From NCBI GenBank assembly GCA_018062705.1, contig JAGORQ010000005.1:1-50275 (forward strand): a stretch of DNA of 50,275 bases, written 5' to 3'. Below the pieces are notes generated by a model. That model was given only the letters and a program-made list of their open reading frames with translations. It was not told the origin of the DNA and did not search any database. The stretch comes from Candidatus Shapirobacteria bacterium (GTDB lineage Bacteria; Patescibacteriota; Microgenomatia; UBA12405). Below, piece after piece: positions 1 to 50,275 of this stretch. Within the stretch, counting starts at the first letter, position 1; every line of letters starts with the position of its first letter. The translations under genes and the position numbers were made by a program.

Positions 1-448
1 CCTTATTATCTTTATCGATAATTTTTAAAATCAAATCCCCAGCCAGCACTCCGGCTTTTTCAGCGGGCGTCTTGGCCAAAGGAGCCATCACCGCTAGGTT
101 TTTGTCTTTATATCCCAATTGAATCCCAACTCCTCCAAATTGGCCAGCCAAATCTTCGTTTGTCGCTTTGTTATCTGTTGGTGGCAAATACATAGTGTAC
201 GGATCATCAAGTGAAGCCACCATCCCTGTTATCGCCCCATACACCATTTTGTCATCCTTAATCGCACTTTTATCCAAATAAGTCTGCATCAATTTTTCTC
301 TAACCTTCCACATCAAATTTAAATTAAGTGGTGACGAAGTATTTCCCCCAAAACTCCCCAATGCATGGTACTCTCCAAACCTGTATGATACCAACGACAC
401 CAGTGACAATAACGCCAAACTTATCGCTATATTTCTAATATTTTTCAT
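1..448 (-). CDS. S41-family C-terminal processing (tail-specific) peptidase, N-terminal part; gene runs off the left edge
   Basis: Not in the ORF track because there is no stop in the window. Own translation from ATG 448-446: MKNIRNIAISLALLSLVSLVSYRFGEYHALGSFGG...DKMVYGAITGMVASLDDPYTMYLPPTDNKATNEDLAGQFGGVGIQLGYKDKNLAVMAPLAKTPAEKAGVLAGDLILKIIDKDNK. This reads as a signal anchor, the S41 N-domain and the start of a PDZ domain. Confidence 0.8.
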   Translation of the reverse strand, partial: MKNIRNIAISLALLSLVSLVSYRFGEYHALGSFGGNTSSPLNLNLMWKVREKLMQTYLDKSAIKDDKMVYGAITGMVASLDDPYTMYLPPTDNKATNEDLAGQFGGVGIQLGYKDKNLAVMAPLAKTPAEKAGVLAGDLILKIIDKDNK

Positions 449-1177
449 TTATTGAACAATCATTAACCTACCGTCTGATGAGTTTAATAATACCTGCTTA
501 TCACCAGCTTTCTCAAGAGCCAATATTTTTTCATATTCATTTTTATCAGGCATGAATAAAGGTAGTTCTGTTGCCACCTCGGCATAATTTCTTAAAATAA
601 AACCTGCCACCCCAACTACCTCTGATTTAATCACCACCATCTTATCAAGATTTTCAATTATTATTAATTTGTCTTTCAGTGACGAATTAATTTCACTCAA
701 ACCACCCACCACCACCATTCCTTCTGCCCACTTCTTACCACTACCTCTACCTTCACCATTAAATTGTTTTGCATGAAACTCTATCGCCAAACCAGTCTTG
801 TCACACTTAACAATTCTTCCGGGAACTGGTGTTTTTATCAATTTAATCCCATCAGTTTCCCATCTATAGATAAAATTGTTAAACTCGTCCACTCTCAACA
901 ACAAACCGGTTTCAGGCGACACCAGCCTTGATCCAAAAAAACCAACTCTTTCCACCAGCACCTCTCCTGCTTTTACTTCCACCGGCAACCTACTTTTCAA
1001 CCGACTAATTACATCCTCGGTCTGTTTATGTAATGCCTTGCTCATATCTATCGACTTATGCCGATATTCTACCGCTTCAGCCAGTACATCTTCTCTGCCA
1101 ACATACTCCCCCATCCGCACCCGAAGCTTAGCTGTTGTCGGTAATTTCATTATCCATTTTGCCTTAACCCGTTTCAT
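449..1177 (-). CDS. hypothetical protein (242 aa)
   Basis: Long ORF whose stop (449-451) abuts the ATG of the S41 peptidase gene. Co-directional with its neighbours. No family recognised by eye. Confidence 0.6.
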   Translation of the reverse strand: MKRVKAKWIMKLPTTAKLRVRMGEYVGREDVLAEAVEYRHKSIDMSKALHKQTEDVISRLKSRLPVEVKAGEVLVERVGFFGSRLVSPETGLLLRVDEFNNFIYRWETDGIKLIKTPVPGRIVKCDKTGLAIEFHAKQFNGEGRGSGKKWAEGMVVVGGLSEINSSLKDKLIIIENLDKMVVIKSEVVGVAGFILRNYAEVATELPLFMPDKNEYEKILALEKAGDKQVLLNSSDGRLMIVQ

Positions 1178-1194
1178 GAATTAAGTATAACAGC

Positions 1195-1230
1195 AAAAAA
1201 AATCCCCTCTGGTATTCACCAGAAGGGAAA
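1195..1230 (-). terminator. intrinsic terminator after rpsR
   Basis: On the minus strand, TCCCTTCTGGT-GAAT-ACCAGAGGGGA is followed by T8, 12 nt downstream of the rpsR stop. Confidence 0.8.
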
Positions 1231-1241
1231 TTATTTTAAAT

Positions 1242-1496
1242 TTATTCTTGCACCGTAAACGGTAACAGTGCTAAATGGCGGGCATGTTTAATCACTCGAG
1301 CCATGATTTTTTGGTGCTTAGCACAGACACCACTATATTGTTTGCCAGTAATTCGACCACGTGTTGACAAAAACTCTCGAAGCTTGTCAGCATCTTGCCA
1401 TACTGGATCTTTTTTTTGCACGCAAAAAGGACACTTTTTATCTCGAGCTTGGGCTCGAAGTTCCTTCTTACGATCTTTTTGGTTCATTTTTTTCAT
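1242..1496 (-). CDS. rpsR: 30S ribosomal protein S18
   Basis: CPFC...LREFLSTRGRITGKQYSGVCAKHQKIMARVIKHARHLALLP. Lies in the rpsF-ssb-rpsR order. Confidence 0.95.
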   Translation of the reverse strand: MKKMNQKDRKKELRAQARDKKCPFCVQKKDPVWQDADKLREFLSTRGRITGKQYSGVCAKHQKIMARVIKHARHLALLPFTVQE

Positions 1497-1497
1497 T

Positions 1498-1989
1498 TTA
1501 TTTTTCCTCTACGGGTACATCATCCACTAATGAGTCTGGGATTTCAATATTTGACAATTCATCATTTGCTTCTACTGGGGCCACTTCAGGAGCCGCCATA
1601 TCAACTTCCTGCATTTCATCACGCATACCGCCACCGTGATTCATCATGTTTCCTTTATTATCCAACACAATCATATCGTCAATCACTATTTCCGATACTT
1701 GCTTACGAACTCCAGTTGAGTCAACAATTTCTCGGTATTGAATTCTACCTTCAACATAAATCCTTCGACCTTTCGATAGCAGTTGAGAACAAAGCTCAGC
1801 TAATTTATTCCAAGCAACTATTCTGTGAAACTGGGCATCTTCTTTCTTCTCACCCTGTTTGGTTACCCAAACACGATTAGTTGCCAATCCAAAACTAGCT
1901 ACAGCCATTCCTGACGGAGTGTAACGCAATTCAGGATCACGAGTTAAATTACCAATTAACAAAACCCTATTAAGACATCTGCTTGGCAT
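1498..1989 (-). CDS. ssb: single-stranded DNA-binding protein
   Basis: OB-fold block LNRVLLIGNLTRDPELRYTPSGMAVASFGLATNR...FHRIVAWNKLAELC...GRRIYVEGRIQYRE with an acidic tail. Located between rpsF and rpsR. Confidence 0.93.
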   Translation of the reverse strand: MPSRCLNRVLLIGNLTRDPELRYTPSGMAVASFGLATNRVWVTKQGEKKEDAQFHRIVAWNKLAELCSQLLSKGRRIYVEGRIQYREIVDSTGVRKQVSEIVIDDMIVLDNKGNMMNHGGGMRDEMQEVDMAAPEVAPVEANDELSNIEIPDSLVDDVPVEEK

Positions 1990-1990
1990 A

Positions 1991-2287
1991 TTATTTCTTT
2001 ATAATTAAATAACGGATAATTGACGGCTCACGATTTAAGTATAAGTTAAATTCTTTTATTTTAAGTGGTTTTTCGGTAGCAATTTGCATCACATAAAAAT
2101 CACCTTTATCTAAATCAGAAATCTTATAAACCAAATCTTTATTACCTAAATGCTCGTTTTTAACAATTTCTCCTGCATTTTCAGCAACAAAAGCTTCTAC
2201 TTTTTTAAGATTTTTTTCTTTGTCTTTTTCGTCGGCTTTGGGGTTAAACACCAGCACCAACTCGTAATTGTGTTTTGTATCTTTCAT
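1991..2287 (-). CDS. rpsF: 30S ribosomal protein S6
   Basis: YELVLVFNP...HLGNKDLVYKI...GDFYVMQI...REPSIIRYLIIK. First gene of the S6-SSB-S18 operon. Confidence 0.9.
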   Translation of the reverse strand: MKDTKHNYELVLVFNPKADEKDKEKNLKKVEAFVAENAGEIVKNEHLGNKDLVYKISDLDKGDFYVMQIATEKPLKIKEFNLYLNREPSIIRYLIIKK

Positions 2288-2330
2288 CGAAGTTTAGCTT
2301 AACATATCAACTTTTATTTTACAATCAGCA

Positions 2331-2537
2331 TTATATTAGCAAATCAGTTCCGTCATCCTCCCCCACCACTTTATTTGGATCAAAGTCAGCATCGACTATT
2401 TTTAATATCTGATTAATAATCTCTTCTGGCACTTCATCATTGTCCTTATAAATCTCCAGTATCCCCTCAGCCTTCAACATCGTGTCGGCTCCCACTTCCA
2501 TCGATACAATTAGCTCTCTAGCTTCTTTTGCTGTCAT
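2331..2537 (-). CDS. small acidic protein, unknown function (68 aa)
   Basis: ORF. Shares the block EVPEEIINQILKIVDADFD with the next gene (EVPDNIFDQILKLVDLDIK). Confidence 0.6.
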   Translation of the reverse strand: MTAKEARELIVSMEVGADTMLKAEGILEIYKDNDEVPEEIINQILKIVDADFDPNKVVGEDDGTDLLI

Positions 2538-2558
2538 AATTCACCGATTATACATCTT

Positions 2559-2855
2559 TTATTTTGCTTTTTCCTCAAGTTCGTCGGCAATCTTCCCTGC
2601 CTCATCATCAATTTTTTTCAAAAATTCATCAGCCATATCTGCTCCTGATTGGTAAATATCTCTTTCCAGCTCGGTGGCCTTTATATCAAGATCAACCAAT
2701 TTAAGTATTTGGTCAAAAATATTGTCCGGGACTTCTTCATCCAGGCCAAATGGCTTTAACAATTCTTCGATCTTCTGTCCTATCTCAAGAGACAGTTTAG
2801 CCTTATTGATTTGTTCCCTTAATTTAACAGTTTGTACCATTACTAATTTAAGCAC
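2559..2855 (-). CDS. small acidic protein, paralog of 2331-2537 (98 aa)
   Basis: ORF with the shared motif noted above. Overlaps the upstream gene by 8 nt. Confidence 0.6.
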   Translation of the reverse strand: MLKLVMVQTVKLREQINKAKLSLEIGQKIEELLKPFGLDEEVPDNIFDQILKLVDLDIKATELERDIYQSGADMADEFLKKIDDEAGKIADELEEKAK

Positions 2856-3582
2856 TCATTGGCTGCTGTTTCAAATTATTGATCTTCCGCATCGATCTTA
2901 ACATTCTCATGTTTTCTCTTGCCCGAATCTTATATTCCAATCTATCACTTGCATCTTTTGCACTACTCTCAAAATAATTAAATCTTTTATCCATATTTTC
3001 AAAAGCAAGTTCTATAAACTTTAGAGAATCATCACTTACAACTTCTGCATGTCTTGTCTTTAAACTTCTCTTAATATCGCTTAGTGAGTCTGTTTTTGAT
3101 GTTTCTATCTCTGCTCTCACTTTATTTCTAAATATTTTCCCTCTTAACGGAATTTCCGAAATAAAATCATAAGTATCTACCGCCATTTCTCTAACTGCTA
3201 TTGCCGCATCATTTACTCTCATTCCAACAGCTGTTCCCAAGCCAAGGTCTGTAACATCATCTTCAAACGAAGCAATTTGATTGCCAACATTTGTGGTAAA
3301 TCTATTGAATTGGTCTCTCAGCCCTTGACCGGCAATATTAATTGTATTGGTTAGTCTTTCACGAAAATTATCGCCTCGACCATTCCATTTGTCAACTGCC
3401 CCATCTATCACATCGGCTATTACACCAGCCTCAGCTATAGTTTCACCCAATATTGTGCCATTATTCCACCTTTCACGCACATTTTCCAAACCTAAAACCC
3501 CTACCAATCTATTCCAACCCTGTCTCACATTAGTTCTAACATTTTCAACTACGTTTCTTAATCTATTTTGTTTATTTTCCAT
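2848..3582 (-). CDS. hypothetical protein (244 aa)
   Basis: Long ORF, co-directional, with an 8-nt overlap with the downstream gene. No family recognised. Confidence 0.6.
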   Translation of the reverse strand: MENKQNRLRNVVENVRTNVRQGWNRLVGVLGLENVRERWNNGTILGETIAEAGVIADVIDGAVDKWNGRGDNFRERLTNTINIAGQGLRDQFNRFTTNVGNQIASFEDDVTDLGLGTAVGMRVNDAAIAVREMAVDTYDFISEIPLRGKIFRNKVRAEIETSKTDSLSDIKRSLKTRHAEVVSDDSLKFIELAFENMDKRFNYFESSAKDASDRLEYKIRARENMRMLRSMRKINNLKQQPMSA

Positions 3583-3615
3583 ATATTTATATTATATAGG
3601 CTTACTTTAACCTTG

Positions 3616-4989
3616 TCAACTCTTCTTAATTTTATACCCTTCAGCTGTATCCTCCACCAAATAGCCCAATTGGATTATCTCCCCTCGGAGCCTATCTGCC
3701 TCAGCCCAATTCTTATCACTTTTTGCTTCGAACCGTTTTTTTGCCAATTCTTCAACTTCTGTTGGTACTTTTTCTACTTCAACTTTCTGATTCAGATTCA
3801 GCCCCAGCACTCTGTCAAAGTCATATATCGTCGCTCGTTTATCGTTTATTGCGACATTTTCATCCTTCACCAACTTCCAGACCACTGCCATCACCTCCGG
3901 CATTGCCAAATCATTCCCTATCTTTTCCTCAAATAATTTTTTATATTCTTGGTTAACCTGCCCTACATCACCAGCCACAAAATTCCTCAGCTTATTTAAT
4001 CCAGTTTCTGCCGCTTTCAAATTATCTTCCGAAAACGCCATCCCTTTCCGATAATGCGACGACAACACCATATACCGATACGCCAGTGGGTCACATCCCA
4101 TTTTTTCCAATTCAAATACAGTATAGAGCCCACCGGTAGACTTGCTAATTTTCGCCCCGTTAAAGGTAATAAACGCATTATGCATCCAGACATTAGCCGT
4201 TTGGGCTCCAAACGCCCCGAACCCCTGAGCAATCTCATTAGTGTGATGAATCGCAATATGATCCTCTCCCCCAGTATGAATATCAAAGGGATTTCCCAGA
4301 TACTTCGTCGACATCGCCGTACATTCTATATGCCAACCCGGAAATCCCACCCCCCACGGACTATCCCATTCCATTTGACGTCGCTCATTTTTTGGTGAAA
4401 ACTTCCACAAAGCGAAGTCTGTCGGACTTTTCTTCTCTTCATTTACCTCCACCCTCGCCCCTTCTTTTAGCTTTTCGATATCGATATTGGCAAATTCACC
4501 ATAATTCGGCATTTTATCTGTATCAAAATAAATCCCATCAGATATTTTATAAGTAAAACCATTAGCCTCAATTTTTTGAATCAGCTCGATTTGCTCTTTA
4601 ATATGGTCAGTTGCTCTGGGCATCACTTCTGGCTTGGTAATATTTAGCTTCTCCAAATTTTTATCAAATTCTTTTTCGTACTTTTTAGCCAAATCCCACG
4701 CTGTTAATCCGGTAATTCGTGAGCCTTTTTCCATTTTATCTTCGCCACTATTACTGTCGTTTACCAAATGTCCCACATCAGTAATGTTCACCACCCACTT
4801 GACGTTGTATCCCAAATATCTAGCAGTTCTCACCAGCACATCCCAGCAAACATAAGCATACATATTGCCAATATGTGGACTACTATATACTGTCGGACCG
4901 CAAGAATATATTCCCATTTCCTCATCTTTAATTGGTTTGAATTCCTCTTTCTTCCTAGTCGCCGTATTGTAAAGATATATTTTTTGCAT
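3616..4989 (-). CDS. cysS: cysteine--tRNA ligase
   Basis: Class I motifs PHIGNMY (HIGH) and KISKS (KMSKS). CGPTVY...WHIECTAMS is typical of CysRS. Confidence 0.95.
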   Translation of the reverse strand: MQKIYLYNTATRKKEEFKPIKDEEMGIYSCGPTVYSSPHIGNMYAYVCWDVLVRTARYLGYNVKWVVNITDVGHLVNDSNSGEDKMEKGSRITGLTAWDLAKKYEKEFDKNLEKLNITKPEVMPRATDHIKEQIELIQKIEANGFTYKISDGIYFDTDKMPNYGEFANIDIEKLKEGARVEVNEEKKSPTDFALWKFSPKNERRQMEWDSPWGVGFPGWHIECTAMSTKYLGNPFDIHTGGEDHIAIHHTNEIAQGFGAFGAQTANVWMHNAFITFNGAKISKSTGGLYTVFELEKMGCDPLAYRYMVLSSHYRKGMAFSEDNLKAAETGLNKLRNFVAGDVGQVNQEYKKLFEEKIGNDLAMPEVMAVVWKLVKDENVAINDKRATIYDFDRVLGLNLNQKVEVEKVPTEVEELAKKRFEAKSDKNWAEADRLRGEIIQLGYLVEDTAEGYKIKKS

Positions 4990-5013
4990 AATTTATTAAT
5001 TTTAACAAAGTAT

Positions 5014-5052
5014 CACGTTTTACGTATTACGTTTTGTGTATTACGTTTATCG
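5014..5052. repeat. TACGT-word repeat (cacgttttacgtattacgttttgtgtattacgtttatcg)
   Basis: Near-identical copy at 41149-41180. The same word (tcgtattacgt) ends the window at 50265-50275. Confidence 0.85.
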
Positions 5053-5635
5053 AAAATTAATATATGACTCTCCAATCTTTTCTAGCACTTCTTTCGGTAT
5101 TTTCTGCGACGGATAAAACCTCTGGACATATTGGATTCTTTGCTCTAACAGAAGATTGAAGTCTGAAGATTGTAGATTGTTCTCACTTTTCCACAACCTC
5201 AATCCTCTGTGTCCTGACATCCCTGTCGATACCAGCCTAGTCACCTCGCCAGCAATATTATGATCCGGATGATCAAAACCATAAGTTAATTCAAATGGCG
5301 AAAACGACACCAAATCAGTTATTTTATTTTTATCAACTATATTTCTCACCTTATCTACCATCTTTTTTAGTGGTACATAAGCCAGTTCCAAATCCGGAAA
5401 ATTCAATATTTTATAATCAAACCCCCAACTATTCATTGCCACTCCTAATTCTCCTACTCTCTTTTTTGGATTTTTCCCTTTTTCTCCTTTGGTCAACAGA
5501 ATCACTGTTGTTTTTATCTTAGTTTCGACAAAGATATCTGACCAGTTTCAACATCAAGACCTCATCATCCGGATGTGGAATTACTATTCCTACACTCGCA
5601 TTTGCCTTAAATTTTGAAATTAGAAATTTATTCAT
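5047..5635 (-). pseudogene. PIG-L/LmbE-family deacetylase, split by a frameshift
   Basis: The N-fragment from ATG 5635 reads MNKFLISKFKANASVGIVIPHPDDEVLMLKLVRYLCRN then TAA at 5519-5521. The +1 frame continues KIKTTVILLTKGEKG...YGFDHPDHNIAGEV to 5047. Together these make a normal PIG-L protein with its PHPDDE and DHPDH motifs. Confidence 0.7.
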
Positions 5636-5662
5636 TAGAAATTGATTAAAAATTAAAAATTT
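5636..5662. repeat. 27-nt exact repeat tagaaattgattaaaaattaaaaattt (copy 1)
   Basis: Identical to 9318-9344. It lies immediately 5' (gene sense) of the ATG at 5635. Confidence 0.9.
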
Positions 5663-5733
5663 TAAATTAAAAATTAGTCAGCCCTATCTCTAGGACTACA
5701 TACAGCTTACTTTGCAAAAAATTCTGTTCATTC

Positions 5734-6243
5734 TTACTCCATTTTACCTGATTTTTCACTCGTCTGCGACATTGACGCCGGATCAGGCATATTCGATTTT
5801 CGGTGACCCTTACCAGCCGCACTTCCCTTCTGTTTCTTCCGGTGTGCCGGGTTAGCACTTTCTCCACTTAGAGACACCATTTGTGCCCGCTCAGCCTCCT
5901 CTTGTTGTCGCAACATCCGAATACGTCTCAAATTCTCATCTTCCTCTTGCTTCTTCTCTTGCTCCTCTTGCCTTTCAATTTGTTGCATTTCTGCCCCCAC
6001 ATTTCTTCCTTGAATTTGTGCCCTAATTTTAGCCATTTCCTCTTGCCGTTTTCTTTCATCTTCCTGTTTTCGTCTGGCTAATTCCTCCGGTGGCAAATTT
6101 GTTATATCCCCCAAGAGTTCTTTTGGACTAATCACTGCATGCACCATTTCCCCCACCTGCTTTATCGCCTCTTTACCTGTCTCCTCGGCTATATTTTTTA
6201 AATTCTGCAGTATCTGTTTTGGAATATTACTCGTATCAGACAT
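5734..6243 (-). CDS. hypothetical highly charged (K/E/Q/R-rich) protein
   Basis: 169-aa ORF with low-complexity, coiled-coil-like content. No family recognised. Confidence 0.5.
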   Translation of the reverse strand: MSDTSNIPKQILQNLKNIAEETGKEAIKQVGEMVHAVISPKELLGDITNLPPEELARRKQEDERKRQEEMAKIRAQIQGRNVGAEMQQIERQEEQEKKQEEDENLRRIRMLRQQEEAERAQMVSLSGESANPAHRKKQKGSAAGKGHRKSNMPDPASMSQTSEKSGKME

Positions 6244-6285
6244 AACTCATCATAACAAAAATATCTTATCAAAAAAATAATAGTT

Positions 6286-6331
6286 CCCCCCTCTTTCATC
6301 AAAGAGGGGACTAGGGGGAGATTTAAATCTC
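6286..6331 (-). repeat. GC-rich palindromic element on the recR stop codon (terminator-like)
   Basis: The minus strand reads GAGATTTAAATCTC CCCCTAGT CCCCTCTTT-GATG-AAAGAGGGG, then AACTATTA and T7. A ~45-nt near-copy lies at 34570-34615. Confidence 0.8.
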
Positions 6332-6973
6332 TCTCCTTCCCTCCATTGCCCGTGACAATGTCACTTGATCAGCAAACTCCAAATCTGCCCCAATCGGCAA
6401 TCCACTGCCAATCCTAGTTATCTTAATTGGAACTTGTGAATTTGTTTTTTGGAAATTGCTCTCTATTTTTTTCTTAATGTAAAGAGCCGTCGCCTCCCCT
6501 TCCATGGTTAGGTTAAGGGCTAAGATTATTTCGACTTGTTTTTCTTTTTCATTAGTAATTAGTAATTCGTAATTAGTAATTCTTAAAATTAGTTCACTAA
6601 TTTTAAGTTCTTCCGGTCCTACATGGTCTAATGGATTCAGCACTCCACCCAAAACGTGATACACACCAGCAAATCCCCCAACTTTTTCTAACGCAACCAC
6701 ATCTATTGCCCGTTCTACCACACAAATTACATTTTGATTCCTTTTTTTGTCACTGCAAATGTCACACATCTCTTCATCGCTCACCGAAAAGCACTGTCGG
6801 CAAATCTTAACTTCAGTTTTGACCCGCAAAAAAGTTTTAGCCATTTCCTCCACAAAATCTCGTGGAGTATTGACCAAATAAAATGCTAATCTAGTGGCAC
6901 TTTTCGGGCCAATCCCCGGCAGTCTCGCAAAACAGTTTGTCAAATCATTAATTGCCTTAGGTAATCCAGCCAT
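6323..6973 (-). CDS. recR: recombination protein RecR
   Basis: HhH motif LPGIGPKSATRLAFYL, a Cys4 zinc finger (CRQC...CDIC) and Toprim VCVVE...YHVLGG...EGEATALYI. Lies in the dnaX-ybaB-recR order. Confidence 0.93.
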   Translation of the reverse strand: MAGLPKAINDLTNCFARLPGIGPKSATRLAFYLVNTPRDFVEEMAKTFLRVKTEVKICRQCFSVSDEEMCDICSDKKRNQNVICVVERAIDVVALEKVGGFAGVYHVLGGVLNPLDHVGPEELKISELILRITNYELLITNEKEKQVEIILALNLTMEGEATALYIKKKIESNFQKTNSQVPIKITRIGSGLPIGADLEFADQVTLSRAMEGRREI

Positions 6974-6975
6974 TG

Positions 6976-7224
6976 TTAAAACAACCCCTCCAATCCTCCC
7001 ATATCTTTCATCTTCTTAGCCGCCGCTTCTTGAGATTTTTTGATTGCCTTGTTAACTAAATCCATTAATAATTTATTCTCCACACCATTTACCACTAATT
7101 TTTTTACCTTCTGGTCTCCGGCTACTTCAATTACTATTCCATTTTCTTCTAACCTGATTATTTCGGCTTCGACAGCTTTTTTAATTTTAAAGGCTTGAGC
7201 CAACATTTTTGCTTTATCAAACAT
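6976..7224 (-). CDS. ybaB: YbaB/EbfC nucleoid-associated protein (short form)
   Basis: 82 aa, positioned between dnaX and recR. The ending KKMKDMGGLEGLF is typical of the family. Confidence 0.8.
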   Translation of the reverse strand: MFDKAKMLAQAFKIKKAVEAEIIRLEENGIVIEVAGDQKVKKLVVNGVENKLLMDLVNKAIKKSQEAAAKKMKDMGGLEGLF

Positions 7225-7256
7225 AATTTCCTAAATAACTAACTGATGAGTATTGT

Positions 7257-7290
7257 AAATGATAAATGAAAAATGATAAATGATAAATTC
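7257..7290. repeat. heptamer word array (aaatgat aaatgaa aaatgat aaatgat aaattc)
   Basis: Abuts the dnaX stop (7291-7293). The same word recurs in-frame at 49975-50008. Confidence 0.85.
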
Positions 7291-8826
7291 TTATCCAAAT
7301 ATCTCTTTAGCCACATTATATATCTCATCACTATTTTTTGGTTTTTCCTCAGCCGCCAATTCGTCACTCACTTCAACCATCGGCGTATCATTTTTTATTT
7401 CCAGCGGTTTGGTTTTGTCTTTTACCAATAGACATCTGAACCTTAAGTTTAGGTTGAATACATCTTTTAATCCTTTTTCAACAATTTCCCTGTTCTTCGA
7501 CTCTTCCAACTTATCCTTATGAAACGGATAAAACACTTCCAACACCACTTCATGATCCCGAATTTTAACTGGACGGACTGCTCTCAAAAACGCCTCCACT
7601 GAATGATTAAAAGGTTTTACCGCCACCAACACCTTTCCCCACTCCTCCACAATTTTTTCAATTTCAATAACCGAAGTGCCTTTATCAAAAATATTTTCGT
7701 CAGTTAGGTTTTCCTCCAACTTCACTATCACCTCATTTGTTTTTTTGTTTGGTTCTTGGGTATTGGAACTTGGAACTTGTTTGGAAATTGTTTCTTGTTT
7801 CTTGGAACTTAGAAATTCTATTATCGCCAATTCCAATGGCAATTCATCAATCACAGCATCTTTTTCCTGCTTGCCAGCAGTAATTAGCAGGTTTAACCAT
7901 TTCTGCATCTCCTCAACTGTCAGTAAAGTTTTTTCACCACTTACGGCCACAACTATTTTTTTGTGAAAATAAGTCACCAACCTCTCTCGGTATTCTCTAA
8001 AATCTACTCCAATAGTCGCCATCTTTTCAACACCGTCAATTATTTTTTTTAAGTTCCCAGCCACCATGTCCGCCTCCCAATCAATTTCCGCATATTCTCC
8101 GCTAGTTTTATCAAAATATCCCAACACAGCATCTCCTTCTAGTTTTTTTCCCAAAGCCATCACCACTTCATTAAAATTTCTTTGAATATTACGAAAACTA
8201 CCGTCACTTTTAGCTATTATTATCTCCAAAGTAGCCTCATCAACTTCAATTCCTTCGCCTTCAATTGTCCGTTTCAGAGAATTGTGCAACTCTATCTTTT
8301 TCCCTTTTTTAAAATCCACCTTAACCAATCGGGACATCACTGTTTCTGGGATTTTTCCTGGATCGGTAGTACATAAAATAAAAAAGGTGTGTTCTGGCGG
8401 TTCCTCAATCAACTTCAGCAAAGCATTAAAAGCCTCCTTGGTTAACATATGGACCTCATCGATTATAAAAACTTTCCGTTTAAGTTTGGTTGGCAACAAA
8501 TACGCCCTATCTTTCAAAATTCGGATATCTTCAATTCCCCTATTCGAGGCAGCGTCTATCTCCATCACATCCACGCTCCCACCTCGGGCTATCTCGACAC
8601 AATTAGCACACTTATCACAAGCATCTCCTTTTTTTACATCCTCACAATTTACCACCTTGGCTACAATTCTGGCCGCCGACGTTTTTCCTGAGCCTTTTGG
8701 TCCGGTAAACAAAAACGATCTAGGGTAATCCTTAGTAGAAAAAATTTTTACCAGTGCCTCCCCTACTTCTACCGAATCCAACTCCGCTAGAGTTTTGGGT
8801 CGATATTTTAAATGAAAAACTGTCAT
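7291..8826 (-). CDS. dnaX: DNA polymerase III subunit gamma/tau
   Basis: KYRPKTLAEL..., Walker A GPKGSGKTS, zinc module CDKCANC, IDAASNRGIEDIR, and Walker B/sensor IIDEVHMLT. Confidence 0.95.
   Translation of the reverse strand: MTVFHLKYRPKTLAELDSVEVGEALVKIFSTKDYPRSFLFTGPKGSGKTSAARIVAKVVNCEDVKKGDACDKCANCVEIARGGSVDVMEIDAASNRGIEDIRILKDRAYLLPTKLKRKVFIIDEVHMLTKEAFNALLKLIEEPPEHTFFILCTTDPGKIPETVMSRLVKVDFKKGKKIELHNSLKRTIEGEGIEVDEATLEIIIAKSDGSFRNIQRNFNEVVMALGKKLEGDAVLGYFDKTSGEYAEIDWEADMVAGNLKKIIDGVEKMATIGVDFREYRERLVTYFHKKIVVAVSGEKTLLTVEEMQKWLNLLITAGKQEKDAVIDELPLELAIIEFLSSKKQETISKQVPSSNTQEPNKKTNEVIVKLEENLTDENIFDKGTSVIEIEKIVEEWGKVLVAVKPFNHSVEAFLRAVRPVKIRDHEVVLEVFYPFHKDKLEESKNREIVEKGLKDVFNLNLRFRCLLVKDKTKPLEIKNDTPMVEVSDELAAEEKPKNSDEIYNVAKEIFG
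7740..7746 (-). promoter_or_regulatory. candidate slippery A7 run in dnaX (codons K361-K362)
   Basis: The minus strand reads AAC AAA AAA ACA AAT GAG GTG A. The -1 frame gives AAC AAA TGA and the +1 frame gives CAA ATG AGG TGA, so both alternative frames stop within 2-3 codons. Confidence 0.35.
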
Positions 8827-8907
8827 CGTACCATTCTAGTTTAACTGTCCAGTATCATCAATACGACTCTCTATATCAACAACAAAAAAATAAATTAATA
8901 TATTAAT

Positions 8908-8937
8908 TTTTAGAGTTTAGAATTTAGAGTTTGGGTT
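8908..8937. repeat. TAGAGTTT word array
   Basis: ttttagagtttagaatttagagtttgggtt abuts the stop at 8938-8940. Related arrays lie at 32849-32866, 35842-35870 and 46315-46355. Confidence 0.85.
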
Positions 8938-9300
8938 TTATTTCAGTAGGTTCTCCACCCCATGCACTAACCAGTCAAACAGGACCTTATCCAGTGTGCT
9001 TTTTTGGAATTTAACCTCATATTTTAATTTCTGAGTACAAATAACTATGTCACCCAAATGTATCAAACCATCCACCGACTTTACCTTGTCCATCGGAAAC
9101 CCCAACACTTGGGGGTAATAATTTTTTTGCCGGAATTTTAAATTCAGATCTAGCGCCTTTTTTCGTCCCACAAAAATTACACTCAATTCGACATCTTTTT
9201 TCAATCCTTTTTTTATTAATGCTTTTTTCGCCAGCTCCTCCACCATTCTTTCACCCAACCCCCAATTTTTATTATGTTTTATTAGTACAATATTTTCCAC
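8938..9300 (-). CDS. ybeY: YbeY-like protein lacking the full His triad (GTG start)
   Basis: Aligns by eye with YbeY: VELSVIFVGRKKALDLNLKFRQKNYYPQVLGFPMD...LGDIVICTQ...WLVHGVENLLK*. The canonical motif is HGxLHLLGYDH. Only the first His is present and the ORF ends before the third. Confidence 0.6.
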   Translation of the reverse strand: MENIVLIKHNKNWGLGERMVEELAKKALIKKGLKKDVELSVIFVGRKKALDLNLKFRQKNYYPQVLGFPMDKVKSVDGLIHLGDIVICTQKLKYEVKFQKSTLDKVLFDWLVHGVENLLK

Positions 9301-9317
9301 AATAAAAATTTCTAAAC

Positions 9318-9344
9318 TAGAAATTGATTAAAAATTAAAAATTT
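9318..9344. repeat. 27-nt exact repeat (copy 2)
   Basis: Identical to 5636-5662. It lies in the 42-nt spacer between the yqeY stop and the ybeY-like start. Confidence 0.9.
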
Positions 9345-9783
9345 AACTCGCGAGTTTTTCCTTTACGATGCGAGTTACTATCTCTCCCCCCACTCTTCCC
9401 GCCACCTTTTTCATTACCTGTCCCATTACCATTCCAAAATTTACCACTCCAGTATTTTGAGCCAAGACCTCATCAACAATCTTTTCCACCTCAGATTCAT
9501 CCATTTCAATTGGTAAATATTCCTTAACTACCGCTATTTCGTAATCCAACTCCTTCACTAGATCATCCCTGTTACCTTTTACAAACATCTCTCGACTCTC
9601 TTCCTTATTTTTCAACTCTTTTCTTAAAACATTCACTTCATCTGCTTCAACCATCCCCCCAGGTGGCAATTGCATTTCTTTTTTATCAATCAAAGATATC
9701 AAAAAACGCAACACACCCACCCGAGGTTGATCACGGTTTTTCAAAGCTACTACAGCATCATTTTTTAGTTTATCTTTAAGCAT
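9343..9783 (-). CDS. yqeY: GatB/YqeY domain protein
   Basis: LKNDAVVALKNRDQPRVGVLRFLIS...VLRKELKNKEESREMF...DYEIAVVKEYLP...FGMVMGQVMKKVAGRVGG. I place the start at M25 of the track ORF (ATG 9783), giving an 8-nt overlap with rpsU. Confidence 0.85.
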   Translation of the reverse strand: MLKDKLKNDAVVALKNRDQPRVGVLRFLISLIDKKEMQLPPGGMVEADEVNVLRKELKNKEESREMFVKGNRDDLVKELDYEIAVVKEYLPIEMDESEVEKIVDEVLAQNTGVVNFGMVMGQVMKKVAGRVGGEIVTRIVKEKLAS

Positions 9784-9985
9784 GACGACGTTTCTTTGCT
9801 CGGCGACGACATTTTTCGCGCCACAAAATAATTTTTTTCTTAGCGTATCGTTCAACCGAAGGCTTGTTATAAGCAGTCCGCTTACGCACTTCTTCAGTTA
9901 TATCCTCTTCTATTACTAGACGACGAAATTTACCAATAACATCATCTTTTGATTCACCTTTCTTTTTTCTAACTACAATTGGCAT
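9776..9985 (-). CDS. rpsU: 30S ribosomal protein S21
   Basis: MPIVVRKKKGESKDDVIGKFRR...YNKPSVERYAKKK, with a basic tail. Confidence 0.9.
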   Translation of the reverse strand: MPIVVRKKKGESKDDVIGKFRRLVIEEDITEEVRKRTAYNKPSVERYAKKKIILWREKCRRRAKKRRHA

Positions 9986-10044
9986 TAAATTAAAAACACC
10001 TCCAGTTACTTTAACCTATTAACAATCCCGTATTCTAACGATTT

Positions 10045-10725
10045 TTACTTCTTTTGTAAACACTTAATCCTGTCCAGGCTATTCACTACCCCATTAGCAT
10101 CGTAATCAAAATCAGTTCGACATTCTTTTGGCTCACCACTCACACCTGCAGTTTTAGTAACCATCGGTGCTACCGTAATTTTACCTGTCATACACATTAC
10201 AAAATCGACTGTATTTGTTACCCCATCTTTGTTGTAATCAGTGGTACGATCACAACCACCTGCCGGACTAGGCTTTACTAAAACCGAACTTGTTGGAGTT
10301 ACCGCAGATGGAGTCATTTCTGATACGGTTCCTTTGGTTTTAAAGGAATAGGGAATACCGTTATTATCAAAGACTTCCTCCCCTACCCTTATTCTAAAAT
10401 AATAGTTTACGTTCGATTTCAAAGGTGACAGCGACACTCTATGGTCAACCACCGTATCCGGTTCAATTGCTCTCAAAAGTAAACTTGCGGGTGTCGTTCC
10501 ATACTCCACAATTCCTGACACCGACTTATCCGACGACCAAGTAATAATTGCACTTTTACCATCGTCTGAAGGCTTAGCTAATACGTTTTTTGGATCCGAC
10601 CCAGCCGAGGCACCTGACATATATGTTCGGACATTATTTATTCCCAAAACACTCAAGACTCCAACTAAAACCACAATTACCAAAACAATAATTGTTTTAA
10701 TGCTAACTGCACCCCGATTCATCAT
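10045..10725 (-). CDS. secreted FN3/PAP-N-like domain protein with C-terminal dockerin-type repeats
   Basis: N-terminal TM anchor. ITWSSDKSVSGIVEYGTTPA...HRVSLSPLKSNVNYYFRIRV is FN3-like. The dockerin-type repeats are DYNKDGVTNTVDFVMCM and DYDANGVVNSLDRIKCL. Confidence 0.75.
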   Translation of the reverse strand: MMNRGAVSIKTIIVLVIVVLVGVLSVLGINNVRTYMSGASAGSDPKNVLAKPSDDGKSAIITWSSDKSVSGIVEYGTTPASLLLRAIEPDTVVDHRVSLSPLKSNVNYYFRIRVGEEVFDNNGIPYSFKTKGTVSEMTPSAVTPTSSVLVKPSPAGGCDRTTDYNKDGVTNTVDFVMCMTGKITVAPMVTKTAGVSGEPKECRTDFDYDANGVVNSLDRIKCLQKK

Positions 10726-11456
10726 AATATTCTCATAACTGCCCCAGCAATAACCGACATCAAACCAACGACCATCACTATCACAGTTGTTTCCACACTT
10801 CCAGTTCGTGGCAACTCGGTAGAACCACTAGTTGAAGTAGTTGTAGTTGTGGTTGTGGTCGAACTGTTAGATGTCGTAGTCGGTGTCGGAGCGGTGGTCA
10901 CTGTTGTATCAGTAGTCGAGCTAGCAGTAATGGTGTAGGATCCGCTTTGGTTGGAAGTGCAATCAACCACATCTGCCCCAGATTGATTAATAATATTTGA
11001 TTCCGTCACCGAACCTGGTGTACAAGTTAAATTAACAGTCGCCACACCAGTGTTTTTCGCTCTAAAAGTTATTTTTAACAAATCATGATTTGCTACTACA
11101 CCTTCATACACACTTGAGTTAGCTGACGGTAAAGTAATTTCAAATTTACCAACATCATTTTTAATGATTGGCGAACTACTAGTATAAGTAAAATTGTAAC
11201 CACCGTCAGGAATAGTCGCTTTCTGAATTGACACAACTTCCAATTTAGATGAATCAAAGGTTGCTGCTACATCTATTCCGATTACTTTTTCAGTACCAGA
11301 ATCGACACCCAAAACCACATCAAACTGACTTCCGTTAGCGACGCTAGTTGTTGCTGGTGTCAAACTAAAATGTGGTGCTGCTATTGCCTCAACCGGAGAC
11401 ACCAACATCCCTACCATTACTGCGCTAATTAAAAAGGTCAGCTTTTTTAATTTCAT
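10722..11456 (-). CDS. cohesin-domain protein with poly-Thr stalk and LPXTG sortase signal
   Basis: Signal peptide. The cohesin-like sequence is SVANGSQFDVVLGVDSGTEKVIGIDVAATFDSSKLEVVSIQ...LLKITFRAKNTGVATVNL. The C-terminus reads TTTTTTTTSTSGSTE-LPRTG (10800-10814), then a hydrophobic helix and MRIL. Confidence 0.8.
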   Translation of the reverse strand: MKLKKLTFLISAVMVGMLVSPVEAIAAPHFSLTPATTSVANGSQFDVVLGVDSGTEKVIGIDVAATFDSSKLEVVSIQKATIPDGGYNFTYTSSSPIIKNDVGKFEITLPSANSSVYEGVVANHDLLKITFRAKNTGVATVNLTCTPGSVTESNIINQSGADVVDCTSNQSGSYTITASSTTDTTVTTAPTPTTTSNSSTTTTTTTTSTSGSTELPRTGSVETTVIVMVVGLMSVIAGAVMRIL

Positions 11457-12055
11457 TTCTTCACAACATTAATCGTTAATTTGTCTCCCGAGTACGGCAA
11501 TACCTTACTCGTAGCATTCTCTACAAACATGGTAGCAGATTCTTTCATCTCATTACCAGTACTTAATTCAAGATCAAATGTTCCTTCTACCTTAGGCTTT
11601 ATTTCAAATGATACCAATGCCATACTTTCATCTTTTTCTGTTCTAAAACCATCAGCTTCAGTAATCAAATAATTAACTACCACCATATCCTTAGTTGTAC
11701 TTACTTTTGAAAAAGCCGGCTTTGGCAATCGATCATCATAAGATAGTTTTGATATGTCAAATGCTTTTGTGTTTATTTTTAAATAAACATTAGCGGAATC
11801 AATTGACATTGGGTTCAAAGCTCTAGCCAATACTGACACAGTTGCCACTTCACCCACTTTTAATGTTTCCTTATTAGTCACAATTTGTGTCTCAAAAGCC
11901 ACTTCTTTATCAACTTTTTCGGTTGGAGTAGGATTATTTACTATAAAATCTTTAACTCTACCTGCATTCTTAGTAATCAGTATTACACTTTCTAGCAACA
12001 CCAATACAGCCACAATCGGCAAAACTGTTTTTACAAATTTATTATTCTTATCCAT
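11453..12055 (-). CDS. membrane-anchored cohesin-like protein
   Basis: N-terminal TM. LKVGEVATVSVLARALNPMSIDSANVYLKINTKAFDISKL...ALVSFEIKPKVEGTFDLEL. ATGA overlap with the downstream gene. Confidence 0.65.
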   Translation of the reverse strand: MDKNNKFVKTVLPIVAVLVLLESVILITKNAGRVKDFIVNNPTPTEKVDKEVAFETQIVTNKETLKVGEVATVSVLARALNPMSIDSANVYLKINTKAFDISKLSYDDRLPKPAFSKVSTTKDMVVVNYLITEADGFRTEKDESMALVSFEIKPKVEGTFDLELSTGNEMKESATMFVENATSKVLPYSGDKLTINVVKK

Positions 12056-12087
12056 TATTAATTTTTAATTATTAATTATTAATTAGT
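12055..12087. repeat. TAATTAT/TAATTAG word array
   Basis: attattaatttttaattattaattattaattag spans the stop of the 558-aa gene (12083-12085) and the start codon at 12055. Confidence 0.8.
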
Positions 12088-13759
12088 ACAACTGTGCTTG
12101 CTTTTCACTTAGAGACAGCATCAATGTAGCCACATCTTGCGACTCCATTTTACAGTTGCCATTCAGGTCAGCCAACATCGACTCACCAGAAGCAGATTCA
12201 GTTCTCTTAAGTGATTCAGTTTTGACCAAAGAGAAATCACGACCGTCAACTACTCCATCCTGAACATTATTATCACCAGTTACGTCACCACCTAGTAATG
12301 GGTAACCTGAAAAGTCATAAACTGGACTTGATGCCGCATCAGCAATCAAGTTAATTTCACCACCAGCTTGATCATAATAAGTTGCTTGATTGTCACGACC
12401 ATATTTAACTTGCAAATGTTTTGGTCCTTTGACAAACACAGCTAAGTTACTAGTATGGTTAAATCCCTCAAGTGGCAAGCTCACCCTAAACTTCTGCAGA
12501 CCCAAAGTTTGACCTGTTTCTCTAGCAGGAATTACGTTCGAATAAGTTTTCATTGTACCGTCCCCCGCTCTCACCGAAATTGTTAATGGCCAGTCAACAG
12601 CACAGGCAGAATCAGTGGTTACTCCGGCAAAGCTCATTACAAATTTTAAGTACGGTGCTTGGGCCAAGGCCTCGGTTGGAATTGCTGGTACATCAGTCGC
12701 TGTGGGCTGTGGTGGTACATCAGTGGCAGTTGGTTGCAGTGCCGTAGTCACAGTTGGAGTTCGAGTATTGGTTGGTGCCAAGGTGTTTGTTGGTGCACGA
12801 GTGTTTGTTGGAGCCATTGTATTTGTGGGTGCTCGAGTATTTGTAGGTACTGGAGTATCCGTCGCACCAACAACTGGTGTATTAGTAGCTTGTGGTTGTG
12901 TTGGAACTTGAGTTCCTTCCGTCACTGTAAATATAGATCCCGTCACACCATCCACACTGATTGCCATATCGTTACTAGCAGTATTATTACCTGAAATTCT
13001 TGACTTATCCGGAATAATATCAATAGTACCAGTTCCAGTAGCTATAGCTTTAAATTTAACTGTCATCACCTCCACATTTCCCGACTTCAATCGACTAACA
13101 TTGTCTGCCACTACAGTTACCATCAAACATTCTTTCCCGTTGGGACCTGCCTCAACGAAAGATAGTGGAATCGAGTCAAATCCATTCGCATCATTTTTGG
13201 TTATTCTAGTTCCCATCTCTGCCACTGGCATTGAAATCTTTTTGTCATAACACATATACAGTTTGACGTTTTGGATCGCCGCACTCCCACCATCAATAGT
13301 TATTGGAGTGGGTGTTTTTGGCAAATTAGCTGTACATCCTGCTGTCATATTCGTTGTCCAAGCACCACCTGCCGAGGGACAACAAAACACTGCCCCACCA
13401 CAAGAAGCCACTCTACTTGCAGAGTTGCATAAACTTTGCAAAGTACCATCAGATGTCAGATTACAACTTCTCAAAACACCATCCGCGCTTGGACACTCCT
13501 CTGTACAATTAGGTACACGAATAGTTGGAGTAGCTGGCTGTGACGTTACTGTCACCTTGACTGATCCAGAATTTACCCAAACATGTGCCGTCAAATCTTC
13601 CCCTACTCTGGCCGTCATTGAAGAAGGTAAAGTTTGCATCGTCGCTCCGGCAAAAAAAGCTTTATTACGATTGTCTTGATTTCTCTTCACCAGCCACATT
13701 ACTGCTCCCAGTGCTAACAGTAGAACTGCTGTTATTAGGATTGTCTTTTTTTGTTTCAT
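12083..13759 (-). CDS. secreted modular protein: Cys-containing N-region, cohesin-like domain, PT-rich tandem repeats, C-terminal dockerin
   Basis: TM anchor followed by LVKRNQDNRNKA. The cohesin-like end reads MTVKFKAIATGTGTIDIIP. Repeats are (APTNT[RML])x5 and (QPTATDVP[PA])x2. The dockerin reads GDVTGDNNVQDGVVDGRDF...ADLNGNCKMESQDVATLMLSL. Confidence 0.75.
   Translation of the reverse strand: MKQKKTILITAVLLLALGAVMWLVKRNQDNRNKAFFAGATMQTLPSSMTARVGEDLTAHVWVNSGSVKVTVTSQPATPTIRVPNCTEECPSADGVLRSCNLTSDGTLQSLCNSASRVASCGGAVFCCPSAGGAWTTNMTAGCTANLPKTPTPITIDGGSAAIQNVKLYMCYDKKISMPVAEMGTRITKNDANGFDSIPLSFVEAGPNGKECLMVTVVADNVSRLKSGNVEVMTVKFKAIATGTGTIDIIPDKSRISGNNTASNDMAISVDGVTGSIFTVTEGTQVPTQPQATNTPVVGATDTPVPTNTRAPTNTMAPTNTRAPTNTLAPTNTRTPTVTTALQPTATDVPPQPTATDVPAIPTEALAQAPYLKFVMSFAGVTTDSACAVDWPLTISVRAGDGTMKTYSNVIPARETGQTLGLQKFRVSLPLEGFNHTSNLAVFVKGPKHLQVKYGRDNQATYYDQAGGEINLIADAASSPVYDFSGYPLLGGDVTGDNNVQDGVVDGRDFSLVKTESLKRTESASGESMLADLNGNCKMESQDVATLMLSLSEKQAQLY
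12687..12851 (-). repeat. in-frame coding tandem repeats (2 x 27 nt, 5 x 18 nt)
   Basis: The 27-mers lie at 12687-12713 and 12714-12740. The 18-mers run from 12762 to 12851 and encode APTNTR/M/L units. Confidence 0.9.
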
Positions 13760-13761
13760 AG

Positions 13762-16401
13762 TTAGTTGGCTGATGAGCTATTTAATTGAATAAAGTTTTG
13801 CGTCCAGATAGACCGGTCGTAGATCGTGACCTTCGAGTCGCAGTCAAAGTCTGATAACCATACTTTGCTCATTGTCTCGGCTCCTCTGTCAGTTGTATAT
13901 TCCTTGGTCCACAAACTTCGATCATCAATGTCTACCATGCCATCACAGTTGGCATCTCCCTTAGTTTTGTTCAAGAATGGTGGTTTAACTACTCCACCAC
14001 AGCTAGTTGCTTCTGCACCAGTAGCCAGTACGTAGCCATTACCTTGGAAGTAGGAACTAAACCATTTGTAATCGCCATTATTGACATAACATTTGAAATC
14101 ACTTGGACACATGGTGCACATCGAAGGAGAAATGGTAATTGACGGCCTAGTAGCCATTGTTGGAGTTGCTGGCACATCAGTTGGATTAGATCCACCACCA
14201 GAAGTAGGTTTGGCAGTCGGCGTAGCAACAGGACAGTTACCAATTAATCCTAATATACATATGCCACCGCTTGTTGGCGTAGCCGTTGGCTTTATTAATG
14301 TTGGAGTTGCTGTTGGCACTCGAGTTGGACTGGGCGTTGAAGTGCCGGAACCATCAGGTACACACCTAAATCCAGATGAATCACAGCTGTACCCCGTCGC
14401 ACAAGCTTGAGAACTAAAGCCAGTCCTGGCTAGATTACAAACATAAGCTGTGTCATTTTGGCATTTCTGATCAATTCCATTACACGCATCACCCAGCGCT
14501 GATGTAGGAATTGGAGCACCACAACACAGCAATGGTGCTACACATCCAGGTGTACAAAAAGAGCTATTAGCTGGCAATCTACCCTCAGCTGTACAACTGT
14601 ATCTACAAATACCTGTTACTCCTGGCATAACAGTTGGTGATGGAGCCAATTTTACCGACGGAGTTGCTGTTGGCTTAACTGGCGTTGGCGAATTACACGA
14701 TGTTCCATCAACAGTTTGACTACAATTACCAGTGTAAATATACTTTCCACCTACCAGTCCGCAATGACAAGGTTCAATAGTGGGAGTATAAGCAGTTGGT
14801 TTTGGAGTCAAGGTTGGAGTATTTGTTGGGACAGCTCCTAGTTTGCAGTTACAGTCACTAATTACTCCGGCAGTTCCTGCATGACAGGTACCAAAAATAT
14901 TACAGCTATCACCAATTTTCTTACCTGAACATACAGAGGCGATACCGCCACATAAATTAACTGGTGTCACTGTCGCTACTGGAGTAGTTGCTTTACATTC
15001 CCAAGCCAAAGTAGTCGTGTTACATGTCCAACCATAAATCATATTGGCAATTTGACAAGATGTTGTCGGATAAGTTGTTTGGGAACATTGTTTGGGGGTG
15101 GGTGTAGTAGGTGCGACACCACACATAGTTCCAGTGGAAAAACACACTGAAGCTGATACTGGATAAGATTTTCCACTGCAACACCCAGCAAAAGATACTG
15201 AACACACACCGTCTTTCATACATGGAATCGGCGTTACCGTCGCTACTGGAGTGGTTGCTTTACATTCCCAACCTAAAGTAGTTGTATTACAAGACCAACC
15301 ATAGATTGTGTTTCCAATTACACAGGAAGTTGTTGGATAAGTTGTTTGAGAACATTGACGAGGAGTGGGAGTGGTTTTTGGAATACAACAAGTAGAAGTG
15401 CTATTTGTGCCACAAGAATAAGCAACATTATTACTTGCATCCCCTAAATTACATAAACCATTACTACTACAATAACCAGGACAAAATGGCTTATATGGTG
15501 TTGCGGTCGCCACAGGAGTTGTTGCTTTACATTCCCAACCTCCAGTTGTTCCATTACAAGACCATCCATAGATTGTGTTTCCAATTACACAGGAAGTTGT
15601 TGGATAAGTTGTTTGAGAACATTGACGAGGGATTGTTGTGGGTGTGGAAGCGGGATAAGTGTTAACAGGACAAATATTACTAAAGTAATTACATGTGTTT
15701 GTCGTAGGATTACAACAATAAATATTTAAATTAACAGTAGGAATTAGTGTATTCGTTGGTACCTTAGTCACAGTCGCTATAGGCGAAATTGGAAACGCAG
15801 TAATATCGCGACACAGTTGCCCTAAGACAGTAGAACCACAACCCGTCCCAGTATATCTTCCACTCGAGGCTTCACAAAAACAGGCTGGTGTCGGGATATT
15901 TGTTGGTTTAACTGAGGTACATTGAGCAAATCCCATTGGTGAAGGACAGGTAGCAACTCTCATCCATGTCCCAACCGCATCGTTTGGAGCACTACAACAA
16001 ATTGCTGGAAGTTGTGATCCAGTTGGTGAGGGTGAAGGTAACGACGAAGTAGTTGACGGACAAGTACCACCATTGACAGTGGCTATACATTTACCAGGAC
16101 AAATAGCATTGGTGCTGGCAGAACAATAGACACCACCAGCCATTGCAGTTGGTGTTGCTGTGGGTACAGCTGTTGCTGGCGCACTAGTTGGGTAATAACA
16201 AATAGTTGTTCCATTGGACGGATAACAAACCGAGGTACCTGCCGCTTTATTTCTAGTATCTTGATTCTGTTTAACCAATTGGGTTGCTACTGGCACCGCT
16301 ATTGCCATCAACAGTAGACCCAAAAGCAAAGGAATTTGAGCCAAACCTTTATTTTCACTGAAATTAAAATAATTCCTAAAATTCCGCAGTTTCTGGATCA
16401 T
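13762..16401 (-). CDS. very large cysteine-rich secreted modular protein with C-terminal dockerin
   Basis: 879 aa. TM anchor followed by LVKQNQDTRNKA. Recurrent Cys-rich modules are separated by PT linkers. The dockerin reads GDANCDGMVDIDDRSLW...SDFDCDSKVTIYDRSIW. Confidence 0.8.
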   Translation of the reverse strand: MIQKLRNFRNYFNFSENKGLAQIPLLLGLLLMAIAVPVATQLVKQNQDTRNKAAGTSVCYPSNGTTICYYPTSAPATAVPTATPTAMAGGVYCSASTNAICPGKCIATVNGGTCPSTTSSLPSPSPTGSQLPAICCSAPNDAVGTWMRVATCPSPMGFAQCTSVKPTNIPTPACFCEASSGRYTGTGCGSTVLGQLCRDITAFPISPIATVTKVPTNTLIPTVNLNIYCCNPTTNTCNYFSNICPVNTYPASTPTTIPRQCSQTTYPTTSCVIGNTIYGWSCNGTTGGWECKATTPVATATPYKPFCPGYCSSNGLCNLGDASNNVAYSCGTNSTSTCCIPKTTPTPRQCSQTTYPTTSCVIGNTIYGWSCNTTTLGWECKATTPVATVTPIPCMKDGVCSVSFAGCCSGKSYPVSASVCFSTGTMCGVAPTTPTPKQCSQTTYPTTSCQIANMIYGWTCNTTTLAWECKATTPVATVTPVNLCGGIASVCSGKKIGDSCNIFGTCHAGTAGVISDCNCKLGAVPTNTPTLTPKPTAYTPTIEPCHCGLVGGKYIYTGNCSQTVDGTSCNSPTPVKPTATPSVKLAPSPTVMPGVTGICRYSCTAEGRLPANSSFCTPGCVAPLLCCGAPIPTSALGDACNGIDQKCQNDTAYVCNLARTGFSSQACATGYSCDSSGFRCVPDGSGTSTPSPTRVPTATPTLIKPTATPTSGGICILGLIGNCPVATPTAKPTSGGGSNPTDVPATPTMATRPSITISPSMCTMCPSDFKCYVNNGDYKWFSSYFQGNGYVLATGAEATSCGGVVKPPFLNKTKGDANCDGMVDIDDRSLWTKEYTTDRGAETMSKVWLSDFDCDSKVTIYDRSIWTQNFIQLNSSSAN
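14830..15630 (-). repeat. 3 x 267-nt (89-aa) in-frame tandem units inside the Cys-rich gene
   Basis: The anchor sequence acattgacgagg / acattgtttggg occurs at 15619-15630, 15352-15363 and 15085-15096, exactly 267 nt apart. Each unit holds a conserved half, P[RK]QCSQTTYPTTSC.I.N.IYGW.CN.TT..WECKATTPVAT, plus a divergent Cys-rich half. Confidence 0.9.
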
Positions 16402-16526
16402 TTTGATGTAATTTGATTAAAATAGACCGAAATACTAATAAAAAAGTAAACCACTTCTACTCTATCGGGTCAATATATCAACTGTGAAAGACCTACTCCT
16501 TCCTCCAAGTATTTATTCAAAAAAAA

Positions 16527-17114
16527 TTAGAAAATTAAGTTTTTAATTACCAATCTTACCAACATCACTCCCCCATTTATCACCAACTTTAGATCATAAA
16601 ACCAATTTTTATTTTTTACATATTCCAAATCACTCTGCATCCATTGGGCAAAACTCAGTTTATGGTAACCCATAAATATCCATGGACTAATAATTCCTGG
16701 ATTTACTTTTTCTCTATTTTTATATACCTCTTTTATTTTATTTTCTTCCGCCACTGGCAACGGCCGTGGCCCCACCAAGCTCATCTCTCCTCTGACTATA
16801 TTAAATAATTGCAACAACTCATCCAATCCACTATGAAACAAAAACCCACCAAACTTAGTTAATCGCGGATCATTATATATTTTAAACACTGGCCCATCTG
16901 CCTCGTTTAGCTTCCTCAACTTTTCCTGCTCCCTATCCGCCCCAAATCTCATCGATCTAAACTTATACAACCAAAACTTTTTACCATTCATTCCCACTCT
17001 TTGCTCGGCATACCAAAACGGCCAGCCACTAGTTAACACAATTAATACTGACAAAATCACCAAAACTGGCGATAATACTATTATCAAAACCAAAGCCGTT
17101 AATCTCTCTATCAT
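16527..17114 (-). CDS. polyprenyl-phosphate sugar phosphotransferase (bacterial sugar transferase family, small monotopic type)
   Basis: WPFWYAEQRVGMNGKKFWLYKFRSM...ADGPVFKIYNDPRLTKFGGFL...LDELLQLFNIVRGEMSLVGPRPLP. Confidence 0.9.
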   Translation of the reverse strand: MIERLTALVLIIVLSPVLVILSVLIVLTSGWPFWYAEQRVGMNGKKFWLYKFRSMRFGADREQEKLRKLNEADGPVFKIYNDPRLTKFGGFLFHSGLDELLQLFNIVRGEMSLVGPRPLPVAEENKIKEVYKNREKVNPGIISPWIFMGYHKLSFAQWMQSDLEYVKNKNWFYDLKLVINGGVMLVRLVIKNLIF

Positions 17115-17331
17115 TGTTTTTCTAATTTATCTTCTTATCTTACCAACCTTTGGTGTCGGTATCGACTTCCAAGAATCTCTTATTTTTTACTCTCTGCCAT
17201 CAATCATTTTTTTTAATTTATTTATCGATAAAACTCAACTAAAAAATTTCCTTAATGCTACCGGCATACTCATATTTTCCAGTCTCATAATTCTATCAAT
17301 CATCTCCACCATTTTTTCTCTCAACATTGGC

Positions 17332-18927
17332 ATGTCCTACTACTTTATGTGGAGTTTTATCGTCGTTATTCTAATAGTCAATTTAGCCAATGTTTACCTC
17401 GACGACTTCAGCCAACTTTACCAACAAATAATCTATATCAGTCTAGCTTATTCAACAGTATTTTTAATCCAAAAATTTGGTTTGATTCACCTCTCAGTCA
17501 AATCTTATGGTGATAATTTTATCTCCCAAATTTGGGGTCATAGCTACCTTGGCAACTTCCTTATTTTCCCTATAATTATTTTGTTATCAAGGCTAAAACA
17601 AGCAAAACCAAAGAACTACCTATTATTAGCTTTTTTTATTCTTGCTCTTTTACTCACCAACTCCCGCTCGGCTTTTGTTGGGTTAATAATTGGCACTTTT
17701 TTTATTCAGTTTCCCTTTAAAAAAACTTTTTATCTTGTAAGTCTGAGTTGTCTTGCCTGGCTACTCTACCAGTCAAACATTCCTGGTCAAAACTACAAAA
17801 ATCTCTCTGGCTCTCGACCTCAATATTTTCACCAAGCCATGATTGGATTCCGTCAAGCTCCGCTTTTTGGCAACGGCCCCAACACTTTTGACATTATTAA
17901 TCGCCAACACCTCCAATATGGTGAAACCGGCGCCAACACCTCCCACAACTCAGTTCTAGACTTTCTCACCAACAATGGCCTTATTTTTACCTCCATTATA
18001 GTTTTTTTGGTAATCTCTGGTTTAGTTTTTCAATTCAATCACCACCGTTTACTTTTTTGTCTAGGGTTGGCTAGTTTCAGTAGTTCCCTTATTGACTCTT
18101 TTTGGTCAAACTTTGGCTTACTTAGCCTTAGTTTAATTTTTATTTTGTACCAACACCCACTACTATATTCCCCGATTTTAAAACCAAAAACCAAATCGAC
18201 TATGTTTTTATTTTGCCTTTCGGTTATCTTATTTTTATTTTTTCTCTCCAAAACAATTTCTGATTTTTTATTTTTTAGTGGGAATTATTCCACTAGTCTC
18301 AAGTTTGACCCTTTTAATCTCAATTCCCGGTTAATCTCGATCAACTCCAACCTACCCACCACACTAAAGCTTTTCAAAAACGAATCAACTGTTTATCAAA
18401 AACTAATTGGTCAAAACCCCACTTCTAGTACAACCCCCTATTTTCTCAAATTAATTTCCCTTGATCCTCAAAATAATTTACCTATTTTTTTAAAATTAAA
18501 CCAGTACGCCACAGCTACCAAAAATATTGAAGTATTCCACCGATTGGACAATTTAAATTTACCCCTCGATCCAACCCGAATCCCCGAGTACTATTCCGTC
18601 CAACTTTCAATCAACTATTATAATTTTGCTGTTTTCCTCTGGGAACAAAAACAATTCACCGAATCTATCGACTTTTTAATCAAGGCCACAAAATTTTCAC
18701 CAGATTATAGTAATTTCCAAGTAACACTCGCCAACGCCTATTGGCACAACAACCAAAAAGATTTAGCTTTTGCTACGCTCGAAAAATGCTCGCTATCACC
18801 TTCATCTCACAGCCACTGTTCTACCTATTTAAAAGACCACCTGTCACTTGATTATGAATTACCAAACGATCCGGTCTGGATTCAGGCAAGTAATTCAATC
18901 CCAATTCCCCCGGAGCAAAAACCATAA
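17332..18927 (+). CDS. O-antigen ligase/polymerase (Wzy_C)-like membrane protein with C-terminal TPR-like region
   Basis: Multi-TM. LLTNSRSAFVGLIIG...NGPNTFD...TSHNSVLDFLTNNGL. The same frame stays open and TM-like upstream to at least 17083 without ATG/GTG/TTG, so the true N-terminus is uncertain. Confidence 0.75.
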   Translation: MSYYFMWSFIVVILIVNLANVYLDDFSQLYQQIIYISLAYSTVFLIQKFGLIHLSVKSYGDNFISQIWGHSYLGNFLIFPIIILLSRLKQAKPKNYLLLAFFILALLLTNSRSAFVGLIIGTFFIQFPFKKTFYLVSLSCLAWLLYQSNIPGQNYKNLSGSRPQYFHQAMIGFRQAPLFGNGPNTFDIINRQHLQYGETGANTSHNSVLDFLTNNGLIFTSIIVFLVISGLVFQFNHHRLLFCLGLASFSSSLIDSFWSNFGLLSLSLIFILYQHPLLYSPILKPKTKSTMFLFCLSVILFLFFLSKTISDFLFFSGNYSTSLKFDPFNLNSRLISINSNLPTTLKLFKNESTVYQKLIGQNPTSSTTPYFLKLISLDPQNNLPIFLKLNQYATATKNIEVFHRLDNLNLPLDPTRIPEYYSVQLSINYYNFAVFLWEQKQFTESIDFLIKATKFSPDYSNFQVTLANAYWHNNQKDLAFATLEKCSLSPSSHSHCSTYLKDHLSLDYELPNDPVWIQASNSIPIPPEQKP

Positions 18928-19596
18928 ATTTTTCCAATATCTCCCAGCTAATCTTTTGGGTTCTGTCATCAGCCGATACAACCACTCCCCTCCTCTATCT
19001 CTCAACCACCTAGGACACTGTTTTTTATTTCCACTCAAAAAATCAAACGCCGCCCCCACCGTTACAATCATTTTTTTTACTTTTCTCTTTTTCAACTCGT
19101 ATCCTGTTTCCACTTGTTTTTTTGCCCCCAGACCCAACCAGACTATTTCTGCTTTTGATTTTTTGACAATTTCTGCCAACTCATCATAATCCTTGGTCTC
19201 AAACTCATCCTTCATCGGCATCACCACATAATCACCATGTTTAAGGAAAAATTTTCGATTCTTCTCATCCCCAACGAATAGATGTTTTATCTCCCTTGTT
19301 AAAGGGAGGTCGCGCGAAGCGCGGGAGGGATTTAAATCCTTGGAATTAGTAAATTTTTCCATCAGCTCGGGGCCATACACCCGACTCCCCTTACCTGTTC
19401 TCAACCTATTCAACCACACCAACGGCATCCCATCGGTTGTCAACAAATCTGCACTCGATAACTTTTTGGCAAACTCACTATCTTCTTTGGCCATCATCAG
19501 TTCGTTTGTCGTACAGCAAAAAACCAATCCATTATCGTGAGATCTAACCCAGTCAACCGTCTCTATCAAACTCAGATTACTTAACTTCAACCTCAT
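18895..19596 (-). CDS. WecB/TagA/CpsF-family (GT26) glycosyltransferase
   Basis: LLTTDGMPLVWLNRL...IVWLGLGAKKQ...TVGAAFDFLSGNKKQCPRWLRDRGGEWLYRLMTEPKRL. I place the start at M81 of the track ORF (ATG 19596). The upstream part of the track ORF overlaps the divergent GT2 gene. Confidence 0.85.
   Translation of the reverse strand: MRLKLSNLSLIETVDWVRSHDNGLVFCCTTNELMMAKEDSEFAKKLSSADLLTTDGMPLVWLNRLRTGKGSRVYGPELMEKFTNSKDLNPSRASRDLPLTREIKHLFVGDEKNRKFFLKHGDYVVMPMKDEFETKDYDELAEIVKKSKAEIVWLGLGAKKQVETGYELKKRKVKKMIVTVGAAFDFLSGNKKQCPRWLRDRGGEWLYRLMTEPKRLAGRYWKNLWFLLRGNWD
19291..19339 (-). repeat. GC-rich palindromic element inserted in-frame in the GT26 gene
   Basis: The minus strand reads GGATTTAAATCC CTCC CGCGC-TTC-GCGCG A CCTCCCTT-TAAC-AAGGGAG. 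It is translated as DLNPSRASRDLPLTRE. Same architecture as 6286-6331 and 34570-34615. Confidence 0.75.
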
Positions 19597-19601
19597 GCCC
19601 T

Positions 19602-19607
19602 TATAAT
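19602..19607 (+). promoter_or_regulatory. -10 box (TATAAT) in an 18-bp divergent spacer
   Basis: The spacer 19597-19614 is gcccTTATAATAccaatt. TATAAT lies 7 nt before the GTG at 19615. On the other strand TATTAT lies 6 nt before the ATG at 19596. Confidence 0.5.
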
Positions 19608-19614
19608 ACCAATT

Positions 19615-20409
19615 GTGCCACCCAAAATTACTATTGTTACTCCATCCTACAATCAGGGCAAGTTTCTTGAGAGGACAATTTTGTCTGTCATCAATCAAAA
19701 TTACCCCAACCTCGAATACATCCTTATCGATGGTGGTTCTACCGACAATAGCCTCCAAATTATCAAAAAATATCAAAAATATTTTACTTATTATCAAATA
19801 AAAAAAGATCACGGCCAATCCGATGCCATCCAGCAAGGGTTTGATCGCTCAACCGGCAAAATTATGGGTTGGCTCAATTCCGACGACATCCTTCTACCTG
19901 GCTCACTCCAACTAATCGGCCAATTATTTTCCCAAAATAAACAGCTAAACTGGCTTACCTCCCAATCATTTATCATCAACGACTCCGACCATATCGTCCG
20001 TACAGGTATCCAATTTGGCAAGTCACGTTTCTTTGCTCGACTTGGTTTTTATCATGGTAAATTTTTAGGTTTTATTCCCCAAGAGGGCACATTTTGGACC
20101 AGAAAACTTTGGCTCAAGTCAGGTGCCACAGTTCCTCAAAAAAATCAGGTTATGGATTTTCGTCTTTGGCAAAAATTTGCCATATATTCACCCTTAGTCA
20201 ACCTCGAAGCACCCCTAGCCGCTTTCCGCCTTCAACCCAATCAAAAAACTTCCTCCCACACCGAGTACTATCGTGAGATCAATCCGCTTTTGGTTTACCT
20301 ACCATACTTGTTCCGATTGGTCGGCAGAATTTACGCGCCAATCTCTCGTCTAATTTACCCTCGAATTTACTTTAGCCGTCCCCAAAACAAATGGATTTTT
20401 AAATTATGA
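19615..20409 (+). CDS. family 2 glycosyltransferase
   Basis: ITIVTPSYNQGKFLERTILSVINQNYPNLEYILIDGGSTD...WLNSDD. Confidence 0.9.
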   Translation: MPPKITIVTPSYNQGKFLERTILSVINQNYPNLEYILIDGGSTDNSLQIIKKYQKYFTYYQIKKDHGQSDAIQQGFDRSTGKIMGWLNSDDILLPGSLQLIGQLFSQNKQLNWLTSQSFIINDSDHIVRTGIQFGKSRFFARLGFYHGKFLGFIPQEGTFWTRKLWLKSGATVPQKNQVMDFRLWQKFAIYSPLVNLEAPLAAFRLQPNQKTSSHTEYYREINPLLVYLPYLFRLVGRIYAPISRLIYPRIYFSRPQNKWIFKL

Positions 20410-21605
20410 CAGTTGGTTTTTTTCTCCTCCACTACCCAGTCTTTTCCGAAACATTTGTCAGCAAAGAATTGCTAACTCTCCAAAGCCTCGGAGTAGATGG
20501 TGTCATCGTTTGCGAACAGAAAAATATAAAACCACCTTTTCATCCCCACATTACCCAAATCAAATTTCCCATAATCGAAATTTATCAAAAAATCTTTTCT
20601 AATAAATTTGTTCCCATAATTTTTGCCCATCTCTACTGGCTTTTCAAAAATCCAATCGGTTATCTAAAATCTTTTATTATATTTATTAAGTTTTTAAATT
20701 TTCACCACCTCCGCGTCTTTATTAAATCTGCCTATCTTGCTAAGCAACTGAGCCCTAAGCACTTAGCACTAATCTATGTTCACGAGGTTGACAGCCCCTG
20801 TCTTTATGGCCTAATTTGCAGTCGTCTCCTCAACATCCCTTGTGGCATTATTTTCCATACTCAATACCTTTTGGCCCAAAATCAATTTCTCAAACAAAAA
20901 ATAAGCTATGCCAATTTCACTATTTTTCAATCCATTTATTCCCAACAAATTGCTGGTAATCCCGCCAAATCGTTTGTTGTCTCCACTCCCGGTATCGATA
21001 CTGATTTATTTAAACCTGTCCAAAATTTTACTTTTCCAAAACAAGTTAAGCTGTTAACTATCGGCCGGCTCGAAGAAGCCAAAGGCTATATTCACCTACT
21101 TTCAGCCGTCAAAATCTTGTCCAAAAATTATCCCGACATTTTATTAACCATCATTGGCGACGGTTCCCTCAAACCTCAGTTTGAAAAATATATAATCGAC
21201 AACAAACTCCAAAAAAACATTAAACTACTTGGTTTTGTTCCCCACGGTCCAGAACTCCTAAAAATTATTCATCAGCATCAATATTTTATTCTCCCTTCAA
21301 TCGTCGATTCTCAAAAAGTCCATGATGTCCACCCCAACGTCGTCAAAGAAGCCATGGCTTGCGGTCTAATCACTATTACCAGCCAATTAGGAGGCATCAA
21401 CGAAATCATTCAGAACAAATTTAATGGTTTTATTATCAATCGAATCAACGCCAAAAATATCGCCAAAAAAATTTCCCAAATCCACCACCTTTCTCGAATT
21501 AAAAAAACAAATATATCTCACCAAGCCCGCCTCGAAATTCTCCATAATCACCAACAACAAAAAGTTTGCCAGAAATTAATCAATGTCTTTTTTAGATTTC
21601 TTTAA
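20406..21605 (+). CDS. family 4 (GT-B) glycosyltransferase
   Basis: LLTIGRLEEAKGY...LLGFVP...FILPS...KEAMACGLITITSQLGGINEII.NKFNGFII. 4-nt overlap with the GT2 gene. Confidence 0.85.
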   Translation: MTVGFFLLHYPVFSETFVSKELLTLQSLGVDGVIVCEQKNIKPPFHPHITQIKFPIIEIYQKIFSNKFVPIIFAHLYWLFKNPIGYLKSFIIFIKFLNFHHLRVFIKSAYLAKQLSPKHLALIYVHEVDSPCLYGLICSRLLNIPCGIIFHTQYLLAQNQFLKQKISYANFTIFQSIYSQQIAGNPAKSFVVSTPGIDTDLFKPVQNFTFPKQVKLLTIGRLEEAKGYIHLLSAVKILSKNYPDILLTIIGDGSLKPQFEKYIIDNKLQKNIKLLGFVPHGPELLKIIHQHQYFILPSIVDSQKVHDVHPNVVKEAMACGLITITSQLGGINEIIQNKFNGFIINRINAKNIAKKISQIHHLSRIKKTNISHQARLEILHNHQQQKVCQKLINVFFRFL

Positions 21606-22443
21606 AATCAGTGACCGTTAAATTTACATTAAATTTACCAAAGTCCAAATTTAACTGATTGTTAATCTTAATCGGCATTATGCCCATATACAGGCTAACT
21701 CCATTCAAGTCGATAGCAGTTACTTCCAATTTCAATTTAACTTGCTTCCTATCATTATCAGGCACCTCCACCAACCTGTCGCCCGACACAAATTTCCGTG
21801 TCGCCGGCAACAACTTCACCTCTTTAATGTCAGCAATAACTTTTCCATCACTATCTTTGACAGTATTCCCCAACTTAAACAGCTCGGCTAAATAATTAGA
21901 AACACCGTTTGAAATAGTATTTGCCCAATACGGCTCTTGATTAGCTATATTATTGGGGTTCAAAAAACCCTCTACCAAATATTTTTTTGTAGTTACTGGG
22001 TAGTTATCATTATTCAAACTAACCACCACCCCCTTTATCAAAATTCCGCCAATTTTAAAAGATTGGTAACTACCTACCAGCACCGGCAAACCATCATAAC
22101 TATAAATACCACTTCGTTTATCAAACGCAGTTCTAATACGCAATGTCACATAAAACTCTTTACTTTTCTCACTAAGATTCTGGCTATACACCTTCACTAT
22201 CTCTGTGTCCAAATGTCCACCTTTATCAAACTGCTTCACTCCAGAACGGACATTAGCCAAATACCATTGAGGTAATTCCGCTCCATAACTCTCCATATTT
22301 TCAAATTGGGCAATTTTCAAAACCAAGGTTAAATAACTTTCACTTCGACGTAAAAAAATAGCCGACGTTACCAGAACAAATATAAAAACTCCCACCCCCA
22401 ATATATCCACTACCCTGATTTTATAATTCTTTAAATTCCACAT
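21592..22443 (-). CDS. membrane-anchored hypothetical protein (DUF4330-like)
   Basis: N-terminal VVDILGVGVFIFVLVTSAIF anchor followed by a beta-rich body. The family call is tentative. Confidence 0.5.
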   Translation of the reverse strand: MWNLKNYKIRVVDILGVGVFIFVLVTSAIFLRRSESYLTLVLKIAQFENMESYGAELPQWYLANVRSGVKQFDKGGHLDTEIVKVYSQNLSEKSKEFYVTLRIRTAFDKRSGIYSYDGLPVLVGSYQSFKIGGILIKGVVVSLNNDNYPVTTKKYLVEGFLNPNNIANQEPYWANTISNGVSNYLAELFKLGNTVKDSDGKVIADIKEVKLLPATRKFVSGDRLVEVPDNDRKQVKLKLEVTAIDLNGVSLYMGIMPIKINNQLNLDFGKFNVNLTVTDFKEI

Positions 22444-23929
22444 CAGCCAATAATAACATAACTAATACCATCGGTAGATTAATCAGCTCCATAAACGGCT
22501 GAAACATCATCATCAACATCTCCGTAGCCAAAAAACAATTTATCAAGAGATAATTTTTTTTTGGTAAATTTTTGTTAACCAGACAAATTATTCTCCAGAT
22601 AAATAATAGCCACAAACTTAAACCAACCAACCCTCTTTCAGACCATATTAATAAAAATCCGTTATGAACCGGTTCAGGAAAATATTTAAAAACACCTGTC
22701 AAATCATTCCTAAAAGCACTTGACACAAAGTTGTTTGAACCCACTCCCCACCAAGGGTTCTTTTTAATTAAATTCTCCGCCACCATAACTAAATTTTTTC
22801 GAGTATAAACGCCACTATTCTTACCGGTGTTTAACACAGTGTCCCACAATCTCACCGACACCACTGTCGTTGCCATTATAGTTACTATCACCAAACCCAA
22901 CATTACCCATCGAGATTTTATTTTTATTTTACTCCAATTAATCATTGCACCTTCTTGAATCCACCACCACCATCCCATAACCACCAAACCTAGAATCACA
23001 GTTCGACTCTGTAGCCAAAACAATGCCAAAATAGGCATTAGTAACCACGGTCTCATTACAGACTTCTTGCGATTAACTTTTAATTCCACCAAAAATAATG
23101 CGACCAATTGCAAAAAAATTAAATGGGCCATTCCATTTGAGTTTCCGTAATAACCAATTGGTCTTATAAACCAAGCTTCCTCATCCGACCCAGCTCCAAA
23201 AAACGGCAAGATTCTTGTTTGCTCTACTACCGATCCCAAAGTCCTTCCCAGTAAGCCTTGGGAGATAATCATCACCGACCCTATCAGTAACACCACCTTT
23301 ACTATCCATCCAAAGTATCGCCACAGGCTCTGCTTTTGTCTTTCATCAATCGACAAGTAATAGTTATAAAACCACCATAACCAAACAATTAACCCAAAGC
23401 TATCCACTATTCCCAGCGCCCTTATCCATACCGGAATCGCACTCTCCCGACCAACTGTCGAATACACTCCTGCTCCTACAATCAACCATAGCAAAATTAT
23501 TATTAAATTAGATTTAACTTTCCTACCAAATACTTTGACAACCCAGGTTACAAGTATTGCCACACACAGCGCCAAATAAGGTGTAAATTTAAAGTAAAAA
23601 TTTTGACCATTCGGATAAAGTGGGTGATTCAACTCTTCCGGCTTGATCAACTGAAAAACATATAACTGGCCTACATTAAAAAGCTGAATCGGCCAAAAAC
23701 CAAAAAAAATCACCTTTTCCCAAGACCTGTTTACCAGCCACAAACAACATATATATATAGCCGACCATACAAAATAAACCACCACGCTCGGACAAATTAG
23801 ACATATAATCAGATAAATTGTCGATACTATCGCACTCAAAAAATCTTTATTGTCCATATGTTCCAACATCAAATAGTCATTATACCCGAAATCAACACTC
23901 CTGAGGAAATTTCCGATCACACTCTTCAA
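22421..23929 (-). CDS. O-antigen ligase/polymerase (Wzy_C)-like membrane protein
   Basis: More than 10 TM segments. WLQSRTVILGLVVMG...PVHNGFLLIWSERGLVGL. Confidence 0.75.
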   Translation of the reverse strand: MKSVIGNFLRSVDFGYNDYLMLEHMDNKDFLSAIVSTIYLIICLICPSVVVYFVWSAIYICCLWLVNRSWEKVIFFGFWPIQLFNVGQLYVFQLIKPEELNHPLYPNGQNFYFKFTPYLALCVAILVTWVVKVFGRKVKSNLIIILLWLIVGAGVYSTVGRESAIPVWIRALGIVDSFGLIVWLWWFYNYYLSIDERQKQSLWRYFGWIVKVVLLIGSVMIISQGLLGRTLGSVVEQTRILPFFGAGSDEEAWFIRPIGYYGNSNGMAHLIFLQLVALFLVELKVNRKKSVMRPWLLMPILALFWLQSRTVILGLVVMGWWWWIQEGAMINWSKIKIKSRWVMLGLVIVTIMATTVVSVRLWDTVLNTGKNSGVYTRKNLVMVAENLIKKNPWWGVGSNNFVSSAFRNDLTGVFKYFPEPVHNGFLLIWSERGLVGLSLWLLFIWRIICLVNKNLPKKNYLLINCFLATEMLMMMFQPFMELINLPMVLVMLLLADVEFKEL

Positions 23930-24907
23930 ACCGCTAAGGTTCTATCTAGTCAAAACCAGGTCTACATTTACTACCAAAATATTCCCCCAAAAAACATTTT
24001 TAACTTTATAAAAGGTGGCCAAGTCTTTGCCATCAAGTTTCTCCCCTTCAACCGCTTTAAATTAATTTTTCAACTAAATTCTTACCTTACCTTTAATTTT
24101 TTATATATTTACTCTTTAGTAAAACATAAAAAAATTCCCATTTATTGGGTTTTTTACCCGCCACTCGCCAATTTAATCAAATTTTCATTACCACCCGCCA
24201 AAATGATTTTTGATATTCTCGACGGCTTTATCTCTACCACAACAGAAAATCAATATTTTCTTAAACACTCAACTATAGTTTCGGTCATGACGAAAACTTT
24301 ACTCAACTATTATCGTTCAAATTATGGTGATGCCAACTACCTTCTGACCCACCCCGCCTCATATTTAGCCATCCCAGCAACTATTGTAAATCCAAAAATT
24401 ATTAAATTGTCAAAATTAAAAAACATTGTCGGTTATATCGGCGCCATCAACCAACGGCTCGATTTCAATCTTATCTTTGACTGTCTAAAAACTTTTCCTC
24501 AAGCCAACTTTGTTTTTGCCGGTCCCTTAAATCACGACTCCAATGTCGCCCCCAAACCTGTCAACAAACTTTTTCAAAAGTTATTAAAATACAAAAATTT
24601 TCATTACCTCGGGCTTCTCCCCAAAAACCAAATCCCCCATTTTCTCAAAATTATTCAAGCCGGTATTATTCCCTACGACACCGCAGAAATTTTCAATCAA
24701 CTGTCTTTTCCTCTCAAGGCTATTGAATATTCTATCGCCCAAAAACCTTTTATCTCCACCAATATTCCCGAACTAAATAAACTCAACAAAAATATTTCTA
24801 ACTACACCTGGGAACACAAAATCAAATTAATAACCCAGGCAATAGAACCAACAACCCCAACAGTGGCTCAATCGGTTGCTTCAGTCGATAAAACTCATCG
24901 TAACTAA
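23858..24907 (+). CDS. putative GT-B glycosyltransferase
   Basis: IVGYIGAINQRLDFNLI...ANFVFAGP...YLGLLPKNQIPHFL...GIIPY resembles TuaH/GT4-like C-domains. The start is uncertain because it overlaps the divergent gene by 72 nt. Confidence 0.5.
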   Translation: MFQHQIVIIPEINTPEEISDHTLQTAKVLSSQNQVYIYYQNIPPKNIFNFIKGGQVFAIKFLPFNRFKLIFQLNSYLTFNFLYIYSLVKHKKIPIYWVFYPPLANLIKFSLPPAKMIFDILDGFISTTTENQYFLKHSTIVSVMTKTLLNYYRSNYGDANYLLTHPASYLAIPATIVNPKIIKLSKLKNIVGYIGAINQRLDFNLIFDCLKTFPQANFVFAGPLNHDSNVAPKPVNKLFQKLLKYKNFHYLGLLPKNQIPHFLKIIQAGIIPYDTAEIFNQLSFPLKAIEYSIAQKPFISTNIPELNKLNKNISNYTWEHKIKLITQAIEPTTPTVAQSVASVDKTHRN

Positions 24908-26036
24908 AAAAAGAGTTCATCAATATTACTCCACCACAAACTACCAATACCACACCCAACAAACTAGTTCGCTTGTCAACCTTAATTCTCATTCTCAAAA
25001 ATATAAACCAACCAACCAAAAATCCCACCCATTTTAGCCGATTAATTTTGTGCTCCAGCCAGTTAGTTGTCCTAAAAAAATAATTGATTGAAATAAACCT
25101 ATTTGGTTCAACGTAAAACCTTCTATAAAACGTAAAATTATCGTCCACCGACATCATCGCTCGACTACCAAAATCCATCCAGTTTGACCTTATTTCTTTT
25201 TTATTGATTTCACTAATTTGTTTCAAGCTAGCCCACCTTCCTTTACCGTTTTCACCTAATCTATCAACCACCTCCCACGGATCTTGGGTATCACTAAATG
25301 GTTTATCAGCATTCTTCAAATATCCATTTTTCAACACAACTCCCAAAGTATTAACCGTCCCCACATCAGAAATTTGAAACTTTCCATTATTTAATAAATT
25401 GTAAGTTGGCAACAATATCACCAGTAGTAAATCAACTATCGCCAATTGCCACCATATTTTTTTTGTTTTTTCATTTAACCAAAAAAATATTTTTACCAAA
25501 AAAGGCAACAACAAAAAACCAGGTTTTAAATACATTACTAAGATATCAACCATCAACACCAGCACCACCGATTTCAAACTTATCTTTCTCTGCCATAGCC
25601 ACCAATTAACTAAAATAAATAGCAGTATCAAAGTCGGGGCAATCGATTCAGTCATCACCATGTTCTGGAACTGCACCACCCCATAATCCACCCAAAGCAA
25701 TAGACAGACTATCCAATTTAAAAAATATTTATTCGATAATTTATCAATCAATATCAAAAACAAACCAGCTCCAATTGCCGATATTACCACACTCCCAAAA
25801 ATCACCCACCGCAAATCCCCCATCACTACTGCAGGTATCAAAAAAACAGGATAAGTCGGTGTTCTCATCGACAAATTTGGCCAACTTAAATTTTTCATCT
25901 GCTTTGCTACCATCAAATACGAATTACTATCTGGATCAATGTAGGGTATTTTTTGCCAGTTCAGTTCAACCAACATTATCACCAGACTTACCAGTATCAT
26001 TGAACCTAAACGCCACCAGCTAGTTTTTAATTCCAT
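24822..26036 (-). CDS. polytopic membrane protein, possible GT-C-type glycosyltransferase
   Basis: 404 aa, many TM segments, DPDSNSYL near the N-terminus. Located in the glycan locus. Function is inferred only from context. Confidence 0.45.
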   Translation of the reverse strand: MELKTSWWRLGSMILVSLVIMLVELNWQKIPYIDPDSNSYLMVAKQMKNLSWPNLSMRTPTYPVFLIPAVVMGDLRWVIFGSVVISAIGAGLFLILIDKLSNKYFLNWIVCLLLWVDYGVVQFQNMVMTESIAPTLILLFILVNWWLWQRKISLKSVVLVLMVDILVMYLKPGFLLLPFLVKIFFWLNEKTKKIWWQLAIVDLLLVILLPTYNLLNNGKFQISDVGTVNTLGVVLKNGYLKNADKPFSDTQDPWEVVDRLGENGKGRWASLKQISEINKKEIRSNWMDFGSRAMMSVDDNFTFYRRFYVEPNRFISINYFFRTTNWLEHKINRLKWVGFLVGWFIFLRMRIKVDKRTSLLGVVLVVCGGVILMNSFFSYDEFYRLKQPIEPLLGLLVLLPGLLI

Positions 26037-26508
26037 AGACTTTAGCTAAAAAAGCTGAAAGCTTCAAAAATAACTCTCCTTTTTTCGACAACTCAATTCT
26101 ATCCCCATCAATTTTTACAAATCCAGTAGTTTTTTGTTCATTCAATCGTTTTTGGACTGCATCATTTTTCTCAATATATGTTTTCTCCAAATCTTCTCTC
26201 AATTCAGTCTTAGTTATCCTTTCACTACTATTTATTTTATTTAACAAATACATCGTCACCGACCGCTCAAACGTTACCGGAAATAACACCAAAAAAACCA
26301 AGTTTAAGCTCCACACAACTAATGATATTTCTGCCACTCTTTGCCATGGTTTTAAATACTTAATCAATAACCACATTACCGCAATCGCACTTAAAGTCAG
26401 CAACACCACTCCCCGAAAAAACAAAGGTCCTTCTTGATACAAAAAATCAATTCTCATCAAAAACAGAAACAGAATAGTTTGACCGAAACCAATTATTAGA
26501 TAGTTCAT
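26020..26508 (-). CDS. membrane protein with a soluble C-terminal domain, unknown function
   Basis: 162-aa ORF with 3-4 TM segments and a charged C-terminal part. Confidence 0.5.
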   Translation of the reverse strand: MNYLIIGFGQTILFLFLMRIDFLYQEGPLFFRGVVLLTLSAIAVMWLLIKYLKPWQRVAEISLVVWSLNLVFLVLFPVTFERSVTMYLLNKINSSERITKTELREDLEKTYIEKNDAVQKRLNEQKTTGFVKIDGDRIELSKKGELFLKLSAFLAKVYGIKN

Positions 26509-27477
26509 TTAATAGACTTTATTTTTCCACTTGATTTTAGCATCCTTCCAATAGTTTTTAGCCCCAAACACTATTTTTTGTGGCATTTTACCTGGCCAAA
26601 TCACACTATACCTAAAAACTGGCTTCTGTTTATCCACCAAGACACTTTTTAATGCATCTCCCTCCCCCAAGACTTTCAACTCATCCAAAAACACACCATC
26701 TTTTGGTAACCAACTTTTTAATTTTTCCCAATAAATCGGAAAATAATTCCCCAAAGTTTCTAGATAAACATGTTCTACCATTGAAGTCATTACCACCACC
26801 CCATTCCGTCCCAATATTTTTTTTACCACTATCTCAACCAGCTTTTGCTGATTTTTCACAAATGGTAATACATCAATCAAAGTCACCACATCAACTTTAT
26901 GTTCTATAAACAAACTACCTACTTCCGACATATCCGCACAAACCCTAACCAGTCGTGAATTTTCATCATAGATTAACTTGCTCAGCAATAAATTTTTAAA
27001 AGAATTTTCCACCGAATAAATAGTTGTTCCAGGATATTTTTTCAATAATTTTTGATGATTATGTCCAAAACCAGACCCAATATCTACCCACACCTCAAGT
27101 TTTTGGTGTTTAATCAAAGTTGGCCACCAAAAAAGTTCACTTTCCCGCTCCTCATGTCGATTTATATAATAATTCCATTCATGTTTTTTATATCCCCATA
27201 GCCAATAAATAAATATTTTCTTCTCAGCCAACCACATCAACAATTTTAATATCACTCTCCTCTTCCCAAAACCCAGAGCCTCAGCCAAGGCACCCACCTT
27301 GTCATTTTTTTGTTGCTTATCTATCACCCGTTTCACTATAGATTTATCCAAACACAAAATTCCCTCAACTATTGGAAATTCGTCACAATCACACACCAAA
27401 GAGTCACGGTGCTTTTTAAATTTACCACCACAATACGGGCACCTTAGTAGTTGATAATTTCGATCAATGGCCACCAT
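26509..27477 (-). CDS. class I SAM-dependent methyltransferase with N-terminal Trm112-like zinc ribbon
   Basis: LLRCPYCGGKF...CDCDEFPIVEGILCL, then motif I VDIGSGFGHN. Confidence 0.75.
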   Translation of the reverse strand: MVAIDRNYQLLRCPYCGGKFKKHRDSLVCDCDEFPIVEGILCLDKSIVKRVIDKQQKNDKVGALAEALGFGKRRVILKLLMWLAEKKIFIYWLWGYKKHEWNYYINRHEERESELFWWPTLIKHQKLEVWVDIGSGFGHNHQKLLKKYPGTTIYSVENSFKNLLLSKLIYDENSRLVRVCADMSEVGSLFIEHKVDVVTLIDVLPFVKNQQKLVEIVVKKILGRNGVVVMTSMVEHVYLETLGNYFPIYWEKLKSWLPKDGVFLDELKVLGEGDALKSVLVDKQKPVFRYSVIWPGKMPQKIVFGAKNYWKDAKIKWKNKVY

Positions 27478-28097
27478 ACATTTTGTTTAAGCAATAAATA
27501 TTGACTTTTATAACATTTTAAAAATCCATCTTTTTCTCTATTGGGAAATTTAAGTTTTTTAAAATATTTTAAGTATTTAATAAAATTTAGCCTCTGCCAC
27601 AGATACGGTGACTCCAGATAATATTTTATGTTTTTTCTACTTCTCTCCCCTGCTGTCCGCACAATCCAATGATCCACATGACCACCAACTCCAAATGGCA
27701 AATAAATTTCATCAGCTCCACATTTTTTAATCTTTTCTACTATTTTTTCTACCAATTCTTTATCCTCTTTTTTAATTTCTCCCCCCAACAATTCTTCTCT
27801 CGTTAAATAATTGCCCCTAAAACCCGCATCCACCAAATCCCAGTGTTCCCACTCCACCCCCATCATTTCCATTGCCTCAACATCCTCTTTAACTCTCGCC
27901 TTTTCAAAATATACTACGCTATTAAAACCAGATTTTTCCATATAATCAGCTGTGTATTCAGGTAAATTTTTACCATCACCAAATTTTGTAAACACCGTCA
28001 CCACTCTAACTTTTTTACCCTGTTTCTTCCACTCCAAAATATGTTGTCCCAACGACAACACCGCATCATCCATGTGGGGACTTATAACGATAATCAC
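27444..28097 (-). CDS. PIG-L/LmbE-family deacetylase (intact paralog, GTG start)
   Basis: IIVISPHMDDAVLSLG...VVTVFT...GGHVDHW. Confidence 0.85.
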   Translation of the reverse strand: MIIVISPHMDDAVLSLGQHILEWKKQGKKVRVVTVFTKFGDGKNLPEYTADYMEKSGFNSVVYFEKARVKEDVEAMEMMGVEWEHWDLVDAGFRGNYLTREELLGGEIKKEDKELVEKIVEKIKKCGADEIYLPFGVGGHVDHWIVRTAGERSRKNIKYYLESPYLWQRLNFIKYLKYFKKLKFPNREKDGFLKCYKSQYLLLKQNVWWPLIEIINY

Positions 28098-28106
28098 AAC
28101 TTAGTT

Positions 28107-28112
28107 TATACT
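28107..28112 (+). promoter_or_regulatory. -10 box (TATACT) in a 23-bp divergent spacer
   Basis: The spacer 28098-28120 is aacttagttTATACTataaccag, with 8 nt from the box to the ATG at 28121. The opposite strand has TATAAA 7 nt before the GTG at 28097. Confidence 0.45.
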
Positions 28113-28120
28113 ATAACCAG

Positions 28121-29050
28121 ATGCCAAAAACTATTAAATTCACTGTCGCTATTTGTACCCGCAACCGTCCAAGATTTGCATCAAAACTACTAAAACAACT
28201 TTCAGTTCAAACAACTGTTCCAACTCAATACCTATTTATTGAAAACACAACAGAAAATCAGTATTTTTCCCACAAAAAATTAAACAAAATATTGAAACAT
28301 ACTCAAGTAGACTATGTTACAACAAAAGGCCAGAATCTGGCTGTATCTCGAAACTTATGCCTAAAATTAAGTAAATACAATCAACTCATAATCCTCGATG
28401 ACGATATATTACTCAAACCAGATACCTTTACCAAAATCATACTTTCTTTTCAAAAATACCCAAAAGCTACTGGATTTACTACCAGAACAATTCACCACCG
28501 TTTGGGTAATTATTCAACTTTTACCAACTACTGGTACAACTGTGGCTATCTAGACACAACAGCACCGACTATCTCAGAGTTCACGCCAACTACCGTTTTG
28601 GCATTAGATGTCGCCAAATTAAAACAATATCAAATACATTTTAATGAAAATATTAGTCATGCTGAAGACATGGATTTTTTTTGCCAAATAAAGGAAAAAA
28701 ATCTTACACTTTACTACCTTCCGAATATTGTAGCACTGCATTTTTTTGGAGAACGATTTGGTTTTTACGAATATTTGAATCGTTTTTATGAATGGGGATA
28801 CAATATTTGCTCCCTCAAAAAAATATATCTGAGTATGCTCGGTATTAATCAATTGGTTCCACCAACAAAATACCATCCTTTATTGTCACCTTTATTTTGT
28901 ATCAAAAAAACATTTATTGCTACTTACAATTTTAAAAAATATAACCAATCATTGCCGGTTCGGCTATTACCTCTAGCAATATTAGCATTTTATAGTTACA
29001 TCTTAGGTATTTATCAAGCTACAAAATTAAAAGATTTTTATTCAAACTAA
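28121..29050 (+). CDS. family 2 glycosyltransferase
   Basis: FTVAICTRNRPRF...IILDDDILL... (DxD), in glycan locus context. Confidence 0.8.
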   Translation: MPKTIKFTVAICTRNRPRFASKLLKQLSVQTTVPTQYLFIENTTENQYFSHKKLNKILKHTQVDYVTTKGQNLAVSRNLCLKLSKYNQLIILDDDILLKPDTFTKIILSFQKYPKATGFTTRTIHHRLGNYSTFTNYWYNCGYLDTTAPTISEFTPTTVLALDVAKLKQYQIHFNENISHAEDMDFFCQIKEKNLTLYYLPNIVALHFFGERFGFYEYLNRFYEWGYNICSLKKIYLSMLGINQLVPPTKYHPLLSPLFCIKKTFIATYNFKKYNQSLPVRLLPLAILAFYSYILGIYQATKLKDFYSN

Positions 29051-29778
29051 TCTTGTTCAATCCTATTCTTATACTTATCAATCAAACTCGTACCACCAAT
29101 TTCTTTAATTTTTCCTTTTTCAAACCAAATAATTCTCTGACAATTTTTTTTGAGATACTCCAGCCAATGAGACACCACTAATATTGTTTTTCCTTGATGA
29201 AACAATTCATCAATTTTTTTACTACTTTTTTGCTGAAAATTCTCATCACCCACAGCAATCCCCTCATCCAAAATTAATATATCTGGCTCTACTGCCATCG
29301 CCACTGAAAACCCTAATCGAAGTTTCATTCCTTCAGAATATGTGTACATTGGTGAATCTATAAAGTTACCAATATCTGCAAATGTGATAATTTCTTTCAG
29401 TTTACTAGTAGTCTCAGCCTTGTCCATCCCCAACAACATCGCATTTTGATAAATATTCTCCACTCCAGTCAGTTCCGGGTGAAACCCCGCACTTAAATCA
29501 ATCAAAGAAACCACCTTACCCCAAGTTTGAACCTTACCTTTATTTGGGGTAGCAATTCCTGATATTATTTTTAGTAAAGTAGTCTTACCAGAACCATTTC
29601 CCCCGATAATTCCTACCTTTTCACCTTGATAGATTACCAAGTCCAGATTATCTAATGCTTTATATTTCTCAAGTTTTTTAACCCGAACAAAATTTTCCAC
29701 CAACGTCGGTTTTTCATGATGCAATTGATAGATTTTAGACACTCCAACTAGTTTAATTGCCAAGTCTTTTTGTTTCAT
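29047..29778 (-). CDS. polysaccharide/teichoic-acid ABC exporter, ATP-binding subunit (Wzt/TagH-like)
   Basis: Walker A GGNGSGKTTLLK, signature YSEGMKLRLGF, Walker B ILILDE. 4-nt overlap with the permease gene. Confidence 0.9.
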   Translation of the reverse strand: MKQKDLAIKLVGVSKIYQLHHEKPTLVENFVRVKKLEKYKALDNLDLVIYQGEKVGIIGGNGSGKTTLLKIISGIATPNKGKVQTWGKVVSLIDLSAGFHPELTGVENIYQNAMLLGMDKAETTSKLKEIITFADIGNFIDSPMYTYSEGMKLRLGFSVAMAVEPDILILDEGIAVGDENFQQKSSKKIDELFHQGKTILVVSHWLEYLKKNCQRIIWFEKGKIKEIGGTSLIDKYKNRIEQD

Positions 29779-30551
29779 AGCCAGTCATCAAAAAAAGGGC
29801 TTTCCTTCTTAAAAACCATAATTCCAACTATAAAAACCACGATGGTCACCACCAAGCTCCACCCCACCGACACCCATTCAATCCCCAACCCCAAGGTGGT
29901 CCACCTAAGCATCTCCATCACCGCCGTCATCGGATTCAAATAAATCCATTTAGACAACCATTGCGGTAGCAAATCCAAACTATAAACCACTGGTGTGGCA
30001 TAAAACCACAACGGCATTATTGCTTGTACTCCAAAATTTACATCCCGCCATTTTACATTTAAACTTGAAAACAACATCGACAAACCTGTCGTCAACATAG
30101 TTAACCAGACAATAATTCCCGGCAACAACCACCACCTAAACCAATGCAACTCCCTCACCACCAGTGCCTCCCACAACACAAACAAAGCCAGGGCAATTAA
30201 AAAATGAAACATGTTGGCCAGCACCACCGATATCACCACCGCTTCTCGCGGAAACCTTGCTTTTTGAATCAGTGCTCGTTCATTAATATACATCGACGTA
30301 TTTTTAGTGACTGTATATGAAAAAAAGTTCCAGGCCAATAATCCGGGAAATAAAAATTCAAAATAGTTAGCCGTTTTCACCGGCACAAAAAATTGAAAAA
30401 TAAATCCCATTACCAGCATTTGCAGTAGTGGATTTAGCAATATCCACAAAAAACCAAAAATCGCCATCTTATATCGGGCTTTTATCTCTTTTTCCGTTAA
30501 TGCCATCACAAACCCTAGCCATTTTTGTTGATTCTTAGTAAAGTGCCACAC
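29775..30551 (-). CDS. ABC-2 type exporter permease (Wzm/TagG-like)
   Basis: Six TM segments, EIKARYK motif, paired with the ATPase gene. Confidence 0.85.
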   Translation of the reverse strand: MWHFTKNQQKWLGFVMALTEKEIKARYKMAIFGFLWILLNPLLQMLVMGFIFQFFVPVKTANYFEFLFPGLLAWNFFSYTVTKNTSMYINERALIQKARFPREAVVISVVLANMFHFLIALALFVLWEALVVRELHWFRWWLLPGIIVWLTMLTTGLSMLFSSLNVKWRDVNFGVQAIMPLWFYATPVVYSLDLLPQWLSKWIYLNPMTAVMEMLRWTTLGLGIEWVSVGWSLVVTIVVFIVGIMVFKKESPFFDDWL

Positions 30552-30564
30552 AGGCTAAATTATA

Positions 30565-31476
30565 CTACCTCAATCTAAATAATCTTGTTCTCAAAGCCAG
30601 CTTTAAAGCATCAGTTTTATACCGGAAATTTTTTATTTCCCCACTGTAATGAACTGACACGGAATTTGGTGATACATTAGCCCGATATTCCTCATCCCCC
30701 GACACATTCACATATTCCAAAGTCGGTAAAAGCCTACATTTTTCTTGGTTATATGCATACACCGTTATCGCCTCTTCCACTCTAAAATGATTAAAATACT
30801 CAACTTCATCCAGCAGATTTAACACTCTATTCATACTCCTCAAACTTATTGACTTCGAGTCAGCTACAGCCAAAATTCCCGAATTAAAATAAGGTGACAA
30901 ACTATTTTTTAGCGTTTTATACAACAATCTTCTAAAAGACCAAAGCCCAATTGAGTCAAAATACCCATACATTTTTGATTCGTAAGGATGATGGGCTGTG
31001 TACCAATTGAATCCCTTATCAATTTTCAGCCAATCAATTAGTATTTTTGGTTTTTTGATAAACAAAACGTCAGCATCTAAAAATATAAATTTTTTAAATG
31101 GACACAAAATAAATACATCTAATTTTTTCTTATACATCAAAACTTTCTCGTCAAAACGGAACTTTTTTATATATTTATATTTTTTAACCGCCCGCTCAAT
31201 CTTCGCCTGATGTATTTTTTGTTTATCGATAAACACCTTAAAATATTTTCTTAACTTAACAATATCTTTGGTTGTCAATGAACCATCATCTACTATATAT
31301 ATTGGCAATGACTTACCTAAAAAATAAAAAAAAGCGGTCGTACTCCAAATAAACATGGTTACATGTTTGTGGCACAACAAAGTACACACCCCTACCGAGT
31401 TGTCACCAGCATTATTATATTTTGGGAAAAATACCGGCAACATTTTAAACAGAACATTTTTAATCCACTCCTTCAT
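30565..31476 (-). CDS. putative GT-A nucleotide-sugar transferase (GT8-like)
   Basis: IFLDADVLFI (DxD) and YFNSGILAV. Confidence 0.5.
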   Translation of the reverse strand: MKEWIKNVLFKMLPVFFPKYNNAGDNSVGVCTLLCHKHVTMFIWSTTAFFYFLGKSLPIYIVDDGSLTTKDIVKLRKYFKVFIDKQKIHQAKIERAVKKYKYIKKFRFDEKVLMYKKKLDVFILCPFKKFIFLDADVLFIKKPKILIDWLKIDKGFNWYTAHHPYESKMYGYFDSIGLWSFRRLLYKTLKNSLSPYFNSGILAVADSKSISLRSMNRVLNLLDEVEYFNHFRVEEAITVYAYNQEKCRLLPTLEYVNVSGDEEYRANVSPNSVSVHYSGEIKNFRYKTDALKLALRTRLFRLR

Positions 31477-31487
31477 ATTTCTTGTTT

Positions 31488-31495
31488 AGTATACT
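31488..31495. promoter_or_regulatory. palindromic -10 element AGTATACT in a 28-bp divergent spacer
   Basis: TATACT lies 9 nt before the ATG at 31505 on the plus strand and 11 nt before the ATG at 31476 on the minus strand. Confidence 0.45.
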
Positions 31496-31504
31496 CTATA
31501 TATC

Positions 31505-32848
31505 ATGTCATCAAAAAAATCTTCACTCACCAAAACCTTACTGCTTTTATTAATCTTCCCGTTGTTAGTTTTCGCCGTCAAAACAGTTCTCGATCTTCGC
31601 AAAGGTGCTTCGGGCACTCTAGCCAATATAGTTATCGACGCCTCATCACCCCAAGGGAATATTCCTAAATTATGGCAAAATCTATCCCAAGGTGGCGAAG
31701 AACCCACCGACATGATTGGACCTGTGGCAAAGTTATTAAAACCACTATCGCCTCAACTAATTCGCATTGACCATCTGTTTGATTATTACCAGGTTGACCA
31801 GGGCAACAGTAATTACGATTTTTCTCGGCTCGACACTGCCGTCAACAGCATTTTAGCCACCGGCGCCAAACCGCTCCTGTCTATTTCCTATACACCTGAT
31901 TCCAAAGCACCAGCCGATTGGAACCAGTGGTCACAACTAGTCAAGGCTACAGCTCGACATTATTCAATCGATAAAAATATTTCTGGCATCTATTACGAGG
32001 TCTGGAACGAGCCAGATCTATTTGGTGGTTGGCACTACAACAAAGACCCAAACTACTCCACCCTCTATATTAAAACTTCAAAAGCCGTCAGTGAAGGTGC
32101 TGGTAACAGTGTCTTCAAAGTTGGCGGACCAGCTATTACTGCCTACTATCCTAACTGGATAAAAAGTTTGTTCAAAACAGCCAAAAATTCAGGTGTCCGA
32201 CTGGATTTTATTTCCTGGCATAAATACTCAAAAAACCTTGAAAATTATGATGCCGACTTCAATAGTCTCAATTCAATCCTCGCCGATTACCCCGAGTATT
32301 TTAATGTCGAGCGACTTATTACCGAAGTCGGTCCTAACCCCGAACCTGACGTTTGGTACGACAATTCAGTTTCTGGTGTTCACCTAATTTCACTCTCCAC
32401 TCGTCTTGCTGGCAAAATTCATCGTCTATTTACTTTTGAGCCGGTTGATGGGCCTACTGCTCGCGCCTCATCTTCTACCGGTTGGGGCATAATTACCCAT
32501 GAAGGTAAGCCAAAACCACGATATTACGCCCTCGAATTTCTCAACAAACTTCAAGGACTCCAACTACCGATTGATGGAAATGGTTCTTGGGTCACTTCTC
32601 TTGCCACCAAGAATGGTAAGAACATCCAAATTTTATTATCAAACTACGACCAAAACTCCACTCATGCCGAAACTATCCCTTTAACTGTCAACCACCTGAC
32701 TCCAGGAAAATATATTCTCAAAAATACTCCCTATTTAGGAAAAACCACTCAAAAAGTAATTACTGTCGATCAAACTTCTATTTACAAAGACAATATTTTC
32801 TTAGACATCAACACTGCCACCCTCCTCGAAATCACGCCAACTAATTAG
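31505..32848 (+). CDS. secreted clan GH-A glycoside hydrolase (GH39-like)
   Basis: N-terminal anchor. IRIDHLFDYY..., the catalytic-type block YYEVWNEPDL, and ISWHKYS. Confidence 0.7.
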   Translation: MSSKKSSLTKTLLLLLIFPLLVFAVKTVLDLRKGASGTLANIVIDASSPQGNIPKLWQNLSQGGEEPTDMIGPVAKLLKPLSPQLIRIDHLFDYYQVDQGNSNYDFSRLDTAVNSILATGAKPLLSISYTPDSKAPADWNQWSQLVKATARHYSIDKNISGIYYEVWNEPDLFGGWHYNKDPNYSTLYIKTSKAVSEGAGNSVFKVGGPAITAYYPNWIKSLFKTAKNSGVRLDFISWHKYSKNLENYDADFNSLNSILADYPEYFNVERLITEVGPNPEPDVWYDNSVSGVHLISLSTRLAGKIHRLFTFEPVDGPTARASSSTGWGIITHEGKPKPRYYALEFLNKLQGLQLPIDGNGSWVTSLATKNGKNIQILLSNYDQNSTHAETIPLTVNHLTPGKYILKNTPYLGKTTQKVITVDQTSIYKDNIFLDINTATLLEITPTN

Positions 32849-32869
32849 TTTTTTTAGAATTTAGAGTTT

Positions 32870-32891
32870 CCCTACCTGCCGGCAGGCAGGG
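32870..32891. terminator. bidirectional hairpin between convergent genes
   Basis: CCCTACCTGCC/GGCAGGCAGGG is an 11-bp stem with 1 mismatch, flanked by T-rich word repeats on both sides. Confidence 0.6.
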
Positions 32892-32901
32892 AATTTGGGA
32901 T

Positions 32902-33957
32902 TTATTTGAATAGTCTCCACACATCCCCTACCGTTATCAGCAATATCAACCCTAATAACACCAACATCCCCACTGTATTAACTGTATTTTCAAACCTCTC
33001 GTTGGCTCTTTTACGAGTAATCATTTCATAAATCACAAATATAATTCGCCCACCATCCAGAGCTGGAAAAGGCAATACATTCACCACTGCCAAGTTTACC
33101 GACACAATTCCAAAAAAATGAACCATCGCCAATATCCCTTGATTTTTCTTAATACTACTGGTTGCTTCATACATTCCAATTGGCCCCGACACATCCTTTG
33201 GTAAATGTCCTGTTACCACACCGCCAATCATTTTAAACACTCCATCAGCAATAATTTTACCCCAAAAATAGGCTTCTTTAAATCCTGCTCCAATCCCTTT
33301 ATAAAACTCATACCACTTAATTTTCTCCATCTCGGTATTCGAGATAGTAATTCCCATGCTCCCCTCACCCTTGGGTGGATTTTCTCTCACTTCAATCGGT
33401 AAAGACAGCTTCAAATCCCCTCTCACAATTTCCAGCTCCACACTTTTTCCTTTATATTTTGATACTTCAGCAGTTAATTCATCCGGTTTTTTAACTACGA
33501 TTCCATTTACTTTTGACACCCAGTCTCCTTCTTTAATCTCCTGTACAAAAGCCGGACTGTCCTTAGCTACTGCCAGCACTTTAACCTGCTCTGTCGTCCG
33601 AGGAACTCCCAATATGGTGTAGACCACCGCAAATATCGCCACTGCCAACACCATGTTCATCAATACCCCCCCCAACACTACTAGCGCCTTTTGTGCCGGA
33701 TTCTTATACATAAACGAAGTTTTACTTTTGACCGCCTCATCACTAGGGTTCTCGCCCTCCAATTTACAAAATCCACCAATCGGCAACCAATTTAAACTCC
33801 AGATAGTCCCCCACTTTTTCCTCCCAATTATTTTTGGTGGCAACCCCAAACCAAACTCTTCCACCTTCACCCCCACCGCCTTGGCCGCAAAAAAATGTCC
33901 AAACTCATGAACCAGTACTAAAACCGACAAGGCAATTACAAAAATAATTATATCCAT
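32902..33957 (-). CDS. rseP: RIP site-2 metalloprotease (M50)
   Basis: HEFGHFFAAK (HExxH), a PDZ segment, and NVLPFPALDGG. Confidence 0.93.
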   Translation of the reverse strand: MDIIIFVIALSVLVLVHEFGHFFAAKAVGVKVEEFGLGLPPKIIGRKKWGTIWSLNWLPIGGFCKLEGENPSDEAVKSKTSFMYKNPAQKALVVLGGVLMNMVLAVAIFAVVYTILGVPRTTEQVKVLAVAKDSPAFVQEIKEGDWVSKVNGIVVKKPDELTAEVSKYKGKSVELEIVRGDLKLSLPIEVRENPPKGEGSMGITISNTEMEKIKWYEFYKGIGAGFKEAYFWGKIIADGVFKMIGGVVTGHLPKDVSGPIGMYEATSSIKKNQGILAMVHFFGIVSVNLAVVNVLPFPALDGGRIIFVIYEMITRKRANERFENTVNTVGMLVLLGLILLITVGDVWRLFK

Positions 33958-33977
33958 GTTCCCATTTTACCAGACGA

Positions 33978-34526
33978 CTATCCCCGAATCTCCACTTCTT
34001 TCTTCTTACTTATCTCTTCTAGCCTTCCTGTAAACTGATCAGTAATTTTTTGAAGCTCAGTTTCATCACGTTTAAATTCATCTTCCGACACCGTCTTGGC
34101 ATTTTTGCCATCCATTAGTTTTTTCCTAAAGTCAGCCCTGGCATCGCGAATCATCCCTCGAGCCCCTTCCAGTTTTCTGCCCAACAATTTAACATAATCC
34201 TCTCTCTGTTCTTGTGTCAACATCGGTAGCGCCATTCGAATCAACTGACCATCAACTACTGGATTCATCCCAATATTTGCCGCCTGAATACCATTACAAA
34301 TCTCTTTTAACAAAGCCTGGTCCCAGGGCTGAAACGTCAAACTTCGGACATCTGGCACCGAAATACTTCCCAGCTCTATCAACTTCATCTTCTGCCCGTA
34401 CGATGTCACCATCACATTCTCAATTAATCCTGGTGTAGCCCGACCGGTGCGAATTGAACCGATATCATTTAAAAACAAATCCACAATTTTCCCCATTCGG
34501 GTAGTTACATCAGAGAATACAATCAT
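33978..34526 (-). CDS. frr: ribosome recycling factor
   Basis: 182 aa. IRTGRATPGLIENVMV..YG....L..LGSISVPD.R.L...PWD. Located downstream of tsf. Confidence 0.93.
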   Translation of the reverse strand: MIVFSDVTTRMGKIVDLFLNDIGSIRTGRATPGLIENVMVTSYGQKMKLIELGSISVPDVRSLTFQPWDQALLKEICNGIQAANIGMNPVVDGQLIRMALPMLTQEQREDYVKLLGRKLEGARGMIRDARADFRKKLMDGKNAKTVSEDEFKRDETELQKITDQFTGRLEEISKKKEVEIRG

Positions 34527-34569
34527 AAATATATTATTTAGGTAATAACTTATTCAATATAACACTTTC

Positions 34570-34615
34570 CCCCTCCTTTCATCAAAGGAGGGGTCAAGGG
34601 GTAGATTTATATCTC
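34570..34615 (-). repeat. GC-rich palindromic element on the tsf stop codon
   Basis: The minus strand reads GAGATATAAATCTA CCCCTTGA CCCCTCCTTT-GATG-AAAGGAGGGG, a perfect 10-bp stem with no U-tract after it. Confidence 0.8.
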
Positions 34616-35068
34616 AAACCTACTTATTCTCCCCAACTTCACATTCTCGCCAAATTTAGCCGTCAATCCAGTTATCTTATCTTTCATTTTAATCGACGGA
34701 TCTTTGATAAATTCCTGCTCTAGTAATACTTCTGGAGTTTCCGGATTCATTGCCGCCACTTGCAAGCAAAGATCGCGGGTCACCGCCACAAAATCTTCAT
34801 TTTTGGCCACAAAATCAGTTTCACAGAGTAGCTCCACCATTACACCAATCTTGCCAGTGGTGTGGGTATAAGTTGCTACCAGACCTTGATGGGTTTCTTT
34901 TTCAGCTCTCTTTTCCGCTTTTTTAAAACCCTGTTCTTTCAATATCTCTTTGGCTTTTTTCTCATCCCCTTCCGCTTGCTCTAGCGCCGCCTTAATTTCC
35001 ATTATCCCCAAACCAGTTTCGGTTCTAATTTTTTTTACTAATTCGATTAGTTTTTTTTGATCAATCAT
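34607..35068 (-). CDS. tsf: elongation factor Ts (short form)
   Basis: The N-terminal UBA-like block is LVKKIRTETGLGIMEIKAALEQAEGD.KKA.E.L. Located after rpsB. Confidence 0.9.
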   Translation of the reverse strand: MIDQKKLIELVKKIRTETGLGIMEIKAALEQAEGDEKKAKEILKEQGFKKAEKRAEKETHQGLVATYTHTTGKIGVMVELLCETDFVAKNEDFVAVTRDLCLQVAAMNPETPEVLLEQEFIKDPSIKMKDKITGLTAKFGENVKLGRISRFEI

Positions 35069-35080
35069 ATTTGTTTTATT

Positions 35081-35110
35081 CTTAAATCGTAAATCTTATT
35101 TCTTAAATCT
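35081..35110. repeat. heptamer word array (cttaaat cgtaaat cttattt cttaaat)
   Basis: Abuts the rpsB stop (35111-35113). Related words occur in-frame at 49734-49762 and 49881-49911. Confidence 0.8.
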
Positions 35111-36013
35111 TTACTTAACTCCAGCCGCTTTAATCGCCTTCCCAATTTCTTCAACAATTAAGCTCACTGACTTCACATTGTCGTCATTGGCCGGAACGGC
35201 AAAATCTACTTTTCGTGGATCAGAATCAGTATCTGCAATTGCCACAATTTTGATTTTTCGCAACTTAGCCTCGCGTACCGCAGTTTTTTCAAAGCCTGGA
35301 TCAACCACAAAAATAATATCAAACATTTTATCCAAAGTAACCAAGCCTCCAATGATTTTTTCCAAACGGATTACTTCTTTGTTCATTTCCAAAATCTCTT
35401 TTTTGGTACTTTCAGTATATTTCCCTTTAGCCAAACCATCTTTCATCTCAATCAACTTGCGGATGTCTTTGCGAATTTGCTCCCAGTTGGTAATTGTGCC
35501 ACCTAACCACCTATCAGTCACATAAGCCACACCAGCCTCCATCGCTACTCGGCGAACCACTTCACGTGCTTGTCTCTTGGTACCTACCAACACAATCTTT
35601 TTACCATTTCTTTGAGCGTTGTACACAAAATTACAAGCTTTTTCCAAAGCTTTCAGGGTTTTGGTTAAATCAACTATTTGGATACCATCCTTGGCTACAT
35701 AAATATTTTCTTTAGCTTTTGGATGAGTTTTGGACACTTTGTGTCCCAAATGACATCCCGCTTCAAGTAAATCTTTTAATCCAATAGTTAATTCATATTT
35801 CTTATCTTCCTTTAATTTCTCTACTTCTGTCTTTTCGACTTCTTTAGAGTTTAGAGTTTGGAGTTTTGCCTTTTTCTCTGCTTCCAGCTTCTCGTTCTGT
35901 CTTTTAATATTTTCAGTCGTAATCGTGCTCTGCCCTTTAGCTTTGACCACTAATGCTTTTTTAACCAAACTTTTACCGGTTCGGTTGACGGTTTTTGTTT
36001 TGACTACTGCCAT
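35111..36013 (-). CDS. rpsB: 30S ribosomal protein S2 with a ~75-aa Lys-rich N-terminal extension
   Basis: The core starts at LKDLLEAGCHLGHKVSKTHPK. The preceding 75 residues have no internal start codon. Confidence 0.9.
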   Translation of the reverse strand: MAVVKTKTVNRTGKSLVKKALVVKAKGQSTITTENIKRQNEKLEAEKKAKLQTLNSKEVEKTEVEKLKEDKKYELTIGLKDLLEAGCHLGHKVSKTHPKAKENIYVAKDGIQIVDLTKTLKALEKACNFVYNAQRNGKKIVLVGTKRQAREVVRRVAMEAGVAYVTDRWLGGTITNWEQIRKDIRKLIEMKDGLAKGKYTESTKKEILEMNKEVIRLEKIIGGLVTLDKMFDIIFVVDPGFEKTAVREAKLRKIKIVAIADTDSDPRKVDFAVPANDDNVKSVSLIVEEIGKAIKAAGVK

Positions 36014-36097
36014 ATTATTGCTTCCTTTTTATAATTAACGTCTAGGTTTTCACCAGGATAGCTAAGAACGTTAATAAAAATAAATTTTAATCTAGGG

Positions 36098-36106
36098 ATT
36101 ATAGCA
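36098..36106 (-). promoter_or_regulatory. extended -10 promoter (TGcTATAAT) for rpsB-tsf
   Basis: It overlaps the stop codon of the upstream ATPase gene. An imperfect hairpin (36035-36074) lies in the ~85-nt leader, and AAGGAAG sits before the ATG. Confidence 0.4.
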
Positions 36107-37280
36107 CAAAAGTTGTATAGGGCACATACTTTACACCGTCAGTAGTAATAATTTGATTTTCAATTAGTGACACTACAGTTTTATCAACTACTTTAGCAAA
36201 TTTTCCCGAAAAATAGTTTAATCCTTGATGATTTAGTAAATTTACATTTGCCGACAATTTTATTTCTAGTAAGTGTAAGCCATTATCCTCTACCACCAAA
36301 TCAACTTCATGACCCTCTTTGTCCCTTAAGTAGTAAAGTGGCGGGTCAACTCCCTTTGATATGTATTTCTTAATGACTTCCCCCACTACATAAGTTTCAA
36401 ACATCGCCCCAGACATGGAGCCTGACAATAAGCTTTCTACATTGTTCCATTTAGTTAAATACGATGCTAAACCAGTGTCCAAAAAATATAATTTCGGCGC
36501 CTTAATAATTCGCTTAGTTATGTTTGGATAAAATGGTTTCAATAAATATATCTGCATTGTATTTTCCAAAATATTTAACCATTCAGTTGCCGTCACTGGT
36601 GATATTCCGCAGTCACGAGCCAAGTCGGATATGTTTAAAACCTGGCCTGTCCTCGCCGCACATACTTGAATAAACCTATTAAATTCGGTTGTTTTATTTA
36701 TTCCAAAAATTCCAGACAAATCTCTATCCAAATATGTCTGGATGTAAGAGTTAAAATAAACTTCTCTATCCGGAGCATTTCTAGATTGAAACACCGGAAA
36801 GCCTCCCACAAAGATATCTTTAAACAATCGCCTTATTTTTGGCTTATCAATATTTTTTTTACTTTCTTTTTTTTCATTTTGGGATAAACCCAGAATATTT
36901 AAAATCGCCACCCTACCAGCCAAAGATTCTTGAATATTTTTTATCAAACTAAATTGTTGGGATCCTGTCAACCAAAACCTTCCACTCAAGTCGCTTTCAT
37001 CAACTATCTTTTTTATTTGCGGAAACAACTTTGGCGCATACTGAACCTCATCAATTATTGTCGGCGCTTTATATTGTTGCAAAAATAATTTTGGGTCACT
37101 ATTTGCCAGCTCACGTAAATCCAAATCATCCAAAGTGACATAATCCATCCGCATTTTTTCGGATAATCTTTTCAATGTAGTCGTCTTTCCAACCTGTCTT
37201 GGCCCACCCAAAAAAACAATTTTAAAAGTCTTGCTTGACCTCTTAATGATTTTTTCTATCTTTCTAGTTAGATATCTCAT
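36099..37280 (-). CDS. AAA+ ATPase with DUF4143-type C-terminal domain
   Basis: Walker A GGPRQVGKTT, Walker B IIDEVQY. The C-terminal half resembles the ATPase at 38457-39593. Confidence 0.8.
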   Translation of the reverse strand: MRYLTRKIEKIIKRSSKTFKIVFLGGPRQVGKTTTLKRLSEKMRMDYVTLDDLDLRELANSDPKLFLQQYKAPTIIDEVQYAPKLFPQIKKIVDESDLSGRFWLTGSQQFSLIKNIQESLAGRVAILNILGLSQNEKKESKKNIDKPKIRRLFKDIFVGGFPVFQSRNAPDREVYFNSYIQTYLDRDLSGIFGINKTTEFNRFIQVCAARTGQVLNISDLARDCGISPVTATEWLNILENTMQIYLLKPFYPNITKRIIKAPKLYFLDTGLASYLTKWNNVESLLSGSMSGAMFETYVVGEVIKKYISKGVDPPLYYLRDKEGHEVDLVVEDNGLHLLEIKLSANVNLLNHQGLNYFSGKFAKVVDKTVVSLIENQIITTDGVKYVPYTTFVL

Positions 37281-37288
37281 ACCTGACT

Positions 37289-37317
37289 ATTTTAAACTTA
37301 TACTTTAAATTAGTCAA
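37289..37317 (-). promoter_or_regulatory. sigma70-type promoter TTGACT-17-TAAAAT, 8 nt from the ATG
   Basis: The -35 box is at 37312-37317 and the -10 box at 37289-37294. The ATG is at 37280, so the mRNA would be leaderless or nearly so. Confidence 0.6.
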
Positions 37318-37330
37318 CTATCAACTCCAC

Positions 37331-37354
37331 AAAAATGCCCGCCGAGGCGGGCAT
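37331..37354 (-). terminator. intrinsic terminator
   Basis: The minus strand reads ATGCCCGCC-TCG-GCGGGCAT followed by TTTT. Confidence 0.75.
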
Positions 37355-37374
37355 TTGTAGATAGATGTAAAGTT

Positions 37375-37390
37375 AGTCAAAAAAGAGTTG
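37375..37390. repeat. 16-bp inverted repeat, left arm (AGTCAAAAAAGAGTTG)
   Basis: Perfect reverse complement of 38079-38094. Confidence 0.95.
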
Positions 37391-37465
37391 TGTGTGGAAA
37401 AAGTGGGGGTTGGTTGGTTTGTGGTTGTCGGAGAGAGGCAAGGGCCCTCTCTCCTACCACCACCG

Positions 37466-37957
37466 CTATTGCGATTTTTTGACTTCATTCCTTACTCGCT
37501 GGAACATTGCCGTTACATCCGGATGCATGCCATCACTTGTAAGTGGTAACCCTGATTCTTTCATTATTTGTCTCAAGAGCATCTGCTTGTAGTAATCTCC
37601 ATTCCAACGCTTCTTGGCAAGCATCATCCCTAAATGCAGGACAATGGCCACAGACAGAACCGAAATGGAAATAAGACAAAAAGCAGACACCGTCTCCATA
37701 AATAAAATAAGAACCATTGTTCCAAACAGTGTAAGGAACTCCAGTAAAAGTACCTGGTTGCTCTCGTCTCGAAAGACAAGAACTGATACCATCGCGAATA
37801 TCAAAGCAAGTGAAGCTACTGGAATAGCAATTTTAATCCAGTCAGGTTCAACAGCTAAGATAATAATTAACGCAATGGTCGAAAAGGACACGAATGCCCA
37901 ATCCTTTATTTCTTCTTTTGTCATCTTACCAGTCTGCCGATCAAGCCAGTCACTCAT
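37466..37957 (-). CDS. small polytopic membrane protein (163 aa), unknown function
   Basis: A strong SD (AAGGAG) lies 8 nt before the ATG. About 4 TM segments and a basic C-terminal tail. A hairpin (37431-37455) follows the stop. Confidence 0.7.
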   Translation of the reverse strand: MSDWLDRQTGKMTKEEIKDWAFVSFSTIALIIILAVEPDWIKIAIPVASLALIFAMVSVLVFRDESNQVLLLEFLTLFGTMVLILFMETVSAFCLISISVLSVAIVLHLGMMLAKKRWNGDYYKQMLLRQIMKESGLPLTSDGMHPDVTAMFQRVRNEVKKSQ

Positions 37958-38078
37958 TTCCTCTTCTCCTTTTTATTACATCCACATTTTGTGGGTGTAA
38001 GTATTGACTTTCATTTTTCCAATACGATTAGTACCAATCAACTCCGAAAAAATTTCGGAACTAATCGGTACTAACCGC

Positions 38079-38094
38079 CAACTCTTTTTTGACT
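38079..38094. repeat. 16-bp inverted repeat, right arm (CAACTCTTTTTTGACT)
   Basis: Perfect reverse complement of 37375-37390. A 47-nt imperfect palindrome (38028-38074) lies beside it. Confidence 0.95.
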
Positions 38095-38160
38095 GTTAAA
38101 GAACAGTCCTCAAACCATGCCTTAATCCGCATTGGATATGTATAGTTTGAAAACAGTCTA

Positions 38161-38189
38161 ATCTTAGCAAATATCCTATATTATGTCAA
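38161..38189 (-). promoter_or_regulatory. sigma70-type promoter TTGACA-17-TAAGAT reading into the IR-flanked cassette
   Basis: The -35 box is at 38184-38189 and the -10 box at 38161-38166. It lies outside the right inverted repeat. Confidence 0.55.
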
Positions 38190-38209
38190 GTTATAGGACG
38201 TAAATCACC

Positions 38210-38452
38210 TCACTGATCTCGCACCACCCTATCCCCCACATCCTGAAGATGGTGTAATTGTGAATCTCTTACCACAGGTACAACATTCAATTCCAAATCG
38301 GCAAAGTATCTAGCACACATCGAACACAAATCTACCCGTACATCTATCTTTTCCTGATTTATTCCTAACCCAGCTATATGGTACCTCTTGAGTTCACCAT
38401 GATGCTCATGTCTTTCTTTAACTTCTGCTGACGAAACTGGTCTAGTCGGCAT
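38210..38452 (-). CDS. hypothetical 80-aa protein
   Basis: The only long ORF here. It starts 4 nt after the ATPase stop, has no obvious SD, and is visibly G+C-richer than the ATPase gene. Confidence 0.35.
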   Translation of the reverse strand: MPTRPVSSAEVKERHEHHGELKRYHIAGLGINQEKIDVRVDLCSMCARYFADLELNVVPVVRDSQLHHLQDVGDRVVRDQ

Positions 38453-38456
38453 ATTT

Positions 38457-39593
38457 TTATTTTAAAAAATCTCCATAATTTTCCTTATTCACCGTTTCAA
38501 ATTTTGCACTCGGGTATCCATCGATCCACGATTTTGGCCCCGAAACAACTTTCTTACCCCATTTAAACTCAAAACCAGTCAATTGACCTGACTCTTCTTC
38601 CACCAAATCTATCTCCGCCCCACTATTCAATCTCCAGTAATACTGGCTAAATAGTTTGTGCTGATAGGTTTGTTTTTTAATTCTCTCAACAATTAAAAAA
38701 TTCTCCCACAATTGGCCAACATCATTCCGACTGTTTAATAAACTCAAATTACCAATAATTGTATTTCTAATTCCCAAGTCGTAAAAATATATTTTATCCA
38801 TCTTCGACACTTCTTTTCGCAAGTTACGACTAAATCCACCCAATCTAAATATTACAAAAGATTTTTCCAATAAATCAATATATTTACTTACTGTATCTCT
38901 ACTCAAACTCAAACTAGTCGCCAATTCGTTTACAGACACCTGCTGGCCAATTTGAAAAGCTAACAACTTTAGCAAATCTCTTATTTTAGACGAGTTTTTG
39001 ATTCCATCATATTCTAATAGATCTCGATACAAATAATTATCCGTAATATTGGCCAAATATTCTTGTTTATTTATTATTCCAGCAAGTGAAAAAACTTCCG
39101 GATATGAACCAACCACCAATCTTTCTTCCAAATTTTCCGACATTTCAAATAAGGTGAAGGTTTTTCCTAATTCTAACTGAGAAATTGGATAAAGTTTGTA
39201 ATTGTACACTCTACCTGTCAAAGGTTCACTTATTTTACTCGACAAATCCAAAGAGGATGACCCAGTTACTAACACTTTCATGCCTGGCATTTCGTCTAAA
39301 ATTATTTTCAGAATTGTTCCGATTTCGGGTATTTTCTGTGCCTCGTCCACAAACAATGCCTCATACCCAGACAACAATAGTTTAATTTTCGTCAGTTCTC
39401 TGCTTTGAAGTATTTCCCACCAGTCGCCTCGCCGATCCCCATTTAATACCAAGGTTTTCCATTTTTTTATGGCCAAAATGTCGCTAACCAAGGTGGTTTT
39501 ACCTGCCTGTCTTGGCCCTAAAATCACCACTCCTTTACCACTCTTTTCAAAATGATTCAAAATATCTACTTCCAAGCTCCTTTTTATCTTCAT
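38457..39593 (-). CDS. AAA+ ATPase with DUF4143-type C-terminal domain
   Basis: Walker A GPRQAGKTTL, Walker B LFVDEAQ. I place the start at M38 of the track ORF (ATG 39593) because a consensus promoter occupies the upstream 37 codons. Confidence 0.8.
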   Translation of the reverse strand: MKIKRSLEVDILNHFEKSGKGVVILGPRQAGKTTLVSDILAIKKWKTLVLNGDRRGDWWEILQSRELTKIKLLLSGYEALFVDEAQKIPEIGTILKIILDEMPGMKVLVTGSSSLDLSSKISEPLTGRVYNYKLYPISQLELGKTFTLFEMSENLEERLVVGSYPEVFSLAGIINKQEYLANITDNYLYRDLLEYDGIKNSSKIRDLLKLLAFQIGQQVSVNELATSLSLSRDTVSKYIDLLEKSFVIFRLGGFSRNLRKEVSKMDKIYFYDLGIRNTIIGNLSLLNSRNDVGQLWENFLIVERIKKQTYQHKLFSQYYWRLNSGAEIDLVEEESGQLTGFEFKWGKKVVSGPKSWIDGYPSAKFETVNKENYGDFLK

Positions 39594-39599
39594 AAGCAC

Positions 39600-39652
39600 A
39601 ATATACTCTATTTGTGCCAATTTGTCAACACAAATCGCTCTATTTGTGCCAA
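39600..39652 (-). promoter_or_regulatory. consensus promoter TTGACA-17-TATATT with operator-like repeats
   Basis: The -10 box is at 39600-39605 and the -35 box at 39623-39628. The ATG lies 6 nt after the -10 box. A 15-nt direct repeat TTGGCACAAATAGAG occurs at 39606-39620 and 39638-39652. An inverted repeat CACAAAT-n6-ATTTGTG is also present. Confidence 0.65.
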
Positions 39653-39886
39653 CTAAGTTAGTTTTAACCAAAAAAAACTTGCAACTTTTAGGTCGAATTT
39701 TCAATCCGCCGATTGGCGGAGACGAAAATTTGCCTAAAATCGCAATCCAGCGAGCATTTTTAAGTTAGCGAGCTGGACAATTCAAATGAATAATTCGTAA
39801 TTTTGTGTAAATCTGCAATGTTTGGATGTTTCCGCTCAACGCGGACCGAGGGGAAAGAAAAAGTTTTGGTTGGGTTTACTGTATAT

Positions 39887-39951
39887 CACAGCCGGGAGAT
39901 ACTCTCCCAGCTGTGTAAACAGTTTGGCTCAAACCAGATTAATCTGGTTTG
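39887..39951 (-). terminator. two tandem strong hairpins after the 75-aa gene
   Basis: CAAACCAGAT/ATCTGGTTTG (39930-39951) contains the stop codon. CACAGCCGGGAGA-TAC-TCTCCCAGCTGTG lies at 39887-39915. Neither has a clear U-tract. Confidence 0.5.
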
Positions 39952-40166
39952 ATTTGCTCTGCCCCCTGCCCGGTCCACAACTCGTGCTGTTGCACATACT
40001 TTTGTAGAGCCTGAAAACTTGCACCTGGATTTACAAACGTTTGACCTGCCGAAGGCTTCTTGATCAGACCAAGTTTGATGGCCTTTTCTTCGGTCCAATC
40101 AGGATCTGGTTTACTACGAATCTTGCCGTCGAGCCACAAATATTTCTTTTCCTCTACTGGTTGCAT
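39939..40166 (-). CDS. hypothetical 75-aa protein
   Basis: The ATG lies 2 nt after the stop of the upstream 63-aa gene. No family recognised. Confidence 0.45.
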   Translation of the reverse strand: MQPVEEKKYLWLDGKIRSKPDPDWTEEKAIKLGLIKKPSAGQTFVNPGASFQALQKYVQQHELWTGQGAEQIKPD

Positions 40167-40168
40167 TG

Positions 40169-40360
40169 TTAGCTCTCCACAATCTGATCGGAGGGAACGC
40201 GACCATTACAGCCAAAACACCAATTCGCGGTACCTTTGCCATCTTTCTTACCTATGACACCGCCACAGCCTCTGTGTACAAGACTGCGAACAGTCTTTGC
40301 GCCGAGTGCCAGTGCAACCAACACCAACAACAACAAACCAAAGTACGTTTTGCTTTTCAT
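40169..40360 (-). CDS. small secreted or anchored Cys-containing peptide (63 aa)
   Basis: AGGAG lies 7 nt before the ATG. The signal-like N-terminus is MKSKTYFGLLLLVLVALALGA. The mature part reads HRGCGG...WCFGCNG. Confidence 0.55.
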   Translation of the reverse strand: MKSKTYFGLLLLVLVALALGAKTVRSLVHRGCGGVIGKKDGKGTANWCFGCNGRVPSDQIVES

Positions 40361-40470
40361 TACTTAACTCCTGTTTTAGATTTTATATTTTTCTTACTTT
40401 TTTGTTTCTGTTCTTTTCTTCTTTTTCTTTTTTTCTGTACCTCCTTTCTAAGGTCAGAACAAATCGCCAT
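40360..40470 (-). CDS. possible 36-aa Lys/Arg-rich upstream ORF coupled by TAATG
   Basis: Own translation: MAICSDLRKEVQKKRKRRKEQKQKSKKNIKSKTGVK*. Its stop overlaps the next ATG by 1 nt. It has no SD and could simply be a polypurine leader. Confidence 0.2.
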   Translation of the reverse strand: MAICSDLRKEVQKKRKRRKEQKQKSKKNIKSKTGVK

Positions 40471-40714
40471 TTTTTTAATAAAATAGAAACTTGTTCCAAC
40501 CCTAAAAAAGAAGCACTTGTCAAACATTGCAGATTGTTAGAGTACCTTCTCCACAACATCCGCCTTGACTCGCCGCAGTCCCAATCTTATCTCAGGACGA
40601 AGGCGGTATTCTCAATTTCCGTACTGCTGAAGTTCGGTTGCAGTCTGCTGTTTTGAATTACGCCGATTTTAACATTTATCTTATAACATGTCTACACACA
40701 AGTTACTTACAAAC

Positions 40715-41086
40715 TCAGTCCCCCACCCCATGCCTTCTCTTCAATGCCTTCAAGGTCGAATTACTATCTGTTCTCTCTTCGTTCTGTTTCAACACCAACC
40801 TTCCTTTTCCCACAAAACCAGTATCTACTTGTCTTGTTTGCATCGCAATATAATCCGTTGCCGCCATCACATTTTCGCCACCATGTCTCAGTTTGCGCCG
40901 ACAATTTGTGCCCAATCTTCTCACCTTTAACCCAACTATAATTGGATTAAAATTAGCCAATTGTTGTCTCGCCCTCACCTCATCACCAACCGTAGTACCC
41001 AAAAACACACTCAATGTTCCTACTTCAGCCTCACATTCCTCACACACTCTTTCTGTTTCCACCTGAAAAGTTCTTTTCGACTTCAT
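40715..41086 (-). CDS. hypothetical 123-aa protein
   Basis: AGAGGT lies 14 nt before the ATG. The sense strand is purine-rich. No family recognised. Confidence 0.4.
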   Translation of the reverse strand: MKSKRTFQVETERVCEECEAEVGTLSVFLGTTVGDEVRARQQLANFNPIIVGLKVRRLGTNCRRKLRHGGENVMAATDYIAMQTRQVDTGFVGKGRLVLKQNEERTDSNSTLKALKRRHGVGD

Positions 41087-41148
41087 CCCGGTATCATAAC
41101 CTCTAATTAATTATTATTCCATCTTATATTCATATATCCCATTTGTGT

Positions 41149-41180
41149 CGCGTTTTACGTATTACGTTTTACGTTTATCG
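41149..41180. repeat. TACGT-word repeat (cgcgttttacgtattacgttttacgtttatcg)
   Basis: Near-identical to 5014-5052 in the same plus-strand orientation. Confidence 0.85.
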
Positions 41181-41192
41181 TCATTTTTGCTC

Positions 41193-41198
41193 TATAAT
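41193..41198 (+). promoter_or_regulatory. -10 box TATAAT, 6 nt before the ATG at 41205
   Basis: tctTATAATgaatccATG. There is no SD and only a weak -35 (TTTACG with a 19-nt spacer). Confidence 0.5.
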
Positions 41199-41204
41199 GA
41201 ATCC

Positions 41205-43406
41205 ATGGCCTCAACTGCTTTCAAACTCATGGAAATTCGTCTACCCCAAGATAACGAAACCACACCTGAATCCATGTCCTCTCTGCTATCAAACTTCACC
41301 CAATTTGCCCATCAATCTTTTTGGAGTCGGCTCAGTGGCCACAAACCCACTATTGCCTCACTTGAAGTCGCTTTATACGACTCTCAAGTTCATTTTTTAC
41401 TGGCCACCCCTGAGGACACTGCCGACTTTTTTCGTTCCCAAATCCTCGCCCAATACCCTTATGCCGTAATTAAAGAACCAGAAGATTATCTTAGTAAAGT
41501 AGGGGCAGAGTCTATCCCCTTTAGGGGACTTGCCGACGCCCAGTCAAAAAATGCCTTTGCCCAGCTCGCCCTCGCCCGCCCCTATTCCTACCCCCTCAAA
41601 ACCACCAAAGACTTCAAAGACACCGACCCCTTATCTTCAGTTCTCGCTCCCCTGTCTCGCAGCAATCCGCCAGCTGGCGGACCCGCTGACTTTTTTGTTT
41701 ACCAAATTCTTATCGGCAATGCTCCCAAAAACTGGCAAGGGTCAATTATCTCCGTCATCCAAAACGGCATTTTGGTGGACAAAGAAAAAGGCTTCCGTCA
41801 AGCCCACCCCGACAAAGCCGTTTTTGAAACCAAAATTCAATATCCCGGTCTCCTCACCCAAATAAATTTATTGAGTAATAATCCCGGCCTGATCGCTTCC
41901 GTCTCCTCATCATTTGGAATTTATACCAGTCCTCGGGGTAATTTTGTCAAATCAATTAGTCCAGGGCTGTTTACCAAGAAAAAAATCCTCCGTTCCATAT
42001 TAAATCGAGAATTAAGTATTAACACTCAAGTTTTAAACACCGAAGAAATGTCTGCCCTCTGGCATTTTCCTAATCAGCTCACCAAACTTCCCAATATCGC
42101 TTGGGGTAAAAAGCTTTATGCTGATCCGCCAGAAAACCTGCCGGTTGCCGATGGTGCCACAGATGAACAAAAGCAAAAAATTACCTACTTTGCCAAAGCC
42201 GAGTTTAGGAACAAAGATTCGATTTTTGGTATCAAGGAAGGCGAAGACCGCCGTCGCCACACCTACATTATCGGAAAATCCGGTACCGGAAAAACCACCC
42301 TTATCGCCAACATGGCCATCGATGATATCCGCAAAGGTCGCGGTGTCGCTATCATTGACCCTCATGGTGATTTGTGCCAAACCATTCTCGACTATATTCC
42401 TTCTCATCGTATCAACGACTGTTGCTACTTCAACCCCGCCGATCCCGACTATGTTTACCCTCTCAATGTCTTAGAAGCTCAAAACGACTCTCAAAAAGAA
42501 CTTGTCGCCTCCGGTGTCATCTCCATTTTCAAAAAGCTTTATGGTCAGGTCTCCTGGGGTCCTCGACTTGAGCATATCCTCCGCAATGCTGTTCTAACCC
42601 TGGTCAACACCCCTGGAAGTGACATGACCCACATCGTCGAGATACTGACACACAAAGAATATCGCCGCAAGGTTGTGTCGCAACTTCAAAATCAAACTCT
42701 CAAAAACTTTTGGCTCAATGAATACGATCGCATGGACGACAAGTTCCAAAACGAAGCCATTGCCCCAATTTTAAACAAAGTCGGTCAATTTATTGCCTCT
42801 ACAAATATCCGCAACACCATCGCCCACCCCACTTCCAAAATCAAAATCCAAGAAATTATGGATCAAAAAAAGATTCTTATTGCTGATTTATCCACCGGCA
42901 AGCTCGGCGAAGACAATTCCGCCCTCCTCGGCGCCATGTTGATCACCCAAATCCAATTATCAGCCATGAATCGGGTGTTTCAAGCCCAAGAGGACCGGTC
43001 CGATTTTTATCTTTATGTTGATGAGTTCCAAAACTTTGCCACCGAGGCTTTTATCAAAATTCTTTCTGAAGCCCGCAAATTCAAACTCAACCTCATTGTC
43101 GCCAATCAGTATATGAGCCAGCTTGACCGGACTATCCAGGACGCCATTTTTGGCAACGTCGGCTCCATCCTCTCTTTTGTGGTTGGCAACCAAGACGCCT
43201 ATATCCTTCAAAAAGAATTTGGCGCCAAATTCCCCGCCGATGACCTGGTCAAAATTGGTAAATACCAAATGATTTGTAAACTCTCAATCGATTCCGAAAC
43301 CACTCAGCCCTTCTATGCCGTCTCCCTCCCCCCTCTCGACTGCAAGAACCAACAGCGTGATAAGCTTATTAGAATTTCCCAAGAAAGATGGGGAAAACGC
43401 AAATAA
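41205..43406 (+). CDS. VirD4/TraD-type (T4SS coupling protein-like) P-loop ATPase with an uncharacterised N-terminal domain
   Basis: Walker A GKSGTGKTT, Walker B FYLYVDEFQNF, and ARKFKLNLIVANQY. I place the start at M21 of the track ORF because the first 20 codons are the TACGT repeat and the promoter. Confidence 0.8.
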   Translation: MASTAFKLMEIRLPQDNETTPESMSSLLSNFTQFAHQSFWSRLSGHKPTIASLEVALYDSQVHFLLATPEDTADFFRSQILAQYPYAVIKEPEDYLSKVGAESIPFRGLADAQSKNAFAQLALARPYSYPLKTTKDFKDTDPLSSVLAPLSRSNPPAGGPADFFVYQILIGNAPKNWQGSIISVIQNGILVDKEKGFRQAHPDKAVFETKIQYPGLLTQINLLSNNPGLIASVSSSFGIYTSPRGNFVKSISPGLFTKKKILRSILNRELSINTQVLNTEEMSALWHFPNQLTKLPNIAWGKKLYADPPENLPVADGATDEQKQKITYFAKAEFRNKDSIFGIKEGEDRRRHTYIIGKSGTGKTTLIANMAIDDIRKGRGVAIIDPHGDLCQTILDYIPSHRINDCCYFNPADPDYVYPLNVLEAQNDSQKELVASGVISIFKKLYGQVSWGPRLEHILRNAVLTLVNTPGSDMTHIVEILTHKEYRRKVVSQLQNQTLKNFWLNEYDRMDDKFQNEAIAPILNKVGQFIASTNIRNTIAHPTSKIKIQEIMDQKKILIADLSTGKLGEDNSALLGAMLITQIQLSAMNRVFQAQEDRSDFYLYVDEFQNFATEAFIKILSEARKFKLNLIVANQYMSQLDRTIQDAIFGNVGSILSFVVGNQDAYILQKEFGAKFPADDLVKIGKYQMICKLSIDSETTQPFYAVSLPPLDCKNQQRDKLIRISQERWGKRK

Positions 43407-43437
43407 TTACCAATTACTAATTAATAATTACTAATTG
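43404..43437. repeat. AATTACT/AATTAAT word array
   Basis: taattaccaattactaattaataattactaattg starts on the stop codon of the ATPase gene. Confidence 0.75.
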
Positions 43438-43787
43438 AAAGACAATTTAATTCAAACCAAAAGTTATGCTTTTGCTTTACGAATTATCAAGTTGTATTCC
43501 TATCTAACCAAGTCAAAAAAAAAGAATATGTATTATCTAAACAAGTCTTAAGAAGTGGTACATCAATCGGTGCCAACATCGAAGAAGCCATCGGCGGTCA
43601 GTCAAAAAGCGACTTTGTAGCCAAAATGTCGATTGCTTATAAAGAATCTCGAGAAACCAGTTATTGGATACGCTTACTCAAAGACACAAATTATTTAACT
43701 GAAAAAGAAGCTATTTCGCTAATTGAAGATATTGAAGAGTTGCTCAGAATTATCACCAAAATTCAAAAAACATCCAAAATTAGGTAA
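43435..43787 (+). pseudogene. four-helix-bundle protein (23S rRNA IVS / S23p-type family), frameshifted at an A9 run
   Basis: The frame from TTG 43435 reads (M)KDNLIQTKSYAFALRIIKLYSYLTKSKKK, then is out of frame. The other frame reads EYVLSKQVLRSGTSIGANIEEAIGGQSKSDFVAKMSIAYKESRETSYWIRLL...KTSKIR*. The junction is the A9 run at 43515-43523. Confidence 0.75.
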
Positions 43788-43792
43788 TTTTC

Positions 43793-43824
43793 ATTCGTAA
43801 TTAGTAATTAGTCATTAGTAATTG
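43793..43824. repeat. AATTAGT word array
   Basis: attcgtaattagtaattagtcattagtaattg. The same words occur in-frame in recR (6551-6582). Confidence 0.8.
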
Positions 43825-43835
43825 TTATTTACCAC

Positions 43836-43865
43836 TTGACAACTATTATAAGCTTGTCCTATATT
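43836..43865 (+). promoter_or_regulatory. promoter TTGACA-18-TATATT
   Basis: The -35 box is at 43836-43841 and the -10 box at 43860-43865, 25 nt upstream of the ATG at 43891. Confidence 0.55.
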
Positions 43866-43890
43866 TAATTATTACTAATTATAATTAAAT

Positions 43891-44064
43891 ATGAATCCTG
43901 AAGGATTTAAACCAGTTGAGTCTAGAAAACCAACAAACACAGAACAAGTCACCGACATAAACGGTAGAACTATTAATTTAAGCGGCCCAGACTACTTACT
44001 CTCTCAAATGAATCCTGATTTTCTAAATCGAGTTATAAGTCGTCGTCAATCAAAACAACAATAA
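43891..44064 (+). CDS. mini-ORF, 57 aa, unknown function
   Basis: Own translation: MNPEGFKPVESRKPTNTEQVTDINGRTINLSGPDYLLSQMNPDFLNRVISRRQSKQQ*. Below the ORF-track size cut-off. A promoter lies upstream. Confidence 0.4.
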   Translation: MNPEGFKPVESRKPTNTEQVTDINGRTINLSGPDYLLSQMNPDFLNRVISRRQSKQQ

Positions 44065-44076
44065 TTTAAAATAATT

Positions 44077-44226
44077 ATGTCAGAAAAAAATATCAACAAA
44101 CCAAAAACGTTTTACGTAGAAAAAACGAATGCTCAAGGTGTTACCCAACGTCACCAACTAGCCGACCTTGGATTAGTTTATTTTGTAGAAGAGGATATTA
44201 AACGTCGTCAACCCAAACAATCTTAA
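44077..44226 (+). CDS. mini-ORF, 49 aa, shares its C-terminal tail with the previous ORF
   Basis: Own translation: MSEKNINKPKTFYVEKTNAQGVTQRHQLADLGLVYFVEEDIKRRQPKQS*. The tail DNA cgtcgtcaacccaaacaa compares with cgtcgtcaatcaaaacaa in the previous ORF. Confidence 0.4.
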   Translation: MSEKNINKPKTFYVEKTNAQGVTQRHQLADLGLVYFVEEDIKRRQPKQS

Positions 44227-46268
44227 GGTTTCTTCCACCCAGCCCATTTGCAATTCGGATAATCCGAACAGCCAAAAAACTTTCGTCCGGTTTTAGTTTT
44301 TCGCACCACCCCCTCTTTGCCGCAGGTTGGGCAGTTAAATCCTGCCAATTCCTTAAATTGTCGAGTATATTTACAGTCGGGAAACCGGTCACACGACACA
44401 AATTTTCCAAACTTCCCGGTTCTCACCACCAGCTCCCCTTCTTTGCATTCGGGACACTTTTCATCTAGTTTTTCTACTGCCACCTTGACCCTATCCGCAT
44501 CTTTTTCCACCAACTTAACCTCTTTATCAAATTTTTTCCAAAAAGTTTTCATCATTTCTTTCCATTTAACCTTGCCGGTGGCCACTTCATCCAAATCTTC
44601 TTCCATTTCTGCCGTAAAAGGCAGTGACAAAATATCCGGGAAATTTTTGACTAAAAATTCGTTGGCCGCTACCCCCAAAGCAGTTGGATAAAATCTCCCT
44701 TCTTCTTTTTCCACATATTGTCTGGCTTGGATTGTTGAAATAATCGGCGCGTAGGTTGACGGTCGACCAATCCCCTGTTTTTCCAACGACCCAACCAAAG
44801 AAGCATCTGAATATCGTGGTGGTGGAGAGGTACTTGCCTCTACAATATTTATTTTTTTTGACTTAATTTTGTCCCCTATCTTCATCTGCGGTAACACTTG
44901 CTCTTCATGTTTCTCTTCAGTAATTTTTAAAAAACCTTCGAACAACATTACTACTCCACTAGTTCTAAACAAGCCTGGGCCATTGGTAAAGTCTATTGTT
45001 GAACTTTTCATTTTTGCACTCGCCCCTTGAGTTGCCACAGCTCTCTTCCAAATCAATTGATATAGTTTGAGCTCTTTATTGTCCAACCCATTAATGTCAT
45101 AGTTTGATACATTCGTTGGCCTAATTGCCTCATGTGCCTCTTGAGCGTTTTTGGAGGTATTTTTAAATTTTCTCGCTACTGGTGACACATAGTTAGCTCC
45201 ATATTTTTTAATTATAAATTCCCTAAATTCTGCCACCGCCTTGTCTGACAAATTGACCGCATCAGTCCGGTGATAAGTGATTAATCCCTGCTCGTACAAC
45301 CTTTGTGCCAAACTCATTGTTTGCTTACCCGACCAGCCAAAACGTCTCGCAGCCGCCTGTTGCAACTTTGAAGTAGTGTATGGTGGTAACGGATTACGAT
45401 TAGTTTCTTTTTCCTCCATTTTTGCCACCACAAACTCCTGGCTCAGAGCTGACACAAACTTTTCTACTTCGTTTTTATCGGTATAAATTGTCTTTGTATA
45501 GCTATATTGACCATCAAATAGGTCTAATTTACTAACAACTTCAATATTTTTATTTGCCACTTTTATTAAATCAGCCACAACCCCCTTTTCTAAGTCAGCA
45601 CTGATTCTAAAAAACTTCTCCTTGGAAAATGAGTTTATTTCATTTTCTCTCTCACAAATCAATCGCACTGCCACCGATTGGACTCTTCCTGCCGACAACC
45701 CTCGACGAACTTTTTTCCACAGCACCGGACTAAGTGAATAGCCGACTACTCGATCAAGTACTCGTCTACCTTGTTGGGCATCCACCAAATTCATATCGAT
45801 TTCTCGCGGAGTCTTTAGTGCGTCTTCAATCGCGCTTTTGGTAATTTCATGAAACGTCGCCCGAACGATATCTACGTTTGGAACTTGTTTTTTGTTTTTT
45901 GGAATATGCGACGCGAAGCTAGTCCCTGGATTGCCGGATTTGGAATTTGGATTTTGGATTTTGGAATTTTCCAGTATGGTCTTAACATGCCAGGCTATCG
46001 CCTCTCCTTCCCGATCAGGGTCTGAGGCCAATACAATCTGACTGGCTGTTTTTGAAGCCCTAGTTAACTCTGCCACCACTTTTTTCTTATCATCAGATAC
46101 TACATATTCAGGTTCAAAAGTAGTCAAGTCTACCCCCATTTTGCTGCTCGGCAAATCTCGCAAATGACCAACTGTCGCCACCACTTCATAATCACTTCCC
46201 AAATATTTTCCGATCGTTCGTGCCTTTGTCGGCGACTCGACAATAAGTAGTTTCTTCATAGCTTTCAT
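44223..46268 (-). CDS. topA: DNA topoisomerase I
   Basis: Toprim LLIVESPTKARTIGKYLG, DPDREGEAIAWH, the active-site region ITYHRTD, and two C-terminal Cys4 ribbons. Confidence 0.95.
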   Translation of the reverse strand: MKAMKKLLIVESPTKARTIGKYLGSDYEVVATVGHLRDLPSSKMGVDLTTFEPEYVVSDDKKKVVAELTRASKTASQIVLASDPDREGEAIAWHVKTILENSKIQNPNSKSGNPGTSFASHIPKNKKQVPNVDIVRATFHEITKSAIEDALKTPREIDMNLVDAQQGRRVLDRVVGYSLSPVLWKKVRRGLSAGRVQSVAVRLICERENEINSFSKEKFFRISADLEKGVVADLIKVANKNIEVVSKLDLFDGQYSYTKTIYTDKNEVEKFVSALSQEFVVAKMEEKETNRNPLPPYTTSKLQQAAARRFGWSGKQTMSLAQRLYEQGLITYHRTDAVNLSDKAVAEFREFIIKKYGANYVSPVARKFKNTSKNAQEAHEAIRPTNVSNYDINGLDNKELKLYQLIWKRAVATQGASAKMKSSTIDFTNGPGLFRTSGVVMLFEGFLKITEEKHEEQVLPQMKIGDKIKSKKINIVEASTSPPPRYSDASLVGSLEKQGIGRPSTYAPIISTIQARQYVEKEEGRFYPTALGVAANEFLVKNFPDILSLPFTAEMEEDLDEVATGKVKWKEMMKTFWKKFDKEVKLVEKDADRVKVAVEKLDEKCPECKEGELVVRTGKFGKFVSCDRFPDCKYTRQFKELAGFNCPTCGKEGVVRKTKTGRKFFGCSDYPNCKWAGWKKP

Positions 46269-46314
46269 TGTGTTCTATCATAACACCGCTGTCAATTTCT
46301 AAAATATTTTCTTC

Positions 46315-46355
46315 TTTAGTGTTTAGATTTTAGAGTTTAGATTTTAGAGTTTCAG
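46315..46355. repeat. TTTAGAG word array with an exact 14-nt tandem duplication
   Basis: tttagattttagag occurs at 46322-46335 and again at 46336-46349. The array overlaps the PBP2 stop (46352-46354). Confidence 0.9.
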
Positions 46356-47998
46356 TTTGTGTATCTCGGCACCAGGGTGTTAGGTTCATTAAACCACTCT
46401 TTTAAAATATCCCCCACAATCGGCGCCGCCACATCCGATCCTTCTCCTCCTCTCTCCACCATTACAGTAATCGAAATCTCTGGATTGTCCACTGGACCGA
46501 AAGCCGTCAACCAGGCATGAGTGTCTTTCGACCCATCACCCACCTCAGCCGTCCCGGTTTTACAAGCCAACTGGGTTTTAAAATTAAATAACGGCCAGGC
46601 TGTTCCTCCTGGTTTACACGCAGATTTCATCCCTTCATAAATTGCCGACAAAGTGTTTGATTTTATTCCTATATCACTGCAATTAACCAGCTTATTTTTC
46701 AAAATACTCATCTGACATTTTTTACCTTTTGAGGCAACTATGTTTGTCATTTGATTAACCTGCAAAGGTGTTACCGCCAAATCACCTTGCCCAATCGACA
46801 AATGGTAAGTGTTACCCAAAAACCACTTTTCACCTTTATTTTCAATTTTCCATTGTTCGTCTGGCACTATTCCTGGTGTCTCTCCTGACAATTCCACTCC
46901 GGTTTTACTCCCGTAACCAAATTTATTGGCCCACAACTTTATTCTATCTACCCCCAATTTTTCTCCTAGTTTATAAAAATAAATATCATTTGATCGCTGT
47001 AACGCTTTCACAATATTCACCATCCCATCAGTTGTCCCACTTTTTGTCCACAGCCAATTACTATACGAATACTCTCCCACCTTGATTACACCAGTATCTT
47101 CAATTAACGAACCAGCTTCAATTACTCCCGACTCCATACCAGCCGCCGCCAATACCGGCTTAAAGACACTTCCCGGATGATACCGCGCTGATATTGTCCG
47201 GTTAAGCAAAGGTAAATTTTCTCTATCTTCCAAATAACTATTAATCACCTGATTATCTAGCTGATTCGAAAAAACATTTGGATCCATCCCTGGCGATGAT
47301 ACCAAAGCCAAAATTTTACCCGTTAATGGTTCACTCATTATTACAGTTGCTTTCCTCCCATTTAATAATTTATAAATTTTATCTTGCCAAAAAGCATCAA
47401 TTGACAGTGTTATGTTCTGGCCTGCAACCGGCTCCATCCTACCCATCTCCCGCACATATTTTCCCAAAGCGTCAACCTCGATCAACCTCTTTCCATCTTG
47501 ACCTCGCAGTTGACAATCTAAACTAACCTCAACCCCTGCCCTACCTACAAAATCTAGACCATCAATTTTATCTCCACAACTGTTTTTCTTTATATCATCA
47601 GCTCCCACTTTACCGACATAACCTGTTACCAACCCGAGCGACTCGCCATAATTATATTGTCGCTTCAATTCCGCCACGATATCTTTTCCTTCAAATTTTG
47701 ATCCATCAAAATCGCCTGAGCCATCGTAAATCTTGCTATCACCATCTTTTTTATAATATTGATAAACACTTTTAACCAACTCTCTCCCTTTTCGATCGTA
47801 AACCGACCCTCTAGCAGCCGGTATAGAAATTTCTGTAATCCGATTATCACGCGCCTTAGTCGAGTAATACTTTTGACGAATGACTGACAATCTCAAAACA
47901 CCCACCAGCAAAAAACCAAAACTACCGATTAGTGCCCAGTACAAAAGCCAATATTTAGCCGTTATGTTTTCCAATCTATTTACCCAAACTACTAACAA
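46352..47998 (-). CDS. mrdA: penicillin-binding protein 2 (class B transpeptidase)
   Basis: SxxK (GSVFKP), SxN (RSND), and KTG (KTGTAE). N-terminal TM. Located next to mreB. Confidence 0.9.
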   Translation of the reverse strand: MLVVWVNRLENITAKYWLLYWALIGSFGFLLVGVLRLSVIRQKYYSTKARDNRITEISIPAARGSVYDRKGRELVKSVYQYYKKDGDSKIYDGSGDFDGSKFEGKDIVAELKRQYNYGESLGLVTGYVGKVGADDIKKNSCGDKIDGLDFVGRAGVEVSLDCQLRGQDGKRLIEVDALGKYVREMGRMEPVAGQNITLSIDAFWQDKIYKLLNGRKATVIMSEPLTGKILALVSSPGMDPNVFSNQLDNQVINSYLEDRENLPLLNRTISARYHPGSVFKPVLAAAGMESGVIEAGSLIEDTGVIKVGEYSYSNWLWTKSGTTDGMVNIVKALQRSNDIYFYKLGEKLGVDRIKLWANKFGYGSKTGVELSGETPGIVPDEQWKIENKGEKWFLGNTYHLSIGQGDLAVTPLQVNQMTNIVASKGKKCQMSILKNKLVNCSDIGIKSNTLSAIYEGMKSACKPGGTAWPLFNFKTQLACKTGTAEVGDGSKDTHAWLTAFGPVDNPEISITVMVERGGEGSDVAAPIVGDILKEWFNEPNTLVPRYTN

Positions 47999-49058
47999 TT
48001 TTTATCGATTCCAAAATTTGCTTGTTACCCAACAATTCTCCAATTCCTTTTACAACACACCAACCCGGATCTTCCGCCAACTTGGTATTTATTTTTGTTT
48101 CCTTTTCAATAAGTCGATCTAAACCCCTCAGCTTACTGCCATTCCCCACCATAACTATTCCTCTCTTCAAAATATCCTCCATCAATTCTGGTGGTGTTTG
48201 ATCCAACACTTCAACTACCAACTTAACAATTTTTTGGGCTTCAAATGCTATGGCCTCACGTATTTCTCCCTCACCAATCTTGACGCTTTTTGGTAAACCA
48301 GTTTCCATATCTCTCCCCCGAACCAAAGCCGCCTTTTCCACCTTCGATTCACCTACATTACCAATTTCAATTTTGACCCTTTCGGCTGTATTTTGACCAA
48401 TCAACAATCCATATTTCATTTTTATATAGTTAGCAATACCAGCATCCATCTCATTACCGGCAATTTTTGACGCCTTACCTACCACCACCCCACCTAATGA
48501 CACCACCGACACCTCAGTTTTACCCCCACCCACGTCCAAAATCATCACTCCTGACGATTTTTTGACCGACACCCCAATTCCTAAACCTGCCAAAACTGAA
48601 CCTTCAACCAAAATTACGTCTCTGGCTCCGGAACGATAGAACACCGACCTAACAGCTCTTTTTTGAACGTCGGTAATTCCACTTGGCACCGACACCACCA
48701 CTCTCGGTTTAAATAGCTTGGGGTAATTTGAAGGTACTTCATAAACCAACTTTAAATAATAAGACACCAATTCCTCTACCGCCTCCAAATCCACTATCAC
48801 TCCATTTTTAATCGGTGAAATTACCTCCACCTGACCCGGCTCGCGGCTAACTATTTCTTTTGCTTTGGCGCCATAAGCAATAACCAACGATTTTTTAGTT
48901 TTTGGGGCGGATAGCCCCGACCAGCGCTTTTTTTTAATTCGAGCAATCAGTGCCGGTTCATCAACTACAATACCTCTATCTTTTAGGATAATAAGCGTGT
49001 TACTACTCCCCAAATCAACTCCTATTTCCCAATAAAAATTCTCCAAAATTTTGATCAC
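47976..49058 (-). CDS. mreB: rod shape-determining protein MreB
   Basis: Actin-fold motifs IGVDLGSSNT, LDVGGGKTEVSV, and VMVGNGSKLRGL. Confidence 0.93.
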   Translation of the reverse strand: MIKILENFYWEIGVDLGSSNTLIILKDRGIVVDEPALIARIKKKRWSGLSAPKTKKSLVIAYGAKAKEIVSREPGQVEVISPIKNGVIVDLEAVEELVSYYLKLVYEVPSNYPKLFKPRVVVSVPSGITDVQKRAVRSVFYRSGARDVILVEGSVLAGLGIGVSVKKSSGVMILDVGGGKTEVSVVSLGGVVVGKASKIAGNEMDAGIANYIKMKYGLLIGQNTAERVKIEIGNVGESKVEKAALVRGRDMETGLPKSVKIGEGEIREAIAFEAQKIVKLVVEVLDQTPPELMEDILKRGIVMVGNGSKLRGLDRLIEKETKINTKLAEDPGWCVVKGIGELLGNKQILESIKIVSSLGK

Positions 49059-49088
49059 CCCAAATTATACCTTATACTATCTACAACC

Positions 49089-50275
49089 ATGTCGCTACGT
49101 CTGAATAATTTTATAAAAAGTTTGATTCTTGGACTAGTTTTTTTTACCCCTCTAATCTACAACCCTGCCAACTCGGAACTTTTTGAAATTCCCAAAATGT
49201 ACTTCGTTTACCTAATCACTCTGATTATTATCACCGCCCACCTGTTCAATCACCTTCAGAACAACACCCCACTTTTTCGACATCACCCACTCAACATCCC
49301 CATCCTACTGTTTCTCGCATCCCAGTTAATTGCCACCATTTTTAGTATTGACCGTCACGTCTCAATTTTTGGTTACTACTCCCGACTCGATGGTGGACTA
49401 CTTTCTCTACTTGCCTTTACTTCACTTTTTTTTATAACTTCCAATTATCTAGACGACAAATTTCGCCGTCAGTTAATAAATTTCTCTCTACTTTCTGGGA
49501 TTACTGTAGCCATGCTTGGTATTGCCCAACATTTTAATCTAACCCAATATCCTTTTATTAAAAATATTTTCAAGAATACTCCAATTTATGGACTAATCGA
49601 CAAAAATTCTTGGAAGACCGATGTTCAGGCTCGCGTCTTTAGCACTCTCGGTCAACCCAATTGGCTCGCCGCCTATCTTTGCATATTACTTCCATTTTCT
49701 CTTGATCGTTTTTTCTCCACCACCCGCCTTATTCATAAATCTTATTTCTTACTTCTTACTTCAAGTTTTTGGTTGTGCTTACTCTTCACCAAATCTAAAA
49801 CAGGTCTGATCGCCGCAATCATTTCATTAGGAATTTATTTTGTATACAAATTATTTTTAGACTTCAAAAACAACGTTTTATTCATAAATCTTAAATCTTA
49901 CTTCATACTTCTAATTTTCCTGTTGTTGTCTCTTAGCGTCTCCAACCCCATCAAAGACTTTTTCTTCCCCCAAAAAATGATAAATGGTTCAATGATAAAT
50001 GATAAATCGGTCTTAATTACTCCATCAGAGGATATTCGTAAAATCGTCTGGCAAGGAGCCGTTGATTTGTGGAAACGTTACCCAGTTTTTGGCACCGGTC
50101 CAGAAACCTTCGCCTTCAGCTACTACTGGACTCGTCCAGCCACTCACAATCTTACTTCAGAATGGCAATTTCTCTACAACAAAGCGCACAACGAATATCT
50201 CAATTATCTCGCCACCTCCGGCCTCATCGGACTTATAACATACTTGCTATTAATCATCTCTTTTTCGTATTACGT
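49089..50275 (+). CDS. O-antigen ligase/polymerase-like membrane protein, partial (runs off the right edge)
   Basis: Not in the ORF track. Own translation from ATG 49089 is open to the window end: MSLRLNNFIKSLILGLVFFTPLIYNP...LFTKSKTGLIAAIISLG...FGTGPETFAF...YNKAHNEYLNYLATSGLIGL. Confidence 0.8.
   Translation, partial: MSLRLNNFIKSLILGLVFFTPLIYNPANSELFEIPKMYFVYLITLIIITAHLFNHLQNNTPLFRHHPLNIPILLFLASQLIATIFSIDRHVSIFGYYSRLDGGLLSLLAFTSLFFITSNYLDDKFRRQLINFSLLSGITVAMLGIAQHFNLTQYPFIKNIFKNTPIYGLIDKNSWKTDVQARVFSTLGQPNWLAAYLCILLPFSLDRFFSTTRLIHKSYFLLLTSSFWLCLLFTKSKTGLIAAIISLGIYFVYKLFLDFKNNVLFINLKSYFILLIFLLLSLSVSNPIKDFFFPQKMINGSMINDKSVLITPSEDIRKIVWQGAVDLWKRYPVFGTGPETFAFSYYWTRPATHNLTSEWQFLYNKAHNEYLNYLATSGLIGLITYLLLIISFSYY

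Follow-up and report, generated by a model that had tools for sequence, protein, structure and literature searches.

What do five adjacent genes of a Candidatus Shapirobacteria bacterium, whose products combine cohesin and dockerin modules with a wall-sorting signal, build at the cell surface? The genes lie at positions 10045-16401 of the window (i.e., the whole analysed stretch of 50,275 bp), are co-directional on the minus strand, and together encode three cohesins, three dockerin-type modules and one LPxTG anchor. They are gene 1 (879 aa, 16401-13762), gene 2 (558 aa, 13759-12083), gene 3 (200 aa, 12055-11453), gene 4 (244 aa, 11456-10722) and gene 5 (226 aa, 10725-10045). Gaps of 2 nt between genes 1 and 2 and of 27 nt between genes 2 and 3 are followed by two ATGA overlaps (genes 3/4 at 11453-11456, genes 4/5 at 10722-10725), which gives an operon-like layout. 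A preliminary description, made from the sequence alone, had reported this block and both overlaps; its coordinates match the open reading frames and the direct reading of the DNA, all peptide strings it quoted are found in the translations, and the sequence-level observation as a whole is confirmed, the named modules all being real. We propose, with a probability of roughly 60%, that the five genes specify a self-contained, enzyme-free cohesin-dockerin surface scaffold on which a Cys-rich protein is displayed.

The modules of the cassette

Gene 4 (10722..11456, minus strand) encodes a wall-anchored cohesin, composed of a Sec-type signal peptide, the cohesin COH4 (res 32-148, nt 11013-11363), a Thr/Ser stalk, an LPRTG motif, a hydrophobic helix and a tail ending in MRIL. 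COH4 scores 32.3 bits against the Pfam Cohesin family PF00963 (gathering threshold 24.1). The sortase-substrate motif proposed at nt 10800-10814 is borne out by direct reading of the DNA and by 22 gene 4 homologues that keep LPxTG, in which residues L215, P216 and G219 never vary and T218 is kept in at least 90%; the NCBIfam LPXTG_anchor profile gives 14.6 bits, just under its threshold of 15.9. The "basic tail" of the preliminary description does not hold, as the tail's sole basic residue is one Arg. Genes for a PBP2-type transpeptidase and for MreB lie in the window, so that the cell should have a peptidoglycan wall. No sortase gene was found on the whole 50,275-bp contig or in any fetched flank; in Microgenomates, sortase has been described as nearly ubiquitous (PMC6744442).

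The membrane-anchored cohesin of gene 3 (11453..12055, minus strand) consists of a TM helix bearing a conserved Glu-Ser (res 4-29), a disordered linker of ~25 aa and the cohesin COH3 (res 54-198, nt 11462-11896). Its AlphaFold2 (AF2) model has a mean pLDDT of 83, exceeding 90 across the beta-sandwich, and its best 50 Foldseek matches in the PDB are all cohesins, with E-values down to 8e-9 and target-normalised TM-scores mostly of 0.6-0.8. The sequence profile reaches E-values of only ~0.1-0.3 against the PDB, with cohesins as four of the five matches, and three gene 3 homologues have precomputed Pfam Cohesin matches.

Gene 2 (12083..13759, minus strand) encodes the adaptor: an N-terminal TM segment with LVxxNQDxRxxA, the cohesin COH2 (res 36-66 and 159-285, nt 12905-13654), a Pro/Thr repeat linker, a beta domain and the dockerin-bearing region XDOC2. 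COH2 is interrupted by an insert of ~90 aa; part of this insert (res 85-142, nt 13334-13507) is a mobile module, Cys-rich and ~55 aa long, that is found again in gene-1 proteins of other genomes. The COH2 region is modelled with pLDDT of 75-93; its Foldseek matches are cohesins (6kgf_A, E 6.5e-6, TMt 0.68; also 2ccl_A, 1g1k_A, 1anu and 1ohz_A), and hhalign relates it to the gene-4 cohesin family with 97% probability. Cohesins had been claimed for the 244-, 200- and 558-aa proteins, and all three stand, the first through Pfam and the 200-aa protein and the 558-aa N-domain through AF2 and Foldseek.

In XDOC2 (res 366-558, nt 12086-12664), a conserved beta domain (~res 366-490), by position alone a candidate X-module, directly adjoins a dockerin (res 491-547) with the loops GDVTGDNNVQDGVVDGRD and DLNGNCKMESQD. 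Pfam Dockerin_1 scores 22.8 bits, just under the gathering threshold of 22.9, while the family profile matches 1ohz_B at 6.7e-5, and all 18 of its PDB matches are dockerins or dockerin-bearing proteins. The first loop is canonical, without insertion, in three relatives (L020-L022). The dockerin part of the gene-2 AF2 model is of low confidence (pLDDT 30-40).

Gene 1 (13762..16401, minus strand) begins with a conserved signal or TM segment (res 1-55, GLAQIPLLLGLLLMAIAVPVATQLVKQNQDTRNKAAG), continues as a Cys-rich body and ends in a type-1 dockerin. By composition count, the body contains 72 Cys (8.2%), placed in small modules with Pro/Thr linkers between them, and a profile search matched gene 1 to no Pfam or NCBIfam family. 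In a repeat region at nt 14971-15630, a 42-aa repeat with four Cys, P(R/K)QCSQTTYPTTSC...WECKATTPVAT, occurs three times (res 258-299, 347-388 and 436-477), the copies sharing 81-95% protein and 75-92% DNA identity in pairwise comparison. The dockerin, DOC1 (res 807-875, nt 13777-13983), has the calcium loops DANCDGMVDIDD (816-827) and DFDCDSKVTIYD (851-862) and follows a conserved CxxCPxxFxCY..YKWF module of small size. All 20 PDB matches of its family profile are dockerins (best 5lxv_B at 1e-4 and 4fl4_A at 1.4e-4), and modules of this type occur in 263 library representatives at E<=1e-3, C-terminally in nearly all.

Gene 5 (10045..10725, minus strand), the most conserved of the five cassette proteins, has a conserved N-terminal TM segment or signal peptide, with a possible cleavage site at ...SGASA|G, followed by an FN3-like domain (res 45-130, nt 10336-10593), a Pro/Thr linker and DOC5 (res 158-222, nt 10060-10254). 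The FN3-like module, as previously described, is retained on a near-threshold score (28.8 bits versus 30) and on confident scores of homologues. In DOC5, an invariant Cys pair brackets each of the two calcium loops, DYNKDGVTNTVD and DYDANGVVNSLD, and a Pro/Thr linker lies between the loops. The DOC5 family profile matches dockerins (1.9e-4 and 4.3e-4) and, at ~7e-4, EF-hand proteins as well; for one homologue, a precomputed match to Dockerin_1 is confident. Hence, of the three dockerins first named, those ending the 879- and 558-aa proteins are upheld, their profiles matching only solved dockerins at E ~1e-4, whereas that of the 226-aa protein is dockerin-like but, by sequence, not distinguishable from a pair of EF-hands. 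A motif scan found strict calcium-loop motifs in no other ORF of the window, which argues for more than chance.

Conservation and natural variants

The preliminary description had suggested testing whether the five-gene block is conserved in related CPR genomes. It is strongly kept in ~80 fetched Shapirobacteria/Microgenomates loci (not dereplicated): the same architecture is found in 17 genome loci, in six contigs obtained by exact protein look-up and in 59 metagenome loci. The names given to homologues likewise point to a Shapirobacteria-like host within the Microgenomates (CPR). The order of neighbours is also the same across conserved loci, with M50, usually GH39, the cassette, and then S21-YqeY-YbeY-DnaX. 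The adjacency to a glycan locus, by contrast, is not conserved. Among 13 loci reaching far enough upstream, glycan genes are inserted in four (the window, L004, L011 and L021), while GH39 adjoins gene 1 in eight and the M50 protease gene does so in one. Thus, the earlier interpretation stands as regards a conserved, self-contained, enzyme-free cassette, and not as regards the glycan-locus link.

Such conservation also bears on a different function, in which genes 3 (membrane) and 4 (wall) would hold genes 2, 1 and 5 as a structural envelope layer, S-layer-like or a wall-to-membrane tether, serving as a protective or spacing coat and not as an adhesin. The cassette lies amid core housekeeping genes in every sampled relative, like a core envelope component; one cohesin is membrane-anchored and one wall-anchored, translational coupling joins genes 3-4-5, and genes 3 and 5 show unusual conservation in their TM segments. 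The distal protein, however, is highly variable: gene 1 counterparts range from 420 to 1643 aa, mostly with 5-9% Cys, and their conservation is confined to the two ends, with a mean column identity of 16%. Such variability is more typical of proteins that partners or predators drive to diversify than of a coat built as a lattice, and Pfam and NCBIfam searches detected no S-layer-type domains. We therefore consider a coat unlikely.

A minimal cellulosome-type scaffold is another reading, in which the cassette supplies the scaffoldins, hydrolases with dockerins, encoded at other sites of the genome, dock onto them to degrade host or environmental glycans, and the Cys-rich and FN3 proteins serve as accessory subunits for binding, comparable to CttA or to proteins with CBMs. 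The visible sequence is 50 kb of the genome, a secreted GH39 is a conserved divergent neighbour in most relatives, and known sca-type clusters likewise encode structural proteins only (PMC4081043). Moreover, among 50 library proteins with a DOC1-type module, a few also have a domain of the M4 peptidase, alginate lyase, DUF4434 or M64 type. Yet GH39, despite its signal/TM segment, has no dockerin. No cohesin or dockerin module was found in other ORFs of the 50-kb window or the genome-locus flanks (both strands), nor outside the cassette among cassette-strand ORFs of the metagenome loci, so the three dockerin types are absent elsewhere in the window and fetched flanks. With one dockerin per cohesin type, no cohesin is obviously free, except in L023 and L025, which have two COH2 copies each. 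As first claimed, no catalytic domain is attached to the cassette proteins, and none occurs in the 15 gene-1-type proteins from relatives. Given also that Shapirobacteria metabolism is very sparse (PMC6744442), this reading appears quite unlikely.

The enzyme-free scaffold that we favour requires the modules to pair. Each cassette has one of each of three cohesin types and three dockerin types, which are mutually divergent; their HMMs barely cross-match, which fits three separate binding specificities. A DOC1 protein is immediately upstream of the cohesin-bearing gene 2 in 37 of 37 loci with a readable upstream region (not dereplicated); in L057, the two adaptor cohesins score as COH4-like and not as COH2. 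Two separate lineages (L002/L063 and L080/L081) lack both COH2 and DOC1, and in these the Cys-rich cargo, with the gene-1 signal retained, is fused straight to XDOC2. This suggests a chain of anchor cohesin, adaptor and variable Cys-rich tip.

It might instead be that the modules are generic extracellular folds and that five independent surface or secreted proteins are merely co-transcribed. Non-cellulosomal cohesin-like and dockerin-like modules are reportedly widespread, many of them orphans without a known partner. In addition, DOC5 is inseparable from EF-hands. Against this are the 3:3 cohesin:dockerin ratio, called strict and conserved across all loci, the joint loss of COH2 and DOC1 with re-fusion of the cargo to XDOC2, and the adaptor itself, in which a cohesin and a dockerin within one protein make sense only for chaining. 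We regard such independence as very unlikely.

A proposed assembly

In the proposed scaffold, all five proteins would be exported via their N-terminal signal or TM segments. The gene 4 cohesin would be joined covalently to peptidoglycan through LPRTG, by a sortase encoded elsewhere, while the gene 3 cohesin would remain in the membrane. Gene 2 would act as the adaptor, its XDOC2 plugging into an anchored cohesin, most likely that of gene 4 by analogy with XDoc-ScaE, and its COH2 holding DOC1 of gene 1. We infer the COH2-DOC1 pairing from natural variation, including a joint loss seen in only two lineages. The hypervariable, presumably disulfide-rich gene 1 protein would form the distal exposed end; CPR bacteria have extracytoplasmic disulfide machinery (PMC6744442). 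Gene 5 may, again by analogy, fill the remaining cohesin, most likely that of gene 3 (DOC5-COH3).

The displayed Cys-rich protein does not look catalytic. Most plausibly it has a putative external-binding or adhesion role, and would bind an outside target, e.g., a host cell or surface. The labels "adhesion or host attachment" and "episymbiotic" of the preliminary description are inference only.

Comparison with known cohesin-dockerin systems

A literature search found no published description of this cassette. The best sequence and structure matches of its modules are entries from Clostridium (Acetivibrio) thermocellum-type cellulosomes (type I/II; 1ohz, 2ccl, 2b59, 4fl4), which share the cohesin jelly-roll and the duplicated calcium-binding dockerin. 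Those cellulosomes have SLH anchoring, nine-cohesin scaffoldins, CBM3 and dozens of enzymes, whereas the cassette has none of these and uses LPXTG instead. Clostridium perfringens toxin/GH complexes (2jh2, 2vo8, 2w1n) are among the Foldseek fold matches and, like the cassette, use cohesin-dockerin modules outside cellulose degradation, 2w1n having a cohesin beside FN3. The R. bromii amylosome is likewise a non-cellulosomal cohesin-dockerin system. Both of these assemble enzymes (sialidases, GH84, amylases), while the cassette carries none, and its three separate predicted pairs are encoded together in one compact, conserved operon.

Within the CPR, SEML1_0315 of the Saccharibacterium Southlakia epibionticum is a dockerin-domain envelope protein essential for epibiotic growth, which its authors speculate acts in host adhesion or glycan targeting (PMC10633639). 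The likeness is one of description: a CPR protein of the cell envelope that bears a dockerin. The lineage is different, and no cohesin partner, sortase anchor or such operon is reported there (PMC10633639).

Of known systems, the Ruminococcus flavefaciens sca cluster comes closest, with its sortase-anchored ScaE, adaptor ScaC and adhesin CttA. The preliminary description had called the locus a candidate for an undescribed system; this agrees with the outcome of the literature search, but the kind of system has precedent, as a sortase-anchored cohesin, an adaptor and a non-enzymatic dockerin protein are known from the sca cluster (PMC4081043). Both clusters are co-directional with five structural genes. 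ScaE, which has one cohesin and is fixed to the wall by sortase, compares with gene 4, ScaC, with one cohesin and one dockerin, compares with gene 2, and CttA, an adhesion-mediating protein without enzymatic function, docks on ScaE. The dockerins through which ScaB and CttA bind have an X-module ahead of them, and in gene 2 the conserved beta domain is fused directly to the dockerin. In sequence, the two systems resemble each other no further than by domain family (~10-15% identity when structurally aligned). The sca cluster has multi-cohesin scaffoldins (ScaA/ScaB) and its scaffold ultimately bears many dockerin-bearing glycoside hydrolases, whereas the cassette usually has a single cohesin per protein and no attached enzyme. 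Furthermore, the cassette has two additional proteins, a cohesin anchored in the membrane and an FN3 protein whose dockerin-like module is Cys-clamped; the cargo of the cassette is a hypervariable Cys-rich protein, and its host is a CPR bacterium.

Gene layout and conserved genomic place

The window comprises an entire contig of 50,275 bp. The cassette consists of five genes on the reverse strand, encoding proteins of 879 aa (gene 1, 16401-13762), 558 aa (gene 2, 13759-12083), 200 aa (gene 3, 12055-11453), 244 aa (gene 4, 11456-10722) and 226 aa (gene 5, 10725-10045). In gene order, the first two junctions are spaced by 2 nt and 27 nt, and the other two are ATGA start/stop overlaps. The preliminary description of this DNA had reported five same-direction genes with two ATGA junctions; direct reading of the DNA confirms the overlaps, and all the peptide strings it quoted were found in the ORF translations. 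The same genes are also present on a 3.7-kb contig assembled from a different public sequencing run. A promoter and terminator scan of 9700-17400 yielded counts no higher than in shuffles, and a weak candidate -35/-10 pair lies at 16488-16459. The gap between genes 2 and 3 is filled by a 7-nt ATTATTA repeat (4.6 copies, window 12054-12085). Positions 12001-16000 are compositionally odd, presenting a GC content of 0.43 and a GC skew of about -0.1 to +0.03, whereas most of the contig has 0.34-0.40 and -0.3 to -0.48. Since every relative shows the cassette in synteny, the probable cause is the Thr/Pro/Cys-rich coding sequence of genes 1 and 2, and not foreign origin.

The homologues of gene 4 (106 clusters) belong to MAGs named Candidatus Shapirobacteria, Woesebacteria, Microgenomates or Patescibacteria, and some are annotated by NCBI as "cohesin domain-containing protein". 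The five-gene block is conserved in related CPR genomes, in the same order and in one conserved place. Upstream are S2-Tsf-RRF-M50 and usually an opposite-strand GH39 gene, then genes 1-5, after which S21-YqeY-YbeY-DnaX-RecR-CysS-SSB follow. The cassette proteins diverge faster than their neighbours, with 24-65% identity versus 40-88%. Four MAGs (loci L006, L011, L013 and L019) carry the cassette and the typical Shapirobacteria synteny yet are labelled "uncultured Gammaproteobacteria bacterium", which is probably a taxonomic mislabel.

The GH39 protein (31505-32848, forward strand) carries a signal/TM segment at its N-terminus and lacks a dockerin. It is a conserved, divergently transcribed neighbour of the cassette in most relatives, and a functional link between the two is possible. 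Between GH39 and gene 1, the window carries a glycan-synthesis island as a variable insertion (16527-31476), which encodes Bac_transf, two Wzy_C, WecG, GT1 and GT2 enzymes, a methyltransferase, PIG-L, an ABC-2 exporter and a mannosyltransferase. The preliminary description had proposed that this locus could glycosylate the Pro/Thr linkers of the cassette proteins. Given that the island is inserted only in the window and in the relatives' loci L004, L011 and L021, and is absent from nine other loci (GH39 adjoins gene 1 in eight of these, and an M50 gene is found there in L025), such a glycosylation link is not a conserved feature. Elsewhere in the window, between ribosomal-protein genes and topoisomerase I, two paralogous AAA_14/DUF4143 ATPases (36099-37280 and 38457-39704) and a 753-aa TrwB/VirD4-like (DUF87/HerA) coupling-type ATPase (41145-43406) may be what is left of a mobile element or of a type IV secretion system.

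Cohesin and dockerin-type modules

Cohesins (PF00963) are nine-stranded jelly-roll beta-sandwiches. The preliminary description had placed cohesin-like sandwiches in the 244-, 200- and 558-aa proteins. For the 244-aa protein (gene 4) this is borne out by Pfam, with Cohesin PF00963 at 32.3 bits against a gathering threshold of 24.1, and a precomputed PF00963 match is present in most of its 106 homologues. Genes 2 and 3 have no direct Pfam Cohesin match, and both were instead recognized through structure.

The 200-aa protein (gene 3) has no direct Pfam or NCBIfam assignment of any kind. Three of its homologues have a precomputed Cohesin match, and the homologue in locus L002 has a weak one. The sequence comparisons were weak, both between the gene-3 family and the gene-4 cohesin family (hhalign, 18% probability) and between the gene-3 profile and the PDB (E 0.1-0.3). 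An AlphaFold2 (AF2) model built on 25 homologues presents an N-terminal TM helix at residues 4-29 and a pLDDT above 90 over the sandwich at residues 54-198. When this model was searched against the PDB with Foldseek, the best 50 matches were cohesins without exception; E reached 8e-9, and TMt lay mostly at 0.6-0.8. After the weak sequence tests, it is thus the predicted structure which settles that gene 3 has a cohesin fold.

The homologue search for gene 2 was swamped by low-complexity linkers and retained 10 matches only; due to this shallow alignment, the AF2 model is mediocre overall, with a mean pLDDT of 58. Its N-terminal domain (residues 36-66 plus 159-285) was modelled at pLDDT 75-93 and returned cohesins in Foldseek from 6.5e-6 (6kgf_A) to 7.7e-4, with TMt 0.57-0.68, along with a few pilin chains with poor TM-scores. 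By these values the predicted domain has a cohesin fold, which is interrupted in the window by an insert of about 90 aa containing a Cys-rich module.

Dockerins (PF00404) are duplicated F-hands, in which each of the two 12-residue calcium loops is succeeded by a helix. Loops were sought as Asp/Asn at positions 1, 3, 5, 9 and 12, with the two loops about 35-45 residues apart. The motif scan placed them at residues 816-827 and 851-862 of gene 1 and at residues 163-174 and 207-218 of gene 5. In the gene-2 dockerin, the second loop is canonical and the first carries a 6-residue insertion, which is missing in relatives L020-L022. The strict motifs are present in no other ORF of the window. The profile of the gene-1 C-terminal family matched dockerins in 20 of 20 PDB matches (best 5lxv_B at 1e-4), and Pfam Dockerin_1 is matched by 4 of 15 gene-1-type proteins. 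The gene-2 dockerin scores 22.8 bits in Pfam against a threshold of 22.9, and its family profile matched 1ohz_B at 6.7e-5, all 18 PDB matches being dockerins or dockerin-bearing proteins. At the level of sequence profiles, the C-termini of genes 1 and 2 thus match known dockerins significantly and specifically.

The C-terminus of gene 5 is best matched by dockerins (2y3n_B at 1.9e-4 and 1ohz_B at 4.3e-4), closely followed by the EF-hand protein CaBP1 (6.6e-4), and calmodulins are matched too. Pfam Dockerin_1 reaches only 13.5 bits in the window protein, and one homologue has a confident precomputed match. Each loop is bracketed by invariant Cys residues (four in all) and the loops are connected by a Pro/Thr linker, which is atypical for a dockerin. 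Given these features, and that EF-hands score nearly as well, the module is best labelled dockerin-like, short of a proven dockerin. The duplicated calcium-binding dockerin segments which the preliminary description had assigned to three proteins therefore hold for genes 1 and 2; in gene 5 both loops are present, yet the dockerin-specific match is not separable from EF-hand. The remainder of gene 5 includes an FN3-like module, at 28.8 bits against a threshold of 30 in the window protein and confident in homologues. In summary, the modules of genes 2-4 are bona fide cohesins and those of genes 1 and 2 bona fide dockerins, while that of gene 5 is only dockerin-like.

In type II/III X-module-dockerin dyads (XDoc), an Ig-like X-module is packed against the dockerin without a linker. 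In gene 2 of all relatives, some 125 aa that form a conserved beta domain abut the dockerin without a linker. AF2 modelled its beta strands at pLDDT of about 75 and the adjoining dockerin poorly, and the search of PDB sequences with the gene-2 profile returned no X-module among its matches.

Anchoring signals and Cys-rich cargo

Gene 4 starts with a Sec-type signal peptide and, towards its other end, has a stalk rich in Thr/Ser. The stalk is followed by LPRTG, a hydrophobic helix and a tail in which one Arg is the sole basic residue, the C-terminus reading LPRTG-SVETTVIVMVVGLMSVIAGAVMRIL. The LPRTG codons were read directly from the DNA at 10800-10814. Across 22 homologues, L, P and G of the LPxTG motif are invariant and T is kept in at least 90%. 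The NCBIfam LPXTG_anchor model scores 14.6 bits in gene 4, just under the threshold of 15.9, and several homologues carry PF00746. The motif, hydrophobic stretch and charged tail together point to an LPXTG sorting signal. Of the sortase-substrate signal originally described, the motif and the helix stand, whereas the "basic tail" holds one basic residue only.

No sortase was found by Pfam in any window ORF of at least 110 aa, nor any credible TLxTC-bearing ORF in the scanned genome-locus flanks; sortase is nearly ubiquitous in Microgenomates (Méheust et al., PMC6744442). The same authors described disulfide-forming machinery in CPR bacteria (PMC6744442), which is relevant to Cys-rich proteins that are exported. 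The window encodes PBP2 and MreB, and a peptidoglycan wall is therefore expected. The TM anchor of gene 3 looks uncleaved, with a conserved Glu-Ser.

Gene-1 proteins share the conserved N-terminus G(L/F)AQIPLLIGLLLMAIAVPVATxLVQxNQDxRNxAA (residues 18-55 in the window, 16237-16350, reverse strand). The part directly after the TM helix, LVxxNQ(D/E)xRxxA, is common to gene-1 and gene-2 proteins (gene 2 residues 20-36, 13651-13702, reverse strand), and both regions have the same position in all relatives. No other ORF in the window or in the genome-locus flanks (about 330 kb) has the motif, which may serve in sorting or processing as a signal specific to this lineage. A class III prepilin signal was also considered for gene 1, as suggested by the G/L-or-F-A-Q-I-P sequence (cut after G) followed by a hydrophobic helix. 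This is not supported: there is no N_methyl/prepilin NCBIfam match in the signal at E<=1, and no Glu at position +5.

The 879-aa product of gene 1 has no direct Pfam or NCBIfam family. It contains 72 Cys (8.2%), in small modules spaced by Pro/Thr linkers and including three 42-aa four-Cys repeats. Its counterparts in relatives range from 420 to 1643 aa, mostly with 5-9% Cys, and outside the signal and the dockerin they cannot be aligned; mean column identity is 16%. A Cys-rich module of about 55 aa, with pattern CxEECPxxDGVLRxC...SLCN...CG...FCCPSxGGxW, is located inside the gene-2 cohesin in the window (residues 85-142, 13334-13507, reverse strand) and in gene-1 or gene-2 linker regions of other genomes (proteins of loci L002, L007, L008, L011 and L013), and behaves as a mobile domain. 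In gene 2, a tandem repeat of 18/36 nt (12753-12858; 5.9 or 2.7 copies) codes for the Pro/Thr linker with unit (A/T)PTNTR.

Cellulosomes are multi-enzyme complexes in which dockerins are borne by glycoside hydrolases and other carbohydrate-active enzymes, and the scaffoldin carries a CBM. According to Pfam, neither the cassette proteins nor 15 proteins of the gene-1 type have a catalytic domain or a CBM, so the earlier reading that no dockerin is joined to an enzyme, and that this is not a classical cellulosome, held across this set. Dockerin-borne enzymes are thus missing from the cassette within the window and the fetched flanks. A GH123_cat match in an L010 protein was rejected, being below threshold, covering 60 of 324 profile positions and lying in a protein without dockerin. 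A search of a wider library with the gene-1 dockerin module (DOC1) returned 263 representatives at E<=1e-3, of which 50 were scanned. Most have no Pfam domain besides the dockerin, and a few carry M4 peptidase, alginate lyase, DUF4434 or M64, in library entries without taxonomy, so some enzyme cargo may exist elsewhere.

Proposed module pairing and assembly, and known systems

Module HMMs were applied to 21 loci from genomes or contigs plus 59 from metagenomes, which yielded a single architecture: gene 1 is a signal, a variable body and DOC1; gene 2 combines its cohesin (COH2) with XDOC2, the beta domain plus dockerin; gene 3 is a TM segment and a cohesin (COH3); gene 4 is a cohesin (COH4) and LPxTG; and gene 5 is FN3 and its dockerin-type module (DOC5). 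There is hardly any cross-matching among the three cohesin and the three dockerin HMMs. Variants include two tandem COH2 in one adaptor (L023:3892-5784 and L025:5694-7361), duplication of the whole adaptor gene (L057:233-3050) and COH2 split by an insert (the window and L024).

COH3, COH4, XDOC2 and DOC5 are present in every locus. A DOC1 protein is present in 37 of 37 loci, not dereplicated, with a readable region upstream of a cohesin-bearing gene 2. COH2 and DOC1 are jointly absent in two separate lineages (L002/L063 and L080/L081), where the Cys-rich protein keeps the gene-1 signal and is fused directly to XDOC2, in a four-gene variant found at L080:1774-3999 and also in L081 and L002. This pattern of presence and absence is what would be expected if DOC1 plugs into COH2, and XDOC2 into an anchored cohesin. 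By analogy with XDoc-ScaE, XDOC2 is provisionally assigned to COH4.

In the proposed mechanism, all five proteins would be exported, with a sortase attaching gene 4 to the wall and gene 3 staying in the membrane. The gene-2 adaptor would dock on an anchored cohesin and gene 1 on the adaptor, giving an exposed, variable, disulfide-rich end, and gene 5 would take the remaining cohesin. Three points make binding to a host or surface the most plausible function of the cassette: its cargo is hypervariable, it has no enzymes, and there are precedents in CttA (PMC4081043) and in a dockerin protein essential in a Saccharibacterium (PMC10633639). We tentatively extend this to an enzyme-free "adhesosome", a host- or substrate-attachment organelle of Shapirobacteria: a sortase-anchored chain with an exchangeable, fast-evolving, disulfide-knotted tip that sets partner specificity, and with LVxxNQDxRxxA in genes 1 and 2 as its lineage-specific sorting or processing signal. 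Taken jointly, these parts are given a probability of roughly 0.3.

The cassette is real, conserved and testable, and its mechanism is not categorically new. No paper describing it was found in the literature on cohesin, dockerin or sortase in CPR, Patescibacteria, Microgenomates or Shapirobacteria. To our knowledge, almost nothing is known about the attachment of Microgenomates-type CPR bacteria to partners or surfaces, and none of these bacteria is cultured. As a candidate for such attachment, the cassette is conserved, compact and accessible to experiment, with six small modules that can be tested pairwise and a predicted covalent wall anchor, and the hypervariable exposed protein could serve as bait for a binding partner or host. 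Among cohesin-dockerin systems, this would be a natural, minimal and enzyme-free one with three separate binding pairs. Such a system, together with the in-lineage rewiring in which the adaptor is lost and the cargo fused to the adaptor's dockerin, would inform the evolution of scaffold architectures, and the modules might provide new non-cross-reacting parts for protein assembly.

In comparison with known systems, the sca cluster of R. flavefaciens presents the same assembly logic as the cassette. The cellulosome differs in that dockerin-borne enzymes are its defining feature, and the cassette is without them in the available sequence. In the adhesosome reading, the sequence of the tip would set partner specificity, as receptor-binding proteins do for phages.
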